Source: Dehalococcoidia bacterium
GTDB lineage: Bacteria; Chloroflexota; Dehalococcoidia; SM23-28-2; RBG-16-64-32
Length of the DNA: 61,873 nucleotides
Direction: 5' to 3'
NCBI GenBank assembly: GCA_035542855.1
Contig: DATKKM010000062.1
Coordinates: 1-61,873 of the forward strand
In this document: positions 1 through 61,873 of the stretch, piece after piece
Position numbering within the stretch: position 1 is the first letter of the stretch
Layout of the letters: each line of letters starts with the position of its first letter
The notes under the pieces: generated by a model
What the model saw: the letters and a program-made list of their open reading frames with translations, nothing else
Database searches by the model: none
What the model was told of the DNA's origin: nothing
Program-made: the position numbers and the translations under genes

Positions 1-370
1 AAAACTATCAACATTGTGGAAACTTGGCGGCACTTGATCGGTTGTAAGGGTGAAGGACTTTGCATTGATCGGAAGTTGCGAGGTAAGAAAGTGCTCGGTC
101 GCGGTTGGGCATCACCGCGCGACGCGGGGCTCCGCTCGGGGGGCCTGGGGTCGTGACGGAATGGTGTCCGGAAGCGGCTTCACTTCGCATCTTGTCCCGG
201 CGATAGCAGGGTCGCCCGCGTCGGTCACGCACGCCGTCCGGGTCACGGTCCCCGCAATCACAGAGAGAACGTCAGGAGGAACTACGGCCACCACGCCCTG
301 ACGACTCTTCCAGCCAGACGCCGAGGCGCTCACTGCCAGGGACGCGCCAAGGCAATAGAGGGGGGAAACC

Positions 371-1015
371 GTGACTCGCATCGCCATCATTAGCGACCAC
401 TACCTCGCAGGTAGCGGCATCGCTGCACTCTTGCGCCAGCACAGCACTTACGAAGTATTCGGTCCGCCCGCCGCCGAGGAAGAACGGCGTCGCCTGCTCG
501 TCCACTCCCGGCCAGACGTCACGATTCTGCTCTCAACAGCCCGGGGCTCAGAAGTAGTGGACCTCATCGAAGAAGTGAAGGCCGAAGCGCCCGGCACCAG
601 CATCGCGTTCATCAGCCTGCAGGAGGACGAAGAGGCGCTCCTGGCCGCGCTCCGGGCGGGCGCCCGCGGGGCGCTGGGCGCGTCCCTGGACGGCAGCGCC
701 CTCGTCAACAGCGTGGCGGAGTTGGCCGCCGGCGAAATCGTGATCTCGCGCGTGGCCCGGCGGCTCGTCACCGAAGAGCTGGCGCGCGCATCGCTAGGAA
801 ACTCGCGCCAGTCGCTCAGGGTGCTCACCCCGCGTGAGCTGGCCATCCTGCGCCTGATCAGCCGCGGCGAGAGCAACAAAAAGATCGCCCGAGAGTTGTC
901 TATTTCGGAGCATACGGTGCGGGCCCACGTCCGCACCATCATGCGCAAGCTGGAAGTAGCCAACAGGGTCCAGGCCGCGGCGCTGGCGCTGCAAAACGGC
1001 CTGGCCGTCTCTTAG
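371..1015 (+). CDS. LuxR/NarL-family transcriptional regulator with degenerate (pseudo-)receiver domain
   Basis: GTG start preceded by GAGGGGGG. C-terminal LuxR HTH (LTPRELAILRLISRGESNKKIARELSISEHTVRAHVRTIMRKLEV). N-terminal REC-like fold, but the acid pocket reads IISDH and the phospho-acceptor position reads TILLST, with no Asp. Confidence 0.85.
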   Translation: MTRIAIISDHYLAGSGIAALLRQHSTYEVFGPPAAEEERRRLLVHSRPDVTILLSTARGSEVVDLIEEVKAEAPGTSIAFISLQEDEEALLAALRAGARGALGASLDGSALVNSVAELAAGEIVISRVARRLVTEELARASLGNSRQSLRVLTPRELAILRLISRGESNKKIARELSISEHTVRAHVRTIMRKLEVANRVQAAALALQNGLAVS

Positions 1016-1027
1016 AAGAGGTATAGC

Positions 1028-1717
1028 ATGTCGATCCTGGTTGTCGAAGATGACACGGACCTGACGGACGTCCTGGCATATATGCTGCGCCGTGAAGGGC
1101 ACGAGGTCCACGTTGCCCACGACGGCCAGTCAGCCCTTGAGACCTGGGAGGAGAGCAACCCGAACCTGATCCTCCTTGACGTGGACATCCCGCGCGTCAA
1201 CGGCTGGGAAGTCTGCGAGCAGGTCCGCCGGAACTCGCCGACGCCCATCATCATGCTCACCGCCTACCACGGCGACGAGAACATCATGCGCGGCCTGGAG
1301 CTGGGCGCAGACGACTACGTCACGAAGCCGTTCTCCCCCGGTCAGTTGCTGGCCCGCATCCGCGCGGTGATGCGAAGGTCCACGGCCGCCATACAGCAGG
1401 GCGCCGCGGAAAATACACTGACCGTCGCCGACCTGGTGCTGGACGGCGGACGACGGCAGGTCCTGAGGAACGGCCAGAAGGTGAATGTTACGAAACTGGA
1501 GTTCCAGCTGTTGAAGGAATTGGCGCTCCATCCGGGCCACGTTCTCACCTACCGCTACATCAATGACAGGGTCTGGGGATACCGCGATCAGAGTGACGGC
1601 AGCCTCATCAAGGGGCACATCCGGAACCTCCGCAAGAAGCTCGGCGCGGGGCCGTCCGGTGCGCCTTACATCGAGACTGTGCACGGCGTGGGATATATCT
1701 TCCGCCCTGACGCTTGA
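1028..1717 (+). CDS. OmpR/PhoB-family response regulator
   Basis: Canonical REC (VVEDD, LILLDVDIP, MLTA, KPF) followed by a winged-helix trans_reg_C domain (KLEFQLLKEL...IETVHGVGYIF). Confidence 0.9.
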   Translation: MSILVVEDDTDLTDVLAYMLRREGHEVHVAHDGQSALETWEESNPNLILLDVDIPRVNGWEVCEQVRRNSPTPIIMLTAYHGDENIMRGLELGADDYVTKPFSPGQLLARIRAVMRRSTAAIQQGAAENTLTVADLVLDGGRRQVLRNGQKVNVTKLEFQLLKELALHPGHVLTYRYINDRVWGYRDQSDGSLIKGHIRNLRKKLGAGPSGAPYIETVHGVGYIFRPDA

Positions 1718-1810
1718 TCTCTACGGCCTCTGCACTTCGTCTCTACCCGGCTCGCTCCGCTCATCCGATATAAACGGTGTCGGGGGGGTAAAGACTGCGG
1801 GAATTCTTCC

Positions 1811-2788
1811 ATGACTACATCTATCGTTACAGGTGGCGCAGGGTTCATCGGATCGCATCTTTGTGACCGGCTCCTGGAGCTCGACCACCGCGTCGTCTGC
1901 GTCGACAATCTCTGCACCGGGAACCGGCAGAACGTCGCTCATCTGGAGGGCAACGCCCGGTTCACCTTCCGCGAGAGTGACGTCCGCCTACCGCTGCACT
2001 GGACGGAGCCGGTGGACTACATCTTTCACCTGGCCAGCCCGGCCAGCCCCGTCGCTTACTTCCAGATCCCGGTGGAGACGGCCACGGTGAACGCCGTGGG
2101 CACCTGGGAGATGTTGAAGCTGGCCCAGCGGACCGGGGCACGCTTCCTGCTGACATCCACCTCCGAAATCTACGGCGATCCTCTGCAGCACCCCCAGACG
2201 GAAAGCTACTGGGGCAACGTGAGCTCCATCGGCCCGCGCAGCTGCTACGACGAAGGAAAGCGTTTCGCGGAAGCCCTCACCATGTCCTACCACCGCGCCA
2301 ACGGGCTGGATGTGCGGATCGTGCGCATCTTCAACACCTACGGCCCACGCAGCGATCCCAATGACGGACGCATGGTGCCGAACTTCATCAAACAGTCGCT
2401 CCAGGGACGCCCGCTCACCGTCTTCGGCGATGGCAGCCAGACCCGCAGTCTTTGCTACGTGGACGACCTGGTCGATGGGCTGATGGGCGTGATGTTCGCG
2501 GCCTCCGGGAACGGCGAGGCGATCAACCTGGGCAACCCCGACGAGCACACCATCCTGGAGTACGCGGAGCTGATCAAGGAGCTGACCGGCTCCTCATCGG
2601 AGATCGTGATGGAGCCGGCCCGGGAAGAAGAACCGATGCGGCGCAAGCCGGACATTACCAAGGCAAAGGTCAGGCTGGGCTGGGTCCCCGGCACCAACCT
2701 GCGAGAAGGGCTGACCGAGACAGTCAACTGGTTCCGCGCCCTCCTGGCGCAGCCCGGTTCCGTCTCGCTGGCCGGCGGCGTGGAGTGA
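1811..2788 (+). CDS. UDP-glucuronate decarboxylase (UDP-xylose synthase-type SDR)
   Basis: GGAGFIGSHL Rossmann motif, YDEGKRFAE (YxxxK), VRIFNTYGPR and RRKPDITKA blocks typical of UXS / ArnA-C-terminal-type decarboxylases. Confidence 0.8.
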   Translation: MTTSIVTGGAGFIGSHLCDRLLELDHRVVCVDNLCTGNRQNVAHLEGNARFTFRESDVRLPLHWTEPVDYIFHLASPASPVAYFQIPVETATVNAVGTWEMLKLAQRTGARFLLTSTSEIYGDPLQHPQTESYWGNVSSIGPRSCYDEGKRFAEALTMSYHRANGLDVRIVRIFNTYGPRSDPNDGRMVPNFIKQSLQGRPLTVFGDGSQTRSLCYVDDLVDGLMGVMFAASGNGEAINLGNPDEHTILEYAELIKELTGSSSEIVMEPAREEEPMRRKPDITKAKVRLGWVPGTNLREGLTETVNWFRALLAQPGSVSLAGGVE

Positions 2789-2795
2789 TCGTGCT

Positions 2796-3479
2796 ATGAA
2801 GATGCTACTGGTTGAAGACGATGCGGACCTGATGGACGTGCTGACCTTCGCGCTGCGGCGCAAAGGCCACTCCATCATCGCGGCCACGGACGGCCAGCAA
2901 GGGCTGGAACGCTGGAAGACGGAACGCCCGTCCCTGGTGATCGCCGACGTCAACCTGCCGCGCATGGGCGGGCTGGAGCTCTGCCGCCGCATCCGCGAAA
3001 CCTCCAGCGTGCCGGTCATCCTGATGAGCGGCTCCGTCGGCGAGCAAGACATCATCCGCGGGCTGGAAGTCGGCGCCGACGAGTACGTGACGAAGCCATT
3101 CAGCGTGACGCAGCTGACCCTGCGCATCGATGCGATGAACCGCCGCGTGCGGGCCGCCGCCACCGGCGACTTCGAAGGAAACATCAACGTCGGCGACCTG
3201 ATTGTCAACCCGGAGTTCTGCTCCGTCCACCGGGACGGTCGCGAAGTGCGGCTGACCCGGATGGAGTTTCGCATCCTCTATTGCCTGGCCGCCAACGCCG
3301 GCCGGGTGGTGGTAACCAGCCGCCTGGCGGACTTCGCCTGGCAGGGCGTCGCTGAAGGCGATCCGGCGCTCCTGAAGACGCATATCTCGCGCATCCGCCG
3401 CAAGCTGGCGCTTTCGCCGGACCAGCCGGGGTTCATCCGCTCCGTGCCGGGGCTGGGCTACTCGCTGGCCGTCGCGTAA
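2796..3479 (+). CDS. OmpR/PhoB-family response regulator (paralog of 1028-1717)
   Basis: REC (LLVEDD, LVIADVNLP, KPF) plus winged helix (RMEFRILYCL...VPGLGYSL). Confidence 0.9.
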   Translation: MKMLLVEDDADLMDVLTFALRRKGHSIIAATDGQQGLERWKTERPSLVIADVNLPRMGGLELCRRIRETSSVPVILMSGSVGEQDIIRGLEVGADEYVTKPFSVTQLTLRIDAMNRRVRAAATGDFEGNINVGDLIVNPEFCSVHRDGREVRLTRMEFRILYCLAANAGRVVVTSRLADFAWQGVAEGDPALLKTHISRIRRKLALSPDQPGFIRSVPGLGYSLAVA

Positions 3480-3519
3480 CGCCGATTTAATCGCCGCCCG
3501 ACGGATTCTGCACAAGTAG

Positions 3520-3536
3520 TCAACCTGACCTTGAGG
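3520..3536 (+). promoter_or_regulatory. TCAACCTGACC motif upstream of ugd
   Basis: agTCAACCTGACCttgagg, 75 nt upstream of the ugd ATG. The 11-mer is identical to the unit at 43105-43115 (minus-strand sense). Confidence 0.45.
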
Positions 3537-3594
3537 CCTGCCGCCTAGCATCGTTGGCAAGAACGCCACCGAAGTAGGGGGTAAACCTGGCCCA

Positions 3595-4950
3595 ATGGCA
3601 GAGATTGCGGTAGTTGGCGCGGGGTACGTAGGCCTCGTCACGGGCGCGTGCTGGGCTCACCTGGGCCACAACGTCACCTTCCTGGACATCGACAAAGAGA
3701 AGGTCGCCAGGCTGCGCCGGGGCATCGTCCCGATCTATGAGCCCGGCCTGGCCGAGATGATCGCCGAGAGAGCGCGCGACGGTCGCGTCTCCTTCACCAC
3801 CGACCCAGAAGAGGCGATCCCCGGCCGCGAGTTCATCTTCGTGGCTGTCCACACGCCCAGCGCTTCCAACGGCAACACGGACCTGATGGCCTTCCTCAAC
3901 GCTATCCACGCCATGGCGCTGCTCGTGTCTCCGGGGGCGATCATCGTCCAGAAGAGCACCGCGCCCATCGGTACCGCCGAATTCGTCGAAGAGCTGATGA
4001 ACAAGCGCAACCCCCAGGCCGGGGTGAAGGTCGTCGCCAACCCGGAGTTCCTCCGCGAAGGCACCGCCATCCAGGACTTCCTGAACCCGGAGCGCATCGT
4101 GCTTGGCAGCGCACACAAGGCCGCTGCGGACCGCGTTGCCGGGCTCTACAGCTTCGCCGGCCGCCCCGTCATCGTCACGGACTGCAGCACGGCCGAGATG
4201 ATCAAGTACGCATCGAACGCCTTCCTGGCCACCAAGATCTCCTTCATGAACGAGATCGCACAGCTCTGCGACGCCGCCAACCTGGACGTCCGCAAGGTGG
4301 CCGAAGGGATGGGCTACGACCGGCGCATCGGGCACAAGTTCCTGGGCGCCGGACTGGGCTGGGGCGGCAGCTGCCTCCCGAAGGACGTCAAGGCCCTTGT
4401 CCACATGGCCAACGGCTGCGAAGTCACGCCCAGCATCCTGGAGGCCGTGCAGCGGGTTAACGCCACGCAGCGCAGCCACGCCATCCGCAAGCTGGACAGC
4501 CTGCTGGGCGGGCTGGAAGGCGCCGTCGTCGGTCTGCTGGGGCTCGCCTTCAAGCCGGGCACGGACGACCTGCGCTCCGCGCCTTCCATCGACATCGCGG
4601 AGTCGCTGGTGGCGATGGGCGCCCTTCCCCGTGCATACGACCCGGTGGCGATGGATGCGGCGCGCAACCTGCTGCCCGGCGTAGCCTTCACGAAAGACGC
4701 TTACGAACTGGCCGAAGGCGCAGACGCCCTCGTGCTGATCACGGAATGGCCCGAGTTCCGCGATATCGACATGACCGTGATACGAGAGCGCATGCGGCGC
4801 CCCGTGCTCCTTGACGGGCGCAACTTCTGGGACGGCGAGGCGATGAGCCGGCTCGGCTTTACGTACCAGGGCTTCGGGGTGCCCAGCTCGGCCAACGGCA
4901 ACCACCGCGCCATCACCTCCATCGCCGAGGCAATGGGGATGTACCCGTAG
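3595..4950 (+). CDS. ugd: UDP-glucose 6-dehydrogenase
   Basis: VGAGYVGL NAD fold, catalytic-Cys block GWGGSCLPKDV, and AFKPGTDDLRSAP C-terminal domain. Confidence 0.92.
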   Translation: MAEIAVVGAGYVGLVTGACWAHLGHNVTFLDIDKEKVARLRRGIVPIYEPGLAEMIAERARDGRVSFTTDPEEAIPGREFIFVAVHTPSASNGNTDLMAFLNAIHAMALLVSPGAIIVQKSTAPIGTAEFVEELMNKRNPQAGVKVVANPEFLREGTAIQDFLNPERIVLGSAHKAAADRVAGLYSFAGRPVIVTDCSTAEMIKYASNAFLATKISFMNEIAQLCDAANLDVRKVAEGMGYDRRIGHKFLGAGLGWGGSCLPKDVKALVHMANGCEVTPSILEAVQRVNATQRSHAIRKLDSLLGGLEGAVVGLLGLAFKPGTDDLRSAPSIDIAESLVAMGALPRAYDPVAMDAARNLLPGVAFTKDAYELAEGADALVLITEWPEFRDIDMTVIRERMRRPVLLDGRNFWDGEAMSRLGFTYQGFGVPSSANGNHRAITSIAEAMGMYP

Positions 4951-5636
4951 TGAAAGCCCAGGAGATCGGCCCAGCCACGCTCGTTGGCTCGCAGCCCGTT
5001 GCTACGCCGTGGCCGCGGCCGCAAGTCCGGGGAGGGTTACGCCGCCCGGCCAAGCGGGCCATGGACCTGGCCTTGGCGCTCACGCTGCTGCTGATTAGCA
5101 TGCCGCTCATGATCGCCATCGCCATCGCTGTCAAAGTCACGTCCCCGGGGCCGGCGCTCTTCCGCCAGCTGCGCGTCGGCGAAGGGGGGCGGTTCTTCAT
5201 CAGCTACAAGTTCCGGTCGATGTACGTCGATGCGGAAGCGCGCCAGGACGAAGTTGCGCATCTCAACGAGGTTGGCGGGCCCATCTTCAAGACCCGCAGT
5301 GACCCGCGAATGACGCCGCTGGGGCGCTGGCTGCGCAAGACCAGCCTGGACGAGCTGCCGCAGCTCTTCAATGTGGTGCGCGGCGAGATGAGCATGGTCG
5401 GGCCGCGCCCCGGCCTGATGCGGGAGGTCCTGGGCTACGAGGCCTGGCAGTTGGAGAGGCTGACCGTGAAGCCGGGCCTGACCGGGCTCTGGCAGGTCAG
5501 CGGCCGCAGCGACCTGCCCTTCGAAGAGATGATCCGGTTGGACCAGGAGTACATCCGTAACTGGTCCCTCCGCGGCGACGTCTGGCTTCTCCTGCGCACG
5601 CTTCCCGCGGTGCTCTCAACCAGAGGCGCCTACTAG
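4950..5636 (+). CDS. Undecaprenyl-phosphate sugar phosphotransferase (bacterial sugar transferase family, initiating PGT)
   Basis: One TM helix, then SPGPALFRQLRVGEGGRFFISYKFRSM and DELPQLFNVVRGEMSMVGPRP. The GTG start overlaps the ugd stop (TAGTG). The start is uncertain. Confidence 0.85.
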   Translation: MKAQEIGPATLVGSQPVATPWPRPQVRGGLRRPAKRAMDLALALTLLLISMPLMIAIAIAVKVTSPGPALFRQLRVGEGGRFFISYKFRSMYVDAEARQDEVAHLNEVGGPIFKTRSDPRMTPLGRWLRKTSLDELPQLFNVVRGEMSMVGPRPGLMREVLGYEAWQLERLTVKPGLTGLWQVSGRSDLPFEEMIRLDQEYIRNWSLRGDVWLLLRTLPAVLSTRGAY

Positions 5637-5651
5637 CCCACCGACGCTTCT

Positions 5652-5679
5652 TCAACCGTCGCTCAACCTCCGCGCAACG
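5652..5679 (+). promoter_or_regulatory. Three direct hexamer repeats at 11-bp period upstream of wzz-like gene
   Basis: TCAACCgtcgcTCAACCtccgcGCAACG, at -74/-63/-52 from ATG 5726. Confidence 0.5.
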
Positions 5680-5725
5680 TCTCCTTGGCATTGTAGATAG
5701 GTACAAAAGAGGCAATTCTCCCGAC

Positions 5726-6736
5726 ATGTCTTACAAAGCGCTAGACACCTTATTCCGTCACAAGTTTCTGGTCATCCTGCCGCTGGTGGTGCTGATTACC
5801 GCCGGCCTGGCCGGATCCGCCCTGCGCTCCAGCCATGTCTACAGCTCCACAACACGGGCCTGGGCGCAGAGCACGCCGTTCCTGCAGTCCAGCCTGGCGC
5901 CGGACAACCCCTACCTCACGCCGGCCCAGGCCCAGGCCCAGACCTACGGCGACCTCCTCAAGCTGGACTCTTTCGTGCTGGACGTGGCCAGCCGGGTCGA
6001 CGGCCTGAAGAATCAGCCGTCTGCGGTGCAGGCCGGCGAGGTGCGCAGTCGCACATACATCACGCCGGAAGGGGTGAACGTCCTTTCGATCACCCACCAG
6101 AGCGCCGACCCCGCCCTCACGAAGTCGGTAGTCGAGGCGATCATCGCCGCATACGCCGATTACTACAAGACAGACGTCGTCGCCCAGGGCGACGCTGCGA
6201 TCGCCTTCTACCAGGCCCGGCTCGACACGGCCAACCAGGAGCTGACGCAGCGGGAGAAGGACGTCGCTGACTACCAGGCGACTCTGAACAACCCAATCGA
6301 CAGCGAGTCCGGCACGACCGATCCCAAGCTGGCGGAGCTGCAGAGCCTTGCTTCCACCGCCAGGGACGACTACAACAACCTGCTGGACAAGATCGATGAG
6401 ATCAACATCCAGAAGGAAGCCGCTGTCACAGGCAAGGACATCGGCTTCCGCGTGCAGGACGAAGCTAAGCTGCCGACATCCCCGCTGCCGACAAGCATGA
6501 AGGACGTCCTTCTTCTGCCCATGCTCGGCCTGCTCTTGGGGATCTCGGCCAGCGGCCTCCTTCTCTTCGCGCTCATCCGGCTCGACGACCGCATTCGCCT
6601 CCCGGAAGAAGTGCGGGCGATGGGCCTGCCGGTTGTGGGGCTGCCTGACATCTCGAAGAGGCAGCGCTCGTGGCCCCAGCACTTCGTTCGCCTTACCGTC
6701 ATGGTCTCTCGTGGGCTCTTGGGCGGATCATCGTAA
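5726..6736 (+). CDS. Wzz/PCP-type polysaccharide chain-length determinant (no fused kinase)
   Basis: N-terminal TM (FLVILPLVVLITAGLAG), long coiled-coil-like periplasmic region, second TM (LLLPMLGLLLGISASGLLLFALI). Confidence 0.7.
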   Translation: MSYKALDTLFRHKFLVILPLVVLITAGLAGSALRSSHVYSSTTRAWAQSTPFLQSSLAPDNPYLTPAQAQAQTYGDLLKLDSFVLDVASRVDGLKNQPSAVQAGEVRSRTYITPEGVNVLSITHQSADPALTKSVVEAIIAAYADYYKTDVVAQGDAAIAFYQARLDTANQELTQREKDVADYQATLNNPIDSESGTTDPKLAELQSLASTARDDYNNLLDKIDEINIQKEAAVTGKDIGFRVQDEAKLPTSPLPTSMKDVLLLPMLGLLLGISASGLLLFALIRLDDRIRLPEEVRAMGLPVVGLPDISKRQRSWPQHFVRLTVMVSRGLLGGSS

Positions 6737-6746
6737 AGGGGAAGCC

Positions 6747-7553
6747 ATGCTTAACGGTCTAAGGGCAGCGACGTTCGCCGCACGCAAGCGGAAGATGCCG
6801 GAAGGCGCCAGCTCAGAGGCGGCCGCCGCTGAGCTGCACACTCTGGCGGTCAAGGCGATCGAGCGCAACGAGACGTTCTACCTGCTGGATAGCATCCTGG
6901 CCGGCCTGGCCAGGGACTGCCCCGGCGGCGCCGGCCCGGAGCCGGGCAAGATACACGCCGTCTGCAGCATCGACCGCGGCGAGGGCAAGAGCACTATCTC
7001 ACTGGCCCTGGCCACGGCTCTCGCTCACCGCGGCGAGGGCGACGTGCTGCTCGTTGAAGCAGACCTGCGCAGCCCGACGCTGGCGGCGGACCTGGGCCGC
7101 TGGGACAAGCCCGGCCTGGAGGACTTCCTTCGCCAGCGGATCCCGCTTGAGAATGCCATCCAGCAGACGCCGGTGGACCGGCTGCGCATCGTCACCGCCA
7201 GCGCCAGCCAGCCATCGGCTCAGAAATTCCCGCTGCGCCTAACAGCCGACGAACCCGCTCACCTGTTGGGCCAGCCCTTCCTCCGCCAGGCCCTGGAAGG
7301 CCTGCGCTCCAGCTATTCGACAATCATCATCGACCTGCCGGCTCTCTCCGGTGGCGAGGCGATTCCCCTGATCGACCTGCTGGACGGCGTCGTCCTGGTG
7401 ATCAAGGCCGGCCAGACGTCAAAGGAGAGAATGGAGCGCGCGGTAAGCCTCATCGGCCGCGAGAAGCTGGTTGGGGTGGTGCTGAACAACGTCCGCCATT
7501 CCGCGCCCTGGTGGCTGCGGCGCATCCTGTCCGAAGACGGAGAGTCCGCCTGA
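6747..7553 (+). CDS. BY-kinase-like / CapB-type P-loop ATPase lacking a C-terminal tyrosine cluster
   Basis: ATG at 6747 with AAAGGGGA upstream. Walker A DRGEGKST, Walker A' LLVEADLRSP, Walker B IIIDLP. There is no Tyr in the last ~30 residues. Confidence 0.7.
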   Translation: MLNGLRAATFAARKRKMPEGASSEAAAAELHTLAVKAIERNETFYLLDSILAGLARDCPGGAGPEPGKIHAVCSIDRGEGKSTISLALATALAHRGEGDVLLVEADLRSPTLAADLGRWDKPGLEDFLRQRIPLENAIQQTPVDRLRIVTASASQPSAQKFPLRLTADEPAHLLGQPFLRQALEGLRSSYSTIIIDLPALSGGEAIPLIDLLDGVVLVIKAGQTSKERMERAVSLIGREKLVGVVLNNVRHSAPWWLRRILSEDGESA

Positions 7554-7563
7554 AGGTGGGACC

Positions 7564-7710
7564 GTGGAACTTGTCCTGCTGTTCCTCCTGGGCGTTGCCG
7601 TAGCCGGACTCTACACCTCGTATAGCAACCGGCGCACGTATGTGATCACCCTGGCCGGCGCGTCAGTTGTTGCGCTGGCCTTCCTCCAGTTCTACGGCCT
7701 GATGCAATGA
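7564..7710 (+). CDS. Small two-TM membrane protein (48 aa), not in the ORF track
   Basis: Hand translation: VELVLLFLLGVAVAGLYTSYSNRRTYVITLAGASVVALAFLQFYGLMQ*. AGGTGGG lies upstream. Its stop overlaps the next start (ATGA at 7707-7710). Confidence 0.45.
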   Translation: MELVLLFLLGVAVAGLYTSYSNRRTYVITLAGASVVALAFLQFYGLMQ

Positions 7711-9221
7711 CCGCCCTGGCTCTCCACCGGGGCGCCTTCGCGCAACGCAACCAGGCCATCTGGATCTACGCCGCGCTCATTGCCTGCGTGCTCTTCCTGG
7801 GCCTCTGCTTTCTCGTCGCCGGTTTCGAGGTGTTCAGCATGGCCCTGGCGGCTGGCCTCGCCGTTCTGCTGTTCCTCTATCCCCGGCAGGGCCTGTACGG
7901 AGTCATATCCGTCTTCTGCATGGTGGAAGGCAGCAGCGGCTTTGTCTTTCTCCGCGACTTGACAGTCCTCTACGAAAGTCTCAGCGGTCTCTTCCACATT
8001 CACGGATTTCCCATCTCTACGTTGGACGTGGCCCTCGGCATCATCCTGCTCAGCGTGTTCAGCCGCCGCAAGGCAGCGGGCATGCGGGCCGGGGACCTGT
8101 TCTGGCCGTGGGCCCTGCTCTGCCTCGCCATCCTCCCGGGCATCCTGCGGGGCTTCTATGCTGGGGGGGACTATAACGTCGCCGTGCAGGAAGTCCGCTC
8201 GCTGTTCTACGTCCCGGTGATCTACCTGGCAGCGATCAACCTGCTCAAGGAGAGGCGTCATGTCCACGAATTCACCGCCGTGCTCGTTGGCGCGATTACG
8301 GTGATGTCGCTCAGCGCCCTCTGGGTGCAGTTCACAGTCATCCGCCCCGGCCACCTCAGGACCAGCGTGGACGTCGAGTTTCTCTCGCATGAGAACGCCC
8401 TCTTCGCTGCGATGGTCGTCCTGCTGGCCGCAGGCACGATCATCTGGGGCAAGGGTTCTCGTCTGCGCTTGCTGATGCTGATCCCCGGCGCCATCTCACT
8501 GGGCGGGTTGCTGGTGTTGAAACGGCGCGTCGGCCTCGTCGCCCTGGACTTCGGTCTCGTGTTGATGACGCTGGCCTTCATCAAGCAGAAGTGGCGGCTG
8601 GCGATCATCGTCATGCCAATCGTGTTGATAGTCGGCGGCGGCTACATAGGAGCCACCTGGAACGCCAATGGCTCGCTTGGCCAGCCCGCGCGCGCCGTGC
8701 GCGCGATCATGGGCGACAACTCGGACTCCGAGGACGTCTCATCCAACACCTACCGTGAGGCCGAAGCGTTCAACGTAGAGTGGAACATTCGTGAGAATCC
8801 CATCCTGGGCTCGGGATTCGGCAAGGAGTACGTCTTCGTGCGTCCGGTGCCGGACCTCACGGGATTCTGGTCGTTCCAGCACTTCACCCCGCACAACTCC
8901 GTACTGGCGATCTGGATGAACGGCGGGATCGTGCCGTTTGTCCTGCTCCTTGGCGCCTTCGGTCACGCCATGATGAAGGGAATGGCCACGGCCAGGCGGG
9001 AGGTGGAACCGCTGTTGCGCGCCTGGGGCCTGGTGGCCGCGTGCACGATACCGATGGTGTTCTTGTTCGGCTGGGAAGACCTGGGCCTGAACTCCGCCCG
9101 GACCTTGTCCGTGCTAGCCGTCGCCCTGGCCATGATCACGGTCGTCGGGACGGTAGGCCAGTCAGAGGGGCCGAAGACGGTCGCGCCCGTGCCCGCGCTG
9201 CTCAAGCGAGGGGCGCCCTAG
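7707..9221 (+). CDS. Wzy-like O-antigen/EPS polymerase (O-antigen ligase family membrane protein)
   Basis: About 10-12 predicted TM helices, with a large loop and a PHNSVLAIWMNGGIVPF block typical of Wzy_C. Confidence 0.7.
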   Translation: MTALALHRGAFAQRNQAIWIYAALIACVLFLGLCFLVAGFEVFSMALAAGLAVLLFLYPRQGLYGVISVFCMVEGSSGFVFLRDLTVLYESLSGLFHIHGFPISTLDVALGIILLSVFSRRKAAGMRAGDLFWPWALLCLAILPGILRGFYAGGDYNVAVQEVRSLFYVPVIYLAAINLLKERRHVHEFTAVLVGAITVMSLSALWVQFTVIRPGHLRTSVDVEFLSHENALFAAMVVLLAAGTIIWGKGSRLRLLMLIPGAISLGGLLVLKRRVGLVALDFGLVLMTLAFIKQKWRLAIIVMPIVLIVGGGYIGATWNANGSLGQPARAVRAIMGDNSDSEDVSSNTYREAEAFNVEWNIRENPILGSGFGKEYVFVRPVPDLTGFWSFQHFTPHNSVLAIWMNGGIVPFVLLLGAFGHAMMKGMATARREVEPLLRAWGLVAACTIPMVFLFGWEDLGLNSARTLSVLAVALAMITVVGTVGQSEGPKTVAPVPALLKRGAP

Positions 9222-9223
9222 CC

Positions 9224-10222
9224 TTGCCTCCCACAATCAGCGTGGTCATCCCCACGTACAACCGCTGCCGCAGCCTCCAGCGCTGCCTTGATTCGCTGCG
9301 CGGCCAGGCGGACGCACCTCTGTTCGAGGTCGTTGTCGTTGACGACGGCTGCACGGACGGCACGCGCGAGATGCTGGCCGCCTACACGGCGCCCTTTCCG
9401 CTGCGCTGGATTGCCTCTGAACGCGGCGGACCCGGCGCCGCCCGCAACCTGGGCGTGGCCAGCGCGCAGGCCCCCCTGGTCCTCTTTCTGGACGACGATT
9501 GCGAGGCGGACGCCCGCCTACTCTCCCGGCACGCCGCCGCGCACCGCACCATAGAACGCGCGGTGATCATCGGGCCGATGGTGCGCCCCGCGCGCGGACG
9601 CCGCCGCTCCTGGGTGCTCTGGGAGCAGGAGGTGCTGGACAAGCAGTACCGCGCGATGATGGAGGGCCTCTACCAGCCCACGCCGCGCCAGTTCTACACG
9701 GCCAACGCCTCCATGTCCCGCGCCGAGTTCCTGGACGCCGGCGGCTTCGACTCCGCGTTCAAGCGCGCGGAGGATGTCGAGTTCGGTTACCGGCTGTGGG
9801 ATGCAGGTGTGCGCTTCGCCTTCCACCCCGGCGCCGTTGTGACGCATTACGCTGAGCGCAGCCTGGCCGCCTGGTGGAAAGTGCCGTACCAGTACGGCAT
9901 ATACGACGTCCGCATGTGGCGGGACAAGGGACGCCGCGGCATGCTGGACCTGATCCGCCACGAGTTCCCGAAGCGCAACTCGCTGCTGCGTTCCGTGGTC
10001 CGCTTCGCGGCCGGCCACGAGCGAAGGTCGCGCGCCGTCGCCGGCGCTGCGCTGGCCGTGGCCGCCGCCACCGGGGAGATGGGCGTATTCCGTATCGCGC
10101 GGCCGTGTTACAGCGTGGCCTTCAACTTGATGTACTACCAGGGTGTCGCCGAGGAACTGGGCACGGACGCCATCTTCCGCTCGCTGATTGGCGGGAGGGC
10201 CGTTGACATAACTCCCCCGTAG
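9224..10222 (+). CDS. Glycosyltransferase family 2
   Basis: ISVVIPTYNRCRSLQRCLDSL...VVVVDDGCTDGT...LDDDC. TTG at 9224 is the first start after the Wzy stop. The ORF-track 9041 start overlaps Wzy and is rejected. Confidence 0.8.
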   Translation: MPPTISVVIPTYNRCRSLQRCLDSLRGQADAPLFEVVVVDDGCTDGTREMLAAYTAPFPLRWIASERGGPGAARNLGVASAQAPLVLFLDDDCEADARLLSRHAAAHRTIERAVIIGPMVRPARGRRRSWVLWEQEVLDKQYRAMMEGLYQPTPRQFYTANASMSRAEFLDAGGFDSAFKRAEDVEFGYRLWDAGVRFAFHPGAVVTHYAERSLAAWWKVPYQYGIYDVRMWRDKGRRGMLDLIRHEFPKRNSLLRSVVRFAAGHERRSRAVAGAALAVAAATGEMGVFRIARPCYSVAFNLMYYQGVAEELGTDAIFRSLIGGRAVDITPP

Positions 10223-10244
10223 CGAACTGTTTCCCCACGCGGAA

Positions 10245-10261
10245 TCAACCGTGAATCAACG
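10245..10261 (+). promoter_or_regulatory. Two direct hexamer repeats at 11-bp period upstream of the GT4 operon
   Basis: TCAACCgtgaaTCAACG, at -81/-70 from ATG 10326. Confidence 0.45.
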
Positions 10262-10325
10262 GACAAACCTTAATCTTCTATTGGAAGTTGCGAGCAGCGG
10301 ACACGACATAATGAGCGGAGAACGT

Positions 10326-11480
10326 ATGGTACTCGAGAACGGACACAGGCGCCCACCCTGGCAGGTCGGCTTTGTGATGGAGCAGACCCTCGGCCACCGC
10401 AGCCACACGCAAACGCTCGGCTGGGGCGTCGAAAACGACAACGAGCTGGAGGCCGACTGGTCGAACGTCGAGTTCGAGTCGCAGGGGCTGCCCTGGTCGC
10501 TGCCCGTCGTTTCGAGCAACTGGAGCGTGCGCGGGAGCCTGAAGGCGATCAGCCCGCTCCGCCGGGCGGTTGCCGGGCAGTTCGACGCGCTGTTCATTCA
10601 CACGATCACCATCAGCCTCTTCGCCGGTAAGTACATGGACCGCGTGCCCACCGTCCTTTCGGCCGATGCCACGCCCGAAAACTACGACCAGGTCGGCTCC
10701 TGGTACGGGCACAAGAAGCGCCCCCGCCCGATCGAGTACCTCAAGCGCCGGATGCGCCGCCGCGTCTTTCGCAAGGCTGCTGCCATCATCACGTGGTGCC
10801 ACTGGGCCGAAGACTCGTTGATCACTGACTACGGGGTGGACCGGGAGCGCATCCACGTCATCGCGCCCGGCGCCGCCATCGACATGTTCCCGTTCGGCGC
10901 AGAGCGGCACGTCAACGGTAGCGGCCGCCCTGTGAAGCTGCTCTTTGTCGGCGGCGACTTCCACCGCAAGGGCGGTGAGGTCCTGCTGAAGGTGCACCGC
11001 GCGGCCCTGCGAGGCCGCACAGAGCTGCACCTGGTGACCCAGGAAGACGTGCCGCCCGAAGACGGCGTCTTCGTCTACCGCGGCGTAGGCTCCAACTCGC
11101 CGGAGCTGCTCTCGCTCTACCGCGACGCGGACGTCTTCGTCCTGCCGACGCTGGGCGACTGCTTCCCGGTCGTGCTGGGCGAGGCCATGGCCGCCGGCCT
11201 GCCGATCGTGACGACGGATGTCGGCGCGCTGCCTGAGGCCGTGAAGCACGGCGATAACGGCTTCGTCGTCCCGGCCGGCGACGACGTGGCGCTGGCCTCC
11301 GCCCTCAACGTGCTGGTGGAGAACAAGGAGCTGCGGGTGCAGATGGGGCTCGCCGGCCGCCGCCTGGCCGAGGAGATGTACGACAGCAAGGTGAACGCCC
11401 AGCGCGTGATAGACGTGCTGAAGGGCGTCTGCCGCGACCGCCAGCGCTCGGAATCGGACGCGGTAACCGCGGGCCGATGA
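10326..11480 (+). CDS. Glycosyltransferase family 4 (GT-B, Glycos_transf_1)
   Basis: FVLPTLGDCFPVVLGEAMAAGLPIVTTDVGALPEAVKHGDNGFVV. ATG 10326 has GGAG 6 nt upstream. The ORF-track GTG 10251 would sit inside a TCAACC repeat. Alternative start: 10311. Confidence 0.8.
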   Translation: MVLENGHRRPPWQVGFVMEQTLGHRSHTQTLGWGVENDNELEADWSNVEFESQGLPWSLPVVSSNWSVRGSLKAISPLRRAVAGQFDALFIHTITISLFAGKYMDRVPTVLSADATPENYDQVGSWYGHKKRPRPIEYLKRRMRRRVFRKAAAIITWCHWAEDSLITDYGVDRERIHVIAPGAAIDMFPFGAERHVNGSGRPVKLLFVGGDFHRKGGEVLLKVHRAALRGRTELHLVTQEDVPPEDGVFVYRGVGSNSPELLSLYRDADVFVLPTLGDCFPVVLGEAMAAGLPIVTTDVGALPEAVKHGDNGFVVPAGDDVALASALNVLVENKELRVQMGLAGRRLAEEMYDSKVNAQRVIDVLKGVCRDRQRSESDAVTAGR

Positions 11481-12385
11481 AAGCTCTCGTCACCGGCGGC
11501 GCGGGCTTCCTCGGCAGCCACCTCGTCGACGCGCTCGTCTCCCGCGGCGACACCGTCACTGTCCTCGATAACTTCCGGCGCGGCAAGCGGGCCCACCTCG
11601 CAGCGCACCTGGAGAGCGGGTCGATAACGCTGGTCGAAGGCGACATCCGGGAGTACGACGCCGTGCAGGCAGTGAGTGAAGGCGCGGAGGTGATCTACCA
11701 CCTCGCCGCGCAATCCAACGTCATGGGCGCGGTGGAAGACCGCGAGTATTCCTTCACTAGCAACGTCGTCGGGACGTTCAACGTCCTCCAGGCCGCCGCC
11801 GAGCGCGGTGTGCGCCGGATCGTCTTCTCCTCTTCCCGCGAGGTCTACGGCGAACCGGACACGCTGCCGGTCTCCGAGGAGGCGCCGCTGCGGGCCAAGA
11901 ACCCCTACGGCGCCAGCAAAGTGGCCGGCGAGGTCTACTGCCGCACGTGGCAGCGCTCCACGGGTGTGGAGTGCCAGGTCCTGCGCTTCGCCAACCTCTA
12001 CGGCCCCCGCGACAGAGACCGCGTGATCCCCATGTGGCTTCAGCGCGCCCTGGAGGGCCAGGAGCTGCGCCTCTACGGTGGCCAGCAGGTTCTGGACTTC
12101 CTCTGGGTGGAGCACGCCGTGAACGCTCTCCTGGCAGCCGCCGAGTGCAGCGTGAACGGCCCGATCAACGTCGGCAGCGGGCAGGGCGTACCGCTGCGCG
12201 AGCTGGCGGACCGCATCCTCAACCTCACCGCCAGCAACTCGCAGATGCAGTGCGAACCGGCGCGCGGCGTCGAGGTCGTGCGCTTCGTAGCTGACGTGCA
12301 CAAGATGCGGGAGGTGCTGGGCGTTGAGCCGCCGGCGGACCCGCTGGCCGGCCTTGCGCCGATGGCCGCCTCCCTCGCAAACTGA
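11477..12385 (+). CDS. NAD-dependent nucleotide-sugar 4-epimerase (GalE-like SDR)
   Basis: TGGAGFLGSHL and YGASKVAGE (YxxxK). The ATGA overlap with the upstream GT indicates translational coupling. Confidence 0.75.
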   Translation: MKALVTGGAGFLGSHLVDALVSRGDTVTVLDNFRRGKRAHLAAHLESGSITLVEGDIREYDAVQAVSEGAEVIYHLAAQSNVMGAVEDREYSFTSNVVGTFNVLQAAAERGVRRIVFSSSREVYGEPDTLPVSEEAPLRAKNPYGASKVAGEVYCRTWQRSTGVECQVLRFANLYGPRDRDRVIPMWLQRALEGQELRLYGGQQVLDFLWVEHAVNALLAAAECSVNGPINVGSGQGVPLRELADRILNLTASNSQMQCEPARGVEVVRFVADVHKMREVLGVEPPADPLAGLAPMAASLAN

Positions 12386-12394
12386 GGGCGCGCC

Positions 12395-13519
12395 ATGGTC
12401 AAAGTGCTGGCCCTCATCACGACGAACGACTGGCGCGCCGGCCGCGCGGACGTAGAAGCGGGCCTCTCACCCCGCAAGGACTACCTGGAGCTGGCGGCCG
12501 CCCTCGGCGCCGATATCCTCGACCTCTCCGACGTTGGCCGCAGCCGCACAGCGCAGCTCTTTGACCGCGCACTCCGCCGCGGCGCCGGCCTGGCCTGGCT
12601 CGCATCTCGCGTGCAGTCCGAGTACGACGTCATCTTCTCCGACGGCGAGCACATCGGGCTACCTCTGGCCGCGATCCTCGCGCGAAAGAAGCGGCGGCCG
12701 CGCCACGTGATGATCGGCCACTGGCTCTCGCCCTGGCGGAAGCGCCAGCTCGCGCGATTCGCCCGCGGCGGAATCGATGCTCTCATCGTGCACTCGCCGA
12801 TGCAGCGCAACTTCGCGACGAGCGAGCTCAAGTTCGCCGAACGCAGGGTGCACCTCGTGCCCTACCAGGTGGACGCCGGTTTCTGGGGTGCCCGGCCCGC
12901 CGCAGCCTCTGAGCCGCTCGTCGTGAGCTGCGGCCTGGAGCAGCGGGACTACGACACGCTGCTCAGCGCGATCGACGGCGTGCCTGTCAGTCTCACGATT
13001 GCCGCGGCGAGCCACTGGTCGCGCTCCCGCAACCGCCCGCGCGAGGCGCTGCCTGCCAACGTCACCGCCGGCAGCTTCGACTACGTAGCTCTGCGCGATC
13101 TGTACAGCCATTCGCGCTTCGTCGTGGTGCCGCTTCTGCCGACGGACTTCCAGGCCGGCATCACCACCGTCCTGGAGGCCATGGCGGCGGGCAAGGCCGT
13201 CATCGCGACGCGCACGCCGGGCCAGCAGGACGCGCTGGTGGGCCCCCTCTGGACCGCCGCGGCCACGTCCTGGCCGGAATCCGGCCCTGCGATCGAGAAC
13301 GCCAGCGGCATCTACGTGCCGCCGCAGGACCCCGGCGCGCTGCGATCCGCGATGCGCTACGTCTTCGAACGTCCGGACGTCGCGCTGGCCCTCGGCGCCA
13401 ACGGCAAGCGCTCCACTCAAGGCGGCCTGGAGCGCTACGTCGCCGCGCTGGCGTCGCTGATCGATCCTGGCCGCGAATCGGCTGGGGCCACGCCCGCGCT
13501 GCAGACGGCGGGGCGCTGA
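12395..13519 (+). CDS. Glycosyltransferase, GT-B fold (GT4-like)
   Basis: C-terminal block VVPLLPTDFQAGITTVLEAMAAGKAVIATRTPGQQD. Confidence 0.65.
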   Translation: MVKVLALITTNDWRAGRADVEAGLSPRKDYLELAAALGADILDLSDVGRSRTAQLFDRALRRGAGLAWLASRVQSEYDVIFSDGEHIGLPLAAILARKKRRPRHVMIGHWLSPWRKRQLARFARGGIDALIVHSPMQRNFATSELKFAERRVHLVPYQVDAGFWGARPAAASEPLVVSCGLEQRDYDTLLSAIDGVPVSLTIAAASHWSRSRNRPREALPANVTAGSFDYVALRDLYSHSRFVVVPLLPTDFQAGITTVLEAMAAGKAVIATRTPGQQDALVGPLWTAAATSWPESGPAIENASGIYVPPQDPGALRSAMRYVFERPDVALALGANGKRSTQGGLERYVAALASLIDPGRESAGATPALQTAGR

Positions 13520-14715
13520 TGGCCGGCTTCGTCGCCCTGCCGTTCTGGGCCGCCGGGTTGGTGGCCGGCGCTTCGTCCCTCTACGCGGCGTCGCTCACCA
13601 TCTCCGCGGCGGTGCAGAGGCCGCGCCGCAAGGCGGCTGTCCAGCCGCTCACGCCACGGACGCGCTTCGCCGTCCTCGTCCCCGCGCACAACGAGTCGCT
13701 GCTCATCCGCCGGACGCTGCGCAGCCTCCAATCGCTCGACTACCCGCGCGGTCTTGCCGACATCTACGTGATCGCCGACAACTGCGATGACGATACGGCA
13801 CAGATCGCCCGTTCCTGCGGTGTGCAGGTGCTGGAGCGCCACGACCTGGAGCGCCGGGGCAAGGGCTATGCCCTCGACTGGGCTCTCGGCCAGATCGCGC
13901 TCTCGGACTACGACGCCGTCGCCATGTTCGACGCCGACACAGTGGCCGGCAGCGGCTTCCTGCGGGCGATGGACGCCCGCCTGGCCGGCGGAGCGGAGGC
14001 GGTCCAGGGCTACTACGCCGTCCTCCACCCAGAGTCCACCGCAGAGGCCCTGCGCTCCATCTCGTTCGCGCTGATGCACTACGTGAGGCCGTTGGGCAAG
14101 GAGCCATTCCGCGGGTCGTGCGGGCTGAAGGGCAACGGCATGGCCTTCTCAGTGCGCCTTCTGCAGGAGGTCGGCTGGAAGTCGTTCTCCGTGGTCGAGG
14201 ACGCCGAGCAGGGGTTGCGCATCGTCGATGCCGGGCACCGCGTGGAGTTCGCGCCCGAGGCCCGCATCGAAGGCGAGATGCCGGGCTCCCTGCGTGGCGC
14301 GCGCACCCAGAACCTGCGCTGGGAGGCCGGCCGCTGGATGGTGGCGCGGCGCTCGTCGCTGCCGCTGCTGGCCAGGGGGCTGCGGCGCCGTTCACTCGCC
14401 GCCATCGATGCCGCACTTGAGCCGATGGTGCCGCCGCTATCAGTGGTCGTGGCGCTGGGCGCCGTGAGCGCGCTGGGCGGCTTCCTGCTGGGGAGCCAGG
14501 CGCTGGCCGCGCTGGGCCTCGCCAGCCTGGCAGGCGTGGCTCTGCACGTTATTGGGGGGATGATGGTGGCGGGCGTCCCGCCTAAGGCATGGCGGGCCCT
14601 TCTGGCAGCTCCGCTCTACCTCGCCTGGAAAGTGGCTCTCTACGCGCAGGCACTGTTGGGCGTTGGCGCCCGGCGCTGGGTACGGACCCCGAGGACGACG
14701 AGCCCCGAGGAGTAG
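13519..14715 (+). CDS. Membrane-embedded GT2 synthase-like glycosyltransferase (Glyco_tranf_2_3 type)
   Basis: N-terminal TM, VLVPAHNESLLIRRTL, YVIADNCDDDT, MFDADT, QNLRWEAGRW (QxxRW-like), and 3-4 C-terminal TM helices. TGATG overlap with the upstream gene. Confidence 0.75.
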   Translation: MAGFVALPFWAAGLVAGASSLYAASLTISAAVQRPRRKAAVQPLTPRTRFAVLVPAHNESLLIRRTLRSLQSLDYPRGLADIYVIADNCDDDTAQIARSCGVQVLERHDLERRGKGYALDWALGQIALSDYDAVAMFDADTVAGSGFLRAMDARLAGGAEAVQGYYAVLHPESTAEALRSISFALMHYVRPLGKEPFRGSCGLKGNGMAFSVRLLQEVGWKSFSVVEDAEQGLRIVDAGHRVEFAPEARIEGEMPGSLRGARTQNLRWEAGRWMVARRSSLPLLARGLRRRSLAAIDAALEPMVPPLSVVVALGAVSALGGFLLGSQALAALGLASLAGVALHVIGGMMVAGVPPKAWRALLAAPLYLAWKVALYAQALLGVGARRWVRTPRTTSPEE

Positions 14716-15871
14716 GCGCCACGCGCGCCTCGGCGGCCGGCAGCACAACCGTGAACCGCGCGCCTGTCGGCTCGGCATCCGTGAGGCTGACCGTCCCGCC
14801 GTGCGCCAGGACGAGCTGCCGCACAAGGTAGAGCCCCAGGCCAAACCCGCGAGCTGTCGTGCCCGGTACGCGGAAGAACTGCTGGAAGACCTGTTCCCTG
14901 TAGGCTCTGGGAACGCCCGGTCCCTGGTCCTCGACCTCCAGCACAAGGCTGGCCTTTCCGCGGTGGAAGCGCACAGTGACGAGCGAGCCATTCGGTGAGT
15001 AGGCGATTGCGTTGGACAGCAGGTTCTTGAGGATGATCCGCAGCTTGCCATCGTCCACTGGGGCCACCAGGGGCCCCTCGCCCATCACTTCGATGTGATG
15101 AGACTGGCGCGGCCCGCTGAACTCAGCGATCACTTCCGAGACGAGCCGCGGGATATCGCTGGGCCGGACGTTGATGTTGACGCTGCCGTTCTGAACTCGC
15201 GCCACTTCGATGAACTCTTCCAGGAACCCGCTGAGGTCTAGTGACCGGCGATGGATCGTCTCGACAAGCTGCAAGCGCTCGGACTCGGAGATGTCAGGCT
15301 CCATCGCCAGCTCCGAGGCCGAGACCAGCATCGTCAGCGGGCGGCGCAGCTCGTGGAAGATGAGGGACAGCCGCTCGGAGTCCTGCTCCACAGTCTTGTC
15401 GATCGCCTTCTGGTGCAGCCGGGGCCTGGCGATGAGCCGGCGCGAGAGCACCACCGCAGGCACCACGAGAGCCAGCGAGATGGCGAGCGAATGAACGTCG
15501 AATATGACGCGACCCAGCATCGACGCCGCCGCCAGCCCGCTGCCCGTGACGGCGAGCAACGTCACGAGGAACGCGGCTGTGAGCGCGCAGCCGATGCCCA
15601 GGGCCAGCGTGCTCCGCGCGCTGGAGCTCCAGTGCACCCGCGATTGCAGTGCCTGCTCGACATGTTCTGCCGCCAGCAGCGCGGTGAAGAAGAACGCCAC
15701 GTGCGCCAGCACAAGCACCGGGTCCGGGACGAACCAGCTTCCCACGAGCGTTGATGCGGTCAGTCCCGCCGCCGTAGCAGCGGCCAGCCCGACGACGTCC
15801 GCGGCCCTGGGTGAGGCCGAGCCGGAGGATCGCCGGGAGCCAAACGCACCCAGCTTGTTATGGAGCTCCAT
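14582..15871 (-). CDS. Membrane sensor histidine kinase
   Basis: About 5 TM helices with no obvious extracytoplasmic domain. H-box FHELRRPLT, N-box LKNLLSNAI, G-boxes DQGPGV and GFGLGLYL. The ATG at 15871 overlaps the upstream stop (TGATG). The low-complexity C-terminal tail overlaps the convergent GT2 gene by 134 nt. Confidence 0.85.
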   Translation of the reverse strand: MELHNKLGAFGSRRSSGSASPRAADVVGLAAATAAGLTASTLVGSWFVPDPVLVLAHVAFFFTALLAAEHVEQALQSRVHWSSSARSTLALGIGCALTAAFLVTLLAVTGSGLAAASMLGRVIFDVHSLAISLALVVPAVVLSRRLIARPRLHQKAIDKTVEQDSERLSLIFHELRRPLTMLVSASELAMEPDISESERLQLVETIHRRSLDLSGFLEEFIEVARVQNGSVNINVRPSDIPRLVSEVIAEFSGPRQSHHIEVMGEGPLVAPVDDGKLRIILKNLLSNAIAYSPNGSLVTVRFHRGKASLVLEVEDQGPGVPRAYREQVFQQFFRVPGTTARGFGLGLYLVRQLVLAHGGTVSLTDAEPTGARFTVVLPAAEARVAPTPRGSSSSGSVPSAGRQRPTVPARREPLSRRGRAELPEGPAMP

Positions 15872-16677
15872 CAGCGGCCGGGCCGGGACGCCTCCAACGC
15901 CCCTCTTACGAAGACCCTGGAGAGAAAAGCAGCATCCCTGGCGTATCTCGTCGCCAGGCGCCGCGGCTCCTGGTACAGGCGGTAGAGCCACTCTACGCCG
16001 GCGCTCTGCACCCAGCCCGGCGCGCGTGACACGCCGCCGGCCAGCACGTCCAGGACGCAGCCGACGCCCACCGCGAGCGATGCGTTGAGCGCGTGCTTGT
16101 TATCGGCCAGCCAGAGGTCCTGCTTGGGGCAGCCCAGTGCCACCAGCACGGCGTCCGCCGCCGAAGTGTTGATCGCCGAGATCATGCGCTCGTTCTCGCC
16201 GGCCGGGAAGGGGTAAGCGCTCTCCGGGGGCGAATACACGCCCGCGATGCTCACCGCCGGATGGCGCCTGCGTACTCGCGCCGCCGCTTCAGCGGCGACG
16301 CCCGGCGCCGCGCCCAGGAAGAACAGCGAGATGCCCTCCGAGACAGAGAGACGGATCAGGCTCTCGGTCAGGTCGTGCCCAGTTATGCGCCGGCCCACGC
16401 GCGCACCGCGCAGCTTCATCGCCCAGACAAGCGGCATCCCGTCCGGGACGACCAGAGAGGCGTCTTCGATCACCTGCTGCAGGCGTGGATTGGACGCGGC
16501 CGACCGCAGGTAGTTGGCGTTGACTGTGATGACGTGGTGTGGGCCCGGCCGCCGCAGCAGCGGGCGCAGCAGGTCATCCACGCCCGCCGATTCGATGGCG
16601 TCGATGCGTATCCCGCCGAGCGCGAGCTGCGGGTACCTGTCTAGCGGCAGAGATGCTGCAGTGTGCGTCATGGCCAT
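15871..16677 (-). CDS. WecB/TagA/CpsF-family glycosyltransferase (GT26)
   Basis: VITVNANYLRSAASNPRLQQVIEDASLVVPDGMPLVWA...FFLGAAPGVA...GCPKQDLW. Confidence 0.85.
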   Translation of the reverse strand: MAMTHTAASLPLDRYPQLALGGIRIDAIESAGVDDLLRPLLRRPGPHHVITVNANYLRSAASNPRLQQVIEDASLVVPDGMPLVWAMKLRGARVGRRITGHDLTESLIRLSVSEGISLFFLGAAPGVAAEAAARVRRRHPAVSIAGVYSPPESAYPFPAGENERMISAINTSAADAVLVALGCPKQDLWLADNKHALNASLAVGVGCVLDVLAGGVSRAPGWVQSAGVEWLYRLYQEPRRLATRYARDAAFLSRVFVRGALEASRPGR

Positions 16678-16767
16678 GATCTGCGGGAAGAGTAACGACG
16701 GCTATGCCGCCTGACGCCGAGAGTTCCGCTGCATGGGCTCAACCGTCAACGCGGCCGCGTTGGCGGT

Positions 16768-16801
16768 GGACACTCCCCAGCGTTGCCCCCGGACACTCCC
16801 C
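16768..16801. promoter_or_regulatory. Direct repeat GGACACTCCCC x2 (23-bp period) upstream of the GT26-HK operon
   Basis: Copies at 16768-16778 and 16791-16801, in the 250-bp intergenic region upstream of 16677. Confidence 0.3.
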
Positions 16802-16928
16802 CCCGGATTGGTCTGATATAACGAAGGTAGCGGTCTTCTGGTGGTTCGCGCATCGGCAGATTATGCGGTTAGTCCTCCGAAGAACGGACTAGTCCACATG
16901 ACTTAGATCATTTACGGTAGTCGTTCGC

Positions 16929-17930
16929 CTATTCGGTGAAGAGCCCCGCCCAGAGGATCATCGCCTCCTTCAGCTTGTCCCAGTACTCGCCTTCAAGCGG
17001 CAGCTTGCCAGCCAGCTCGATGTAGCAGTCGCGGATCGTCGTTCCTTCCAGGTGCACGGAGTCCACGGCGCGCCAGAAGTACTCGTTCACCTCGATGCCG
17101 GCCGCTTCCTTCTGGAGGTTCTTGAACACGTCGCTGGCGCGCTTGTGCTCCACCAGTGGCGCCCCGGAGCGGATGCCGTAGCCCAGGTGGTCGCAGATCT
17201 TCTTCACCAGCACGCCGGCCCAGATGTCGTCGAAGCGGTCGTACGGCCAGTCGCGCCCCTGCAGCAGGAAGTACATCGCCGGGGCGATCGCCGGCGCAAA
17301 AGCGAGGTTCATGCCGGACATCGGCAGGTAGGTGCCGCGCGGGATCACCTTCGTCTTCGTGTCCTCGTCCACCTTCAGCTCCGGCTTGACAAGTTGTGTG
17401 GGCGCGTCCAGGTCCGGGATGCCGGCCCAGAGGCCGTGGCTGACCAGCACCGTCGCGCTGTCGCGGACCGCGTAGGGGAAGCCGCGCGTGTAGAAGTCCG
17501 CCGTCAGCTCCCAGCCCAGCGTGGCCTTCGCCTGCAGGTTCTGCCAGTGTCCGGCGATGAAACCGGTGCCCTTGGCGTTCCCGTTGGCCTTGCCATTGCT
17601 GTTCCCGTTGGTCTTGTGGTGCGGGTAGCAGTCGTCGTCGATCGTGACGATCATGTCCGGCCGCTCCTGCCAGGCCTTCCAGTAGCCGAAGCTACGGACG
17701 GAGGCGTTGTAGCGCGGGATGATCCAGGACGACGAGCCTAGCTCGCTATCGATCTCGTTCCAGCTGTAGTGGTCGATGTTGAAGCCCTTGGGCAGCTTCA
17801 CGCTCTTGTTGGGCCGGTCCTCGCAGATGATGATCTTGTGCGGCTCGAACTCGTCGCGCCAGTCCTCCAGGAAAGTGACGTCCCGGATGGTGGGCACAAC
17901 TATAACTGCCTTCACGCCGTTGCTTCTCAT
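16929..17930 (-). CDS. GT75 / reversibly-glycosylated-polypeptide (RGP)-like protein, candidate UDP-L-arabinopyranose mutase
   Basis: End-to-end resemblance to plant RGP/UAM: VVPTIRD..FLE.WR, TIDDDC, TRGFPYAVR, SHGLWAGIPDLDAPTQLVKP, GMNLAF, PAMYF, DDIWAG, KICDHLG. Confidence 0.8.
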   Translation of the reverse strand: MRSNGVKAVIVVPTIRDVTFLEDWRDEFEPHKIIICEDRPNKSVKLPKGFNIDHYSWNEIDSELGSSSWIIPRYNASVRSFGYWKAWQERPDMIVTIDDDCYPHHKTNGNSNGKANGNAKGTGFIAGHWQNLQAKATLGWELTADFYTRGFPYAVRDSATVLVSHGLWAGIPDLDAPTQLVKPELKVDEDTKTKVIPRGTYLPMSGMNLAFAPAIAPAMYFLLQGRDWPYDRFDDIWAGVLVKKICDHLGYGIRSGAPLVEHKRASDVFKNLQKEAAGIEVNEYFWRAVDSVHLEGTTIRDCYIELAGKLPLEGEYWDKLKEAMILWAGLFTE

Positions 17931-17986
17931 ATCTACCCCAGGTGTCCGGCTACACGAAATCTGTAGTACAAAGCATAGAAAAGCGG

Positions 17987-18011
17987 CGTTGCGGGGGGGT
18001 TGCGGGGTTGT
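17987..18011 (-). promoter_or_regulatory. Three CAAC(C/G) hexamers upstream of the GT75 gene
   Basis: Sense strand ACAACCccGCAACCcccccGCAACG, at -81/-73/-62 from ATG 17930. The last two are 11 bp apart. Confidence 0.4.
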
Positions 18012-18050
18012 CTAGGGACAGTCGCGGCAGAAATCCGAGTGCGGCGCGCT

Positions 18051-19823
18051 CTAGGGGCCGATATCTGAATGCTGTGAGGAGAACGTCTGCGCGGCCCCCA
18101 GGTCCACGTCCAGACCGTCCGAGGTGTGGTCCGGGAAGAGTGACCAGGCCCAGGCGCCGGCGTAGCCTTTCGAGTACCAGTCCTCGAAGCGCTGGAGCGC
18201 GTCCGTGTCCGTCCCGCCGTAGAACTCGCCGATGACCAGCGGCTTGTCCAGGTTGTAGCGGTTCTTCACTGTGTTGTAGTCGGTGCAGCGGGCGCACCAG
18301 TTGCCGCTGGCCATGTAGTCGTACCAGTGGGCGGTGTAGTAGTCCAGGCCCACGCCGGTCCAGAACGACAGCCCGTCCAGCATCGCAGAGCCCACGCTGG
18401 CGTAGGCGCTGGAGTTGGCGTGCACGGAAGCAGCTATGGCAGCGACCAGCGCCTGCATGTTCGGCGTCGAAACCTGGTTGTTCCACATCGCGTACTCTGG
18501 CTCGTTGAAGATCTCCCAGCTGATGATGCGCGGGTTGTTGGCGTAGTGGGCGAACAGTTCGCCGAGGACGTCGGCCAGCTCCTGGCGCTGCGTCGGATCG
18601 TTGATCCAGTTCGCCGAAAGGTCCATCGGCGTTGCGAACAGCGTGAACGAGAAGTACAGGTCGTACTGGTCCGCCAGTTGCAGCGCGGCGTCGAAGTCCG
18701 GCCAGATCTGCGAGTTCAGGCCCGTCGGTGCGCCGTTGCCGTCGCGCGTGATCTGCCACGGGTCGCCCGGGAACACCCACCAGCGCACGGTGTGCACGCC
18801 CGCCGCCTGCAACTGCCCGAACTTGGCGGCAATCGCCGACTTGACCGAGCTGTTGGTGACGCCACTGTTCGTCCCGCAGCCGAAGTCGCACTGCCAGTTG
18901 TACCAGGGCATGTTGACCCCGTGCAGGTACCAGTTCTGGCCCTCCCAGGGTATACGCGAACCGGCCGAAAGACCGCTGTCCTGGTTCTTGGACCACTGCA
19001 GCTGCGCCTTTGCCGGGCCGGTGCCCTCGTAGTACTCGACGACGATCCTGTGCACGCCCGTCGTCAGGGTGCGCTGGAAGTTGAACGTGGTGCTCTGGTT
19101 GTGCCACTGGTCGAGGGCCAGCGACCCGTCGATCCAGACCCGGACGCCGTCGTCCACCGTCGCCGTGAACGTGTAGCTGCCGGCGAAAAAGTTGAAGTCG
19201 CCCGTCCAGCGCACGGAGAACGTGTCGGAACCGATGAGCGCATTGGGCGAGCCGGTGCCCCAGTTGAAGTTGACGGTCGGGTCGTAGCGGACGAACTTCA
19301 GCGCGGTGAGGTCGCTGTTGTCGTAGTACTGGCCCACGAACTGGTCCGTCACCACAGGGAGCGCCGGCGCGCACGTCTTGTCGAAGTCCGTCCGCAGGCG
19401 TGAGACGTCCTGAATGTCGATGCGCCCGTCGCCGTTGTAGTCGAAGCGGGCAGAAAAGCCGGCATCGGTGGACAACAGCCCGAACTTGTTGCGAAAAGCC
19501 ACTGCGTCCACGAGGTCTACCTTGGCGTCGTCGTTGAAATCCGTCGGCCAGGCGTCGATGGTTTCGTCGTTCGCGGCGACGGTCAGGCTGCAGGCTGAAG
19601 CGGGGTCTGTCCCCATCGCCGTCTCGGCCGAGTCAGAGAACCCATCGCCGTCCGTGTCGGAGACGGCCAGGCCGGACTTGGAGCCGCAGATCAGCACCGC
19701 TGCCGCCATCAGGAGGACGATGCCAAGGTTCCGAAGGCGGGCGAACAGGCCACCCCACCAGCTCGAATGGGGCGTCGGAGCTGGGTCCAGTGGTGCGATT
19801 CCTCTCATCGTGGTCATTTCCAA
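18051..19823 (-). CDS. Secreted dockerin + PA14 + GH5 glycoside hydrolase (cellulase/mannanase family)
   Basis: Signal/TM. TSP3-like DTDGDGFSDSAETAMGTDP. Dockerin loops DFNDDAKVDLVD and DYNGDGRIDIQD. PA14 (FSVRWTGDFNFFAGSYTFTATVDDGVRVWIDG). GH5 acid/base WEIFNEPE and nucleophile VIGEFYG. Confidence 0.85.
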   Translation of the reverse strand: MEMTTMRGIAPLDPAPTPHSSWWGGLFARLRNLGIVLLMAAAVLICGSKSGLAVSDTDGDGFSDSAETAMGTDPASACSLTVAANDETIDAWPTDFNDDAKVDLVDAVAFRNKFGLLSTDAGFSARFDYNGDGRIDIQDVSRLRTDFDKTCAPALPVVTDQFVGQYYDNSDLTALKFVRYDPTVNFNWGTGSPNALIGSDTFSVRWTGDFNFFAGSYTFTATVDDGVRVWIDGSLALDQWHNQSTTFNFQRTLTTGVHRIVVEYYEGTGPAKAQLQWSKNQDSGLSAGSRIPWEGQNWYLHGVNMPWYNWQCDFGCGTNSGVTNSSVKSAIAAKFGQLQAAGVHTVRWWVFPGDPWQITRDGNGAPTGLNSQIWPDFDAALQLADQYDLYFSFTLFATPMDLSANWINDPTQRQELADVLGELFAHYANNPRIISWEIFNEPEYAMWNNQVSTPNMQALVAAIAASVHANSSAYASVGSAMLDGLSFWTGVGLDYYTAHWYDYMASGNWCARCTDYNTVKNRYNLDKPLVIGEFYGGTDTDALQRFEDWYSKGYAGAWAWSLFPDHTSDGLDVDLGAAQTFSSQHSDIGP

Positions 19824-20212
19824 GACGCGGTACCACCGCGCCGGGTTACAGTAATCCTCAAGCCCCAGGAAGTAAACACGGGAAGAATTTCATTCCTTAC
19901 ACACTGAGGGGGACTTATCCAGAAAACCAGGCAGATAATCTGTCACGCAAAACGGACCCATGCTGCTACCCTAAGCGAATGGACTGAGGGACACAACGTC
20001 CATAACATCAGAGCCAGACAGCTTATGGTAAGAAGCGAAAGCATTAGCAGGCAGTGCGGAAGAGTGGGGCAGGTGGGGTCCTGCGCCGCGCCAACAGCGG
20101 GCTCCTGGCCATCAGGATTGACGGAGCACGGCCAACCCGGCGGCCGTCTTGCTGTAACAGCTCCCAGTCTCCCGCGTCTATTCCGTGTAGTCCTGCAGAA
20201 GGAGAGTTACGC

Positions 20213-22177
20213 GTGCGAAAAACTCCTGCAGCCCGAACGCCCCAACGTTTTCGGGCCGAGAGCAAACCCGCAGCCCCAGACTCGCCCGGGCTCCACGCCA
20301 CCCTTGGCCGGATATTCCCGGTAGCCCGTTTCCTCATCCTCGCCGCCATCGTCGCGATGTTGGCACTGTCGTCCAAGACCACCATCCACGCCGCAACCGA
20401 CAGCGACGGCGACGGCTATAGCGACACCGTAGAGCAGTTCATCGGCACGAACCCGAACGCGGCCTGCAGCTCCACCACCACGCCGAACGACGAGGCTGTG
20501 GACGCCTGGCCGCCGGACTTCAACGACGACAAGACCGTCGACCTGCTGGACGGTAACGTACTGCGCAACCTGTTCAACTCCCACACCGGCGATGGCGTCT
20601 ATCAGAAGCGGTACGACCTGAACGCGGACGGCGCCATTGACCTGCTGGACGCGCAGGCGATCCGTGTCCCGTACGGCACCACCTGCTCCGGCACAACCAC
20701 GCCCACGCCGCCCCCATCGCCGCCTCCGGCGCCCACGCCGGCCCCGAGTACGCCCCCGGGCGGCTGGGCCTTCGAAGAGACTTTCGATGGCGCGCCCGCT
20801 TCACCGCAAGCGTACGCTTCCTCTCGCTTCGATATGGTGGTCGGCGGCAACGACGCAGACGCGATTGTGGACGGGCAAACGATCCTTTCCGATCCGCCGC
20901 TCGTCGAAACCTACGGCACTATCCAGGGCGGCCACGGCTCCGACTGTGGCGCCCCGATTGGGACGTCGGCGAATAACCACGCCATCTCAGTGGATTTCGA
21001 TCCTCAGGGCTTCCAGACCAACACTCGTCCGCAACTCGCCTACATCTGCAACAACCACTTGATGACCACGCTGAAGTCTGGATATGCTGTCGCCTCGCTG
21101 ATGCCACGGCAACTCTTCGATTGGAGCGGCAGAACCGGCACCATTCAGTTCGATACCAACGTGTACGCATTCCAGCGCAGCTGGTGGGACGTCTGGGTCG
21201 TCCCCGAAGACGACATGCTGCTGGAGATGGTCGATCACAATGAAGGTGGAGCCGGCGAGCAGTTCCCCGAGCGGGGCGTCCGGTTCTCGTTCCAGGCGGC
21301 TGTCCCCAGGGTGGGTGTCTTCGACAATTACGGGCTGGTTCAAGAGTGGAAGAACTGGCAAGGATTCAACCAGGCGTTTCCGAGTGATCCCGCCATCAAC
21401 GATCCGAAGACGCGCCGCACCTTCAAGCTGCACCTGAGCCAAACGGGCTTCGGATTCGAGGTGCAGAAGGACGACGGCACCTTCTGGACGTTCTCAGGCT
21501 CGTTCGATCAACCGCTGCCGTTCACCCGCGGAGAAATCCGCATTGAGCACCACGTCTACAACCCGACGAAGGATGGGATATTCGACGATCCGTGGAGCCA
21601 GTACACGTACCACTGGGACAACATTCGATTTGACGGCCCGGTCGTTCCCGCGCGCAGGGCGTTCGAAGCGCCTCCGTCCTACATCACGGCACCTGGTGCT
21701 CCGTTGGACACCCCGAGTAGCACCGTCACTATCAACGTGTCCAGCACTAACCAGCCGCGTCTCATCGGCCATCTCGTTGCCAGCGCCGGCATGTTGGACC
21801 CGGCCAACACCACCCACTGGGCACAGGTGCAGGTGAATGGGGGCCCGTGGATAGACGTGAAGCTGAGAAAACCTATCCCCACGGATACGGGGGAGCGGTT
21901 CTGGTCCACCATTGACACACCGCTCCCAGGCATCGTGACGGGGCAAAACAGGCTCGTGTTCCGGTACAACTCGCGGCCTGCCGATGCAACCTGGCAATGG
22001 GATGGGTTCCATCTCAAGGATCTCGAGATCCAGACGGAGGATCGGGCGATAATCGCGGCTGCTCCCGCCTTGCCGGGTGGCACTTCGGCGGTCATGTCCG
22101 CTGACACGTACGGCTGCGCGTTACAGGCAGCGGCGTTACCGCCGGATGACGGCGCGTCCTTGATCCGAATCTCGTAG
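20213..22177 (+). CDS. Secreted dockerin protein with Pro-rich linker and ~440-aa C-terminal domain of unknown function
   Basis: GTG 20213 follows GAAGGAGAG plus a 6-nt spacer. Signal-like FLILAAIVAMLALS. DSDGDGYSDTVEQFIGTNP. Dockerin loops DFNDDKTVDLLD and DLNADGAIDLLD. PTPPPSPPPAPTPAPSTPP linker. No family recognised for the remainder. Confidence 0.75.
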   Translation: MRKTPAARTPQRFRAESKPAAPDSPGLHATLGRIFPVARFLILAAIVAMLALSSKTTIHAATDSDGDGYSDTVEQFIGTNPNAACSSTTTPNDEAVDAWPPDFNDDKTVDLLDGNVLRNLFNSHTGDGVYQKRYDLNADGAIDLLDAQAIRVPYGTTCSGTTTPTPPPSPPPAPTPAPSTPPGGWAFEETFDGAPASPQAYASSRFDMVVGGNDADAIVDGQTILSDPPLVETYGTIQGGHGSDCGAPIGTSANNHAISVDFDPQGFQTNTRPQLAYICNNHLMTTLKSGYAVASLMPRQLFDWSGRTGTIQFDTNVYAFQRSWWDVWVVPEDDMLLEMVDHNEGGAGEQFPERGVRFSFQAAVPRVGVFDNYGLVQEWKNWQGFNQAFPSDPAINDPKTRRTFKLHLSQTGFGFEVQKDDGTFWTFSGSFDQPLPFTRGEIRIEHHVYNPTKDGIFDDPWSQYTYHWDNIRFDGPVVPARRAFEAPPSYITAPGAPLDTPSSTVTINVSSTNQPRLIGHLVASAGMLDPANTTHWAQVQVNGGPWIDVKLRKPIPTDTGERFWSTIDTPLPGIVTGQNRLVFRYNSRPADATWQWDGFHLKDLEIQTEDRAIIAAAPALPGGTSAVMSADTYGCALQAAALPPDDGASLIRIS

Positions 22178-22180
22178 CTT

Positions 22181-22219
22181 CAGCGAGGCCGGGCTCCAAA
22201 CCGGAGCCCGGCCTCGCTG
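22181..22219. terminator. Perfect 17-bp stem / 5-nt loop hairpin between convergent genes
   Basis: CAGCGAGGCCGGGCTCC-AAACC-GGAGCCCGGCCTCGCTG begins 4 nt after the stop of 20213-22177. There is no clear U-tract on either strand. Confidence 0.6.
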
Positions 22220-22287
22220 CAATGCACCACCGGTCCGTCGAGGTTCACTGGTAGGCGCAATCCTGGCCTTCAGGCAAGGACCGGCTA

Positions 22288-23058
22288 CTACCGTCGCGGG
22301 AGAAAGATGACGTCCGCAAGGCCGTTGGTGGAAGGATCCCCGAGGTCGCCGTGCAGCACCTCAAACCGGTAGTCCAGGGACTGCATGAGCGCCGAGATGG
22401 CGGACCAGGACGGCTGGACCCCTCTTACCTCAGAGATGACGACCGGGCGGTGCGTGGTGAGGGTCCGCTCAGCGCCCTGGAATACGTCGCCCTCCGCGCC
22501 CTCCACGTCGATCTTGATGAGCTGAAGTGTATCCAGGCCAAGCTCGTCAATGGTTGTCACACTGACGTCCAATAGTTTAGCATCAGCAGGCGTCGTATCG
22601 GTGGCCAGGTGGCTGACGAAGCTGTAACCGAACGTCGCCAGCTTCATGGAGCCTGTCCGGTTGGAAACCGCGCTCTGCACCGGTGAAACTATAGCCTCGG
22701 CCCGGTTTCTCTCGATGTTCGACCTGAGTGCTCTATAGTTCCGCGGATCAGGTTCGAAGGACAAGACGCGGCCATTTGGCCCGACAGCCCTGGCCATCAC
22801 AAGCGTGAGGTATCCAACGTGAGCGCCGACATCACAGATCGTATCGCCAGCGCGAGCGTGGCGGAGGATGGCCGATACTATATGCCGCTCAAAGGTGCCC
22901 AACGCGTAGGCGGGACGTTCCAGGGTGGGGAGCGTTAGATGGCAGCCGCGCAACGGCCCGGCGAACACCCTGACGACGTAGTCGTCCCCCTCTCGCGCGG
23001 CGACGGCCCGCATGGCCATGAGCGTGGCCCGTTCGCGGACTCGCCGCCATTGCGTCAT
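22288..23058 (-). CDS. FkbM-family SAM-dependent methyltransferase
   Basis: ICDVGAHVGYLTLVMA...LIKIDVEGAEGDVFQGA. Confidence 0.8.
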   Translation of the reverse strand: MTQWRRVRERATLMAMRAVAAREGDDYVVRVFAGPLRGCHLTLPTLERPAYALGTFERHIVSAILRHARAGDTICDVGAHVGYLTLVMARAVGPNGRVLSFEPDPRNYRALRSNIERNRAEAIVSPVQSAVSNRTGSMKLATFGYSFVSHLATDTTPADAKLLDVSVTTIDELGLDTLQLIKIDVEGAEGDVFQGAERTLTTHRPVVISEVRGVQPSWSAISALMQSLDYRFEVLHGDLGDPSTNGLADVIFLPRR

Positions 23059-23117
23059 TCCTCGATTCTATCTGCTCACCGGGTCGCGCTCCAACGGCCA
23101 TTCCCTGGAGGCCGACG

Positions 23118-23858
23118 TTGAATCGCCCTGTGGCGGCTGCCGGGCGTCTTCTCAACCGCGGTCTGGCGCGCGTAGGTCTGCAGGTAGTGCGGCCCGATTG
23201 GAACAAGTCCCTGGGAGCGTTCCTGGCCGTGCTCTTCCGCGACCTCGAGATCAACGTGGTGCTGGACGTAGGGGCGCACCATGGCGAGTACGCCCAGATG
23301 TTGCGCGATTCCGGCTACCGCGGACACATCGTCTCCTTTGAACCGGTGTCGGACTCTTTTCACCAGCTGGAGAAGGCGTGCGCCCATGATCCACTGTGGT
23401 CCGCGCGCAACGTCGCCCTGGGTAGCGAGCCGCGCGAGATGACCATCAACGTGACGAAATGGTCGACCGCGGCCTCGTTCCTTCCCCCCAGCAAATACGG
23501 CAAGGAGGAGAGGGGTACCGTGGTCCAGGCTACCGAGACCGTGCGGGTTGAACGACTCGATTCGATTTTCGCTGACTGCCTGCCCGCGATCTCTAATCCA
23601 AGAGTCTTCCTGAAAGTCGATACCCAGGGTTGGGACAGAGAAGTGATCCGCGGAGCAGAACAGGTGGTGGGATCGATACCGGCCATCCAGGTCGAGATGT
23701 CGGTGCAGCCGATCTATCAGGGCATGCCGGACTATGTGGAGTTCATAAGCTACCTCCGAGGCCTCGGCTACGAGATCGCCACGGTCGCCCCCGTCGATCG
23801 CGACGCGCAGCTGCGTCTCGTCGAATTCGACTGCGTGCTCATACGGCCAAGAGGTTAG
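23118..23858 (+). CDS. FkbM-family SAM-dependent methyltransferase
   Basis: VLDVGAHHGEYAQML...FLKVDTQGWDREVIRGA. Divergent from 22288-23058 across 59 bp. Confidence 0.8.
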   Translation: MNRPVAAAGRLLNRGLARVGLQVVRPDWNKSLGAFLAVLFRDLEINVVLDVGAHHGEYAQMLRDSGYRGHIVSFEPVSDSFHQLEKACAHDPLWSARNVALGSEPREMTINVTKWSTAASFLPPSKYGKEERGTVVQATETVRVERLDSIFADCLPAISNPRVFLKVDTQGWDREVIRGAEQVVGSIPAIQVEMSVQPIYQGMPDYVEFISYLRGLGYEIATVAPVDRDAQLRLVEFDCVLIRPRG

Positions 23859-23935
23859 AAGCCTGCGGATGAGGCGCCAGCCGGCGCGCGGCTCAACCGC
23901 CTGCAAGAGCGCCCGCTGGTAAACTGGTACCAGCG

Positions 23936-24568
23936 ATGCAGTCCGATTCAGAGCCCTCCGCGACTACGCGATCCGCTGAAGCCCGGGAAACGGCTGCGGC
24001 CCGGAAACGAAACGCATCTCGCCTGGGAAAGGTTGGGAGCGTGCTCCGCGAAGAGCTGGGCGGTCTCCGCTGGCGGCTGGTGCCGGCACTCCTGCTGGCG
24101 TCCGCGCTCCCCGAAAACACCCACAACCGTCTTCGCACTGGCCTTCTGCGGCTGGGCGGACTGCGCATCGGCAAAGGCTCGCTCGTGGCGGGCGCGCCGC
24201 GCATCAGCGGTGACCGCGACCTCTACCGCAACCTCACAATCGGGCGCAACTGCTGGGTGAACATTGACTGCGTCCTGGAAGTGCACGCCCCCGTTACCAT
24301 CGAGGACGGCGCGGGTCTGGGGCAGCAGACGATGATCCTCACCCACACCCACGAACTGGGATCGCCGTACAGGCGCTACGCATCGTTGCGGCCATTGCCG
24401 GTGACGATACGGCGAGGCGCGTGGCTGGGCGCGCGGTGCGTGATCCTGCCCGGCGTAACAGTGGGCGAGGGCGCTGTGGTTGCGGCGGGCGCTGTCGTCG
24501 TCAAGGACGTGCCCCCGAACGTGATGGTTGCCGGCGTGCCCGCCAGAGTCGTCAAGCAGCTCGACTAG
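23936..24568 (+). CDS. Hexapeptide-repeat (LbH) O-acetyltransferase
   Basis: IGRNCWVNIDCVL...IRRGAWLGARCVILPGVTVGEGAVVAAGAVVVKDVPPNVMVAGVPARVV. Confidence 0.8.
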   Translation: MQSDSEPSATTRSAEARETAAARKRNASRLGKVGSVLREELGGLRWRLVPALLLASALPENTHNRLRTGLLRLGGLRIGKGSLVAGAPRISGDRDLYRNLTIGRNCWVNIDCVLEVHAPVTIEDGAGLGQQTMILTHTHELGSPYRRYASLRPLPVTIRRGAWLGARCVILPGVTVGEGAVVAAGAVVVKDVPPNVMVAGVPARVVKQLD

Positions 24569-25724
24569 CGCGGCGCCGGCCGGAGCGCTGCCTGTCTTCC
24601 GCGGCTACGCTCCTCAGCACTTCCACGATCCGCGCGACGTTCTTCTTCGTGTCGAAGCGCTCTTCGGCCACCGCGCGCCCGCGCAGGCCCAGGCGCCGGC
24701 GCAGATCAGCGTCCCGGACCAGCTTCGTCAGCGCCTGGTCCAGCGACTGCACGTCGCCCGGCTTCACCATGAGGCCCGTCTCGTGGTCGCGGACGACTTC
24801 CGGCACACCGCCTACGGGGCAGGTGACGACGGGGGCGGCGCAGGCCATCGCCTCCGTCAGTACGATGCCGAAGCACTCGGCGCGCGTGGGCATCACGAAG
24901 ATGTCGGCCGTGCGGTAGAGCTCCGTCAAGCGCTCGTCTTCGTAAGCCAGGCTGTGCTTGACGACGCCGGGCATCGAAGGTACCTCATCGCGCGTCACCA
25001 GGTGCAGAACGCAACTCTTGGCGGCCGGGGACGTGCGGAACCACTCCAGGAGGACGTCGCCGCCCTTCCTCACGAAGTCGCCGCCGACGAAGAGCAGCCT
25101 GACCGGGCTCCCGGTCTCGGACGGCCGCGTGGCAATCGGGCGGAACCGGGCCAGGTCTGTGCCCGGCGGTATGACTTCGATGTTGGACGTGGGCACTCCG
25201 TAGGAGTTGGCCAGCGAGTGCGCCGCCCACTCCGTCCATGGCACCAGGCGGCGGGCGTGACGGAAGATCCAGCGGTTGGTCGCATGCTTCGCCTTCGCGA
25301 CTGGCACGAGTCGGTCCGGCGCGTGGCCGTAGGTCTCGCCGATCTCATCGTACTGCAGTGGCGTCACGTCCAGGCAGATCACAGACGGCGAGCCGCGGAG
25401 GACGTCCGGGCAGAGGACGGCCGGCTTCTGAGTGTTCCAGAAGATGACGTCCGGCTTCCAGCGGCCAAGGCCGCGCCGGACCTGCAGACGGGCGCGGTAA
25501 GAGGCTCTCAGGTACGAGGGGAGCGGCAGCCGCTCCACCAGGCCGCCGGGTTGGTGGAAGGTGACCGGAACGTAGCGCGCTTCGATGTCCGAGAACGCCG
25601 CCATGCCGTTCTCGATCTGGGCGGCCAGCGCCGCGTGTCCCACGTTTCGCTCCAGCACAAAGCCCGCGGACAGCGAGTCCGCGCCGGCTGCCGCGCGCCT
25701 GTCCAGCGACACCACGGGGGTCAC
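24552..25724 (-). CDS. Glycosyltransferase family 4 (paralog of 10326-11480)
   Basis: IFVMPTRAECFGIVLTEAMACAAPVVTCPVGGVPEVVRDHETGLMV. The N-terminus FVLERNVGH parallels FVMEQTLGH in the paralog. Confidence 0.85.
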   Translation of the reverse strand: MTPVVSLDRRAAAGADSLSAGFVLERNVGHAALAAQIENGMAAFSDIEARYVPVTFHQPGGLVERLPLPSYLRASYRARLQVRRGLGRWKPDVIFWNTQKPAVLCPDVLRGSPSVICLDVTPLQYDEIGETYGHAPDRLVPVAKAKHATNRWIFRHARRLVPWTEWAAHSLANSYGVPTSNIEVIPPGTDLARFRPIATRPSETGSPVRLLFVGGDFVRKGGDVLLEWFRTSPAAKSCVLHLVTRDEVPSMPGVVKHSLAYEDERLTELYRTADIFVMPTRAECFGIVLTEAMACAAPVVTCPVGGVPEVVRDHETGLMVKPGDVQSLDQALTKLVRDADLRRRLGLRGRAVAEERFDTKKNVARIVEVLRSVAAEDRQRSGRRRASRAA

Positions 25725-25738
25725 CGTGGGCGCTCCGT

Positions 25739-26656
25739 TCAGCCGCTACCCGCCGGCTTGTACAGCCTGCGGTCGCGGTCTATGCGGAACTTCATGCTGC
25801 GCCACATACCGGTCAGGCAGGAGCGGTAGTAGGGCCAGTTGCTTGGCTTGCGGCGGATCGGGTTCAGCGCCTCCCGCGCGAAACCACGGGCCAGCCTCGT
25901 CGCGAAGAGCCGGAGCGCCAGGAGATCGCCGCAGCGGACGTGCTTCCAGTAGAACGCCCCGTCGCCGACGCCGTAGGCCTCCAGCGTCTTCGGCCACTGT
26001 TCGCTGTTGCGGACGCCGTAGTGGTCCACCCAGACGTCCGGGGTGAGCAGGCAGACGGCCCCCGCGCGGTACGTCCGGAACTGGAAGTCGAAGTCCTGAG
26101 ACGACTTCAGCGGGCCGCCGCCGCCCAGCGCCTCGTCGAAGCCGCCGATGCGGTCGATCAGGCGCCGGCGCAGGGCGAAGTTCGCGCCCATGCCGGCGAT
26201 GCGGAAGCCGTGGCCTTCGCCGATCTTCTCTTCTGCCGCGATCGGCATGCTTGGCACTTCGCCGGGGCCGTTCTTGAGAGCCGGCGCCACCAGCGTCTGC
26301 CCGTAGAGCAACTCAACGTCCGGGTGCCGCTCGAGGGCGTTCACCACGGCGGACACCCAGGTCGGGGGCGCCACGCAGTCGTCGTCCGTGAAGGCCAGGA
26401 CATCTGAGCGGGACGCTGCGATGCCGGCGTTGTAGGCCGCGGACAGCCCCACGCGGTCCAGGTGCAGGTAGTGATATCGGGGATCGCCGGCGAAGGCTTC
26501 GAGAGCGCGGCGCGTGCTGTCGTCCTTGCTCTGGTCAACGACCGTCAGCTCAAAGTTGGGGTAGCGATTCGCAAGGACAGAGCCAGCGGCCGCGCCGATC
26601 AGGTCCGGCCGGCCAATGGTGCAGATGACAACCGATACAGGCGACGCTTCGCTCAT
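25739..26656 (-). CDS. Glycosyltransferase family 2
   Basis: VSVVICTIGRPDLIGAAAGSVL...LTVVDQSKDDST...FTDDDC. Confidence 0.85.
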   Translation of the reverse strand: MSEASPVSVVICTIGRPDLIGAAAGSVLANRYPNFELTVVDQSKDDSTRRALEAFAGDPRYHYLHLDRVGLSAAYNAGIAASRSDVLAFTDDDCVAPPTWVSAVVNALERHPDVELLYGQTLVAPALKNGPGEVPSMPIAAEEKIGEGHGFRIAGMGANFALRRRLIDRIGGFDEALGGGGPLKSSQDFDFQFRTYRAGAVCLLTPDVWVDHYGVRNSEQWPKTLEAYGVGDGAFYWKHVRCGDLLALRLFATRLARGFAREALNPIRRKPSNWPYYRSCLTGMWRSMKFRIDRDRRLYKPAGSG

Positions 26657-26765
26657 CTACACGAATGTTACGGATGGGCCGTTGCGCACGCGTTGCAGGG
26701 GCGTCAGCGAGCGGTGGAGAACGCCGCGGACGCCCCCTTGCGGGCGTCCGCGGCGTCTCTATGCC

Positions 26766-29700
26766 TTAACTGCTGCTGATCACCAGGTTGTCGAAGTTCG
26801 TGTCCCAGCCGTTAGTGCTGGCGATCGTCACGCTGGTGCAGGTGCCGGTCCAGCCGGTGCTGATGGTGACCAGCGTGTTCGGCGCCACTGACTGAGTCTT
26901 CGTCGTCTGGCCCGTACAGCTTATGGTGACGGTGGTTCCCAGAACGCCGCCGTTGTAGGCCTGCACGCTCACCAGCCGCTGGGCCGTGACGAAGGTGAAG
27001 CTGGCGCTGGTTATGACGCCGCCGTTGAACGTCAGGTTCTTCGTTGTCAGCTGCCCGTACGGCTCCGAGAGCCACCAGTTGCCGTTGCTGCCCCAGTTGA
27101 TGACACCCGTGGGGTACTGGCCCGTCAGCGCCACGTTCTGGCCTGCCTTGTCGTCGAAGATGATCGTCTGCGTGGAGGACGATGACGTTGTGAACGTGAA
27201 GTCGCCGCTCGTAGCCGGATTGTTCGAGCCGTCAGCGCTGAGCACCCGGTAGTGGTACGTCGTCGAAGCCGTCAGTCCGGACAAGGTCACGCTGTGCGAT
27301 GTGACCAGGTTGGAGTCGAGCGTTGTGAGCGTGCCGTAGGACGTCGTCAGGCCGTACTCAACGCGGGAGTTGGCGGGCTCGTTCGTCGTCCACGTGATGG
27401 TGGCGCCTGTGGCCGCCAGGCTGCCGGCCGCCACGTTGCTGATGACGGGCGGGGTCGTGTCCGCCCCCGTGCTCTGGATCACCAGGTTGTCGAAGTTGGT
27501 GTCCCACCCGTTAGTGCTGGCGATCGTCACGGTGGAACAGGCCGTGCCGGCCGCCCAGCCCGTCGTGATCGTGACCATTGCGTTCTTGGCCACGGACTGA
27601 GTCTTGTTGGTCTGGCCCGGGCAGCTGAGCGTGACGGTCGTCGCGGCCGTGCCGCCGTTGTAGGCCTGCAGGCTCACCAGCGTCTGCGGCGTCAGGAACG
27701 TGAACGTCGCGCTGGTGATGGTGCCGCCGTTGTACGTCAGGTTCGTCGTGGTCATCAGGCCGAACGGCTCAGAGTGCAGCCAGACGTTGGTATTGCCCCA
27801 GTTGATGACGCCCGCCGGATACTGTCCGTTCAGAGCCTGGTTCTGGCCGGCGATGTCGTCGAACGTTATCGTCTGCGTCACGACGCTCGACGGTGTGGTG
27901 AAGGTGAAGTCGCCGCTCGTCGCCGGGTTGTTCGCCGCGTCGGAGCTGAGCACACGGTAGTGGTACGTGGTCGACGCCGTGAGCCCGGTCAGGTTGACCG
28001 AGTGCGACGTGATCAGGTTGGAGTCCAGCGTCGTCAGCGTGCCGTAGCTCGTCGTCAGCCCGTACTCGACGCGCGACGTGGCCGGCTCGTTTGTTGTCCA
28101 GGTGATGGTCGCCGATGTGGCGGCCAGGTTGCCGGCCGCGACGTTGGAGATGACTGGCGCCGTGGTGTCAGCGGCGGTGGTGAACGTGAAGTCGACGCTC
28201 GTCGCCGGGTTGTTGGCGGCGTCGCTGCTGAGCACGCGGAAGTGGTACGGCGTGTTCGGCGCCAGGCCGCTGAGGTTGACGCTGTGCGATGTCACCAGGC
28301 TGGAGTCGAGCGCCGAGAACGCGCCGTAACTCGTCGTCGTGCCGTACTCAACGCGCGAGGTGGCGGGCTCGTCCGTCGTCCAGGTGATCGTGGCGCCGGA
28401 CGTAGTCAGGTTCGAGGAAGCGACGTTGGTGATCACGGGTGGCGTCGTGTCCGGCGCGGCGGCCGTGGTGAAGGAGAAGTCGCCGCTCGTTGCTGGGTTG
28501 TTGGCGGCGTCGCTGCTCAGAACGTGGAAGTGGTACGGCGTGGAGGGCGAGAGCCCGCTGAGGTTGACGCTGTGTGACGTCACCAGGTTCGAGTCGAGCG
28601 TGGTCAGCGTGCCGTAGGAAGTGGTCAGCCCGTACTCTACGCGCGACGTGGCGGCTTCGTTCGTCGTCCACGTGATCGTCGCGCCGGCGTTTGTCACGTT
28701 CGTCGCCGCGACGTTCGAGATCACTGGCGGCGTCGTGTCAGCGGCGGTGGTAAAGGTGAAGTCGCCGCTCGTCGCCGGGTTGTTGGCGGCGTCGCTGCTG
28801 AGCACGTGGTAGTGGTATGGCGTGTTCGCCGTCAGGCCGCTGAGGTTGACGCTGTGTGACGTCACCAGGTTCGAGTCGACCGCGGTCAGCGTGCCGTAAG
28901 AAGTCGTCAGGCCGTACTCGACGCGCGAGGTGGCAGGCTCGTTCGTCGTCCACGTGATGGTGGCGCCGGACGTGGTGATGTTCGTCGCCGTCACGGCCGA
29001 GATCGTGGGCGGCGTGGTGTCGGTTGTGCCGCTCTGGATGGACAGGTCGTCGTAGTTCGTGTCCCAGCCGTTTGTGCTGGCCATGGTGACGCTGGAGCAG
29101 GTCGCGGTCCAGCCGGTCGTGATCGTGACCAGCGCGCCCTGGGCCACCGACTGCGTCTTGTTGGTCTGGCCGGGGCAGCTCAGCGTGACGGTGGTCGAGG
29201 CGATGCCACCGTTGTACACCTTGACGCTGATGAGCTTCTGGGCGGTGACAAACGTAAAGGTGGCGCTGGTGACGCCGGGCCCGTTGTACGTCAGGTTCTT
29301 CGTCGTCAGCAGGCCGAACGGCTCAGAGTGCAGCCAGACGCCGTTGCTGCCCCAGTTGATCACGCCGGTGGGATACTGGCCTGTTATCGGCACGTTCTGC
29401 CCGGCCAGGTCGTCGAAGGTGACCGTCTGCGATGTCGGCGAGGACGATGGCGTCGTGAACGTGAAGTCGCCGCTTGTTGCCGTGTTGTTCGCGGCGTCGG
29501 TGCTGATCACGTGGTAGTGGTACGTGGTGGAGGCCGTGAGGCCGCTCAAGTTCACGCTGTGGGAGGTGACCTGGTTGGAGTCCAGCGGCGTCAGCGTGCC
29601 GTAGGACGTCGTCAGGCCGTACTCCACGCGGGAGGTAGCCGTTTCGTCTGTTGTCCAGGTGATGGTGCCGGTTGTGGCCGTCAGATTGGTGGCGGCCACG

Positions 29701-32700
29701 TTGCTGATGCCGGGCGGCGTCGTGTCAGGGCCGCCGGCGCCCACCATGAAGTTGTCGAAGTTGGTGTCCCAACCGTTGCTGCTGGAGATGGTCACCGTGG
29801 TGCAGGGGTTGGTCCAGCCGGGGTTGATGGACATCATCGTGCCGGCCGGGAGCGTTTCCTGGTGACTGAGCTGGCCCGGGCAGCTCAGGGTGACCGTAGA
29901 GGTGGCGGGTCCGCCGTTGTAAGCGTCGATCTGCAGCAGCATGTGCGGCGTAAGGAAGGAGAACGACGCGCTCGTGATGTTCTGGCCATTGAAGGTGAGG
30001 TTTCTCGTATCGAAGAGCCCGTACGGCTCAGAGTGCCACCAGGCGCCGCTGCCTCCCCAGTCGATCAGCCCGGACGGATACTGGCCGGTGATCGGCAGGT
30101 TCTGGCCCGTCAGGTCATCGAATGTTACCGGTTGCACCGTGCTGGCGGTGAAGGACGCAGTGACGGTGTGGCTCGTCGTGCCCACGTTGATGTCGTGGTT
30201 AGCGGCGCCGCCGTCAGACCAGGAGTTGAAGACGTACTGCTGGTTCCCGTTGAACTGCGGCGAATTGGCCGTGATGGTGCGCACGGAGTTGGCGATCGTC
30301 GTCACGGTGTAGGGCGGCGACACTGGCGTCCCGCTGTAAACGATCGTCGGCCCCGTCGATGGCACCGAGGCCAGCGTCAACTGCAGCTCTTGCGGGTACA
30401 ACCAGACGGTGGTGGAAGCCTGGAGGCCGCCGCTGTCGGTGGCGGTCAGCTTGATTTCGAACCAGCTCTGGTCGCCGTGATCAGGCACTGTGAACAGGCC
30501 GTGGTCGCCTGTCAGACTGAGGAAGGCGTGAGTGTGCGTGTTGTGGTGCAGGATGATCGTCCACGATAGGGCCGACGCGGGGATCGACGGGTCTTCCGGG
30601 TCAGTCGCCGAGCCCGCGAACTGGATCACATCGCCGGTCCGGTAGTGGTCAGTCGCCAGGGGCGCGGTGATCACCGGCGTCGGCTGGGTGTTGCCGACGG
30701 TGATCGCTATCGACGCGGTGGCGACGCCGTTGCGGTTGTCGTGGACGGTGAGCACCGCGGTGTAGACGTTGTTCGTCGTATAGGTGTGCGACGGGTTCGC
30801 CTGCGTTGACGTGCCTCCGTCTCCGAAGTTCCAGGAGTAGGTCAGCGGATCGTTGTCCGGGTCCGTCGAACCGCTCCCGTTGAACTGGACCGCCAGCGGC
30901 GCGTGGCCGTTGGTCGGCGTCGCAGTGGCAATGGCGGTGGGGTTGCGGTTGCCTGTCGTTGAGTGCAGCTGCCGCAGTTCACCGCTATTGATCGCCAGGT
31001 AGTAGATGTCGCCGTTGGCGGCCGTCTGGAAGGAGACCGGGCCGTCTGAGCCGCTGTCCGCGAAATCGTTTATCGAGATCACGTTGTCGTTTGCGTCTAC
31101 CTGTGCGTACTTGATCCAGCTTTGCACGTAGTCGGCAAAGAAGAAGGCGTCTTTGTAAGGGGGAGGGTAGAAGGTCGAGAAGTCGCCGCCGACAGCCGCC
31201 GCCCCGCCGCCGTTATGGTTCCAGGCGTAGAAGGGCGCCAGGACTGCGGAGGCGCCCTGGGCCCAGAGGTTGGTGCACACCTGGTAGTCGCCGTACCCGG
31301 TCTGCTTTGGCACGCCCTCGTAGCAGGGCCAGCCCAGGTTCGCGCCTTTGCGGACGATGTTCACCTCTTCCCAGGTGTTCCAGCCCACATCGCCCAGGTA
31401 GACGGTGCCGGTGGTGTCGCGCACGTTCAGGCGGAACGCGTTGCGCACGCCGTAGGCCCAGACCTTGGACCGGTTGGAGTTGGCGTTGCCGTTCCAGTAC
31501 GGGTTGTCAGGGAGGCCCGTGCCGTTGGGGTTGATGCGAAGGACCTTGCCAGAAAGCAGATCCAGGTTCTGCGTGCGTGTGGCGTTGGTGTCCACGAAGT
31601 TGAAGTGAGCCCCATCGCCCAGGGTGATGTACATCAGCCCGTCCGGGCCAAAGTCGATGCCGCCCACGCTGTGAGACGGGCTGTCGGACGGGATGCAGTC
31701 CGTTCCGTCCGGGAAGGCGTTGCAGGTCGAGCCAATCGTGGTGCCCAGCAAGGTGACGGCTGTCGCGATGGAAGCCGTGTCGCCAACCACGGTGACGCGA
31801 ATGAGGCGGCCCGTCTTGAAGCCGTAGTAGTCCCCTGCGTCGTTCTCGTAGGTGAACAGGAGGTACAGGTAGCCGTTGCTGGCGAAGTTGGGGTCGACGG
31901 CCAGCCCCAGGAGGCCGTGGTCCCAGTAGTCGTTCACCTGGGTGTGAATGTCGATCAGCGGCGTCGGCAGCAGGGCGCCGTTCTTGTACACTTTGACGAC
32001 GCCCGTCTTCTCCGCGATGAAGATTCGTCCGTCCGGCGCGTAGTCGAACGTCGTCGGGTTGTCGAGGCCCGTGGCCACCACGTCCTCTTCGAACCCGGGC
32101 ACCGGCGGGATCGCCTGTGCCGAGACCGGCATGTCAGAGCTCGGCACAACCGGCCCCTGGTCCGATGGCTGGTTGAGCGACGCCGCGTTAGCGCCCCACA
32201 GGCAGCCCCTGCCGTTCGCCTCCGCGTCGGCCTGGGCGGCCAGGTAGCGCTGCTTGTACTGGTTGTCTTCGTTCGAAGCGCGGGCCAGTCCTTCGCGGAT
32301 CAGCTCCTCGCCCACGAGCGTGCCGTCCGGCATGAACGCGTGGTAGAGGCGCAGGCCCCGCGCGTCGATGTCGTACGGCGCCTCCTGTTCCAGGTGGACG
32401 CCCGCGCCGGTGAGCTCCCAGTTCTTGGCCGTGGCTTCGCGGCCGCATTCCGTGTTGCCCGCCGGAACGTCGACGCCCAGGTAGCGCACGCCCCAGTCGG
32501 AGCCGTTCCAGAACTCGATGCTGTCGCCATCGATGACGCGGACGAAGGAGAGGTCCAGTGACTGGACGCTGGGCGGGTACGACTCCGGGCTGTTCGCGCC
32601 GGGCGAGTCCGGCCCAGACTGACCGGGATCGCTGTCAGGCGGGATGACCCCGCCTGTGAGCGAGTCCACGGCGGCCTTGGCGTCAACCAGGCCCCAGCCG

Positions 32701-34034
32701 TACTTCGCGTCCCAGCCGGCCGCACCGCCGTCTCGCGCTGTGCCCTGCAGCAGGTTGCGCATCTGGTGCGGGTTCAGGTCAGGCGATTGCCCAAGCAGCA
32801 GCGCCGCGACGCCGCTGACGACCGCCGTCGCCTGGGAGGTGCCGGATCGCGGCTCGTTGCAGAACTCGGTGTAGTTCAGGGTGGCGTGCAGGACCTGTTC
32901 GGACTGGCAATAGGTGTTCTGGATGATGCCGTCTGCCTGCCCGTCGTTGTTCAGGTCTTGCGCAGGGTCGCCGCCGGGCGCCACCACGTCCAGCGCGTTG
33001 CCAACGTTGGAGTAGCCGGTGGCCGTACCGTCCAGGCGCGTCGCTCCCACGGCGATGACGGAAGGAAAAGCGGCGGGACAGGCCACGTTCGTGGCGCCGT
33101 TGCCGGCAGCCGCGATGACGGTAACGCCGTGCGCCTGGGCGTAGTCCAGCGCCGTGGGAAGGCCGGCGATCTCATTGCAGTAGTAACCATCGCCGTCTAC
33201 CGCGCCGGAGCCGGGGAAGGCCAGGCTCATGTTGATGATGTTGGCGTGGTGATTGATGGCGTAGTAGATGGCGTCGATGACGTCCGAAGCCTTGCCGGTC
33301 CCGTCCCAGGACAGCGCTTTCAGCGGCATGATTGAGACGTTGCTGGCGATGCCGGCCGTCCCGAAGCCGTTGTTGGTGGTGCCGCCGATCGTGCTGGCGA
33401 CGTGGGTGCCGTGACCGTTGTCGTCGTTGGCGTCCTCGTCGTTCTCCGTGAAGTCCCACGGGTCGACGACCCTGGGCGGCGCGAACTCAGGGCTCGGCGC
33501 GAAGGAGCGCCCCTGTGCGTCGTGCGCGTACTCGTAGGCCAGGCCGGTGTCGATGATCGCCACCGTCACGCCGCTGCCTTCGTTGGTGGCGCTGTCCCAG
33601 GCGGCAGGGGCGTCGATGCCGCCGGCGCTGTCCTGGAGGTGCCACTGCGACGAGAAGCCCGGGTCGTTCGGTATTTCAGCCGCCTCGGCGATGTAGTTCT
33701 GGCTTGCGCTGAGCACCGAGAGGTCATTCTCGATGTCCGGGATCTTGTCGGCGGCGCGGCCCGGTGGCAAGTTCAGGACGGCGACGCCGGTGTCTTCGTT
33801 GACGCTCTCCAGGACGCCCCCCACGGAGGTGGCGATGCGTTGCGCATCCTGGGTGGTGCTGCCCGCCCGCAGCTGAACAACGATCTCACCCGGAACGGAA
33901 TCGCGCCGGTGCGCGTCCGCGGAAACCTGGGCGGCTCCCAGGTCCGGCCCGGGGGGAGCGTGTGAAGCCGCCAGTACCACAACGGCCCCGACGGCTGCGA
34001 TAGCGAGCACTTTGCCCAAGCGACGCAATCTCAT
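26766..34034 (-). CDS. Giant secreted multidomain protein (2422 aa): S8 subtilase + SNase-like nuclease + PQQ-type sugar dehydrogenase beta-propeller + PKD + 6 FN3-like repeats + 4 copies of a ~135-aa TFDD module
   Basis: ATG 34034 with GGAG 7 nt upstream, then signal peptide MRLRRLGKVLAIAAVGAVVVLAASHA. S8 triad blocks AIIDTG / HGTHVAS / SGTSQATAVVSG. SNase block VRVIDGDSIEF..VRYLGVDVPA. SGDH block GLDNPTTFDYAPDGRIFIAEKTG. PKD block QFNGSGSTDPDNDPLTYSWNFGDG. Confidence 0.85.
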   Translation of the reverse strand: MRLRRLGKVLAIAAVGAVVVLAASHAPPGPDLGAAQVSADAHRRDSVPGEIVVQLRAGSTTQDAQRIATSVGGVLESVNEDTGVAVLNLPPGRAADKIPDIENDLSVLSASQNYIAEAAEIPNDPGFSSQWHLQDSAGGIDAPAAWDSATNEGSGVTVAIIDTGLAYEYAHDAQGRSFAPSPEFAPPRVVDPWDFTENDEDANDDNGHGTHVASTIGGTTNNGFGTAGIASNVSIMPLKALSWDGTGKASDVIDAIYYAINHHANIINMSLAFPGSGAVDGDGYYCNEIAGLPTALDYAQAHGVTVIAAAGNGATNVACPAAFPSVIAVGATRLDGTATGYSNVGNALDVVAPGGDPAQDLNNDGQADGIIQNTYCQSEQVLHATLNYTEFCNEPRSGTSQATAVVSGVAALLLGQSPDLNPHQMRNLLQGTARDGGAAGWDAKYGWGLVDAKAAVDSLTGGVIPPDSDPGQSGPDSPGANSPESYPPSVQSLDLSFVRVIDGDSIEFWNGSDWGVRYLGVDVPAGNTECGREATAKNWELTGAGVHLEQEAPYDIDARGLRLYHAFMPDGTLVGEELIREGLARASNEDNQYKQRYLAAQADAEANGRGCLWGANAASLNQPSDQGPVVPSSDMPVSAQAIPPVPGFEEDVVATGLDNPTTFDYAPDGRIFIAEKTGVVKVYKNGALLPTPLIDIHTQVNDYWDHGLLGLAVDPNFASNGYLYLLFTYENDAGDYYGFKTGRLIRVTVVGDTASIATAVTLLGTTIGSTCNAFPDGTDCIPSDSPSHSVGGIDFGPDGLMYITLGDGAHFNFVDTNATRTQNLDLLSGKVLRINPNGTGLPDNPYWNGNANSNRSKVWAYGVRNAFRLNVRDTTGTVYLGDVGWNTWEEVNIVRKGANLGWPCYEGVPKQTGYGDYQVCTNLWAQGASAVLAPFYAWNHNGGGAAAVGGDFSTFYPPPYKDAFFFADYVQSWIKYAQVDANDNVISINDFADSGSDGPVSFQTAANGDIYYLAINSGELRQLHSTTGNRNPTAIATATPTNGHAPLAVQFNGSGSTDPDNDPLTYSWNFGDGGTSTQANPSHTYTTNNVYTAVLTVHDNRNGVATASIAITVGNTQPTPVITAPLATDHYRTGDVIQFAGSATDPEDPSIPASALSWTIILHHNTHTHAFLSLTGDHGLFTVPDHGDQSWFEIKLTATDSGGLQASTTVWLYPQELQLTLASVPSTGPTIVYSGTPVSPPYTVTTIANSVRTITANSPQFNGNQQYVFNSWSDGGAANHDINVGTTSHTVTASFTASTVQPVTFDDLTGQNLPITGQYPSGLIDWGGSGAWWHSEPYGLFDTRNLTFNGQNITSASFSFLTPHMLLQIDAYNGGPATSTVTLSCPGQLSHQETLPAGTMMSINPGWTNPCTTVTISSSNGWDTNFDNFMVGAGGPDTTPPGISNVAATNLTATTGTITWTTDETATSRVEYGLTTSYGTLTPLDSNQVTSHSVNLSGLTASTTYHYHVISTDAANNTATSGDFTFTTPSSSPTSQTVTFDDLAGQNVPITGQYPTGVINWGSNGVWLHSEPFGLLTTKNLTYNGPGVTSATFTFVTAQKLISVKVYNGGIASTTVTLSCPGQTNKTQSVAQGALVTITTGWTATCSSVTMASTNGWDTNYDDLSIQSGTTDTTPPTISAVTATNITTSGATITWTTNEPATSRVEYGLTTSYGTLTAVDSNLVTSHSVNLSGLTANTPYHYHVLSSDAANNPATSGDFTFTTAADTTPPVISNVAATNVTNAGATITWTTNEAATSRVEYGLTTSYGTLTTLDSNLVTSHSVNLSGLSPSTPYHFHVLSSDAANNPATSGDFSFTTAAAPDTTPPVITNVASSNLTTSGATITWTTDEPATSRVEYGTTTSYGAFSALDSSLVTSHSVNLSGLAPNTPYHFRVLSSDAANNPATSVDFTFTTAADTTAPVISNVAAGNLAATSATITWTTNEPATSRVEYGLTTSYGTLTTLDSNLITSHSVNLTGLTASTTYHYRVLSSDAANNPATSGDFTFTTPSSVVTQTITFDDIAGQNQALNGQYPAGVINWGNTNVWLHSEPFGLMTTTNLTYNGGTITSATFTFLTPQTLVSLQAYNGGTAATTVTLSCPGQTNKTQSVAKNAMVTITTGWAAGTACSTVTIASTNGWDTNFDNLVIQSTGADTTPPVISNVAAGSLAATGATITWTTNEPANSRVEYGLTTSYGTLTTLDSNLVTSHSVTLSGLTASTTYHYRVLSADGSNNPATSGDFTFTTSSSSTQTIIFDDKAGQNVALTGQYPTGVINWGSNGNWWLSEPYGQLTTKNLTFNGGVITSASFTFVTAQRLVSVQAYNGGVLGTTVTISCTGQTTKTQSVAPNTLVTISTGWTGTCTSVTIASTNGWDTNFDNLVISSS
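26769..30130 (-). repeat. Four copies of a ~400-bp TFDD module (approx. 29740-30130, 29035-29425, 27470-27875, 26769-27165)
   Basis: Each begins [VI][TI]FDD.[TA]GQN..[IL].GQYP.G.I.WG and ends NGWDTN[FY]D[ND]. I recognise no family. Boundaries are approximate. Confidence 0.7.
27190..29735 (-). repeat. Array of six ~285-bp FN3-like coding repeats, interrupted by TFDD modules
   Basis: Units start near 29735, 29030, 28745, 28460, 28175 and 27468 (DTT[PA]P[VTG]IS..ATITWTT.E.A.SRVEYG). Neighbouring units share identical DNA runs longer than 40 nt. Boundaries are approximate. Confidence 0.8.
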
Positions 34035-34143
34035 GCTTGTGCTCCAAGACACCATTTTGTTAGCTCCCGTTCTTCCCGGGCGCACCATAGATGCGGATGT
34101 CTATCGCGCGCGCCACCTCACTACTGATTCCGTCATTCTCGTT

Positions 34144-36396
34144 CTATGCTCCGGCGACCAGCTGCGGCGCCTGCTTGCGGCCGGCCCCATCGCCGTGTGA
34201 CAGCTTGCCATAACTACGCACTAGCTTCTGCACCGCCTCCACCACGTCGCGGACGTCACGCTCCGTCATCTTCGGGTACAGCGGGAGCGAAAGCAGGCGA
34301 TCGCTGACGTCCGCCGCCTGCGGCAGGTCCTGGCGGTGCAGGCCAAGGCGCTGCTGGTAGAGCGGCTGGATGTGCAGCGAGCGGAAGTGGATCCCGGTAA
34401 GGATATTCTCCTCGCGCAACGCCTGGACGAACTCGTCCCGGCCGATGGTGAGGAGGTCCGTGCGCAGGAGGATGATGAACAGGTGCCAGGCGTGACGCAC
34501 GTCAGAGACCTGGCGCAGGACAGTGACCTCCGGCAGGTTGCGGAACGCGTCGGCGTACATGGCCGCGTACCGCGTGCGCTGCTGGATGAACCCGTCCAGC
34601 CGCTTGAGCTGGACGCGGCCCAGCGCCGCCTGGATGTCCGTCATGTTGTACTTGAAGCCCGGCTCTAGCGTCTCCCAGTGCTGCTTGGAGCCATTCACGC
34701 CGTAGCGCTTCCAGGCGTCCGACGTGATGCCGTGCAGGCTGAGGAGACGCACGCGGTCCGCGAACTCATCGTCGTTCGTAAGCACCGCGCCGCCCTCGCC
34801 CGTGGTCATGTTCTTGATCGGGTAGAAGCTGAAGCAAGCTGCCAGTGAGCTGTCCAGATTCCCGATGCGCTGCCCCGCGTACTCTGAGCCGATGGCGTGC
34901 GCGGCGTCTTCAATCAGCGGGATGCCGTGCCGCCGGGCGATCTCCGAGAGCGCCTGCATGTCCGCCGGCTGGCCAGCCATGTGCACCGGCACGATCGCCT
35001 TCGTGCGGCCGGTGATCCGGCGCTCCACGTCCTCCGGGTCGATGTTCAGCGTCTGCGGGTCGATGTCAGCGAAGACCGGCGTCGCGCCCTGGTGGAAGAC
35101 CACGTTCGCGGTGGCCGGGAAGGTGATGGGTGAAGTGATGACCTCGTCGCCCGGACCGACATCGTGCGCGGCCAGGCAGAGGTGGAGCGCCGCCGTGCAA
35201 CTGCTGACGGCGATGGCGTGCTGGGCGCCTGTGTACTCCGCCAGCTCCCGCTCGAACGCGTCTGTCTTGGGGCCGCGGGTCAGCCAGCCGGAGCGCAGGG
35301 TGTCGATCACCTCTTGCTCCTCTTCCTGGCCGATCTGCGGCTGCGCGAACAGCAGCGGCGTCTCGCGCACCGGGTCGCCGCCCAGGCGGGCAGGCGTCTG
35401 GTCGCAGCGCTGCAACTGCTTGACCGTGTAGTACTTGAGGTCGGTAGTGTCGCCCAGGACGCCGCTCTGGATGGCCCGCGCCATCTCCGTGATCGCCTCT
35501 TCCATGTCGCACGTTGCCCTGAAACCTAGCGTCTGGTTTGACTTGTCGAAGGCCACACGGTAGCTGCGCTTGTCGTCGTCGTCCGGCACCGTCTCGATGG
35601 CGACCTTCAGGTCGGGCAGGGCCTGCTGCACAAGCGTCGCCAGCTCGCCGATCTGGTAGTTCTGCTCGTTGCCGCCGATGTTGTACGTCTGGTGGTCGAT
35701 TAGCTCCAGCGGCGCGCGCATGGCGTGCAGGTAAGCGCGTGCGGCGTCCACCACGTGGAGGAAGGGGCGCCACTGCTTGCCGCCGCCCAGGACGTGGATC
35801 CTGCCGCGCTGGACGGCGTGCAGCGCCATCAGGTTCACCGCCAGGTCGAATCGCATGCGCGGTGAGAGGCCGTAGAGTGTCGCCATGCGGAAGGCGGTGA
35901 TCGCCATTCCGGGTGCGGGCAGCACCATCAGACCCTCCTCGGCCTTCTTCTTCATCTCGGCGTAGAGGGAGACCGGCATCAGGTCGGAGCGCTCGTCGAC
36001 GACGGGCGCCGGGTTCGAGCCGTAGACGCTACACGAAGATGCGAAGAGGAACCGCTCGACGCCGGCACGTGCTGCGCGGCGGGCGAGTTCCATCGTCGCG
36101 TAGTAGTTGATGCGCTCGGTGCGCTCCGGCCGCAGGTCGCACGACGGGTCGTTGGAGAGCGCGGCCAAGTGGACCACCGTCCGCACACCGTCGAGGAAGC
36201 CGTTCAGCGCGTCTAGTTGCCGGACGTCCCCCTCGATCAGGTGGAAGTCCGGGTGGTCCAGGATCGGCGCCAGCGGGTCCCGCCCGAAGTGCAGGCGGTC
36301 CACCACTGTGACTTCGTAGCCTTCGTCCAGCAGCAGCGGCGCCAGCACCGCCCCCAGGTACCCGGCGCCACCGGTGATGAGAACTCGTTCCTTCAT
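34144..36396 (-). CDS. Bifunctional fusion: N-terminal SDR nucleotide-sugar dehydratase/epimerase + C-terminal DegT/DnrJ/EryC1-family PLP aminotransferase
   Basis: N-terminus: ITGGAGYLGAVL, YAEMKKKAE (YxxxK). C-terminus: GWLTRGPKT, GDEVITSPITFPATANVV, SFYPIKNMTTGEGG (PLP-Lys block). Confidence 0.8.
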   Translation of the reverse strand: MKERVLITGGAGYLGAVLAPLLLDEGYEVTVVDRLHFGRDPLAPILDHPDFHLIEGDVRQLDALNGFLDGVRTVVHLAALSNDPSCDLRPERTERINYYATMELARRAARAGVERFLFASSCSVYGSNPAPVVDERSDLMPVSLYAEMKKKAEEGLMVLPAPGMAITAFRMATLYGLSPRMRFDLAVNLMALHAVQRGRIHVLGGGKQWRPFLHVVDAARAYLHAMRAPLELIDHQTYNIGGNEQNYQIGELATLVQQALPDLKVAIETVPDDDDKRSYRVAFDKSNQTLGFRATCDMEEAITEMARAIQSGVLGDTTDLKYYTVKQLQRCDQTPARLGGDPVRETPLLFAQPQIGQEEEQEVIDTLRSGWLTRGPKTDAFERELAEYTGAQHAIAVSSCTAALHLCLAAHDVGPGDEVITSPITFPATANVVFHQGATPVFADIDPQTLNIDPEDVERRITGRTKAIVPVHMAGQPADMQALSEIARRHGIPLIEDAAHAIGSEYAGQRIGNLDSSLAACFSFYPIKNMTTGEGGAVLTNDDEFADRVRLLSLHGITSDAWKRYGVNGSKQHWETLEPGFKYNMTDIQAALGRVQLKRLDGFIQQRTRYAAMYADAFRNLPEVTVLRQVSDVRHAWHLFIILLRTDLLTIGRDEFVQALREENILTGIHFRSLHIQPLYQQRLGLHRQDLPQAADVSDRLLSLPLYPKMTERDVRDVVEAVQKLVRSYGKLSHGDGAGRKQAPQLVAGA

Positions 36397-36409
36397 GTCG
36401 GACCTCCCC

Positions 36410-37273
36410 TTATTCCGTCTGCGTGCCCCGCAGGTTGGCGCTTAGCGTTATCTCGCAACGATGAGGCAGGAACCCCGCCCTGCCGTAGAGGCGCAGCGCG
36501 GCGACGTTGGCCGCCTGCGTCTTCACGTAAGCCGTGGCCGCGCCGGCATTCCGCGCCCAGAGCAGCCCGGCGTCTACCAGCGCCGCTCCCACGCCGCGCG
36601 ACCGCTGCCCAGCGCTCGCCGCGATCAGCACGATGCGGCTCTCCTCCCCTTCCAGTGAGCTGGCGATGAAGCCCGCCGGCCCACCGGCGTCTTCATAGAC
36701 CAGCACCGATTGAGCGAGCCCGTTGACAAGGTTCCTGATCCACGTCCGGTGGAACGACACCGCTTGCTCGGCTGAGAAGAACGGATCGGCGGCAAAGCGG
36801 CTGTAGGTGAAGGCGCTCCCGGCAATCTCCTCCAGCGCCGGCAGATCCGCCGGGCTCGCGTCCCGGACTGCGGCAGCCCGCGTCCGTCCGGCGATCGCCG
36901 CTGCCAGCGGCTGGCAGACGAGATCAGTCGCGACGTCCACTATCAGCCAGCCTGCGCGCTGCGCCCCGTGCACGAACGGCCAGTCGTTGCCGTCCGCGCG
37001 GCAGATGACGTGCCCGAAGCCGGCCTCTCGGGCCCCCCGCACAACCTCGGCCAGGAGCGAGGCAGCGGCGCTGGCCCTGTCGCCCGCCCGGTGAGCGATC
37101 TCAACCTCTACGACACCCATCGTGTCCCCGAAGAAGTCGCTGTCCCAGTCCAGCCGGCGCAGCCGCGCACGGCCCACTCCAGGCTGATCCAGCTGGAGAT
37201 TCGTGCGTGCTTCGCTAATCGTGTCGTTGGCCATATGAATTGGCGTCTTTGCCGCCGCAGAAATCGGGCGCAC
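36410..37273 (-). CDS. WecD-like dTDP-4-amino-4,6-dideoxyhexose N-acetyltransferase (GNAT)
   Basis: LDWDSDFFG, AFTYSRFAADPFF...FHRTWIRNLVNG and ANVAALRLYGRAGF parallel the E. coli WecD blocks LTWENAFFG, AFAQSRFRAPWY...YAQWIENAVRG and GNTAALKRYIQSGA. The start may be ATG 37234. Confidence 0.7.
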   Translation of the reverse strand: MRPISAAAKTPIHMANDTISEARTNLQLDQPGVGRARLRRLDWDSDFFGDTMGVVEVEIAHRAGDRASAAASLLAEVVRGAREAGFGHVICRADGNDWPFVHGAQRAGWLIVDVATDLVCQPLAAAIAGRTRAAAVRDASPADLPALEEIAGSAFTYSRFAADPFFSAEQAVSFHRTWIRNLVNGLAQSVLVYEDAGGPAGFIASSLEGEESRIVLIAASAGQRSRGVGAALVDAGLLWARNAGAATAYVKTQAANVAALRLYGRAGFLPHRCEITLSANLRGTQTE

Positions 37274-37323
37274 TCGTGCGCCAGACCTAACACAGGCTAT
37301 CGGCCGGGCGTTGAGATAAGGGA

Positions 37324-37356
37324 TACCCGGCGTCGATAACCGGTTGGCGCCGGGTA
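37324..37356 (-). terminator. Candidate terminator hairpin downstream of the 1879-aa gene
   Basis: 9-bp stem TACCCGGCG/CGCCGGGTA with a 15-nt loop containing AACCGGTT, 49 nt after the stop. The trailing U-tract is weak. Confidence 0.4.
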
Positions 37357-37404
37357 CCCGTATTTAGACGGCTTCCTCCTCCCCCCTCACCTGTGCCTGC
37401 GGGG

Positions 37405-40400
37405 CTAGTGCGCCAGCGCCACCGAATCGACTAGCGGCGTCTGCGCGGTGTCGGATGTCGTCAGCGTGATCTGGTACTGGAGGTACCGGAGGGCCGCGCT
37501 GGTTATGGCGCCGCCGCTGGCCACCGGGTTGGACCAGGCTGACCAGTTGATGCCGTCCGTGGACGCCCGTGTGCGCATCTGCACGGAAGTCCCCGCCGGC
37601 GTCGTCGAACCGTAGGTGATCGTCGCGAAGCTGGACCCGGATCCCGCGTCGAAGACGCCCGAGAGATACGTCCCGGAGGCCGCGTACGGCGTGACTCGCA
37701 GCCAGCCGGCCGTCAGCACGTTGCCGGAGTTCGCGTAGTCGGACGCCCAGGCCTTGAGCGGCCCTGGCACCGACTGGTTCTGAGTGACCACCAGCGTCCC
37801 ATCGATGTAGTAGCGGACGACGCTGGACGCCCACTCCACGCGGTAGGTGTGCGACGAGCCCAGGTAGTTGCCGGCGATTGCGGTGAACGTGTCGACGTTG
37901 TTGATCGATGTGCGGGCATACATTCCGGTACCGCTTGGCCCCGTGGTGAAGCCCGCGCGGTTGCCGCCGTTGCTGCCGTCCAGGTCAGATGCCAGGCCGA
38001 AGAACTGCCAGCTTTCGCCGGTGAACGTCGCCGTCCCTTCGAACACCGCGCCCGCCGAGAACGTCGCCTGGGAGCCGATGCCGTTGCCGTTCAGCGTGAC
38101 GTTGCCGCCGCTGACCGTCGCGCTGCCGCCCGTCCAGTTCGAGACGCTCCACAGCGAGCCGTTGAGAGAGCCGCCGGAGAAGATGTCGTTCAGGGCCGGG
38201 GCCAGGCGGACCTCGCCGCCGGAGTCCTCGCTGATGGCGGTGCCGGACAGGACGCCGCTCTGGAAATCGGCGGCCGTCGTCTGCGGCGTGCTGATCGTGC
38301 TGACGGATGTCGTGAATGTGGCGTCGTTGCTTTGCGCGGAGGCGCCGCCGTTGGTCGTGCTGGTGACCTGGTAGTGGTACACGGTGCCAGAGCTGAGGCC
38401 CGTAAGCGTCACGCTGTGGTTGGTCAGGAAGCCGGCGGGGTCCGTCGCGCTGGAGCCGTAGGAGCTCGTGAGCCCGTAGCTGACGACGCCGTCGGTCGAA
38501 AGGTCGGTCGACCACGAGACGGTCGCCGAGCTGCTGGTGATGTTGCTGACTGTGGGGCCGGTGATGACGGGCGGCGTTCCCCCGCCGAAGCCGACGTCGT
38601 CGATCTCCGGCGAGACGCTGCTGCTGTTGCTCGTCAGCGTGAGCTGGTACTGGATGTAGCGGGCGGCGGGGCTTGTGATCGTGGCGCCGCTGGCGGTTGG
38701 GTTAGACCAGGCGGACCAGTTGGCGGCGTTCGATGACGTGCGGGTGCGGACTGCCAGCGAAGTCCCGTTCGGTGTGGCGCCGTGGTAGGAGATCGTGGTG
38801 ACCGCGCCCGGAGCGCCGGTATCGACGATCGCAGATTCGAACGTGCCGGAGAGCGTACTGAATGGCGTGACGCGCACCCAGTCCGCGCTGGTCTTCTGCC
38901 CGCCGTTGCCGTAGTCGGAGACCCAGGCCTTCACCGCGCTTGAGAACCCGTTGTTCGTGGCGACGAGCGTGCCGTCCACGTAGTAGCGGAACTGGGTGCC
39001 CGTGCGCTCGATCCGGTAGGTGTGCGGCGCGTTGCTCAAGCCGGAGAGCGCCGTCCACGTGTCTGAGCCGTTGATCGAAGTGCGGGTGTAGACCCCGCCG
39101 CCGTTGCGGGTGCTGAACACGGCCCGGCTGTTGCCCGCTGAACCGTCCAGGTCTGTGCCGAGACCCAGCTGCTGCCAGGAGTCGGTTCCCAGCGTGGCCC
39201 TGGCCTCAAACACGACGTCGCCGGAGAACGATGCGTTGGAGCCGATCGCCGAGCCGTCCGCCTGCGCGCTGCCGCCGCTGGCGATCACAGAGCCGCCCGT
39301 CCAGACTTTGGTTGTCCAGCGGCCGGAGTCGATGCTCGAACCCAGGAAGAGGTCATTCAGGGCCGGAGTCAGGCGCACCTCGCCACCACCGTCTTCTGTC
39401 ACCGCGGTCCCCGAAAGTGTGCCGAGCGCGAAGTCCGCTGCGGTGGTCTGGAACAGCGCGCCGCCTGTGCCAGGGACTGCCGTCGTGAAGGTAGCGTCGT
39501 TGCTCTGCGCGGAGTTGCCGCCCCCGGCGCTGCTCGTGACTTGGTAGTGGTAGGTCGTGCCCTGTGCCAGGCCGGTGAGGCTGACGCTGTGGCTGCTCGC
39601 CATCCCCGCCGGGTCTGTCGCGCTGGAGCCGTACGAGCTCGTTAGCCCGTAGTTCACTACGCCGTCCGTCGGCTGGTTCGTAGTCCAGGAGACTGTCGCC
39701 GAGTTGTTTGTGATATTGGTGACGGCCACGTTGCTGATGATCACCGGCGGCGGCGACCCGCTCAGGGTGACGTCGTCCAGCTCCGGTGTCGTCGAGCTAT
39801 CGCTGCTGGCCAGGGTGACCTGGTACTGCAGGTAGCGTGCGGACGGGCTGCTGATCGCTCCGCCGCTGCTCACGGGACTGGACCAGCTGGACCAGCTGGT
39901 GCCGTTCGTCGAGCTGCGCGTGCGCACCGTTAGCGTCGTCCCGCTCGGCGTGGCGCCGTGCCAGGCGATCGTCGTGATCACGCCGGGCGCCCCGGTGTCT
40001 ATCCTTGGCGACTCATACGTCCCGCTGAGGAAGGCGAAGGGCAGGATGCGCAGCCAGTCCACGCTTACCTTCTGGCCGCCGTTGCTGTAGTCGGAGATCC
40101 AGGCCTTGACCGAGCCTGAGAACCCGTTGTGCGTGGCGACGAGCGAACCGTCTACGAAGTAGAGGAACTGCGTCCCGCTGCGTGCGATCTTGTATGTGTG
40201 CGGCGAGTTGGTGAGGCCTGGCAGAGGCGTGAATGTATCGACACCGTTTACCGAGGTGCGAGCGTAGACCTGGCCCCCGCTGGCCGTGCTGAAGACGGCG
40301 CGGCTGTTGCCGGAGAGACCGTCCAGGTCCGTGCCGATGCCCAGCTGCTGCCAGGAGTCCGTCCCCAGCGTAGCGCGCGCCTCGAAAGCCAGGTCGTTGG

Positions 40401-40665
40401 AGAACGCGGCTGTGGAACCGGCCGCGCCGCCATCCGCCTGCGCGCTGCCGCCGCTGACTGAGACAGAGCCGCCAGTCCACGTCTTCTGCGTCCAGAGTGA
40501 CGAGTCCATCACCGAACCGAGGAACAGGTCGTCCATGGCCGGGGCGAGCCGCACTTCGCCGCCGGCGTCTTCCGTCACTGCGGTCCCTGAGAGGTCGCCC
40601 AGCGCGAAGTCGGCTCCGGTGGTGTGGAACGTGGTCGTAACCGTGTTCTGTGGGCCGGATTCGCT
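37405..40665 (-). repeat. Three ~0.9-1.2-kb coding super-repeats (approx. 39750-40665, 38580-39470, 37405-38290) separated by FN3-like units (approx. 39470-39750, 38290-38575)
   Basis: Read from the protein-level three-fold repetition. Boundaries are approximate. Confidence 0.7.
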
Positions 40666-43044
40666 TGTCGTTGTGAACGTTCGGTCGCTGCTGTTCGCCG
40701 TGTTGCCCGCCGCGTCAGTGCTCGTCACCTTGTAGTGGTATGTCGTGGACGGCGCCAGGCCGCTGACCTGCACAGAGTGCGTTGTCGTGGGGCCGGGGAC
40801 AAGCGGAGTTGTCGTGCCGTAGGAGCTTGTCAGTCCGTAGGACACCTGGCTGCTGGAGCCTTCGTCGGTCTGCCAGGTGATGGTGGCGCCGTCGTCAACG
40901 ATATTCGTCGCCGCGATGTTGGAGATAGTCGGCGCCGTGGTGTCTTGCTTGATGACCTTGATGCCTTCGCCTGGCAGCTCAACGTTGCCGTTGGAGTCTG
41001 TGGCGCGGCTCATGATCTGAAACACGCCGCTCGAAGGAAGCGACCAGTTGTACGACCAGCTCGTCGTGCCGGAAGCGTTGGCCCAGGTCTGGCCGCCGTT
41101 GGTGGAGACCTCAACCTTGGACACAGAGCCGCCGTTGGCGGACGCCGTCCCGTGGATGGTGTAGCTGCTGCCGGAAAGCGTCTGCCCGGCCGTGGGGTCA
41201 GTGATTGTCGAAGTGGGGGCGACCATCTCGGCCGTCGTGTTCACGTTGACCGTGCGCCCGTTGCTGAACGGAGTCGTGTTGAGCGCGTTGCGCACGGGGG
41301 TGCTGCCGCTTCCCGTGAAGATGTAGTACTGCGTATCGATGTCGCTGGCGCCGGTGAAGGTCACCGACTCCACGTTCGTGCCGGTGTCGAAGCTAGCGCT
41401 GGCCAGCGACGAAGTCGCCAGGGCCCGGGCGTACTGTGCCTCGCGGTCGTACGTGACGTAGATCGGGTTGTACGACGAGACATTCGACGTGATACTGCTC
41501 AACTCGGTTGACCAGGTGCTGGGCGAGACGTTGGCCAGCTCGTACTCGTGCAGGAACAACGTGGCCGGGACCATGGAGTCGAACGCTGTTTTGAGCTGTG
41601 TTGTGCCGGTCGCGATCACGTCGCTCGCAGCGCGGTTGGCCGTCAAGTCGTAGCTGCTGCCGCGGACCTCGGTGAGGAAGTCGAAGAACGTCCCGTTCAA
41701 CGGGTTGCCCGGGGCGATGTTGAGCCAGTCCGCGATGTAGACGTTGTAGAACTGGTTGGTGTTCGTGCCCGGCAGCCCGTACGTGCGATACGGGCCGATC
41801 CACAACTGCGGGCTGGCGTCGCTGTAGGGGTAGCCGGGAAGGTTCGTCGTGGAGACGTATTGCACGCCGCGGGCCGCCAGCTCCTCGTAGACGTTGCTGC
41901 CAGACTCGTAGTAGTGGAAGACCACTACTTTGGACGGCGTGATCCCGTACGTTGCGAAGAACTCGTCCTGCAGCGCGAAGTTCGCTGCGACTTGATTATC
42001 GGTGAGGTTCTGCCCGCTCTGGTGGTTGAAGTAGAAGAACTGTTGGTCCGCAAAGGAGTGAATGGACGCCGTCGCCGAACCATCGTTGATCAGGTCACGC
42101 AGGCGGTAGGCCTTGGTCGGCGTGTAGTAGTTGAAGAAGATCGGGAGGAGCGGCCTGAAGCCGTACTGGTTGGCGATGTCCACGTAAGAGAAGTTGCTGC
42201 TGCCAAGGGCGTCGCCGGTGGCGTCATCCACGCGCATCGAGACCAGCGGCGGCATGCCGCGCAGCACGAACGGCTTGCGCGCCGCCCAGACCAGCCCCCG
42301 CCAGACCAGGTCGTCCATGCCCTGGAACTGCCCGACGACGGCGTTGTTGATCCAGGTGTCGCTCGTCCACTGCACGGCGCGGCCGGAGCCGTACGTCGTC
42401 ACCACCATCAGCGGGCTGCCGCCGACGCTTGCCAGCGTCGTCACGTCGCCCGGCGTCGTGATGATGTCTCCCTGCATCGGGTTGCGGACGGTGTAGGAGG
42501 CAGGCGCCGTTTGCGCCGCGGTGATGTAGTGGCCGGACGAAGGGACCGATATCGAAGACTGCGTGCTGTAGCTGCCCGCGTAGCCGAACCCGAAGATCGC
42601 ATCCGTGAACGAGTAGCGGCTAGAGTTGCCGCCGGTGGCCAGGTCGCCATCGACGCTGAAGAAGCCGCTGCCCGCGTTGACCGCGGAGGAGATGTTCGAC
42701 ATCTCGCTGCCGCTGAGGTAACTCCCGCTGGTGTCCAGGCCGGTGTGGCCGACGATGATCAGCTGGTAGTTGGAGATGTTGCTCGTGATCGAAGTCGTCG
42801 AAATGTCGATCGTGTCGTAGGGAACGCCGAACTGCTTCAGGTACGTCTGCAGCCGCTGCTGGTACTGCGAATAGGACGGCGACTGCGAGTTGACGAGGAC
42901 GACCGCATTGGAGCGGACAGTGGCCGCCTGGCTGTCCCGGCCGCCCAACATGGCGATGATCCCCACCACCAGCAGCAGTGCGGCGAGTATTGGCGTCTTC
43001 CAGTTCAATCCGATTTTCAAAGCCGAACCTTTCCGGACATGCAT
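37405..43044 (-). CDS. Giant secreted protein (1879 aa): ~600-aa N-terminal region of unknown function, Ig-like domain, FN3-like repeats, three ~300-aa LamG/ConA-like + beta-sandwich super-repeats
   Basis: Signal peptide KTPILAALLLVVGIIAMLGG. Same FN3-like repeat type as 26766-34034 (DTTAPTISNIAATNIVDDGATITWQTDEGSSSQVSYG). Three-fold repeated blocks TTAADFALGTLSGTAVTEDGGGEVRL...GTQF.YYVDG.LVAT.NGFS..VKAW.SDY.NGGQK. Confidence 0.85.
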   Translation of the reverse strand: MHVRKGSALKIGLNWKTPILAALLLVVGIIAMLGGRDSQAATVRSNAVVLVNSQSPSYSQYQQRLQTYLKQFGVPYDTIDISTTSITSNISNYQLIIVGHTGLDTSGSYLSGSEMSNISSAVNAGSGFFSVDGDLATGGNSSRYSFTDAIFGFGYAGSYSTQSSISVPSSGHYITAAQTAPASYTVRNPMQGDIITTPGDVTTLASVGGSPLMVVTTYGSGRAVQWTSDTWINNAVVGQFQGMDDLVWRGLVWAARKPFVLRGMPPLVSMRVDDATGDALGSSNFSYVDIANQYGFRPLLPIFFNYYTPTKAYRLRDLINDGSATASIHSFADQQFFYFNHQSGQNLTDNQVAANFALQDEFFATYGITPSKVVVFHYYESGSNVYEELAARGVQYVSTTNLPGYPYSDASPQLWIGPYRTYGLPGTNTNQFYNVYIADWLNIAPGNPLNGTFFDFLTEVRGSSYDLTANRAASDVIATGTTQLKTAFDSMVPATLFLHEYELANVSPSTWSTELSSITSNVSSYNPIYVTYDREAQYARALATSSLASASFDTGTNVESVTFTGASDIDTQYYIFTGSGSTPVRNALNTTPFSNGRTVNVNTTAEMVAPTSTITDPTAGQTLSGSSYTIHGTASANGGSVSKVEVSTNGGQTWANASGTTSWSYNWSLPSSGVFQIMSRATDSNGNVELPGEGIKVIKQDTTAPTISNIAATNIVDDGATITWQTDEGSSSQVSYGLTSSYGTTTPLVPGPTTTHSVQVSGLAPSTTYHYKVTSTDAAGNTANSSDRTFTTTSESGPQNTVTTTFHTTGADFALGDLSGTAVTEDAGGEVRLAPAMDDLFLGSVMDSSLWTQKTWTGGSVSVSGGSAQADGGAAGSTAAFSNDLAFEARATLGTDSWQQLGIGTDLDGLSGNSRAVFSTASGGQVYARTSVNGVDTFTPLPGLTNSPHTYKIARSGTQFLYFVDGSLVATHNGFSGSVKAWISDYSNGGQKVSVDWLRILPFAFLSGTYESPRIDTGAPGVITTIAWHGATPSGTTLTVRTRSSTNGTSWSSWSSPVSSGGAISSPSARYLQYQVTLASSDSSTTPELDDVTLSGSPPPVIISNVAVTNITNNSATVSWTTNQPTDGVVNYGLTSSYGSSATDPAGMASSHSVSLTGLAQGTTYHYQVTSSAGGGNSAQSNDATFTTAVPGTGGALFQTTAADFALGTLSGTAVTEDGGGEVRLTPALNDLFLGSSIDSGRWTTKVWTGGSVIASGGSAQADGSAIGSNASFSGDVVFEARATLGTDSWQQLGLGTDLDGSAGNSRAVFSTRNGGGVYTRTSINGSDTWTALSGLSNAPHTYRIERTGTQFRYYVDGTLVATNNGFSSAVKAWVSDYGNGGQKTSADWVRVTPFSTLSGTFESAIVDTGAPGAVTTISYHGATPNGTSLAVRTRTSSNAANWSAWSNPTASGATITSPAARYIQYQLTLTSNSSSVSPEIDDVGFGGGTPPVITGPTVSNITSSSATVSWSTDLSTDGVVSYGLTSSYGSSATDPAGFLTNHSVTLTGLSSGTVYHYQVTSTTNGGASAQSNDATFTTSVSTISTPQTTAADFQSGVLSGTAISEDSGGEVRLAPALNDIFSGGSLNGSLWSVSNWTGGSATVSGGNVTLNGNGIGSQATFSAGAVFEGTATFTGESWQFFGLASDLDGSNGGNRAGFTTGPSGTGMYARTSINNVDTFTAIAGNYLGSSHTYRVEWASSVVRYYIDGTLVVTQNQSVPGPLKAWASDYANSGNVLTAGWLRVTPYAASGTYLSGVFDAGSGSSFATITYGSTTPAGTSVQMRTRASTDGINWSAWSNPVASGGAITSAALRYLQYQITLTTSDTAQTPLVDSVALAH

Positions 43045-43048
43045 TCAG

Positions 43049-43062
43049 TTTGAGCGCTCAAA
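43049..43062. promoter_or_regulatory. 14-nt perfect palindrome abutting the start codon of the 1879-aa gene
   Basis: TTTGAGCGCTCAAA ends 4 nt from ATG 43044, where a Shine-Dalgarno sequence would be expected. Confidence 0.3.
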
Positions 43063-43095
43063 GTGAGCTCCTGACGAATGCTTAGATTGCTACAT

Positions 43096-43120
43096 TCAGG
43101 TTGAGGTCAGGTTGAGTCAG
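43096..43120 (-). promoter_or_regulatory. Perfect tandem 11-bp direct repeat upstream of the 1879-aa gene
   Basis: Plus strand TCAGGTTGAGG TCAGGTTGAGT CAG. Sense strand CTGACTCAACCTGACCTCAACCTGA. TCAACC lies at -71/-60 from ATG 43044. Confidence 0.55.
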
Positions 43121-43133
43121 ATGGTGCATACCG

Positions 43134-44309
43134 CTACCTAAATCCCCCATGGATCGCGCGCCGGGACACCCGTTTGTATACGCCGATCACCCCTTCCGCC
43201 AGGTTGTCTTCTGAGAAGCGCTCATGCACCAGCTGGTAGCCGGATTCGGCGAGGTGATCGCGCAGTTCGGCGTCGGTGAGAATCTCGCCGACGGACCGCG
43301 CCAGCGCCCCAACGTCCCCCGGGGGAACGACCAGTGCGTGCTCCCTGGGAACGACGGTCTCCGGCACCATGCCAACCGCTGTCGTCACGGAGGGGATGCG
43401 CATCGCCATCGCCTCCAGGAGCGTGTACGGCCCGCCCTCCCAGAGGGACGGCATCACGAAGACGTCCAGCGCAGACAGCAGGCGGGGAATGTCCTTGCGC
43501 TCGCCCGTGAAGATCGTCTGCTGGCCGATCCCCAGCTCGCGCGCTTGCGCTTCCAGGCGCGGGCGGAGATCGCCGTCGCCGACGACGAGGAAGCGAGAAG
43601 CAGGGCAGCTCGCCGCGAGCTGCGCGGCCATCTCCAGGAACTGCGATATGCCCTTGCGCTCCTCCGTCAGCCGGGACACGACCCCAATCAGCGGCGACCC
43701 CGCAGCGACGCCGAGTTCCGCCCTCGCCCCTTCACGGTCACCCGCCGCCGGATCGAAGCGGCCGAGGTCGACGCAGTTGTGGACGGTGAAGAACCGGGCC
43801 GCGTTTCTGCCCAGGTCACGGGTGTGGTACTCGGCGTTCTGGCCTGAGACACAGATCACCGCGTCCAGGCCATGGTCCTTCACGCGCAGCCACAAGCGGT
43901 CCTTCCAGGGCGGCACTTCCTCCAGCGGTTGGTGCTCCGTCCGCACGAAGCACCGGATTCCCGCAGCGCGGCCTGCCAGCATCGGTAGCTCGCCGCGGAA
44001 GGGGCCCGTGAGGTGCAGGTGGAGGGTGCCGCCGCGGTAGTTCTGGAGGAGCCGCTCCAGGTCGCGCAGGCGGCCCACCTTGGCGATGGCGCCCCTGGCG
44101 TCGTCCAGGGCGTGCACCTCGACGCCCTCGGCCTCGCAGGCCTCACGCAGCGGAGCGATGACAGGGTCCGAAGAGCAGATCAGGCTCGTCCTGTAACCGC
44201 GCCGGCGCAGCCCACGCCCCAGGCTGACGATGTGCTGCTCCATCCCGCCCATCATCCAACTGTTGGTGAAGAGGACCACCGGGCCCAGGCCCGGCTCTGC
44301 GTCTGACAC
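43134..44309 (-). CDS. Glycosyltransferase family 4
   Basis: PVVLFTNSWMMGGMEQHIVSL...VFVMPSLWEGGPYTLLEAMAMRIPSVTTAVGMVPE. The ORF-track start (45020) runs antisense through the divergent GT4 gene and is rejected. GTG 44309 (alternatives 44318, 44321) is the likely start. Confidence 0.75.
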   Translation of the reverse strand: MSDAEPGLGPVVLFTNSWMMGGMEQHIVSLGRGLRRRGYRTSLICSSDPVIAPLREACEAEGVEVHALDDARGAIAKVGRLRDLERLLQNYRGGTLHLHLTGPFRGELPMLAGRAAGIRCFVRTEHQPLEEVPPWKDRLWLRVKDHGLDAVICVSGQNAEYHTRDLGRNAARFFTVHNCVDLGRFDPAAGDREGARAELGVAAGSPLIGVVSRLTEERKGISQFLEMAAQLAASCPASRFLVVGDGDLRPRLEAQARELGIGQQTIFTGERKDIPRLLSALDVFVMPSLWEGGPYTLLEAMAMRIPSVTTAVGMVPETVVPREHALVVPPGDVGALARSVGEILTDAELRDHLAESGYQLVHERFSEDNLAEGVIGVYKRVSRRAIHGGFR

Positions 44310-44323
44310 ATCCACCACGATAT

Positions 44324-44348
44324 GGTTGCGACGTTGCCGGACGGTTGA
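44324..44348 (-). promoter_or_regulatory. Three CAAC(C/G) hexamers in the divergent GT4/GT4 intergenic region
   Basis: Sense strand TCAACCgtccgGCAACGtcGCAACC, with 11- and 8-bp spacing. Confidence 0.3.
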
Positions 44349-44456
44349 GCGCCGGTGTAGCTTCCGGGCGCGGGAATGTGGCGCGAACGGGCAGCGGTGC
44401 GCCTCTACCGGCGCGCGACAGCGCTCGCAACCTCCCATATACCATGATGGCTGAAT

Positions 44457-45623
44457 ATGGGAGCTGTTGTGTCTAATCGGCCGCTGCGGGTGCTGTTCTA
44501 CCCGTTCCTCTTCCTTCCTGAGGCCTGGAACGGGATGGACGAGCACATGCGCCTCCTCAGCCGCTACCTTGACCCGGCCCGCTTCGAGCTTCTCGTGATC
44601 GAGCACGAGGGCGACGGGCCGCAGACGCGCACGCTGGCCGAGCGCGCCGGCATCAAGTTGCTCGCAGCGCCGCACTCGCCCGGAGCCGGGGCCGCCGCGA
44701 AGGTGCGCGGCCTGCGGCGCCTCTTCTCGCAAGAGAAGATCGACATCCTCCACATCCACAGCCCCGCGGCCGGCGGCCAGGCCGCCCCGGCTCTCGCCGC
44801 CAGGCTCGCCCGTGTGCGCGCCACGCTGGCGACGTATCACCAGATTCAGTCCCGCACGCTGCCGCGCCGGACGCGGCTGATCAACGGCCTCACCCACCGC
44901 TTCCTCGTCGACGCGACGGTTGCTGTCTCGCGCGATGTCGCCGCGTCGCTGACGCAGCGCACAGGGGTGCCGAGCGGACGTATGCTCGTCGTCCACAACG
45001 GCATCGAGATCGAAGCCCACGCACAGCCGTCTGCGCCACCGCCGGCCGGCGAGGTGCGCCTGGCGTACTTCGGACGGCTGTCAGAGGAGAAGGGGGTCGC
45101 TGACTTGCTGCGTGCGCTCGCTGTTCTGGCGCCCCGCTGCCCGCAGGCGCGCACTTGGATCGCCGGCGAAGGGCCGGAGCGGGCGGACTTGGAGCGCCTC
45201 GCCAGGAAGCTCGACATAACCGGCGTGGTGGAGTTCCTCGGTTTCCGCAGCGACGCGCGGGAGCTGATGGCGCGGGCCGACATCGTCGTCCACGTCCCGC
45301 GCTATGAAGGGTTCGGCCTCGTCCTGCTGGAGGCGATGGCTGAGGGCAAGCCGGTCATCACCAACGACGCGCCTGGCGGGATGTCCGAAGTGGTGGTCGA
45401 CGGCGAGACGGGAATCGTCGTGCCGGCCGGCTCGGAGCGCGATCTCGCCGGCGCGCTGGCCCGGCTGATCGAAGACGGTGACGAGCGGCTTCGCCTGGGG
45501 AAGAACGGGCGCGAGCGGTGTCTCAGCGAGTTCTCAGCTGAAGTGATGGCGCGGCGAACGGCGGAGGTCTACGAGGCGGTGGTCACTCGTCCGCGCCGGC
45601 TCCCGTCCGCTTACCGGCTGTAG
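44457..45623 (+). CDS. Glycosyltransferase family 4
   Basis: LRVLFYPF...DILHIHSP...VVHVPRYEGFGLVLLEAMAEGKPVITNDAPGGMSEVVVDGETGIVV. Confidence 0.85.
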   Translation: MGAVVSNRPLRVLFYPFLFLPEAWNGMDEHMRLLSRYLDPARFELLVIEHEGDGPQTRTLAERAGIKLLAAPHSPGAGAAAKVRGLRRLFSQEKIDILHIHSPAAGGQAAPALAARLARVRATLATYHQIQSRTLPRRTRLINGLTHRFLVDATVAVSRDVAASLTQRTGVPSGRMLVVHNGIEIEAHAQPSAPPPAGEVRLAYFGRLSEEKGVADLLRALAVLAPRCPQARTWIAGEGPERADLERLARKLDITGVVEFLGFRSDARELMARADIVVHVPRYEGFGLVLLEAMAEGKPVITNDAPGGMSEVVVDGETGIVVPAGSERDLAGALARLIEDGDERLRLGKNGRERCLSEFSAEVMARRTAEVYEAVVTRPRRLPSAYRL

Positions 45624-46782
45624 CGGAAGCGGCAGGCACGGCGCCGGCGCCGTTCTGGGCCCTGCGTCCGAACCTGGTCGCCCGGTGGAGGAGAGCGCCC
45701 AGCTTCTCCGTGCGGCGGCCCATCACCAGCAGCGAAGGCAGCGCGCCGCGCGGACCGTCCCACGGCACGAACTGCACCGCGCGCCGCCAGCGCCCCACGC
45801 GCAGCTCCATCACCTCTGACTCGCGCCAGAGGAGCCGGTGGACGACGCTCCGGCCGGACGCGGCGGCCAGGCGCTCCGCCTCCGGCGGCAGCTGCGTGCC
45901 CAGGAGCATGGTCAGCAGGCGCAGCGTGTACCCCAGCGACGACGAAACGCCCTCGCGCTCTGCCGTCTCCAGGAGCCAGGGCCAGTCCAGATCGGGGCCG
46001 CGCAGGCGCAGGATCAGGTCGATGTCCTTGAACCAGAACAGCCCGCCGAACCCGTGCCGGCTGAGGTGGACGCAGAGGAAGAGGAAGAGATCGTTGAGGG
46101 CAAGGACGCGCGTCTCGTGCCCCTCCAACGTCCAGGCCTCCGCGCGTTGCCAGACATCGCTCAGGAACCGCGGCTTCACCCCGATCTGGAAGTGATCGTA
46201 GTGCACGTCCAGTGAGATGTGCGTCTCTGAGTGGGTGAACGCCGTCTCATATGGCCACTCGCAGGTGCCGTGGTTTGCCGCTTCCAGCCCGCCGTGGTCT
46301 TCGGCCACCCTGTAGCCCAGGTCTGCGCACACTTCCATCGCCCGGGAGTGGGTTTCGATTGGCAGAAGCAGATCAATATCGCCGTAAGGGCGGAGCGCCG
46401 GGTCCGGGTAGAAGCGGTTGGCTATCGCCGGGCCTTTCAAGAGGACGCTGGGGACATCGTGGGCGCTGAGCGCCTTCTGGACGCGGACCAGCTCCCCGCT
46501 AAGCATCAGCCCCTGGAAGGCGGCGCGCATGGCGTTGTTGCGGATGACGCCCAGCGTCTTTGCCGGAACCGCTTCGCTCAACCCAGAGGCGGCGATGCTC
46601 TGCAGAACCCAGCCGGACATGCGGTGCTGGACGCAGTGGAAGGCCACCTTGTCCCAGTCCCGCACCGCCGACGCCGCCGCGGCCAGGCAGCCGTTTGCCG
46701 CCGGCCGCTCTCCCCGGACGGCGAGGGTGACGAACGCCGCTTCCGGTGACTGCCGCGAGGTGAAAGGTGACCGCATCTTCAT
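45583..46782 (-). CDS. NTP_transf_5-type 'uncharacterised nucleotidyltransferase' (lasso/RiPP-associated)
   Basis: YGDIDLLLPIETHSRAMEVCADLGYRV, and a position at the end of the lasso operon. Its 3' end overlaps the convergent GT4 gene by 41 nt. Confidence 0.65.
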   Translation of the reverse strand: MKMRSPFTSRQSPEAAFVTLAVRGERPAANGCLAAAASAVRDWDKVAFHCVQHRMSGWVLQSIAASGLSEAVPAKTLGVIRNNAMRAAFQGLMLSGELVRVQKALSAHDVPSVLLKGPAIANRFYPDPALRPYGDIDLLLPIETHSRAMEVCADLGYRVAEDHGGLEAANHGTCEWPYETAFTHSETHISLDVHYDHFQIGVKPRFLSDVWQRAEAWTLEGHETRVLALNDLFLFLCVHLSRHGFGGLFWFKDIDLILRLRGPDLDWPWLLETAEREGVSSSLGYTLRLLTMLLGTQLPPEAERLAAASGRSVVHRLLWRESEVMELRVGRWRRAVQFVPWDGPRGALPSLLVMGRRTEKLGALLHRATRFGRRAQNGAGAVPAASATAGKRTGAGADE

Positions 46783-46788
46783 CGAACC

Positions 46789-47595
46789 CTAGTAGTGCGA
46801 AAGCGACCCGTTGGCCTTGGCGGAACGGACGGCCAGCTCGAACACGAGCAGGCTGATAGGCAGAAGCAGGGCGAATCCGGCCAGCACCGCGATATCGCCT
46901 GCCGTCGCGGAGTTGCTGCTGCCGTCCGCCAGGAGCGCATCCCGCAGCGCGGACATGGTGTGTGTTAGCGGCAGCAGCGGCGAGATCTTCTCCAGCCAGC
47001 CCGGCAGAAGTGATGTTGGGTAGAGCACGCCGCTCACCAGCACCGATGACGTGATCAGGAACGGACTGATCGGGTCGGACTGCTTGAAGCGCAGCACGAA
47101 AGACCCGGCGAGGATGCCGAGGCCGCCGAAGATGGCCACGGTAAGCGCCAGCACCACGATGGCGGTAAAGATGCCGCCTGCACGCAAATCGACGCCCAGC
47201 AACAGCCCGCCGACAACCAGCGAGACGGCCAGCCGGATAGCCGCGAAGGTCAGGCCGTACAGCGATGAACCGAAGAGGAACATGGCGCTGGACGTGCGGG
47301 ACTTGAGCATCACCTCCAGTGTCCCGGTGACCTGGGCGCCGCGGATGGATGATGTGAACTGGCCGGCCGCCGTTTGCGCAAAGAGCAGTGCAGACGCCCC
47401 GATCAGCGCGAAGCCGAAGTAGTCGTTGCCGTAGGCGGCCAGCGAGTCCGGCTGGCCCTGGTCAACCAGTTTGCCGACGAAGTTCAATGTGATCAGGCTG
47501 AAAACCAGCATCACGATCGTCTGGATGAAGCTCAGCCGGTAGCTCAGGGCGATCCGGAAGTCCCGCTGCAGGAAGGCCACGGACTTGGCGATCAT
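46789..47595 (-). CDS. ABC-2-type transporter permease
   Basis: Six predicted TM helices, ABC-2 layout, ATGA-type overlap with the ATPase gene. Confidence 0.75.
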   Translation of the reverse strand: MIAKSVAFLQRDFRIALSYRLSFIQTIVMLVFSLITLNFVGKLVDQGQPDSLAAYGNDYFGFALIGASALLFAQTAAGQFTSSIRGAQVTGTLEVMLKSRTSSAMFLFGSSLYGLTFAAIRLAVSLVVGGLLLGVDLRAGGIFTAIVVLALTVAIFGGLGILAGSFVLRFKQSDPISPFLITSSVLVSGVLYPTSLLPGWLEKISPLLPLTHTMSALRDALLADGSSNSATAGDIAVLAGFALLLPISLLVFELAVRSAKANGSLSHY

Positions 47596-48599
47596 ACGGT
47601 CACCTCCCGTGACGTCAGGCGGTCAACCAGCTCCTTGAGCGGCGCCGCCCGGGAGAAGGCGCGGATGGTGACGCCCGCCGCCGTAATCGCCGTGATCAGC
47701 TCCGGCAGGGACATCTCTTCGTTGTCGCACCAGACTTCCAGCTCGTGGTGGCCGTTGGCCCGGCTCAGCGTGGCGTCGCGTACGCCCGGCAGCTCCCGCA
47801 GTCTCGGCAGCTCCAGTGCGCTCGCGTCATCGATGACGATGGTCAGTCCGCGCAGGCCATGCATCGCCTGCTGCAGGTCTGACGTTCTCAGCTCGGCCTG
47901 GATCTTGCCCTGCACCAACACAGCGGTACGATCACAAACAGCCTCCGCTTCCTCGGCGCGGTGAGTGACCAGGATGATCGTCATCCCGTGCTCCGTGGAG
48001 AGGCTCCGGACCAGTGACCAGATCACGCGGCTCTCCGTCGGGTCCACGCTGCGTGTCGGCTCGTCGAGCAACAGCAGTTGCACTCGGGACAGGAGCGCGC
48101 GGGCCAGCGCGAACCGCTGGCGGACGCCGGCAGAGTACGTGGCGAACGGCTGCTCGATATAGCCGCCGAGGCCGAGGCGTTCGCTCAGCTCATCGATGCG
48201 GCTGCGGGCCGCGCGGCCGTGCAGGTCGTCCAGGGCGGCGAAGAACTCCAGGTTCTCGCGCCCGGTGAGGCGCCAGTAGAAGCTGCGGTCATCGGTGAAG
48301 GAATAGGCGGTCATCGAGCGCACGCGTCCACCGGCCCGGGTCACGTCCTGCCCGCAGACCCTCGCCACGCCGGAATCCGGCTGCACGAGTCCGGCCAGCA
48401 CCTTGAGCAGCGTCGTCTTGCCGACGCCGTTCGATCCGAGCACTCCGACAACCTCGCCCGGTTCCACGGCCAGGGAAACGCCGTCAAGCACGCGCTTCGT
48501 CGGCCGCTTGCCCCGGTTGCGGATCATCTGGCGCAGCGACGTGTTCAGGGGATATTCCTTGATGACGTCGCAGACTTCAACGATTGACATCACACACAC
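47592..48599 (-). CDS. ABC transporter ATP-binding protein
   Basis: Walker A GSNGVGKTT, signature YSAGVRQR, Walker B LLLLDEP, plus a C-terminal extension. Confidence 0.9.
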   Translation of the reverse strand: MCVMSIVEVCDVIKEYPLNTSLRQMIRNRGKRPTKRVLDGVSLAVEPGEVVGVLGSNGVGKTTLLKVLAGLVQPDSGVARVCGQDVTRAGGRVRSMTAYSFTDDRSFYWRLTGRENLEFFAALDDLHGRAARSRIDELSERLGLGGYIEQPFATYSAGVRQRFALARALLSRVQLLLLDEPTRSVDPTESRVIWSLVRSLSTEHGMTIILVTHRAEEAEAVCDRTAVLVQGKIQAELRTSDLQQAMHGLRGLTIVIDDASALELPRLRELPGVRDATLSRANGHHELEVWCDNEEMSLPELITAITAAGVTIRAFSRAAPLKELVDRLTSREVTV

Positions 48600-49592
48600 T
48601 CAAACTGCCGAAGCTGCCGGCGCACCGGCGAGAATGGCGCCCGTCAGCTCACCCAGCCGGTCCAGGGACCGCGGCGCCAGGACGGCGTTGACCTGCGTTT
48701 GTTCGACAATGCGAGAGAAGACTTCCATCTGGCGGCCCTGCAACTCCGGCTCGCGCGCCAGCTGGCGGGCGTTGTAGGAGTTGCCAATGAGGCGCAGCAG
48801 CGCCTCGGGGCCGGTGAGCCGCTTCACTTCAACGTCGCGCTCTGGAAGCGCGGGAAGCAGGACGCTGATCGAGGCCAGCGGCGCCGGCTCGTCGTACGTG
48901 CCGCCGAGGTCGTGCGCCGTCACCACGCGCTTCTCCAGCCAGGAGGCCAGGCGCGGAGACTTCTCCCACTCCGTGCCGGGGTACAGGCGGCTGAGCGTCT
49001 CCGGGACCAGCTTCATGGTGGCCGGGCCAGGGAGCACGGTCACCTCCGGCCCGCTGGCGTCCAGTGCGATGCACCCGTCAGTTAGCAGCTTGCAGCCGCG
49101 CGCCATGAGGGCTGCTGCGGTGGTCGACTTGCCGAAAGTGGATGGCGCGACAAGAGCGTAAGCCTTGCCTTCGTGGACGACAGCGCTGCCGTGCAGGCAG
49201 ACCAGCCCCTGCAGCTGCAGCGCGAACCCCAGGACGGGTCCCGCCGCGGCGGCGGCGATGTCGGCCAGGTTCTCGCTTTCCGGCGCCCAGTAGATGCGGG
49301 CGCCGTCCGGTGGCACCAGGTAGTTGGCCAGGCCGGGATAGTGCCAGTGGTAGCGGTCGCCGTCCCACTTCAGGGAACAGACCAGCTGGCCGGCGTGGTC
49401 CAGTGCGTCGTACACGGTGCGGGCGTCATCGGCCGGCTCGGGCCGGCGGGACATGCGGACGACGATTGACGCCTCGCTCTTCTTCACCTCGCTGGAGGGC
49501 AGGAAGAGAGAGAGGCGGAGGTCGCTCACGACGTTCCTGCCAAAGACTCGGTATTGGTGACGTGAAACTCGTCTAGCGGTGCGCAATCTCAT
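48600..49592 (-). CDS. HPr-kinase/phosphorylase-like protein (lasso-peptide kinase family)
   Basis: CLHGSAVVHEGKAYALVAPSTFGKSTTAAALMARGCKLLTDGCIAL (HprK C-terminal P-loop block). Located directly downstream of the precursor ORF. Confidence 0.7.
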   Translation of the reverse strand: MRLRTARRVSRHQYRVFGRNVVSDLRLSLFLPSSEVKKSEASIVVRMSRRPEPADDARTVYDALDHAGQLVCSLKWDGDRYHWHYPGLANYLVPPDGARIYWAPESENLADIAAAAAGPVLGFALQLQGLVCLHGSAVVHEGKAYALVAPSTFGKSTTAAALMARGCKLLTDGCIALDASGPEVTVLPGPATMKLVPETLSRLYPGTEWEKSPRLASWLEKRVVTAHDLGGTYDEPAPLASISVLLPALPERDVEVKRLTGPEALLRLIGNSYNARQLAREPELQGRQMEVFSRIVEQTQVNAVLAPRSLDRLGELTGAILAGAPAASAV

Positions 49593-49665
49593 TCACCCAT
49601 CTCTTTGCCGGGCCGGGCTTCGCGTAAGAAGTGTGTCCCGCGGCCACAAAACTAGGGTAGGAAGA

Positions 49666-49833
49666 CTATTCGCCGCTCAGGTTGCCGGGCGGCGGCGTGC
49701 CGCCGCTGTCCTTGAAGACGACCAGGTAGTCGGCTGGGCCGTGCTCCTTGTTGAAGTCAAAGCCCGCCGTAACCGCCCGAATGTCACCGTATGCCTGCAG
49801 AGCAGGCTTCTGGTATGGCCTTTTCTCTCCCAT
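49666..49833 (-). CDS. Lasso-peptide precursor (55 aa), not in the ORF track
   Basis: Hand translation: MGEKRPYQKPALQAYGDIRAVTAGFDFNKEHGPADYLVVFKDSGGTPPPGNLSGE*. AAGGGGGG lies 8 nt upstream. Leader has YxxPxL...T(-2). Core starts with Gly1 and has Glu7. It sits in the 255-bp gap between the cyclase and kinase genes. Confidence 0.8.
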   Translation of the reverse strand: MGEKRPYQKPALQAYGDIRAVTAGFDFNKEHGPADYLVVFKDSGGTPPPGNLSGE

Positions 49834-49847
49834 ATACACATCCCCCC

Positions 49848-51743
49848 TTACGTTTGTTTTAGTCGGTCAACCGTGTGACCGCGGGACACCGAATTTAAGT
49901 CCAGCCACAGGCCTGCGGTGATCGCCCGCCAGAGCCCATGCCACCACGGGTGGCGACGTGACTGGTAGTCTGCCAGCTCCCCGTTCAGGAGCCGGTTGTT
50001 GATGTACGGGAGCTGGCTCAACGGGCCCGTGAGCGCTCTGTCCACGCGGCCCCGTTCCTTTTCCAGCAGACCCTTGTTCATAAGCTGATTGAATACGCCG
50101 TATCCCCTGCGCATAGTCACCAGTTCCGGCAGGCGGGATTTCATCGCCGCCCGCATCAGAGCCTTGGTCTGGCCGGCGTCGCGGTGCACCCAGTCCGGCA
50201 CGCGGTGCACGGCGTCTATCACGCGCAGGTCCCACAGCGGAGACCGTATTTCCAGGCCGAACTGCGATCCGGCCCACCGTTCCCGCCAACCGGCCAGGGG
50301 AACCATATCCCGCATGTGCATCCGCCAGAACCGGCGATAGGCGCGTCCGCGGGCCCAGGACACCGCTGGCAGGGGCAGATCCAGCGCGCCCTCCAATCCC
50401 AGTTGCTTCATGGCGGCCGGATCCACCCAGCACGGTAGCGGCTGCAAGGAAGGCCGGCCCCGCACCCTGCGGTACTGCTCTCTGATGCTGCTGGGTACAA
50501 GCGGCAGGACGGCGTTGTTCATGAGCAGCGCACCCAGCGGGTAATCGAAGCGCCGGCTCCAGGCCTTTGCCTCGTTCAGGGCGCGGACAAAGTGCCCACG
50601 GGTGAGGAGCACTGCGATGTAAGCGTTTGTGCCGGTGAAGAATTCATCTCCCCCGGCGCCATCAATGAGAACGTCCACGCCCTCTGCGGCCCCTGCCCGC
50701 GCCAACTCCACCATCAGCGGCGCCTGCATAGGCACGTTTGGCTGATCAAAGGCTTCGTCGGCCAGCCTTGCTGAGCTGAGGCTCCAGCATTCGTCCGCAT
50801 CCACTTCGGTGACCGGCATGCCGAGCCGGCCGGCCACGGCCCTGCTGTACTCGCGTTCATCCAGCCCGTCGAGTGTGGCCGAGTAAGCGCTCAAGGCTCG
50901 CACGTCCGGGCTGAGTTCGGCCGCCACCGATGCGACGTAGGAGGAGTCCAGGCCGCCGCTGAGAAGAATGGCGGCCCCGGAGTTCGAACGGAGCACAGCC
51001 GCGACGGCTTCCTGGAACGCGGCGTCTACCGCCTCCACGTAGTCTTCGCGCCGCTTGAGCTTGAGCTCCGGCAGCGGGCGCGGCCGCCAGTATTCGCGGA
51101 CCGTGATTCCGTCTTCGTCCGCCAGCAGGTAGTGAGCCGGTGGCACCTCGGACACAGCGCGGTAAGGCGTCGAGCCGGGCTTCGGCGGGGCGCCGGTGAG
51201 GTGACGGGCCAGGAACTCCTGGTCGATTTCGTCGCGAATGCCTGCCGCCAGCAGCTGACGCGGCTCCGAACCGATGGCCAGCCCACCGGCTGTGCGCGCA
51301 AAGACCAGGGTGCGGAATCCCTGCTGGTCGCGCGCGGCGAAGAGCCGCCGCCTGGGTCCGTCCCACAGGGCGAAAGCGAAGTTGCCGAGCATGTGCTCAA
51401 GGCAATTGACGCCCCACCTGTCGTATGCGTGCACGATGAGGTCCGCGTCCGTCAGGACCGGCACGTCCGGGTTGTGCAGGGCCAGCTTGTTGATCAGGTC
51501 CCGGCGGTTGTCGATGCGCCCATCAAGCGCGATCTGATAGCGGCCGCCGAGCGTGATGAGGGGCAGCCCTTCGGAGCGGGCTTCCGGCGTCGTGGGCAGC
51601 AGCCGCTGGCCCAGCGCGATTTCGGCGCCTGTCCAGGTGCTGACGATCGGCCCGCGGCGCTCGATCTTGTCGAGCAGGATCTGGAGGACGTCCTTCAGGG
51701 CGTCCGGCGAAAGGCGGCCGCTGACGGCGGCGATCCCGCTCAT
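49848..51743 (-). CDS. Lasso-peptide cyclase (asparagine synthetase B-like, C protein)
   Basis: 631 aa. N-terminal Ntn-like domain, PP-loop AILLSGGLDSSYVA. ATGA overlap with B2. Confidence 0.85.
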   Translation of the reverse strand: MSGIAAVSGRLSPDALKDVLQILLDKIERRGPIVSTWTGAEIALGQRLLPTTPEARSEGLPLITLGGRYQIALDGRIDNRRDLINKLALHNPDVPVLTDADLIVHAYDRWGVNCLEHMLGNFAFALWDGPRRRLFAARDQQGFRTLVFARTAGGLAIGSEPRQLLAAGIRDEIDQEFLARHLTGAPPKPGSTPYRAVSEVPPAHYLLADEDGITVREYWRPRPLPELKLKRREDYVEAVDAAFQEAVAAVLRSNSGAAILLSGGLDSSYVASVAAELSPDVRALSAYSATLDGLDEREYSRAVAGRLGMPVTEVDADECWSLSSARLADEAFDQPNVPMQAPLMVELARAGAAEGVDVLIDGAGGDEFFTGTNAYIAVLLTRGHFVRALNEAKAWSRRFDYPLGALLMNNAVLPLVPSSIREQYRRVRGRPSLQPLPCWVDPAAMKQLGLEGALDLPLPAVSWARGRAYRRFWRMHMRDMVPLAGWRERWAGSQFGLEIRSPLWDLRVIDAVHRVPDWVHRDAGQTKALMRAAMKSRLPELVTMRRGYGVFNQLMNKGLLEKERGRVDRALTGPLSQLPYINNRLLNGELADYQSRRHPWWHGLWRAITAGLWLDLNSVSRGHTVDRLKQT

Positions 51744-52198
51744 GCTGCGTCCTCCGCCATGACTGCGGCGTCCGGGAGGCGCTCCGTGCCCTGGAGCACA
51801 GTGAAGACGGCGCAGCGGTCTCGCGAATCGTTGACGGGTTCGCCGGCGATCTCGATCCAGGCGTGGGCCTGGATGCCCTGTTCGCCGTTGCGAACGCCGA
51901 AGCGCAGGCGGCTGTTCATTCCCCTGCGGCGCAGCATCCAGCTGAGAGCCAGAGAGCGCTGCAGGCAGCGGGCCTTGCGCGGAAGCCGCCTGGCAACCGC
52001 GCCAACGTCTCGCGCCAGCAGGTACGCCTGCTGAATGTCTTCTGGCTTGCCAGTGTCGCGGGCTAGCGCGTGGTCTGTCCAGCGCCGCAAGAGAACGCGC
52101 TTGGGCAGCGCGAAGCCGGCAGCCACCAGGCAGAGGCAGATGGCAGCTTCCAGTTTGGCGCGCAATCGCGCCGGGCGGCGCAGTTTAATGAGCCCCAC
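51740..52198 (-). CDS. Lasso-peptide leader peptidase B2 (transglutaminase-like Cys protease)
   Basis: CLQRSLALSWMLRRRGMNSRLRFGV....GIQAHAWIEIAGEPVND (Cys/His catalytic blocks). GTG 52198 overlaps the B1 3' end by 14 nt. Alternative start: 52261. Confidence 0.8.
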   Translation of the reverse strand: MGLIKLRRPARLRAKLEAAICLCLVAAGFALPKRVLLRRWTDHALARDTGKPEDIQQAYLLARDVGAVARRLPRKARCLQRSLALSWMLRRRGMNSRLRFGVRNGEQGIQAHAWIEIAGEPVNDSRDRCAVFTVLQGTERLPDAAVMAEDAA

Positions 52199-52481
52199 CG
52201 TTCGTCCTGTTGGGCTTGATGAGACCCTTGGCCCGGAGCGACTCAAGGAAGAACTCGACATCCTCTCTGACGTCTGAGCCGTTGATCTCGAAGTTCTCCC
52301 TCACGCTCTCGCAGATGCTGGGCAAGGAAGAGCCTGCCTCCAGCATGCCCCAGATGTGCGTGCCGACGTTGTTCAGCCCGTAGTACTCGCCTGTCTCCAG
52401 GTCAAGCATCACGGCCTCGCCATCGACGATCCTGTGAAGAACGCCGGGCTTAACCTCGAACTGTGAGGCTGATGCCTCCAT
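52185..52481 (-). CDS. PqqD-family RiPP recognition element (lasso B1)
   Basis: IVDGEAVMLDLETGEYYGLNNVGTHIWGML...EDVEFFLESLRAKGLI. ATG 52481 has AGGAAGGA upstream. Confidence 0.85.
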   Translation of the reverse strand: MEASASQFEVKPGVLHRIVDGEAVMLDLETGEYYGLNNVGTHIWGMLEAGSSLPSICESVRENFEINGSDVREDVEFFLESLRAKGLIKPNRTNGGAH

Positions 52482-52543
52482 TGTCCGTGTTCCTTCCTGC
52501 CCTGTATGCACGGCCTCCCATCCGAATCCGGACAGGAGCGCCA

Positions 52544-52604
52544 GGTTGACCGACTGTCTCCAATCTATTTGGGACTGGTAGAGTCAGTGTTGAGCAGCAG
52601 TTGG
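52544..52604 (-). promoter_or_regulatory. TCAACCTG plus a distal CCAACT/TCAACA pair upstream of the lasso operon
   Basis: Sense strand ggTCAACCTGgcg at -68 from ATG 52481. Sense strand CCAACTgctgcTCAACA (11-bp period) at 52588-52604. Confidence 0.35.
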
Positions 52605-52780
52605 GAAGTGGAGCGAAACTTTACCGGCGTTACAAGCGACCACCAGGCGCCGTTCTTAATAGTTACCGCATCGATACGGGCCTATCGAGCGGTCAATGAC
52701 CGGGACGTAGGCTCACCGTAATACGGCCGTCCAGGCGCACTCGTGCGCCGGAGGGGCAGTGTCAGGCGTAGCGCGATGCG

Positions 52781-53803
52781 TTAGGAAGAGCAGCCGGAGG
52801 CGTCATCGACGGCGATCGTGAGCAGAAGGCTCAGCGCATCGCGCGGATCCACCCTGTGATCGCAGTTGAGGTCGCCCTTGATCGCATTGCCGGAGACGCT
52901 GCCGATGTTGCGGCACCCCGTCGCGGCCGGCACCCCGCCGACGTACTTCAGAAGCAGGCTGAGGTCGCCGGTGTTGACCTGGCCGTTGCAGTCCATATCG
53001 CCAAGCAAGTTGGCCGGGGCTGTCGGCGTTAGCGTGGGCGTTGGCGTCATCGTGCCCGTAGGCGTCGGCTGGAACGCCTCCGTTGGCGTCGGAGTCGGCG
53101 TGTTCGTCGGCCCCGGAGGCGGAGATGCCACCTGGGTGGGCGTTGGCGTTGCCGTCCCGCCGCCGCTGCAGTTCGCGTTCGCCGCCACCTGCGCGTTCAG
53201 CACGTTCGTGACGCTGATTATGTTGCCGGCGTCATCGGTCGCCGTGACTCCCGTAAGCGTGAGGTTGCTGACCCCGGTGCCCGCCTGGCCCTGCAGCGTG
53301 ACACGCGCAAGCACGCCGGGTCCGACTTCTGAGGCGCCCGACGGCTCGATGCCCTTGCCGAAGTCCAGGGCGCTCAGGCCCGCAGTGCCGTCGCTGGACG
53401 TCGTATCGCCGAAGGGGATCACTGTGCTGCCACTGGCCTGGGCCAGGAGCTGATTGTAGTCGACGGCGGTGACGTGCACCTTGCTGGCGTCGTAGTTGAG
53501 GACGAACTGAAAGCCGGAGAGACCACGGTCGGAAGCCACCTGGTCCTCGAAGATGTCGATCGCCAGAGTCTGCCCGTTGTTCACGCGGTTGCAGGTGTCC
53601 CTGGTCGTCGCCACGCCCACCTGCGTTCGCGCCGTGTTGCCGGACGTGTTCATGTCGATGCCGAGGTTGGTTATGGGGCTGGTGGGCGCCGCTGTGGCGT
53701 GCTGGCCGCCGCGGACGAAGAGAACCAGCGCGATCAGGCCAAGGGCGACGATTGCGAGGTTGATTCCGGCCTGGGCGACTCGGCGGGGCGGGATTCTGAT
53801 CAT
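52781..53803 (-). CDS. Membrane-anchored cohesin-like + (TP)n linker + type-I-like dockerin protein
   Basis: AAGAGGTG + 6 nt + ATG 53803. Signal-anchor INLAIVALGLIALVLFV. Cohesin-like block [18 protein letters not shown]...GVLARVTLQG...LTLTGVTATDDAGN. Dockerin loops DMDCNGQVNTGD and DLNCDHRVDPRD. Confidence 0.65.
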   Translation of the reverse strand: MIRIPPRRVAQAGINLAIVALGLIALVLFVRGGQHATAAPTSPITNLGIDMNTSGNTARTQVGVATTRDTCNRVNNGQTLAIDIFEDQVASDRGLSGFQFVLNYDASKVHVTAVDYNQLLAQASGSTVIPFGDTTSSDGTAGLSALDFGKGIEPSGASEVGPGVLARVTLQGQAGTGVSNLTLTGVTATDDAGNIISVTNVLNAQVAANANCSGGGTATPTPTQVASPPPGPTNTPTPTPTEAFQPTPTGTMTPTPTLTPTAPANLLGDMDCNGQVNTGDLSLLLKYVGGVPAATGCRNIGSVSGNAIKGDLNCDHRVDPRDALSLLLTIAVDDASGCSS

Positions 53804-53993
53804 GAGTAACACCTCTTGAGCATGGGGCGCGTGCTTGCGCGGTGCTTACACAAACTAGACGTTGAACCGTGGGAGGCGTTACAAGATGCGCTACCCGGCG
53901 CTCCTGAGAAGCGCATCTGAACCGGACTAGTCACAGCCGGTTGCACCGCCAACCCCACGACTCTTGCGCATTAAAGAGTGTTCGGCGGTCCCT

Positions 53994-54042
53994 GGAGGCG
54001 GGACCCCAGAATTGCATTATGTATATTCTAGGGTCCGCCTCC
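53994..54042 (-). terminator. Long hairpin between the two cohesin paralogs (12-bp stem, 1 bulge, ~23-nt AT-rich loop)
   Basis: GGAGGCGGGACCC...GGGTCCGCCTCC, downstream of the 54128 stop. It could be a terminator or a leader structure. Confidence 0.4.
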
Positions 54043-54127
54043 GTACCGTGCTAGACGTAACTGCTACAAAGGAGCTTCAACTCTTTCGCATTCCCACGTC
54101 TGCCGGCGCGTTATCCACATTTTGCGC

Positions 54128-55225
54128 CTAACCGCCAAGCTTCAGGAGGTTCGAGATGGAAGGCGCCTTTGGCGTCGCGTGGGCGCTGGTCAGCTTGCAC
54201 CTGGGACTCCTGTGACCGATTGCCCATAACCAGCCGCCCAGCCAGCCGCGGAACCTGCACGTCTGTGGGGAGACGATCGGCGTGGGCTTCGGCGTCGGCG
54301 TTGCGGTCGGGCGCGGCGTGGCGCCGCCGACTTGCCTCGGCGTGGGCGTGGGGGTAGGAGTCCTGGTTATGGCCGGCGTGGCCGTCGGCGTTGGCGTTGG
54401 CGTTGGCGTTGGCGTAGGACCGATCGTCGACGTCGGCGTGGGCGTCGGCGTCGAAGAGGCCGGAGCGATCGTCGCCGGTTTCGTCGGCGTTGGCGTTGGT
54501 GTCGCGGCCGCTGTGGCGGTAGGCGTTGGCGTCGGCGACGGCGTGCGCGTCGGCGTGGGTGATGGCGTGCGCGTCGGCGTCGGCGATGGCGTGGCCGTCC
54601 CGCTGCAGCTGCTGTTCAAGGCCACCTGCGCGTTCACGATGGTCTGCACCGGTATCACTTCGCCGGCATCGTCCGTGACGGCCGTGCCTGTCAGCTGCAG
54701 GGTGCTGATGCCGGTGGACCCCGTCGGCGTGAGCGTGATCCGGGCCAGCAGCCCCGGGCCGGTCTCGGACGCGCCCGAAGGCTCGATCCCTTTTCCGAAG
54801 TCGATCTCGCTGAGGGAGGCCGTGCCGTCGCTGGAGGACGTTTCGCCGAAGGGGACGACGTTGCTGCCGCCGGCCTGGGCCAGGAGCTGGTTGTAGTCGA
54901 CGGCGGTGACCCGGACCAGGTTGCTATCGTAGTTGAGGACGAACTGGAAGCCGGAGACGCCACGATCGGACGGCACCTGGTCGGCGAAGACGTCCACAGT
55001 GCCGGCCTGTCCGCTGCTCAGAGCGATGCAGGGGTCGGGGGTGGTCACGTCCGTGCGGGCGGTGTTGCCCGACGAATTGGCGTCGATGCCGACTACCGAG
55101 ATCTGGCTGGATGAGACTGCGGTCGCGCCCTGGCCTCTGATGAGCAGGCCCAGCGTTAGCAGGGCGGCGGCGACGAAGGCCAGGTTCAGGAACGTCCGCA
55201 AAGTTCGGGGCGACAGTCTATTCAC
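54128..55225 (-). CDS. Membrane-anchored cohesin-like protein with very long (TP)n linker and no dockerin
   Basis: GAGAGGTG + 6 nt + GTG 55225. Signal-anchor [17 protein letters not shown]. Cohesin-like block [18 protein letters not shown]...[10 protein letters not shown]. About 120 aa of T/P-rich linker. Short Trp/Cys-rich C-terminus. Confidence 0.6.
54386..54412 (-). repeat. Hexanucleotide microsatellite (GGCGTT)x4 inside the (TP)n linker coding region
   Basis: gcgttggcgttggcgttggcgttggcg, embedded in ~330 bp of degenerate GGCGTN repeats (about 54290-54620). Confidence 0.7.
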
Positions 55226-55384
55226 GTGTGACACCTCTCTTGCATGGGGCGTGCGCCGAGGTGGGATGGTAAAGACTAGACGCGCAAGGCCGGGTCACGT
55301 TACATAACGCGAGAAGTTTACAGACGCCCGTACGCGAGCCGTGGTCACGCCGGGACGCTGCCGGAGCCTGATATCCAGCGGTCC

Positions 55385-55418
55385 CGCACAAACAAAGAAC
55401 GGCCCCGCAGGGCCGTTC
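55385..55418 (-). terminator. Rho-independent terminator after the tRNA pair
   Basis: 9-bp GC stem GAACGGCCC/GGGCCGTTC with a 4-nt loop, followed on the minus strand by TTTGTTTGTG. Confidence 0.75.
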
Positions 55419-55433
55419 TCATCGATTGCGAGA

Positions 55434-55507
<74 letters not shown>

Positions 55508-55517
55508 GCCGGCGGCT

Positions 55518-55604
55518 TGGTGCCGAGGAGGGGATTTGAACCCCTACGCCCTTACGGGCACCGCCCCCTCAAGACGGCGTGTCTACCTATTCCACCACCT
55601 CGGC
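55518..55604 (-). tRNA. tRNA-Leu (GAG), class II with long variable arm
   Basis: GCCGAGGTGGTGGAATAGGTAGACACGCCGTCTTGAGGGGGCGGTGCCCGTAAGGGCGTAGGGGTTCAAATCCCCTCCTCGGCACCA. Anticodon loop TTGAGGG, A73, CCA encoded. Confidence 0.9.
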
Positions 55605-55658
55605 AGTACGCACTATCTTACCGATTCGGCGGAATCCCCGGCAACAAACGCCGCGAAG

Positions 55659-56408
55659 TCAGGAGGCGGGCGGCTGGGTCGCGGAAGGTGGCGCTGTGAC
55701 GATGGGGTACGGCGCCTCGAAGTCTCCTTGCTGCGGCTGCTCGCTCTGCGTAGCCGTTAGCGTGTACGTCGAAACGGGGCTGGTCGAAGTCTCGGACAGG
55801 AGCAGCCCATCGTCCGTGAAGCAACCCGTGGCCTCGGTGGTTAGTTGGCCGAACGGGAGCGTCAGCGTGATGCACGTCGTGGACCGGCCGAGCACCTGCT
55901 GCTCCGGGGCCGCCGCAAGTGACAGCGTCTGGGCGAGGAGGTCGTCGATGCTCGTTGCCGTGGGCCTCTGCACCAGCGGCGCGCCCACGATCGCGGACTG
56001 CGCTTCGTCTGCCGGGACGATGGCGCAACTCGGGTTGACGTTGGGGTAGGCTGCGCACGCATACGCCGTCTCGGGGAGCACGAGGTACGCCGTCGTGGAG
56101 CCGGTCTTGACGATGTCTTCTCGCACACTGGGAGGCTGCTGGTAATAGACCAGCTGGCCGTCCTGGCTTTGGGATCCGATCACGCTGTGGAGGTTGTATG
56201 TAATCTTCGTCTCCGCCGCCGTCCATTTGCCGAGCAGCTCACGCAACTGCTGCTCCAGCGCCGGCTCCAGCGTCGGGCCAGTCCGCGAAGGGGTGGGAGA
56301 GCCTCCCTCGTCATCGCCGCCGCAGGCCGCCAGCGTCAGCGCCAGCAGCGCGGTCAATGCGCACAGCCAGGCGGTCATGTTGCCGCGCACGCCCATCAAC
56401 GAAGTCAT
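55659..56408 (-). CDS. Putative lipoprotein, unknown function
   Basis: Lipobox LTLAAC|GGDDEGG. The start is uncertain (56408, 56378 or 56444). Paralog of 56492-57271. Confidence 0.6.
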   Translation of the reverse strand: MTSLMGVRGNMTAWLCALTALLALTLAACGGDDEGGSPTPSRTGPTLEPALEQQLRELLGKWTAAETKITYNLHSVIGSQSQDGQLVYYQQPPSVREDIVKTGSTTAYLVLPETAYACAAYPNVNPSCAIVPADEAQSAIVGAPLVQRPTATSIDDLLAQTLSLAAAPEQQVLGRSTTCITLTLPFGQLTTEATGCFTDDGLLLSETSTSPVSTYTLTATQSEQPQQGDFEAPYPIVTAPPSATQPPAS

Positions 56409-56491
56409 AGCCTGAGTCGCGAGTATAGAGTGGGGGCCCGCCACGCGCCAGCGCGGGGCGGGCCCCCGTTTGTTCAGAGGTCCGGTGTGCC

Positions 56492-57271
56492 CTAGCCGGT
56501 GGGTATGGTGGTGGCCGGGTACGGTGGCTCGAAGTCGGAGTCGGAGACGTCGCTGCTGTAGTCCGTCGCCTCCATCTTGTAGGTGCCGTCAGAGCTCTCA
56601 GTCTGGGTCAGCAGAAGGACGCCGCTGTCGCTGAAGCAGAACCTGTCTGTTTCGCCGTTGTCAGTCCCGGAGAAGCAGGTCGCGTCCTGGCCGGCGATGT
56701 TGTCGCTGGACTTGTCGACTTCTATGCCGGACAGTTCAGCCGCCGAGACCAGGGCGTCAATGTAGGCCGGGCTGAAGACCGCCCCCAGGGAGCCCAGGCC
56801 GCTGCTGTCGGTGCCGGTGCCTGGCAGCTGGATGCACGTCTGCTCGGAGCTCGAGCACGAATACGTCCAGTCTGGCGTGGTGATGTAGATCGTGGTGTCT
56901 CCGTTCTCGTCCGTCGATTCGAACCGCGCGTTGGGCGGCTTCGAGTAGAACGTGACGTTGGTGACGGAGCCGTCGGTGTCGGTCTGCTGGTAGGTGACTT
57001 TGCCCGTGACCTGCTGGATGTCTTCGCCCAGCGACGAAAGTTCGTCGAGGACGTCGTCCGTAGAGGCCGGCTCTGTCGCCTCGCTTGTCTCGGTTGCTCC
57101 TCCGGTGTTCGAAGCGCCGCCCGCATGGGTTGCGGTGGGGGTGTTGCTTCCGCCGCTATCGTCGTCATCGCCGCCTCCGCACGCCGCGAAGGCGAGCAGT
57201 GCGACCAACGCTCCTAGGATCATCGCCAGCGGCAGCCAGCGTGGGTGGTTACGCATCCTATCTCCTCTCAT
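56492..57271 (-). CDS. Putative lipoprotein, unknown function
   Basis: Lipobox LLAFAAC|GGGDDDD. Shares layout and the C-terminal motif (DFE.PYP) with 55659-56408. Confidence 0.6.
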   Translation of the reverse strand: MRGDRMRNHPRWLPLAMILGALVALLAFAACGGGDDDDSGGSNTPTATHAGGASNTGGATETSEATEPASTDDVLDELSSLGEDIQQVTGKVTYQQTDTDGSVTNVTFYSKPPNARFESTDENGDTTIYITTPDWTYSCSSSEQTCIQLPGTGTDSSGLGSLGAVFSPAYIDALVSAAELSGIEVDKSSDNIAGQDATCFSGTDNGETDRFCFSDSGVLLLTQTESSDGTYKMEATDYSSDVSDSDFEPPYPATTIPTG

Positions 57272-57338
57272 GTCCCGCCGTCTGAGACGTTACTCAACAC
57301 GTTACGCGTGGGTCTGCGGAGTGTCCAGTGTGGAAATG

Positions 57339-57731
57339 TTAAGAACGGGCCAGCAGCTCCGGGTTCGTGACCCGTAGCTTGTCCCTCACCACCGCCCGCA
57401 CGTGGTCCGCCACACGCGCCGCGAAATCGCCGCCGTCTGCCTCGCCGCCTCGGATCTTCTCGCACAGCGCCTCGTTGCGCTCACGCAGCCGCGTGCGTAG
57501 CGCCGAGCGCTCCGCCGGGGCCGCCTCGGCGCCCAGCAGCCCGTCCAGCCCGGCCCACTCAGCGGCGAGTTGCTCGTCCTCCAGCTCCAGCTCCCTGCGG
57601 ATGATGCGGATGGCGTTCGCGGAGACGCGCGCGTGGAAACCGCGCGCTCCCGCCACGTTCGGCACGATCTCCGTATCCAGGAAGTGTTCGATAGCGGCGA
57701 GCAGTTCGTCGTAGGTGGGGCGATCCTGCAT
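57339..57731 (-). CDS. DUF6285-like small helical protein
   Basis: MQDRPTYDELLAAIEHFLDTEIVPNV...RVSANAIRIIRRELE. Typically paired with a phosphotransferase. Confidence 0.55.
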   Translation of the reverse strand: MQDRPTYDELLAAIEHFLDTEIVPNVAGARGFHARVSANAIRIIRRELELEDEQLAAEWAGLDGLLGAEAAPAERSALRTRLRERNEALCEKIRGGEADGGDFAARVADHVRAVVRDKLRVTNPELLARS

Positions 57732-57830
57732 GGCACACAGTGTAGCCGCAAATTGACCAGGTTGTGCGCAGATATGGAATCAAACGGTCGACTTCTGATT
57801 CAATCTCCGAATCATCCGCGAAGATCGCGG

Positions 57831-58847
57831 TCAATTGTCGATGAGTTGCAGCAGCTCCCATTCCGTCTCCGCCGTACGCCTGCCGATCGTCGCCAGCTCC
57901 ACAGACTTCGAGAGGCCGGAGAGGTAGGCGTTCGCCTGCATTATGCAAATGATCCCCCAGCGCAGGTTACCGAAGACCTCCCACCAGTGCACGGCGCGGG
58001 GGTCGATCTTGCGGCCGCCGGCGGCCTCGTACGCGGCGAAGAACGGCTCGCGCTGGCCGACGCCTGCCACCGGCCGGTCGTCGTTCCCGAAACGCCAGGA
58101 GCGCACGCAGAGAAACCCCATGTCCTCCAGCGGGTCGCCAACGTGCGCCAGCTCCCAGTCCAGCACGGAACGCACGCCTTCCGGCCCCACGATCAGGTTG
58201 CCCATGCGGTAGTCGCCGTGCACCAGCGCCGGCTCTGATGGCGGCGGCAGGTTGCGTTTCAGCCAGCGGAACGCCAGCTCGAAAGCCGGGTGCGGCTCCG
58301 GGGCGATGGCGCGATACGTCTGCTCAAAGCGCGAGAGCTCGGTTTCCGCGGGCGACAGCCCCGTCTCCGGCCGCGGCAGCAGAGCAAGCCCCGGCGCGTC
58401 GATCGGGATGCGGTGGATGGACGCCAGGATCGCGCCGAGCTGCGACGTCATCTTCTCGCGCGCGGGGGCGTACTCCTCGTCGCGCAGGATGCGGCGGGCT
58501 ATCGTCTCGCCCTCCACACGCTCCATCAGGAAGAACGGCACGCCCAGCGAATCGTCGCCCAACAGGTGCACGCGCGGCACCGGCACGCCCGCCATCGCGG
58601 CCGCCTCCAGCAGGCGGTACTCGGTCTCCCGGGACATCATGTTCGGCCCCTTGCGCGGGTCCGCGCGGGAGACCAGCGCCAGCGTCTCGCTGCGGCCGTC
58701 CGCGTGCTCGATCACGGCATCGAACGACCAGGTCTGCCGGGATGCGCCCCCTGTGAGCAGCCGCAGGTTGTCGATGCGGACGGAACGCGCGCCGTGCTCC
58801 CTTTGCAGGAAGGCGGCGAGCTTATCAGCGACTTCTTCCGGGGTCAC
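57831..58847 (-). CDS. Phosphotransferase-family (APH/choline-kinase-like) protein
   Basis: LVHGDYRMGNLIV (catalytic loop) and DWELAHVGDPLEDM. GTG 58847 overlaps the upstream stop (GTGA). Confidence 0.8.
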   Translation of the reverse strand: MTPEEVADKLAAFLQREHGARSVRIDNLRLLTGGASRQTWSFDAVIEHADGRSETLALVSRADPRKGPNMMSRETEYRLLEAAAMAGVPVPRVHLLGDDSLGVPFFLMERVEGETIARRILRDEEYAPAREKMTSQLGAILASIHRIPIDAPGLALLPRPETGLSPAETELSRFEQTYRAIAPEPHPAFELAFRWLKRNLPPPSEPALVHGDYRMGNLIVGPEGVRSVLDWELAHVGDPLEDMGFLCVRSWRFGNDDRPVAGVGQREPFFAAYEAAGGRKIDPRAVHWWEVFGNLRWGIICIMQANAYLSGLSKSVELATIGRRTAETEWELLQLIDN

Positions 58848-59824
58848 TGAACCTGGTCTAGGTACTCCGAGATGCCGAGGCCGGTGTGGCCCAGGCACTT
58901 GTACTCCGTCATCCCCTCGCCGATGTGCGTGACGTGGCCCTCGCGCCGGTTGCGCAGCGGGATGAAGCCGAGGACCCTGCCTTCCAGCGCTACGTGCTCG
59001 CCGCTCTCCAGCTCCAGGTCAGCCGTCATCGAACGGTGGAACGGCCGGTCCTCATCGAACTGGGAGTCGATGTTCAGGTGCACGATCCGCTCCAGCACGC
59101 CGTCGCGGATGACGACGCCGGCCTCGCTCCGGCTCTCGGGGTTCGGGCAGACCTCGGAAACCATGATGTTCAGAGCCGGCCCGAAGGAGCAGGTCAGCCA
59201 GCGGTAGGAGTAGATGTTCTGCCAGTAGCGCGGCCCCCAGGAGTGGTCGCGCAGGCCGAAGGCGTCGATGGCGTAAGTCTCGCCGTCAATGGCGAGGCTG
59301 CCGGTCACCTTCATGTGCTGCTCGTAGTGCGCCTTGGCGAACTCCTTCTCCGGGTCCACGGCCTGGCGGTCGGCGCCTGTCGAGCCGTACACCGGCCCCA
59401 CTGCCTCGTGCACCAGGTCGATGGCGATCTTCTTGTGCGGGTTCTCGCGGAAGGCCTGGCCCGGGTCGCTCATCTCTTCCGGCGTTGCCAGGTACACCGC
59501 TGAGCCTTCGTACGTGGTGCGGTGGCGGACCAGCGGCTCCAGCGTCTCGAAGCGCATGCCGCCGGCGTCGTAGGCGTCGTTCGTGGCGATCTCCGGGCGC
59601 TTGTAGTTGAAGAGCACCTGTCCGTCCGGCTCGTAGAGGCAGAGCGTGACCTCGGCGTACTTCTCGTTGGCGCGGTTGCCGATGCGCAGGAAACCGCCGC
59701 GCCGGAGACGCGTGTCGAAGAAGTTGAAGTACATCGACTCGTTGAAGTTCTTCTCCGGGCCGAGCGGGTGGGTGCTGTCGTCGCTGGCCGCGATGTCGCC
59801 GTAGACCTGGGCTCGAGTGACCAT
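58844..59824 (-). CDS. Hypothetical protein (conserved partner of the phosphotransferase), function unknown
   Basis: ATG 59824 follows AAAGGAGG plus a 6-nt spacer. No motif recognised (NFNESMYFNFFD...). Confidence 0.6.
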   Translation of the reverse strand: MVTRAQVYGDIAASDDSTHPLGPEKNFNESMYFNFFDTRLRRGGFLRIGNRANEKYAEVTLCLYEPDGQVLFNYKRPEIATNDAYDAGGMRFETLEPLVRHRTTYEGSAVYLATPEEMSDPGQAFRENPHKKIAIDLVHEAVGPVYGSTGADRQAVDPEKEFAKAHYEQHMKVTGSLAIDGETYAIDAFGLRDHSWGPRYWQNIYSYRWLTCSFGPALNIMVSEVCPNPESRSEAGVVIRDGVLERIVHLNIDSQFDEDRPFHRSMTADLELESGEHVALEGRVLGFIPLRNRREGHVTHIGEGMTEYKCLGHTGLGISEYLDQVQ

Positions 59825-60005
59825 GGTTCGCCTCCTTTGTGGCGGGGCGATTGTAGCACGGCGTCCGGCCCCCTCGACGGCGCGCGTCGTGAACCATCTC
59901 TTCCCGCCACCTGAACCGCTCGCGAACCCAATCGTAGCCCGCGCGAGGTCAATATACCGGGCGGAGGATCGCCCACCCCGACAGTGAGAAAGGTGGCCCG
60001 GCCCA

Positions 60006-60218
60006 ATGCTCGCTTTCCTGCCCCACGGCTCCGCAGGCGTCCGCGTCGACGAGCTCATGGCCTCCGCCCGCACACGCTACGAGCTCGAAGCGCTGGCAGT
60101 GCGGCGCTACGAGCAGACCGTCCTCGCCTATCGAGTCTACATACAGCTTCCGCCCCCGCCGGAGCAGGTGGCGGACGTGCGCGACCTTTCGATTCAGCCG
60201 CGCCGCTCGATCCGGTAG
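60006..60218 (+). CDS. Hypothetical 70-aa protein
   Basis: G/C occupies most third codon positions, as in the surrounding genes. No homology recognised. Confidence 0.35.
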   Translation: MLAFLPHGSAGVRVDELMASARTRYELEALAVRRYEQTVLAYRVYIQLPPPPEQVADVRDLSIQPRRSIR

Positions 60219-60247
60219 CTCACAGCGCCTGAGCTCGTGGCGTATTC

Positions 60248-61006
60248 TTGTCACGCGCTATGAATGTGCGTGACAGGGTGGCCCTCGTTACCGGCGCGTC
60301 CTCCGGGATCGGGCTGGCGACGGCACGCCTGCTGTCCGCGAAAGGCGCCAGGGTAGCCCTTGCCGCGCGTTCGAAAGACACGCTCGATGCGATTTCGCAG
60401 GAGCTCCCCGGTTCGCTGCCCGTTCCTTGCGACGTGACATATCCAGCGCAAGTCACGGCGATGGTTCGGCTTGCCGAGGAGCGCTTTGGCCGGATCGATA
60501 TCCTCGTCAACAGCGCAGGCCAGGGCTACGACGCGACGATTGAAGAAACGGACCTTGCGCAGTTCCAGCGCCTCTTCGACCTGTACCTCGCGGGGCCCCT
60601 GGTCGCGATGCAGGCGGTGATCCCGGCCATGCGCCGCCGCGGCGAAGGCGCCATCGTCAACATCGCCTCCGGCTCCGCGCTCATGCACTTACCCGGGATG
60701 GGCGCCTACGCCGCCGTGAAAGCCGCGCTTGCCCACCTCAGCCTGACGGCAAGGGAGGAGCTGAAGGACGACGGCATCACGGTGAGCGTCGTCTATCCGT
60801 ACGTCACCCTCACAAACTTCGATCGCAATACGATCACCGAGGGCGGCGGCGGAGAAGAGCCGGTGGGCGAGCAGCCGGGCGGCTCGTTCGACTACCTTCC
60901 GCATCCACCTGACACGCCGGAGTTCCTCGCCGAGAAGATCGTCGAAGGAATTGAGCGGGGCGCGGCAGAGATTATCCCCCACGAATGGATGAAGCCGGGG
61001 GCCTAG
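60248..61006 (+). CDS. Short-chain dehydrogenase/reductase (classical SDR)
   Basis: VTGASSGIGLATA, NSAG, YAAVKAAL (YxxxK). The start may be ATG 60260. Confidence 0.88.
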   Translation: MSRAMNVRDRVALVTGASSGIGLATARLLSAKGARVALAARSKDTLDAISQELPGSLPVPCDVTYPAQVTAMVRLAEERFGRIDILVNSAGQGYDATIEETDLAQFQRLFDLYLAGPLVAMQAVIPAMRRRGEGAIVNIASGSALMHLPGMGAYAAVKAALAHLSLTAREELKDDGITVSVVYPYVTLTNFDRNTITEGGGGEEPVGEQPGGSFDYLPHPPDTPEFLAEKIVEGIERGAAEIIPHEWMKPGA

Positions 61007-61020
61007 CGCGAACTACAGCT

Positions 61021-61873
61021 TCACGCGGCGAAGCCTTCGCCGGAAGCCATGTAAACGTTGCGGTAGTACTGCAGCATCATTCGCTGCGCGCTGAAGAACG
61101 AGCCGTTGATGCTGATCGCGCTGCGCATGACGGCAGCGTACTGCGTTGGCTGGCGATAAAACATCGGCGTGATTGCGTACTCCAGCTTGTCGTACATGGA
61201 GGCGATCTCGGTGCGTTCCTCGCTGGGGTTCTCATCGCCGATCGCCCAGCCGGTCGCGCCTTCCACCCAGCCCTCGATCCACCAGCCGTCCAGGACGCTG
61301 AGGCTGGGCACGCCGTTCATCGCCGCCTTCATGCCACTGGTCCCGGACGCCTCCAGCGGCTTCTGCGGGTTGTTCAGCCAGAGGTCCACGCCGGAGCAGA
61401 GGTAGTGGGCCACCCCCATGTCGTAGTCCTCTACGTACGTTACCTTGATGGCGTCCCGCAGCTCCTTCGCCGATGCGAAGATCTGGGCGATGATCTGTTT
61501 GCCGGTCTCGTCCTTGGGGTGCGCCTTGCCGGAGTAGATCACCTGCAGCGGCCCCACCCGGTTCACGATGCCGCGCAGGCGGTCCAGGTCTGAGAACAGC
61601 AGGTCGCCGCGCTTGTAGCCCGTGGCACGCCGCGCAAACCCGATGGTGAGCGCCGCAGGGTCCAGCTTCACCTTTCGCCGACGTTCCACTTCGGCCAGCA
61701 GCGCAGCCTTCGCCTCCATGTGCGCCTGGCGCACCTCGTCTGCCGGGATGCCCGTGGCGTAGCGCAGGTAGTTGGTGTCGCGGCGCCAGCCTGACATGTG
61801 CTTATCGAACAGGCGCTGGAACGGCTCGGACACCCAGGTGCCGGCGTGGACGCCGTTCGTGATCGCGCCGATG
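61021..61873 (-). CDS. Alpha-glucan (glycogen/maltodextrin) phosphorylase, GT35, C-terminal part; 5' end lies beyond the window
   Basis: PLEASGTSGMKAAMNGVPSLSVLDGWWIEG (PLP-Lys block). The reading frame stays open to the window edge. Confidence 0.85.
   Translation of the reverse strand, partial: IGAITNGVHAGTWVSEPFQRLFDKHMSGWRRDTNYLRYATGIPADEVRQAHMEAKAALLAEVERRRKVKLDPAALTIGFARRATGYKRGDLLFSDLDRLRGIVNRVGPLQVIYSGKAHPKDETGKQIIAQIFASAKELRDAIKVTYVEDYDMGVAHYLCSGVDLWLNNPQKPLEASGTSGMKAAMNGVPSLSVLDGWWIEGWVEGATGWAIGDENPSEERTEIASMYDKLEYAITPMFYRQPTQYAAVMRSAISINGSFFSAQRMMLQYYRNVYMASGEGFAA

Follow-up and report, generated by a model that had tools for sequence, protein, structure and literature searches.

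The window, a stretch of 61,873 nucleotides of DNA, carries a lasso-peptide cluster whose precursor family appears to place its ring by a different rule from that known for lasso peptides. In our best explanation, which taken as a whole we give a probability of about three in four, the eight genes form a functional lasso-peptide operon, the carboxylate used for ring closure is that of the family-invariant Asp12 and not of Glu7, and the ring register depends on an invariant lysine, placed six residues before it in a K-x5-D motif, and not on how far the acceptor lies from the N-terminus; both of the latter points come from comparison across the family. Judged by homology, this is a real lasso cluster, and three features add to the initial annotation: its ring register, the Asp-Gly of its kinase and the C-terminus of its precursor.

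The eight-gene cluster

The genes run in the order B1-B2-C-A-K-ABC-ABC-N, tightly packed on the minus strand between 45583 and 52481 (Table 1), and all eight open reading frames are intact. Every product passed HMM or profile tests, which confirm at the level of homology that an uncultured Chloroflexota bacterium carries here a full lasso-peptide gene set of the split-B kind. The initial annotation had proposed as much from the letters of the DNA, and its main claims were borne out: the families named for the eight co-directional genes, the combination of split B1/B2 with a kinase and NTP_transf_5 pair, and the assignment of the 51740–52198 and 52185–52481 products to the B2 and PqqD families, where NF033537 and PF05402 place them. 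Each overlap that it listed was also found in the sequence, namely 14 nt at B1/B2 (where B2 starts with GTG) and ATGA at both B2/C and ATPase/permease, and a gap of 6 nt separates the permease and NTase genes. From this spacing only, we infer that the eight genes are co-transcribed. A terminator scan gave nothing terminator-like exceeding shuffled background, a promoter scan was likewise at background, and a candidate attenuator hairpin 3′ of the precursor gene was rejected, its fold energy being the same as that of shuffles (z = 0.06).

Dockerin and cohesin proteins are encoded upstream of the cluster, and two GT4 glycosyltransferases and sugar-modifying genes downstream, which agrees with its earlier description as wedged between a glycan locus and cohesin-like surface proteins. 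We rejected a signal of horizontal transfer: the GC content of the cluster (0.65–0.68) is that of the flanks, and no integrase lies within the window. Genes for tRNA-Cys and tRNA-Leu are found 3 kb upstream of the cluster.

Table 1. Features of the lasso-peptide cluster, listed in the direction of transcription (positions are those of the window).
Feature	Position	Strand	Evidence or remark
B1, PqqD-like leader-recognition (RRE) protein, 98 aa	52185..52481	-	PF05402 63.7 bits vs cut-off 23.4
B2, transglutaminase-like Cys leader peptidase, 152 aa	51740..52198	-	NF033537 83.5 bits vs cut-off 33; PF13471 83.4 bits
C, Asn-synthetase-like lasso cyclase, 631 aa	49848..51743	-	PF00733 E=1.3e-39; PF13537; SGGLDSS PP-loop
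A, precursor, 55 aa + stop	49666..49833	-	NF033521 lasso leader 23.1 bits vs cut-off 19
Leader MGEKRPYQKPALQAYGDIRAVTA	49765-49833	-	part of precursor A
Core GFDFNKEHGPADYLVVFKDSGGTPPPGNLSGE	49669-49764	-	part of precursor A
K-x5-D segment KEHGPAD, Lys6...Asp12, probable ring-forming region	49729..49749	-	K-x5-D in 23/25 clade precursors
K, HPrK-like peptide kinase homologue, 330 aa	48600..49592	-	H134, GKST 154-157, D172-G173 (codons 49074-49079)
ABC transporter ATPase (DrrA-like)	47592..48599	-	PF00005 101.6 bits; TIGR01188 198 bits
ABC-2 permease (DrrB-like)	46789..47595	-	PF01061 71.7 bits; ATGA overlap with ATPase
N, NTP_transf_5 nucleotidyltransferase-fold protein, 399 aa	45583..46782	-	PF14907 172 bits

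B1 starts at the ATG at 52481, with AGGAAGGA as ribosome-binding site, and its top NCBIfam matches are the lasso PqqD models NF033536 and NF033530, both under their cut-offs. The B2 translation shows the CLQRS...HAW motifs and that of the cyclase LLSGGLDSSY; among NCBIfam models, the cyclase scores highest with NF033535, a model of lasso cyclases (313.7 bits, under the exception-level cut-off of 525). Its named relatives are all labelled Chloroflexota or Dehalococcoidia, the closest being MAG proteins from these groups. By homology, B1 would bind the YxxPxL leader, B2 would cleave after Ala23, two residues past the conserved threonine, C would adenylate a carboxylate of the core and then close the macrolactam, and the ABC-2 pair would export the product.

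The precursor and its ring register

The precursor gene, with GGGGGA as its ribosome-binding site, has a leader of the ordinary kind. The distance from tyrosine to threonine is 15 in all 29 precursors examined, giving Y-17, P-14, L-12 and T-2, the register reported as universal for lasso precursors, and this constancy argues for the canonical cut site. The first residue of the core, in contrast, is hypervariable and may be any of G, T, M, H, W, E, Q, F, S, R, I, V and D. A word-index search with the precursor returned one relative only, and an exhaustive HMM search was used for more. A metagenome scan with the precursor alignment recovered the identical peptide and L012 alone, the latter rejected because it lies within a 245-aa ORF and matches by chance. 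At least six independent metagenome contigs have a gene call for the identical peptide, with 10 contigs counted for its cluster.

The core is less ordinary. The rule for lasso peptides puts the acceptor Asp/Glu of the ring at core position 7–9, and the window core does have Glu7; yet the sole conserved acidic residue in the 25 related precursors is an aspartate at core position 8–13 (Asp12 in the window). A lysine stands exactly six residues N-terminal of this aspartate in all but two of them, at a varying distance from the leader threonine. Twelve of the precursors were added with a profile built with the K and D columns in it and are thus biased towards the motif, but the nine from loci found through enzyme homologues (eight through the cyclase, L009 through the kinase) are free of that bias, and K-x5-D is present in eight of these nine. 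No Asp/Glu occurs at positions 7–9 in 14 of the 25, whose leader is nonetheless canonical, so the three textbook rules are not all obeyed: as the alignment stands, the family cannot combine T(-2) cleavage, an α-amine nucleophile and a 7–9-residue ring. Within the first 16 core residues, D12 is the only acidic residue in L094, and D11 the only one in L095a/b.

Taken by itself, the window core would allow an ordinary class II lasso peptide, cut after Ala23 and closed from Gly1 to Glu7 into a 7-residue ring with a 25-residue tail, the kinase phosphorylating a serine and the NTase attaching a sugar to this phosphate in the manner of pseudomycoidin, with K-x5-D then serving target binding. Position 7 is indeed Glu, 7-residue rings are inside the range known from the literature, every enzyme is an ordinary family member, and phosphorylation of an internal serine is known (BsfK on Ser3). 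We nevertheless consider this unlikely, because Glu7 is unconserved: P0002, the closest homologue, matches the tail exactly and has a 2-residue deletion that puts Glu at position 5, where it also stands in L009, while L007 has Asp6. The 14 relatives with nothing acidic at 7–9 have intact clusters all the same, and close relatives with identical tails would require different ring chemistry.

We therefore prefer Asp12 as the acceptor, with the register set by Lys6; our statements on ring position, nucleophile and threading draw on about 25 related sequences of shared ancestry. One precursor with a canonical G1-D8 arrangement (L096) falls within the same cyclase clade in an NJ tree without support values, which suggests that cyclases of this lineage make a normal ring as well. 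The initial annotation had seen the core as unrelated and much longer; unrelated to paeninodin and pseudomycoidin it is, but what sets it apart is the register, with Asp12 and Lys6 recognized through the homologues, and not the length. Our literature search gave nothing relevant on lasso rings of ≥10 residues, Lys-linked lasso rings or Chloroflexota lasso families.

Which amine closes the ring

If the conserved aspartate is the acceptor, three amines come into question as its partner, ranked here from the sequences. Our tentative first choice, short of an even chance, is the ε-amine of Lys6. Second, and possible, is the α-amine of Gly1, which would give an oversized 12-residue ring (8–13 across the family). 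Third, and rather unlikely, is the α-amine of the lysine itself, in a K1-D7 ring made possible by a leader cut at a non-canonical site. Such a cut, immediately N-terminal of the conserved lysine, looked like the simplest fix; it was downgraded because threonine is fixed at -2 in every member and because of the cysteines of the spacer. In L093, P0149 and P0148, one spacer Cys pairs with the single penultimate C-terminal Cys, so the spacer should stay in the product. Glu/Asp at K+1 was rejected as acceptor, since the rings would have 3–8 residues, too small in most members.

A Lys6–Asp12 side-chain lactam is a 26-atom ring, the same size as a normal 8-residue Glu ring. That the cyclase joins the conserved aspartate to the lysine ε-amine, making a side-chain-to-side-chain 26-atom macrolactam with a free N-terminal arm, is a possibility that we hold with considerable doubt. 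The arm would be short in the window core and of variable length elsewhere, disulfide-bonded to the tail in some members. To our knowledge, a lysine side-chain nucleophile has no precedent among lasso cyclases.

An isopeptide on a Lys side chain does occur in lasso peptides of class V (lariocidin B, gelatinamin A), in which Lys2 and Asp8 likewise lie six residues apart. Their isopeptide, however, is the product of a separate enzyme and not of the cyclase: a clostripain-like transpeptidase joins the lysine Nε to the C-terminus after the cyclase has made a normal ring from the N-terminus to Asp8. No clostripain-like transpeptidase was found among the eight cluster genes and the ten flanking ORFs scanned.

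Lasso mining and engineering rest on the three rules of a cut two residues past the threonine, the new α-amine as nucleophile and a 7–9-residue ring, and this family, whose enzymes are intact and under selection and whose precursors number at least 25, must, on this comparison, break at least one of them. If the rings have 10–13 residues, a phospho-glycosyl C-terminus may act as the stopper that keeps them threaded, an idea already raised for pseudomycoidin; if the lysine side chain is the nucleophile, lasso cyclase chemistry is wider than known; and if the cut site shifts, B2 recognition differs from what has been assumed. Any of the three would alter the heuristics of tools that seek an acceptor at positions 7–9 and would open up the RiPPs of an uncultured phylum. 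A Lys-Asp lactam in particular would bring both a new ring chemistry and a new topology to the lasso-type RiPPs, and such peptides would escape genome-mining tools that insist on an acidic residue at 7–9.

Kinase, nucleotidyltransferase and tailoring

For the kinase, the most likely start is 49592, giving 330 aa in place of the 309 aa of the gene call, since relatives share the N-terminal YRVFG..SDL motif. Searched alone, it has zero Pfam matches and reaches 32.7 bits with TIGR04352. Its fold is clearer: the kinase-family profile matches the HPrK/P structure 1jb1 (E=2.3e-9, with “LLtDDv” aligned to “LIADD”), and the AlphaFold (AF2) model, with a pLDDT of 91.8, matches PEPCK and HPrK/P folds. 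PF27840 ScmC matches were seen in relatives of the kinase.

Mutagenesis has shown the H...GKS...DD motif of lasso kinases to be important for catalysis. In the window kinase, the motif (His ... GxxGxGKS ... Asp-Asp) is incomplete: H134 and GKST are kept, but Asp-Gly stands in place of the catalytic Asp-Asp, the glycine taking the second Asp position. In the alignment this exchange is restricted to the window kinase, P0004 and P0005, and nearly all other relatives have DD. The enzyme may be active despite it, and its dN/dS of 0.18 against L007 points to purifying selection. The window core ends in ...NLSGE, whereas a C-terminal serine is present in 17 of the 25 clade precursors. Two defining features of paeninodin-type tailoring are thus missing, the C-terminal serine and the Asp-Asp of the kinase. 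N, on the other hand, has its KGP...YGDIDLL motif intact, DxD included, and keeps every residue invariant among five cluster-linked homologues. K is a homologue of the paeninodin/pseudomycoidin kinase and N probably one of the PsmN-like transferase; with the second catalytic Asp and the C-terminal serine both gone in this sub-clade, phospho-(glycosyl) tailoring has probably shifted to an internal Ser/Thr (e.g., Ser30 in NLSGE) or weakened. The paired loss, in a kinase still under selection, offers a natural experiment on kinase roles beyond phosphorylation.

The same losses could be read as decay, the locus being a non-producing remnant with a dead kinase, a drifted precursor and no mature modified lasso peptide, and the C and K genes of L009 are frameshifted, possibly through long-read sequencing error. 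We think this very improbable: against it stand the eight intact ORFs of the window, dN/dS values of 0.16–0.23 for B1, B2, C and K (versus L007), indicating purifying selection, a precursor tail that is identical across lineages whose enzymes share just 70–76% identity, and the same peptide on many independent contigs.

Related loci

The identical eight-gene order recurs in about seven metagenomic/MAG loci (L013, L093–L098), in every one of which K comes straight after the precursor and the ABC exporter separates K from N. The kinase/N set is here part of a conserved eight-gene unit in Chloroflexota MAGs. A genome scan with the cyclase alignment gave one close locus, L013; the other 79 were set aside, being generic loci of lasso or Asn-synthase type whose precursors are canonical.

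Together with B1 or a different PqqD protein, K and N might instead be a separate module of the HPr-rel-A type that acts on some other substrate, for instance a glycan or surface protein of the neighbouring locus, and shares no more than synteny with the lasso genes. A system of this kind is defined in NCBIfam (TIGR04352/TIGR04353), L094 has a stand-alone PqqD-HprK-NTP_transf_5 trio without a cyclase, and glycan genes follow N in five of the seven loci. The constant position of K directly after the precursor, with the exporter between K and N, speaks against this, as does the fact that the homologous kinase modifies the lasso precursor in paeninodin, pseudomycoidin and Bsf; L013 and L096, moreover, have K and N but no glycan genes. 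We regard a separate module as having very little probability, and keep to K and N as tailoring enzymes of the lasso peptide.

Comparison with known systems

The cluster shares with those of paeninodin (pade) and the related ThcoK/SyanK, which make phosphorylated lasso peptides, the split B1/B2, the Asn-synthetase-like cyclase, the YxxPxL...T(-2) leader and an HPrK-like kinase gene adjoining the precursor gene. Paeninodin kinases phosphorylate a strictly conserved C-terminal serine; the window precursor, in contrast, ends in SGE, its kinase has DG and not the catalytic DD, and its core is unrelated, with the K-x5-D register. The window exporter is a two-gene ABC-2 system, that of pseudomycoidin a single ABC-type gene (psmD), and that of paeninodin reportedly a single fused ABC gene.

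Pseudomycoidin (psm) is a known case of a kinase together with a nucleotidyltransferase-fold protein (PsmK, PsmN) in a lasso cluster. PsmN glycosylates the phosphoserine with one or two hexoses, and its D134/D136 pair is essential. N likewise keeps a DxD (YGDIDLL) and may be a counterpart of PsmN. We take PsmN to be a PF14907 member. The psm genes lie in the order C-A-K-B1-B2-N-D, as against B1-B2-C-A-K-ABC-ABC-N here, and belong to a Firmicute host and a peptide with a C-terminal serine, as against Chloroflexota and none. The initial annotation had assigned the tailoring set to a few Firmicute lasso peptides; it is indeed known from paeninodin and pseudomycoidin, but it is not confined to Firmicutes, as kinase and N-gene sets have been described in Proteobacteria and Bradymonadales and occur in the Chloroflexota MAGs above. 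In the Bsf cluster of Bradymonas sediminis, BsfK acts on the internal Ser3 of a peptide whose C-terminus is not serine, and B1 stimulates the kinase; N genes occur in some relatives. Bsf differs from the window in having Ile at -2 (Thr here), a canonical G1-D8 ring (K-x5-D here) and an intact H...GKS...DD (DG here).

The HPr-rel-A (TIGR04352/TIGR04353) and SynChlorMet (ScmC/ScmD) systems likewise combine a PqqD-family chaperone and an HPrK-related kinase, to which a nucleotidyltransferase is often added. They have neither a lasso cyclase nor B2, and the scores obtained here are far under their curated cut-offs (32.7 versus 200).

The gene cluster and its relatives

Eight open reading frames, all in one direction, occupy positions 45583-52481 of the window sequence, and the initial annotation of this region as a lasso-peptide cluster is borne out, its interpretation being mostly right but for three corrections. 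The placement of the first two products in the PqqD and B2 families is upheld by the HMM scores, and the tight junctions that had been described were confirmed by reading the sequence: B1 and B2 overlap by 14 nt, ATGA junctions connect B2 to C and the ATPase to the permease, and N is preceded by a gap of 6 nt. The terminator scan and fold-energy test gave no terminator-like signal standing out in the cluster. From this and the close junctions, we infer that the eight genes likely form a single operon.

Contigs of ENA, JGI and Logan metagenomes carry the window cyclase at 100% identity, and the precursor is unchanged on a sixth contig too. Together with relatives at 44-70% identity, the cyclase forms a separate clade, ordinary lasso cyclases being about 30% identical; the named members of the clade are proteins from Dehalococcoidia or Chloroflexota MAGs. 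In a scan of one genome per GTDB species, the only close locus was L013, from a Chloroflexota MAG. The order B1-B2-C-A-K-ABC-ABC-N is retained in L013 and in six further related loci (L093-L098) as far as those contigs reach, so that, judged by gene order, the eight genes are one evolutionary unit. In a related locus, L009, the cyclase and kinase genes are broken by frameshifts, which are probably sequencing errors and not pseudogenes, since the contig, by its name, seems to stem from a long-read assembly.

Features of the window and related loci. B1, PqqD-like protein; B2, leader peptidase; C, cyclase; A, precursor; K, HPrK-like kinase; N, NTP_transf_5 protein. Loci are in the window unless an L or P handle (related loci) is given.
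Feature	Coordinates	Strand	Remarks
B1	52185-52481	-	PF05402 PqqD, 63.7 bits
B2	51740-52198	-	NF033537 lasso B2, 83.5 bits (cut-off 33); PF13471
C	49848-51743	-	PF00733 and GATase domains; LLSGGLDSSY; top NCBIfam model lasso cyclase NF033535
A	49666-49833	-	55 codons, between C and next large gene; GGGGGA ribosome-binding site
K	48600-49592	-	330 aa
K, Asp-Gly codons	49074-49079		
ABC ATPase	47592-48599	-	PF00005
ABC-2 permease	46789-47595	-	PF01061
N	45583-46782	-	PF14907 NTP_transf_5, 172 bits
Glycan genes after N	43134-45623; L093 6687-9209; L095 14690-17908; L097 11075-13010; P0006 locus		GT4, Polysacc_synt flippase, GT2
GT4	44457-45623	+	overlaps N 3' end by 41 nt
tRNA-Cys(GCA), tRNA-Leu(GAG)	55434-55604	-	about 3 kb upstream of cluster
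Dockerin-/cohesin-domain proteins	52781-53812; 54128-55234; 20054-22177		Pro/Thr-rich linkers
Giant secreted-type proteins	26766-34088; 37405-43044		
Epimerase/dehydratase-DegT fusion	34144-36396		750 aa
GNAT acetyltransferase	36410-37273		
Frameshifted cyclase and kinase	L009 4968-7689		
Tandem precursors	L095 ~9950-10686		three genes
PqqD-HprK-NTP_transf_5 trio	L094 2391-4843	opposite	stand-alone
Rejected precursor candidate	L012 7736-7828		

Leader and core of the precursor family

The precursor ORF encodes MGEKRPYQKPALQAYGDIRAVTAGFDFNKEHGPADYLVVFKDSGGTPPPGNLSGE, which scores 23.1 bits against the NCBIfam lasso-leader model, above its cut-off of 19. We assembled 25 precursors of this clade: nine were reached from homologous enzymes (the cyclase for eight, the kinase for that of L009) and are therefore unbiased as to core, while the remainder came from precursor-sequence searches, the homologue P0002 by word index and the others by an HMM run exhaustively over 1.84 billion representatives. 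When metagenomes were scanned with the precursor alignment, the only other match, in locus L012, was rejected as a chance leader-pattern match within a 245-aa ORF.

All 25 leaders follow the register Y-x2-P-x-L-x3-G-x5-T-x, in which the Tyr-to-Thr distance is always exactly 15 residues; given a cut two residues past Thr, Tyr, Pro and Leu fall at -17, -14 and -12, the register called universal in the literature. With the core numbered from this canonical cut, residue 1 is hypervariable (13 different amino acids), and the sole conserved acidic residue is an Asp found at position 8, 9, 10, 11, 12 or 13. At positions 7-9, Asp and Glu are both absent from 14 of the 25 cores, and some have a single acidic residue among their first 16 positions, at 12 in L094 (TILPGKKLGSPD...) and at 11 in two precursors of L095 (M[PA]KNKTFGAGD...). 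A Lys lies exactly six residues ahead of the conserved Asp in 23/25, mostly as K-x-[FWL]-G-x-x-D. The initial annotation had stressed a much longer, unrelated core; the notable property is the ring register and not the length.

The window core has Lys6 and Asp12, plus Glu7. P0002, the relative closest to it, shares the 19-residue tail unchanged, and its enzymes show 71-73% identity; two residues are missing from its N-terminal segment, which moves Glu to position 5 and Asp to 10. Thus Glu7 is unlikely to be the conserved acceptor. A purely canonical G1-E7 ring, confined to the window member, we rate as improbable.

Ring closure

Lasso rings are closed by the alpha-amine released two residues past the leader Thr. 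The lasso peptides known so far have rings of 7, 8 or 9 residues. As read from its sequences, this precursor family cannot satisfy the cut, the alpha-amine and the 7-9-residue ring together, and three readings, each relaxing one of them, were weighed.

The least favored places the cut directly ahead of Lys, giving a K1-D7 ring, which is at odds with the fixed leader register. A further objection comes from three precursors, those of L093 and P0149 in one lineage and P0148 in another, in which a lone penultimate C-terminal Cys has one spacer Cys as its sole possible partner, and the spacer therefore seems to be retained in the product; in relatives sharing their DCS C-terminus, the partner Cys is placed in the tail instead.

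The other two readings rank above this one, with slight preference for Lys as nucleophile: its epsilon-amine would be joined to the Asp six residues on, accounting for both the fixed K-D spacing and the variable N-terminal arm. By our count the ring of such a K(i)-D(i+6) lactam comprises 26 atoms, as many as in a Gly1-Glu8 ring, whereas Gly1-Asp8 has one fewer. L096, with a canonical G1-D8 precursor, has a cyclase that groups within this clade in a neighbor-joining tree computed without support values. Such a closure is without precedent; class V lasso peptides do contain a Lys isopeptide, but one formed by a separate transpeptidase. Closure by the alpha-amine, with 8-13 residues per ring and 12 for the window peptide, we place slightly lower; it keeps all enzymology canonical but leaves unexplained why Lys is invariant, why residue 1 is hypervariable and why indels occur freely inside the supposed ring. 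Rings of this size would also require a very bulky stopper; in pseudomycoidin a phospho-hexose C-terminus has been proposed as the lock.

Kinase and C-terminal tailoring

K has no Pfam match and only a weak one to HprK_rel_A. It is assigned as an HPrK-like kinase because its family profile matches HPr kinase/phosphorylase structures (E=2e-9), its relatives carry PF07475 and PF27840, and its AlphaFold model (pLDDT 91.8) resembles PEPCK and HPrK/P folds. Lasso kinases share the motif H...GxxGxGKS...DD, alterations of which lower activity, and in the family alignment the DD pair coincides with LIADD of L. casei HPrK/P. The window K has Asp-Gly in place of this catalytic Asp-Asp, as do its two closest homologues, P0004 (L007) and P0005 (L009). 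The window K gene is subject to purifying selection and not decaying, with a dN/dS of 0.18 against L007, similar to B1, B2 and C.

Paeninodin-type kinases phosphorylate the precursor C-terminal Ser, unlike BsfK, which targets Ser3; PsmN adds a hexose onto the phosphate after the kinase step. In this clade, 17 of the 25 precursors have a C-terminal Ser, whereas the ending is NLSGE in the window, P0002 and L007 and PPPPAT in L009, and the Asp-Gly kinases are exactly those paired with precursors lacking it (window, L007, L009). N keeps all residues invariant among cluster-linked homologues, including KGP and YGDIDLL. We infer that tailoring is altered in the Asp-Gly sub-clade, through another site, another catalytic arrangement or a non-catalytic role of K. 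The proposed paeninodin/pseudomycoidin-type set stands as regards the presence of both K and N, while two defining paeninodin features, the C-terminal Ser and Asp-Asp, are absent; nor is the set restricted to Firmicutes.

The three tandem precursor genes of L095 lie between C and K and differ in their cores; two have a terminal Ser and one ends in SLSGGGAD, a second independent extension past Ser. L094 has, adjoining its lasso cluster, a second trio similar to the NCBIfam "HPr-rel-A" system, whose nucleotidyltransferase is 53% identical to the window N.

Genomic neighborhood

Glycan genes follow N in five of the seven loci compared, those other than L013 and L096, a synteny kept despite cyclases only ~50% identical. 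It may reflect a functional link to peptide glycosylation, or merely conserved gene order. In the window, the GT4 gene converges on N.

On its upstream side the cluster is flanked by proteins with dockerin and cohesin domains and by two tRNA genes, the latter just past a cohesin-domain gene; a dockerin-like gene is also found ahead of B1 in L007 and L009. To our knowledge, such proteins are unusual outside cellulosome-forming Firmicutes. The larger of the two giant proteins (2440 aa) combines subtilase S8, glucose/sorbosone dehydrogenase and PKD domains with many fn3/purple-acid-phosphatase-N repeats, and the other (1879 aa) contains fn3 repeats, with a faint GH16 signal. Finally, an NAD-dependent sugar epimerase/dehydratase is fused to a DegT-type aminotransferase next to a GNAT acetyltransferase, which suggests synthesis of an acetamido-deoxy sugar.

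Follow-up and report, generated by a model that had tools for sequence, protein, structure and literature searches.

Organization of the locus

The window analyzed here, a stretch of 61,873 nucleotides from a Dehalococcoidia bacterium (contig DATKKM010000062.1; 66 % GC), carries a lasso peptide gene cluster with the order B1-B2-C-A-K-ABC-ABC2-N, in which every gene lies on the minus strand. It begins with a PqqD-type leader-recognition protein (B1, 52185..52511; PF05402, E=2e-17), which public gene calls give as a 98-aa form starting at 52481, and with a leader peptidase of the Transglut_core3 type (B2, 51740..52261; PF13471), which has the Cys...His...Asp motifs, scores 83.5 bits with NF033537 against a cutoff of 33, and appears in public gene calls as a 152-aa form starting at 52198. 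The Asn-synthetase-like lasso cyclase (C, 49848..51743) has Asn_synthase (PF00733) and GATase_7 domains and an SGGLDS ATP-binding motif, and it matches NF033535 with E=2.8e-93, yet remains under the curated cutoff of that model. PDB sequence searches with B2 and the cyclase returned nothing informative. Beyond the precursor gene (A, 49666..49833) lie an HprK/P-like kinase homologue (K, 48600..49592; a weak TIGR04352 match), an ABC transporter ATPase with a putative role in export or immunity (47592..48599; PF00005), an ABC-2 permease (46789..47595; PF01061), and a PsmN-like NTP_transf_5 nucleotidyltransferase (N, 45583..46782; PF14907, E=2e-50) with the metal-binding motif GD135-I-D137 (GDIDLL).

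The precursor gene consists of 55 codons plus a stop, and translation of this minus-strand open reading frame from the ATG at 49833 to the stop at 49666-49668 yields MGEKRPYQKPALQAYGDIRAVTAGFDFNKEHGPADYLVVFKDSGGTPPPGNLSGE, identical to the peptide that the initial annotation had given. The ATG follows 14 nt downstream of the cyclase stop, behind a Shine-Dalgarno-like AAGGGGGG that we located at 49849-49842 on the minus strand, 8 nt 5' of the ATG just as annotated, and that overlaps the TAA stop codon of the cyclase (49850-49848). An in-frame GTG at 49839 was rejected as an alternative start because its spacing to the Shine-Dalgarno-like site is too short and because MGEK is the conserved N terminus, common to the precursor homologues. 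The gap of 255 bp between the cyclase and the HprK-like gene is likewise correct, provided that the kinase starts at ATG 49592. Public gene calls give a kinase of 309 aa, and the 330-aa form has 21 extra N-terminal residues, MRLRTARRVSRHQYRVFGRNV... (49530-49592, minus strand); since these are conserved in loci L001 and L097, ATG 49592 is the likelier kinase start. Around the precursor, no terminator-like site was found on the strand of the gene, the single match being on the opposite strand inside the open reading frame, and an RNA hairpin in the spacer between A and K was not significant (z = -0.74).

On direct reading, the leader (residues 1-23; 49765..49833, minus strand) has YQKPAL at -17 to -12, with Tyr at -17, Pro at -14, and Leu at -12, followed by Gly at -8, Thr at -2, and Ala at -1, and the junction reads VTA/G. 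The YxxPxL element and Thr(-2) reported before are thus both there, and the YxxPxL spacing (-17 to -12) follows the rule by which core residue 1 is fixed in PMC10368454. The leader belongs to a curated family, as the precursor scores 23.0 bits with NCBIfam NF033521 (lasso_leader_L3) against a curated cutoff of 19; literature searches with the leader string found no match. The core of 32 residues, GFDFNKEHGPADYLVVFKDSGGTPPPGNLSGE (49669..49764, minus strand), contains Tyr13 and Phe17 and has Glu7 as its only acidic residue at positions 7-9, in agreement with the initial annotation.

A frame of 55 aa is short, and DNA of 66 % GC yields many spurious open reading frames, so that a chance frame in a GC-rich intergenic gap had to be considered. 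This reading is effectively refuted by the match to the curated model, the conserved synteny, the purifying selection, and the family of homologues described below, as well as by the rarity of the motif: the strict lasso-leader motif has a single match when the window is read in all six frames, against a chance expectation in a short-ORF context of 0.015 per window (200 dinucleotide shuffles, 3 of which had one). B1, B2, and C, the class-defining neighbors of a lasso precursor, lie directly upstream on the same strand. With the leader match, the synteny, and a TA/G junction that is invariant among the closest homologues, the open reading frame is almost certainly a genuine lasso-type precursor, and its earlier assignment as gene A of a lasso cluster in which B is split and which also encodes a kinase and a nucleotidyltransferase is borne out.

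Homologues of the precursor

Two other parts of the initial annotation have to be given up. The gene is not unannotated, as the same 55-aa protein has already been called on at least 20 public metagenome contigs with identical neighbors, and the peptide does not lack close relatives, as it has homologues at 82 % (P0002), 67 % (P0022), and 63 % (P0021) identity, each encoded between a cyclase and a kinase gene, in addition to some 16 family members at greater distance. When 1.84 billion representative proteins were searched with a profile, 32 matches with E-values up to 0.001 were obtained, from which 15 new short sequences carry the core signature discussed below, and a metagenome scan with the precursor alignment gave 2 loci, of which L097 added one family member. 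There are thus about 20 distinct precursor sequences, several of them within complete C-A-K-ABC-N clusters; the family as used here comprises 20 precursors, all of which entered the motif table, while the alignment holds 19 sequences. The C-A-K arrangement is found again in L012, L014, L015, L097, and L098, and a precursor lies directly upstream of a kinase gene in about 80 genome loci.

The Tyr, Pro, Gly, and Thr of the leader, including Tyr -17 and Thr -2, are invariant in all 20 members. In comparison with three orthologues, dN/dS is 0.11-0.36 for the leader and 0.23-1.0 for the core; RiPP precursors usually show this combination of a leader under constraint and a core that varies more freely. 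Within the core, the tail SGGTPPPGNLSGE (core residues 13-32; 49669-49728) is identical in three orthologues despite pS of ~0.4, which suggests that it may be a functional motif or a motif for modification. The distant member P0039 contains SGGGTPPPP, which resembles the tail encoded in the window. Another member, P0042 (L099 5682-6153, L100 3683-4154), has only a PqqD gene beside it and lies inside an exopolysaccharide locus with a Wzz-like protein, a Tyr autokinase, Wzy, and GT2; no cyclase, B2, or kinase gene was found within 6 kb of it in L099 or L100.

Position of the ring acceptor

The initial annotation predicted a ring of seven residues closed between Gly1 and Glu7 (codon 49744..49746, minus strand), and the family comparison does not sustain this prediction. 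All 20 members share a core signature in which K-x-[F/W/L/H]-G-x-x-D precedes a run of 4-5 bulky hydrophobic residues; in the window it reads KEHGPAD-YLVVF. The Gly between Lys and Asp is nearly invariant, and the Asp stands at Lys+6 in 20/20 members. The only invariant core columns in the 19-sequence alignment are K29 and D35, corresponding to core Lys6 (codon 49747..49749, minus strand) and core Asp12 (codon 49729..49731, minus strand). By contrast, the residue aligned with Glu7 is E in seven members, D in four, K in three, T in two, Q in two, and R and I in one each, and it occurs at core positions 3-8. Counted from the Thr(-2) site, the invariant Asp occupies position 8 (n=1), 9 (n=3), 10 (n=8), 11 (n=4), 12 (n=3), or 13 (n=1), and positions 7-9 are devoid of acidic residues in 13 of the 20 members.

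That the product is nevertheless closed between Gly1 and Glu7, with Asp12 and Lys6 conserved for target binding or for recognition by a tailoring enzyme, appears unlikely to us, although several observations speak for it. Glu7 is the only acidic residue within the canonical window of 7-9, every characterized natural ring has 7-9 residues, Gly is common as a first residue, and the residue at Lys+1 is often acidic among the members (11/20), so that a lineage-specific switch to an acceptor within the canonical window can be imagined. Applied to the family, however, this reading leaves most members without a usable acceptor: the aligned residue is not acidic in 9/20, and in 10 of the 11 members where it is acidic it would close a ring of 4-6 residues, too small to encircle a tail. 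P0002, with 82 % identity and an identical tail, has the equivalent residue at position 5 and nothing acidic at 7-9. Compared with P0002, the precursor of the window carries an insertion of two residues (Phe-Asp), which seems to have brought Glu7 into the 7-9 range incidentally.

Since Asp12 is invariant and the position of Glu7 varies, Asp12 rather than Glu7 is probably the residue selected as the acceptor, and whatever likelihood these two assignments leave over falls to no product or to something else. In P0031, P0042, P0044, P0049, and L097, the invariant Asp is the sole acidic residue in the first 14 positions, and two of these, P0031 (Asp10 only) and L097 (Asp12 only), belong to bona fide C-A-K-ABC clusters. 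Cyclase genes also precede P0034 (Asp12) and P0047 (Asp13), and in a MAFFT alignment the family Asp shares a column with Asp9 of the outgroup L015, the only acidic residue there. If Asp12 is the acceptor, it follows that either the ring is oversized, with 12 residues in the window, or the nucleophile is a noncanonical one such as Lys6.

The more conventional of these chemistries would join the alpha-amine of Gly1 to Asp12 in a 12-residue macrolactam, with rings of 8-13 residues and a mode of 10 across the family. We regard Gly1 as a possible rather than a probable partner of Asp12. A ring of 12 residues would be unable to retain a tail by ordinary side-chain plugs, and cyclases that are ~70 % identical (window, L012, and L001) are paired with Asp at 12, 11, and 10, respectively, which under the alpha-amine model demands an unusual tolerance of ring size. 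The same model leaves unexplained why a Lys is invariant at Asp-6 and why core residue 1 is highly variable in the family (G, T, Q, I, M, S, F, A, R, or V). Other cleavage sites that would give a constant ring of 8 or 9 residues were rejected, as the first core residue would then be Pro or one that is not conserved, and the invariant Thr(-2) would be disregarded.

Literature searches found no characterized example of a natural ring of >=10 residues. For 86 leader-bearing precursors that adjoin related kinases in reference genomes, the acidic residue nearest the start of the core occupies position 9 in 42, position 8 in 10, and position 10 in 16; these 16 have no earlier acidic residue and come mostly from Acidobacteriota, and their genes lie just upstream of the kinase match (L019, L023, L025, L031, L034, L035, L043, L049, L051, L052, L057, L063, L064, L078, L083, and L091). 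Rings of more than nine residues may therefore be natural in the kinase-linked group.

A further reading keeps the ring size constant, at seven residues from Lys6 to Asp12, and regards the residues between Thr(-2) and Lys as a variable spacer outside the size-constrained ring. Here the epsilon-amine of Lys6 would attack, leaving residues 1-5 as a free stub, or the spacer would be trimmed such that Lys becomes residue 1 and Asp residue 7. Lys and Asp are indeed the sole invariant core residues, their i/i+6 spacing is fixed in 20/20 members, and in ordinary lasso families the invariant positions are residue 1 and the acceptor; moreover, the spacer is 1 to 6 residues long and of variable composition, with indels of 1-2 residues between systems whose cyclases are only ~30 % diverged, and the variability of residue 1 would be explained. 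Still, we consider this arrangement improbable, more so than the Gly1-Glu7 ring. Use of a Lys side chain by a lasso cyclase is not known and would be without enzymatic precedent, known B2 peptidases cut right after Thr(-2)-x and this Thr is invariant here, a conserved residue at -2 from Lys is absent, and the Lys is missing in outgroup precursors with Asp at 9 or 10. Trimming is further opposed by P0034 and P0038, the two members in which a Cys in the N-terminal spacer is paired with a penultimate Cys, which points to a spacer that is retained.

Three further family members have two Cys within the tail, the members with Cys pairs being P0033, P0034, P0037, P0038, and P0052. These patterns resemble the lasso disulfide classes, the pairing of spacer and penultimate Cys being that of ring-to-tail disulfides, and the spacer thus appears to remain part of the product. 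Taking the family as a whole, we see about an even chance that it makes noncanonical rings, either of 10-13 residues, threaded with the help of disulfides, the hydrophobic block, or bulky tail modifications, or closed by a Lys-Asp (i, i+6) isopeptide.

The kinase homologue and tailoring

The initial annotation set the precursor in a pathway with kinase tailoring, and the HPr-kinase-like gene does adjoin the precursor gene; what it did not mention is that both the C-terminal Ser of the precursor and the second catalytic Asp of the kinase are absent. The kinase homologues carry PF07475, and their family profile matches HprK/P of L. casei (1jb1) with E = 3e-8 and the two Asp residues aligned. In the window kinase, His134, Lys155, Ser156, and Asp172 are present and Gly173 replaces the second Asp, leaving incomplete the His-Lys-Asp-Asp set that is required in such kinases (PMC9266682, PMC10368454), while the spacing of 21 residues from His to Lys and of 17 from Lys to Asp is exactly that of BsfK (PMC10368454). 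Thr-Asp-Gly is found in the kinases of the window, L012 (P0004), and L014 (P0005), and Asp-Asp in all other relatives and in HprK/P. A scan of reference genomes with the kinase alignment gave 80 loci, none of them above 37 % identity to the window kinase.

On the side of the precursor, a C-terminal Ser is found in 14 of the 20 family members and is absent from the clade of the window, in which the precursors (window, L012, and L014) have ...SGE or ...PAT as their C terminus, the core of the window itself ending in ...NLSGE. The Ser-terminated members for which the sequence of the adjacent kinase is available (L097, L098, and L102) have Asp-Asp in 3/3 cases. Loss of the Ser at the C terminus and that of the catalytic Asp coincide in one clade as a single evolutionary event.

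One may ask whether this clade simply has a decaying pathway, in which the precursor is translated but cyclization and tailoring are inefficient and the ring region has acquired insertions. The joint appearance of Asp-Gly and loss of the Ser in the window, L012, and L014 would fit, as would the cyclase of L014, which is broken into several open reading frames on a contig that may carry sequencing errors. Against this, B1, B2, C, and K have dN/dS of 0.17-0.23 between the window and L012 (dS ~0.8-1.0), C, B2, and N retain their catalytic motifs, and the tail is unchanged in three orthologues at the divergence given above; decay is thus in our view very improbable, even less likely than a ring between Lys6 and Asp12. 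With a dN/dS of 0.18, purifying selection on the kinase persists, and because of this selection together with the identical tail in three orthologues, the kinase homologue probably still acts, perhaps on Ser20, Thr23, or Ser30, or in a noncatalytic role. Tailoring in this clade therefore probably differs from that of paeninodin and pseudomycoidin. On balance, the best explanation of the locus seems to us to be a genuine precursor whose product would be cyclized on Asp12 and tailored unlike either of these two peptides.

In the larger set of kinase-associated cores (L016-L095), the ending is [K/R]-T-x(0-3) in 43 of 86, against only 9 with a terminal Ser, which suggests that a Thr near the C terminus may be the phosphorylation site in the lineages with the [K/R]-T-x(0-3) ending.

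Comparison with characterized lasso systems

The combination of a kinase and a nucleotidyltransferase in a lasso cluster is already known from paeninodin, pseudomycoidin, and the Bradymonas bsf cluster. By analogy with the class, B1 would bind the YxxPxL leader, B2 would cut after Thr(-2)-Ala(-1) and expose Gly1, the Asn-synthetase-like cyclase would adenylate an acidic side chain and close an isopeptide ring, and the ABC pair would export the product; the chemistry of the pathway as a whole is inferred from sequence comparison.

The paeninodin system of Paenibacillus dendritiformis (pade, with the kinase PadeK) likewise has a split B1/B2, a cyclase, an ABC exporter, and an HPr-kinase-like gene beside the precursor, and its leader shares YxxPxL and Thr(-2). 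Paeninodin-type kinases phosphorylate the C-terminal Ser of the precursor (PMC9266682, PMC6993621), and paeninodin itself has an Ala1-Asp9 ring and a C-terminal Ser phosphorylated by PadeK, whereas the precursor of the window has its conserved Asp at position 12 and a C-terminal Glu, and the Asp-Asp of the paeninodin-type kinase is opposed by Asp-Gly.

Pseudomycoidin from Bacillus pseudomycoides (psm) is closer in architecture in that a kinase (PsmK) and an NTP_transf_5-type nucleotidyltransferase (PsmN) are both present, and the D-x-D pair of N in the window (D135/D137) corresponds to D134/D136 in PsmN (PMC6993621). The pseudomycoidin ring spans A1-D9, and the C-terminal Ser of this peptide is (poly)phosphorylated and then hexosylated (PMC6993621), and its authors proposed that this bulky modification acts as a lock for a loosely threaded tail (PMC6993621). 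The precursor of the window differs in being without a C-terminal Ser, with Ser20, Thr23, and Ser30 as candidate modification sites.

BsfA and BsfK of Bradymonas sediminis also represent a lasso cluster with both K and N and a precursor that does not end in Ser, and BsfA shows that such kinases are able to target positions other than a C-terminal Ser (PMC10368454). BsfA has Ile(-2), a Gly1-Asp8 ring, and a phosphorylated Ser3, and BsfK keeps the H-G-K-S-D-D set (PMC10368454). In contrast, the window has Thr at -2, Asp at core position 3, and a kinase without the second Asp; the features of BsfA-type precursors from Bradymonadales, Ile or Val at -2 with Ser or Thr at core 3, are both absent.

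A precedent for ring size is given by an engineered fusilassin variant with a 10-residue ring made by FusC in vitro (bioRxiv 10.1101/2020.11.25.399105; PMC8498205), which shows that a lasso cyclase is able to close a ring above nine residues. That variant is unnatural and one residue off the native size, whereas a spacing of 10-13 is here a natural state conserved in a family. Metanodin was rejected as a relative for its Asn1 ring, as was trilenodin for its Gly1-Asp9 ring; no kinase was found in the paper on trilenodin.

The lasso cluster itself is ordinary, and both its type and the leader family were known; what is unexpected is the displacement of the acceptor throughout a family. The apparent novelty lies in a precursor family that conserves a Lys/Asp motif and has its putative acceptor position outside the 7-9 rule, and in a clade that has given up the canonical phosphorylation site. 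An acceptor at core positions 7-9 is taken for granted both in textbook definitions of lasso peptides and by genome-mining tools. If an acceptor at 8-13 is true, then larger lasso rings would exist in nature, and it would have to be explained how their tails are kept threaded, or else lasso cyclases would use another nucleophile, amounting to a new type of cross-link. Either way, current miners systematically under-score such precursors, and the 16 with Asp10 only in reference genomes would be missed or under-scored by a search confined to positions 7-9. The clade of the window moreover provides a natural experiment on the kinase step, as the phospho-acceptor Ser and the catalytic Asp were lost together.

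Flanking genes and other loci

Tandem precursors with the lasso-type leader YSEPELKAHGKISGLTQ were seen in Nostocales and other cyanobacteria (L058, L061, L067, L069, L080, L084, and L090). As neither Asp nor Glu occurs among the first 14 residues of their cores, QVGGSGGFGTTT..., a conventional lasso ring is impossible.

In the window, a glycan-synthesis block (34144-45623) abuts the lasso cluster. It contains a fused epimerase/DegT aminotransferase (34144-36396), a GNAT (36410-37273), a 1879-aa surface protein with fn3 and purple-acid-phosphatase-N domains (37405-43044), and two GT4 genes (43134-44318 on the minus strand and 44457-45623 on the plus strand), and the junction between N and GT4 recurs on the contig of the kinase homologue P0006. 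On the other side, directly upstream of B1, lie the minus-strand genes of two secreted paralogues (52781-53812 and 54128-55234), each combining a cohesin-like domain with long linkers rich in Pro and Thr, the first of which also has a dockerin, and then two adjacent tRNA genes (55437-55507 and 55521-55604, minus strand; Rfam RF00005, 70.7 and 51.5 bits). A dockerin-type gene is present at the corresponding position in L002, L004, and L014.

Follow-up and report, generated by a model that had tools for sequence, protein, structure and literature searches.

Two adjacent reverse-strand genes of a Dehalococcoidia bacterium, here called A (upstream) and B (downstream), raise the question of whether this organism displays proteins on its surface by means of cohesin and dockerin modules and, if so, whether the arrangement deserves the name of a minimal scaffoldin system, as an earlier note on this DNA had proposed. 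The analysis covered the whole stretch of 61,873 nucleotides in which the two genes lie, hereafter referred to as the window. In both proteins a hydrophobic N-terminus is followed by a cohesin module and a Thr/Pro linker, which is long in A and leads to a Trp-rich tail, with no dockerin, whereas in B it is short and leads to a dockerin. The coordinates of all features are compiled in the following table.

Table. Features of genes A and B, of the region between them and of two candidate cargo proteins in the window.
Feature	Position	Strand	Basis or remarks
Gene A (upstream paralogue)	54128..55225	-	365 aa from GTG at 55225
Gene A hydrophobic segment, aa 14-32	55139..55195	-	Kyte-Doolittle maximum 2.25 over 19 aa; then GQGATA/V
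Gene A cohesin module	54599..55123	-	Pfam Cohesin, aa 74-201; family HMM 168-282 bits
Gene A Thr/Pro linker, ~110 aa	54272..54598	-	Thr/Pro composition
Gene A C-terminal tail, Cys-bracketed cationic Trp/Gly-rich loop	54131..54271	-	conserved in three lineages
A-B intergenic region	53804..54127	-	hairpin, ACGTCTAG twice, segment complementary to gene B Shine-Dalgarno
Gene B (downstream paralogue)	52781..53803	-	340 aa from ATG at 53803
Gene B hydrophobic segment AGINLAIVALGLIALVLFV, aa 15-33	53714..53770	-	Kyte-Doolittle maximum 2.67; then GGQHATA/A
Gene B cohesin module	53168..53695	-	Pfam Cohesin; AlphaFold/Foldseek; family profile
Gene B Thr/Pro linker, ~53 aa	53009..53167	-	17 Thr + 15 Pro in 53 aa
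Gene B C-terminal dockerin	52784..53005	-	Pfam Dockerin_1, aa 270-329
GH5 candidate cargo	18051..19823	-	TSP3 repeat, dockerin (29.3 bits), PA14, GH5 beta-mannanase-like domain (Pfam, PDB)
707-aa candidate cargo	20054..22177	+	N-terminal TSP3-dockerin cassette, dockerin 29.8 bits (Pfam)

The open reading frames extend from 52781 to 53812 (B) and from 54128 to 55234 (A), with GTG codons at 53812 and 55234 as the longer starts. A repeat of 51 nt covers the start regions of both genes, with the Shine-Dalgarno sequence AGAGGTG upstream, and this repeat together with the N-termini of the orthologues points to 53803 (ATG) and 55225 (GTG) as the likely starts; the latter, inferred GTG is also where the region had been delimited in the earlier note. 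Its description of the genes as tandem paralogues was borne out by a protein identity of 61% over 212 aa (E = 5e-77), which is far beyond chance. Orthologues of A were found at loci L001, L002 (partial) and L003, and those of B are P0002 (L001/L002) and P0003 plus P0004 (L003, where a frameshift splits the gene). These independent assemblies keep both paralogues, the tail of A and the dockerin of B at 62-75% identity. The two genes are real paralogues and look expressed; the plus-strand ORFs that overlap them are by-products of high GC content and of linker DNA read on the opposite strand.

An artefact, consisting either of chance ORFs or of a linker misassembly that deleted a dockerin from gene A, is effectively excluded. 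Although Thr/Pro linkers are repetitive DNA and misassembly is possible in principle, paralogy and homology are strong, the independent assemblies agree in reading frame and tail, and ten metagenome runs each contain 85% or more of the 31-mers sampled from the locus. Further, a search of every frame after gene A revealed neither a dockerin nor a remnant of one, which ruled out a lost or frameshifted dockerin at this position. DNA identical to the locus occurs in wetland and peat metagenomes; among RNA runs, none was found that holds it.

Each of the two genes carries a cohesin module of about 170 aa, which in A takes in an N-terminal extension specific to the clade (GIDxNxxGN...C) and a conserved C-terminal Cys. 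With the Pfam Cohesin model (PF00963; curated cut-off, 24.1 bits), the check that had been suggested earlier, A scored above the cut-off (27.9 bits), whereas B fell below it (18.2 bits); the same model matched 33 of 62 clade members at E <= 0.01. Since phmmer comparisons of A or B with PDB sequences returned no cohesin (dockerins only for B, and only the low-complexity linker for A), a family profile was needed. Built from 28 sequences, this profile matched 13 solved cohesins at E < 1e-3 (best E = 5e-5), and all 34 of its PDB matches up to E = 1 were cohesin-bearing chains.

Structure prediction of gene B from the single sequence was unusable (pLDDT 44) and the model was therefore remade with the family alignment (62 sequences). 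The resulting AlphaFold2 model comprises an all-beta cohesin domain (pLDDT ~96), with the nine-stranded flattened beta-sandwich (jelly-roll) present in a predicted rather than a solved structure. The top 50 Foldseek matches of the model in the PDB were cohesins throughout (E 3e-9 to 3e-5), with TM-scores relative to the target mostly of 0.6-0.75 and lower for multi-module chains, and they included dockerin complexes of OlpA/OlpC and the non-cellulosomal cohesin of Archaeoglobus fulgidus. Thus, what had been a cohesin call by pattern recognition is now backed by HMM, family profile and a predicted fold that matches cohesins. A and B each encode a secreted protein whose sole globular module, apart from the dockerin of B, is a genuine but divergent cohesin. 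The family HMM detected only these two cohesin modules in the whole window of about 62 kb, with none more in the proteins of 2440 and 1879 aa. Only 14 positions were fixed between the A and B cohesin orthologue groups, few of them on predicted strands, and two distinct specificities were down-weighted on this basis; being near-identical at conserved positions, the two cohesins probably recognise the same dockerin type.

A word-indexed homologue search gave just five relatives, and the family came into view with an exhaustive profile search. This search placed both modules in a large, mostly unannotated clade of 2069 representatives, whose nearest genomes are Chloroflexota MAGs; one relative is named 'cohesin domain-containing protein' by NCBI. 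Among 153 family proteins examined, the commonest architecture consisted of a signal peptide, a cohesin, a linker and a C-terminal transmembrane anchor, and dockerin-like loops were present in about a fifth. Some relatives bear 3-7 cohesins, the seven-cohesin proteins being encoded outside the window. A near-invariant Cys pair and the clade's own N-terminal extension lie outside the coverage of the Pfam cohesin model. Disulfides are predicted between Cys74 and Cys215 in the cohesin of B (numbered along the ORF from 53812), between loop and helix end in both repeats of its dockerin, and between the Cys that bracket the tail loop of A.

Such traits would suit a different reading, in which the cohesin-fold modules of this clade are not dockerin receptors but surface beta-sandwich heads with another ligand (a glycan or another protein) or a structural role, while the dockerin of B binds something unrelated: most of the examined members are simple anchored single-domain proteins without a dockerin, the extension and the Cys pair go beyond the Pfam model, and the sequences are no more than marginally similar to proven cohesins. 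However, the significant fold and profile matches are all cohesins, many of them solved with bound dockerins, and dockerins occur in the same window as well as on the same polypeptide in the fraction of members given above. We hold this reading to be distinctly unlikely.

The dockerin of B scored 26.3 bits with Pfam Dockerin_1 (PF00404; curated cut-off, 22.9 bits). Its two 12-residue calcium loops, DMDCNGQVNTGD (52964-52999) and DLNCDHRVDPRD (52838-52873), both have the canonical Asp/Asn at positions 1, 3, 5, 9 and 12, in line with the two-loop, type-I-like dockerin first noticed in the downstream paralogue. A helix is predicted behind each loop (model residues 243-251 and 284-297), and the two loops start 42 aa apart, which is a somewhat wide spacing. 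Four conserved Cys, of which each repeat has one at loop position 4 and another some 20 residues beyond the loop, make up a pattern common to P0002, P0004, P0019, P0056 and P0111. Matches to solved dockerins were weak (best 8ajy_B, E = 0.018), and the dockerin part of the AlphaFold model was of low confidence (pLDDT 45-65).

Two further proteins of the window pass the Pfam dockerin cut-off, which agrees with the three dockerin-bearing proteins, a GH5 enzyme among them, counted previously. The presence of the dockerin-PA14-GH5 protein means that a dockerin-bearing glycoside hydrolase is encoded in the same genome as the cohesins; the PDB sequences matched by aa 287-563 of this protein are GH5 beta-mannanases (2c0h, E = 1e-16; also 5y6t, 3vup and 4oou). 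The C-terminal region of the 707-aa protein matched no Pfam family or solved structure, the PDB search with this protein giving dockerins only. Both proteins, described as secreted, have a like N-terminal TSP3-dockerin cassette and are encoded 31 kb from A and B in the same 62-kb cell-envelope island. Their dockerins are N-terminal and of a 'WPxDFNDD' flavour without Cys in the loops, whereas that of B is C-terminal with Cys in its loops; the dockerins of B and of these proteins need not share a receptor.

With regard to the linkers, the T/P-rich character reported earlier for A, with no dockerin behind it, was confirmed, with a count of 40 Thr and 36 Pro in aa 213-330, a stretch of 118 aa that reaches slightly beyond the linker part. 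The length of this linker differs among orthologues, being longer in L001 and L003, yet the tail that follows it is conserved across three lineages. Relatives of the tail were restricted, among 194 collected proteins, to the L001 orthologue of A (P0011), and none was found in a large protein database. The tail is a candidate envelope-binding or ligand element.

The hydrophobic N-terminal segments on which both proteins had been called membrane-anchored are indeed present, but their reading as signal-anchors is doubtful. Directly behind the segment there are AxA-like sites (ATA/V in A and ATA/A in B), and in the wider family proteins with a like segment mostly have a transmembrane anchor at the C-terminus as well. 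Given these sites and anchors, the segment may be a signal peptide or a signal-anchor, the family architecture favouring a cleavable signal peptide, which is at least as likely. Neither A nor B matched an SLH or CBM family in Pfam or contained an LPXTG-like/sortase motif; in place of a recognised surface anchor (SLH or sortase signal) and a CBM, they offer the N-terminal segment and the Trp-rich tail of A.

The A-B intergenic region is unusually conserved among the window, L001 and L003: column identity averages 78%, and there are long blocks without any change. It probably serves gene B as promoter or 5' leader. No Rfam family matched it, and its alignment contained three compensatory pairs, with variation too small for a covariation test. 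Directly downstream of gene B, after a gap of 269 nt, there is a lasso-peptide gene cluster. At the upstream tRNA genes, no repeat marking an island boundary was found.

In the window and at L001, L002 and L003, the A/B pair stands directly upstream of this cluster on the same strand, and at L018 a homologue with 47% identity adjoins a rearranged lasso cluster of the same type. This arrangement would be compatible with A and B being an accessory of the cluster, for instance in surface retention of the peptide, immunity or export. However, the loci all come from fairly close relatives, so that shared ancestry explains the synteny, and no lasso genes were detected near the more distant family members at L004-L017. 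Moreover, there is the gap before the cluster, the region ahead of B, conserved in its own right, hints at independent regulation, and no lasso system is known to use cohesins. A role as lasso accessory is accordingly highly improbable.

The explanation that we favour, with slightly more confidence than doubt, is that A and B would constitute a small Ca-dependent cohesin-dockerin docking assembly on the cell surface, with A as its base and B attached by the dockerin. A would be the cell-attached base, held either by the N-terminal hydrophobic segment staying in the membrane or, which fits the rest of the family better, by the Trp-rich cationic loop of the tail gripping the envelope after cleavage of the segment as a signal peptide; its long Thr/Pro stalk, which ends in this loop, is probably glycosylated. 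B would be exported and its dockerin would plug into the cohesin of A, of another B or encoded elsewhere, leaving its own cohesin free for chain extension or for holding exoproteins that carry a dockerin, for instance the 707-aa protein or the GH5 mannanase.

The same parts could also build a self-assembling surface fibre or coat, with B polymerising head-to-tail on a base of A and no enzymes recruited, if the dockerin of B recognised the near-identical cohesins of both proteins. The few positions fixed between the two cohesin groups and the difference in flavour between the dockerin of B and those of the enzymes speak for such a fibre. It is also in keeping with Ruminococcus bromii Amy4, where a cohesin and a dockerin on one chain show documented self-recognition, and with the citation of A. 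fulgidus for presumed multimerisation (PMC4611034). Nevertheless, the gene B model shows no confident intramolecular or self interaction, and the dockerin-tagged enzymes of the same island would be left unexplained. We regard it as unlikely.

The term 'minimal scaffoldin system' was not established: there is one cohesin per protein and two modules in 62 kb, CBM, SLH and sortase signals are lacking, and the enzyme dockerins are of another flavour than that of B. The proposed setting outside the clostridial context was correct but is not new, as cohesins and dockerins outside cellulosomes have been described (PMC9012536, which cites Peer et al. 2009); the probable surface assembly described here would join these known systems and is not new in kind. 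Among the searchable papers, none brought cohesin, dockerin and Dehalococcoidia together.

A broader extension of the docking reading, possible but doubtful in our estimation, is that Chloroflexota have, across the phylum, a cohesin-dockerin surface display of their own, which uses two or more dockerin flavours and a distinct cohesin subtype, probably stabilised by disulfides. In it, A would be the anchor, with a new Trp-rich C-terminal loop, B would be an adaptor or extender, the two together would display TSP3-dockerin exoenzymes (such as the GH5 mannanase), and the seven-cohesin relatives would be the true scaffoldins. If true, Chloroflexota would have their first described cellulosome-like architecture.

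Cohesin-dockerin pairs are among the strongest protein plug-and-socket systems and are widely used in biotechnology; to our knowledge, their natural roles outside cellulolytic Firmicutes are mostly obscure. The locus reveals a large, almost unannotated radiation of cohesins in abundant uncultured wetland and soil bacteria, which takes in single chains with both a cohesin and a dockerin as well as, among relatives, seven-cohesin scaffolds. Should binding be confirmed, it would provide new orthogonal cohesin-dockerin specificities, indicate how these bacteria lay out glycanases and exoproteins on their surface in carbon-rich peat, and put to the test the conserved Cys as a mark of a disulfide-stabilised subtype. 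As it stands, the result is a solid improvement in annotation and not a surprise.

Compared with known systems, the clostridial type I pairs (C. cellulolyticum CipC cohesin, 1G1K/2VN5; C. thermocellum CipA cohesin-Xyn10B dockerin, 1OHZ) have the same predicted fold and gave the best sequence-profile matches, and type I dockerins resemble that of B in the two canonical 12-residue calcium loops, each followed by a predicted helix. In contrast to the clostridial type I cohesins, the A/B modules, which are 12-20% identical to them, possess a near-invariant Cys pair and, at the N-terminus, an additional segment (GIDxDxxGN...C); in the dockerin of B four Cys are conserved, A and B bear one cohesin each and no CBM, and the closest relatives of the host are wetland Chloroflexota, not Clostridia. 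The C. thermocellum proteins OlpA/OlpC (3UL4, 4DH2), which are among the Foldseek matches, are likewise surface proteins with a single type-I-like cohesin, to which proteins with a dockerin can attach directly. Their anchors are SLH modules, whereas A and B have none and would be anchored through the N-terminal segment or the Trp-rich tail.

A one-cohesin, one-dockerin system is encoded by Clole_2599 and Clole_2598 of Cellulosilyticum lentocellum, where the minimal system ClcC/ClcD is reported to have cohesin and dockerin on two separate proteins and to give a measured gain in cellulase activity on complex formation (PMC13487519). Here, in contrast, there are two cohesins, one of the two proteins that carry them also bears the dockerin, and 31 kb separate the pair from the enzyme genes. 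Gene B has in common with R. bromii Amy4 and the adaptor scaffoldins that cohesin and dockerin are on one polypeptide; for Amy4, self-recognition and docking onto the anchored cohesin protein Sca2 are documented (PMC4611034; PMC4959524). Amy4 has a catalytic GH13 module and proven binding, whereas B is without an enzyme domain and its docking is putative. Finally, A. fulgidus and ANME archaea have non-cellulosomal cohesin-dockerin modules with variable partners in hosts that are not known cellulose degraders (PMC9012536, citing Peer et al. 2009). The A. fulgidus cohesin 2XDH is a good structural match to the gene B model (TM-score 0.72, rmsd 3.2 Å); in contrast to these archaeal modules, the clade of A and B belongs to bacteria, is very large and counts seven-cohesin proteins among its members.

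The conserved module of about 170 residues in the proteins of gene A (the upstream paralogue) and gene B (the downstream one) is a cohesin, as four independent lines of evidence indicate. In Pfam, gene A scored 27.9 bits against the Cohesin model, where the curated cut-off is 24.1, and gene B scored 18.2 bits, under that cut-off; 33 of 62 family members matched at E ≤ 0.01. When PDB sequences were searched, a profile of five sequences reached C. cellulolyticum cohesins at E = 0.008, and one of 28 sequences found 13 cohesins at E < 1e-3 (best 5.3e-5), with all 34 matches up to E = 1 being cohesin-bearing chains. The module was modelled by AlphaFold2 from a 62-sequence alignment with a pLDDT of about 96. 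In a Foldseek comparison with the PDB, the best 50 matches were all cohesins of types I, II and III, with TM-scores relative to the target mostly of 0.6–0.75; they took in the dockerin-bound single-cohesin anchors OlpA and OlpC, C. perfringens toxin-complex cohesins and the A. fulgidus non-cellulosomal cohesin. The cohesin-like call of the earlier note is borne out by these results.

The two-loop dockerin proposed for the downstream protein was also recovered. It passes the Pfam threshold (26.3 vs. 22.9) and comprises two 12-residue loops, DMDCNGQVNTGD and DLNCDHRVDPRD, located after a 53-aa Thr/Pro linker, both with Asp or Asn at positions 1, 3, 5, 9 and 12. A helix is predicted after each loop in the AlphaFold2 model, where the dockerin stretch is of low confidence. 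Four cysteines are common to its relatives P0002, P0004 (both from gene B orthologues), P0019, P0056 and P0111, and each repeat has one of them at loop position 4 and another some 20 residues further on; given this conservation, we infer that they would form disulfide staples. Altogether, we are highly confident that the modules of A and B are true cohesin and dockerin modules.

In gene A, no dockerin was detected in any frame, as the earlier note had it, and the Thr/Pro-rich linker reported there for both proteins contains 40 Thr and 36 Pro in aa 213–330. The tail that ends the protein is kept in three lineages (independent assemblies), among which linker length varies; a search for relatives of this Trp-rich tail in other proteins detected nothing similar. 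Its Trp/Gly-rich loop may be a new envelope-attachment element. At the N-terminus, both proteins carry a basic stretch, a hydrophobic segment of 18–19 residues and then ATA|V (A) or ATA|A (B), followed by the conserved module. The hydrophobic segment previously labelled a signal-anchor is therefore present in both, but a cleavable signal peptide is more probable, since family architectures combine such a segment with a C-terminal anchor; the signal-anchor label is plausible but unproven.

Tandem paralogy of A and B was confirmed (61% identity over 212 aa, E = 5e-77). The start regions of both genes are spanned by a 51-nt direct repeat holding a Shine-Dalgarno-like AGAGGTG which, together with orthologue N-termini, points to GTG at 55225 (A) and ATG at 53803 (B) as the likely start codons, yielding proteins of 365 and 340 aa; the start at 55225 agrees with the end coordinate noted earlier. 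Residue numbers used here for anatomy, domains and family are based on the longer reading frames, which start at 55234 (A) and 53812 (B). The plus-strand ORFs that overlap A and B are by-products, caused by the 65% GC and by reading the Thr/Pro linkers on the reverse strand. In one related locus (L003, 2979–3958), a frameshift separates the gene B orthologue into P0003, which has the cohesin, and P0004, which has the dockerin; the break is either natural or the result of misassembly.

The DNA immediately upstream of A contains two tRNA genes, for Leu and Cys, and a terminator-like hairpin. Upstream of the tRNAs, two more tandem paralogue-like genes (55659–56444 and 56492–57271, both minus strand) encode proteins of about 260 aa with a lipoprotein-like N-terminus (LAACGG / FAACGG); a Pfam scan of both returned no family, and one has a weak NCBIfam 'lipo-invert' tail match, under cut-off.

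The spacer between A and B is conserved like coding DNA, with 78% column identity across three lineages and long invariant blocks. It contains a hairpin (GGAGGCGGACCC...GGGTCCCGCCTCC, about 53990–54045), two copies of ACGTCTAG (53855 and 54051) and a segment, GTAACGCC, complementary to the Shine-Dalgarno region of gene B. An Rfam search of the spacer found no family, and its alignment is too invariant for a structure test.

Coordinates of the features at the A/B locus and elsewhere in the window
Feature	Position	Strand	Remarks
Gene A (upstream)	54128–55234	−	open reading frame
Gene A C-terminal tail	54131–54271	−	47 aa; Cys-bracketed, cationic Trp/Gly-rich loop C[RK]x[RK]GW[LF]GGW[LF]W...C
A–B spacer	53804–54127		324 nt
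Gene B (downstream)	52781–53812	−	open reading frame
Complete lasso-peptide gene cluster	45583–52511	−	directly downstream of gene B, same strand
PqqD-like chaperone	52185–52511	−	
B2 protease	51740–52261	−	83.5 bits vs. 33
Lasso cyclase	49848–51743	−	
Lasso precursor	49666–49839	−	lasso leader 23 bits vs. 19
HprK-like kinase	48600–49592	−	
ABC ATPase	47592–48599	−	ABC exporter
ABC-2 permease	46789–47595	−	ABC exporter
Nucleotidyltransferase	45583–46782	−	NTP_transf_5 protein
Giant secreted protein, 1879 aa	37405–43044	−	FN3 and Ig repeats, weak GH16-like segment
Giant secreted protein, 2440 aa	26766–34088	−	subtilase, glucose/sorbosone dehydrogenase-like domain, PKD, many FN3 / purple-acid-phosphatase-N-like repeats
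GH5 protein	18051–19823	−	TSP3 repeat, dockerin, PA14, C-terminal domain matching GH5 beta-mannanases
Second TSP3–dockerin protein	20054–22177	+	TSP3 repeat, dockerin, about 490 aa without Pfam family or solved-structure match

The lasso precursor leader ends in ...YGDIRAVTA and precedes a predicted core, GFDFNKEHGPADYLVVFKDSGGTPPPGNLSGE. In the three loci with orthologues (L001–L003), A and B are again followed by the lasso cluster, and in L018 a cohesin gene of 47% identity lies beside a rearranged lasso cluster; among the related loci examined, lasso genes are absent near distant family members. Until a wide survey, the adjacency is treated as shared ancestry. The window is a cell-envelope island, which also encodes sugar-nucleotide enzymes, GT2 and GT4 glycosyltransferases and a Wzy-like protein. 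Neither giant secreted protein has any cohesin or dockerin module, and the GH16-like match of the smaller one passes the whole-protein cut-off, with no single aligned stretch doing so. Identical DNA is contained in many wetland and peat metagenomes; a search for RNA runs containing the locus found none.

An exhaustive profile search retrieved 2069 representative proteins at E ≤ 1e-3 (813 at E ≤ 1e-10), nearly all unnamed or "hypothetical protein", one being an NCBI "cohesin domain-containing protein". Nine of the 13 related loci from species-representative genomes come from Dehalococcoidia, Chloroflexia or other Chloroflexota MAGs, and the other four from Nanoarchaeota, Elusimicrobia, Planctomycetota and an uncultured archaeon. 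The clade is marked by an N-terminal extension, [GA][IV]DxDxxGN, which falls outside the Pfam cohesin model, and by two near-invariant cysteines. Among the 153 family proteins available, 65 combine an N-terminal hydrophobic segment, one or two modules, a Pro/Thr/Ala linker and a C-terminal hydrophobic anchor; a further 14 have one or two modules and the anchor, with no N-terminal segment detected. About one-fifth carry at least one dockerin-like loop, and 16 have at least three modules. By-eye inspection revealed an LPxTG- or LAxTGG-like motif ahead of many of the anchors. Since family architectures commonly end in an anchor, A and B are atypical in lacking one, with a Trp-rich loop (A) or a dockerin (B) instead. 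Family genes stand side by side, in twos or threes, at several loci. Four metagenomic relatives (P0006–P0009, 1453–2234 aa) contain seven tandem modules and are scaffoldin-like proteins of uncultured bacteria; P0006 shows Asp-rich, TSP3-like repeats after its modules, as read by eye.

Across the whole window, the only cohesin modules found were those of A and B. The count of three dockerin-bearing proteins made earlier (gene B, the GH5 protein and the second TSP3–dockerin protein) proved correct. The genes of the latter two are divergently oriented and share an N-terminal cassette of signal peptide, bacterial TSP3 repeat and "WPxDFNDD...DxNxDGxID" dockerin, a flavour that differs from the C-terminal, Cys-bearing dockerin of gene B and occurs also on family cohesin proteins P0124, P0139 and P0150. 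Another-frame ORF without Pfam match (17950–19374) overlaps the GH5 gene.

When three A orthologues were compared with three B orthologues over the N-terminal 215 aa, only 14 fixed differences were observed, four of them in the signal region ahead of the module, together with a 3-residue indel in the N-terminal extension; they include Lys111 to Leu, Gln174-Gly175 to Thr-Pro and Thr185 to Gln (numbered from 53812). Because so few positions are fixed differently, both cohesins probably share a ligand type, which weakens the proposal that gene B is a "specificity-converting adaptor". Gene B could instead dock onto A or B and extend the chain, or both cohesins could hold the enzymes' dockerins while the gene B dockerin would bind a cohesin encoded elsewhere. 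We lean slightly towards the modules acting in a surface cohesin–dockerin assembly; any particular pairing is much less probable.

By stricter criteria, A and B do not qualify as a cellulosomal scaffoldin, because the window is without a multi-cohesin protein, a CBM or a recognised anchor; the "minimal scaffoldin system" put forward in the earlier note is plausible, though unproven. A literature search for cohesin, dockerin and Dehalococcoidia together found no paper, and no description of such systems for this phylum was found in the literature searched. The value of the locus lies in a well-founded annotation of an uncharacterised cohesin clade, with unexplained conserved features (cysteine pattern, Trp-rich tail, conserved spacer and lasso neighbourhood). 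Cohesins and dockerins outside cellulosomes are known from all three domains of life, and binding between archaeal pairs is specific (PMC9012536, which summarises Peer et al. 2009, Bayer et al. 1999 and Haimovitz et al. 2008); a working one-cohesin, one-dockerin system was shown in C. lentocellum (PMC13487519). R. bromii Amy4, like gene B, bears a cohesin and a dockerin on a single chain, with documented self-recognition (PMC4611034), and the same paper cites A. fulgidus as a presumed case of multimerisation. In view of these precedents, the A/B pair belongs to the already documented non-cellulosomal cohesin–dockerin systems rather than to a new kind of system.
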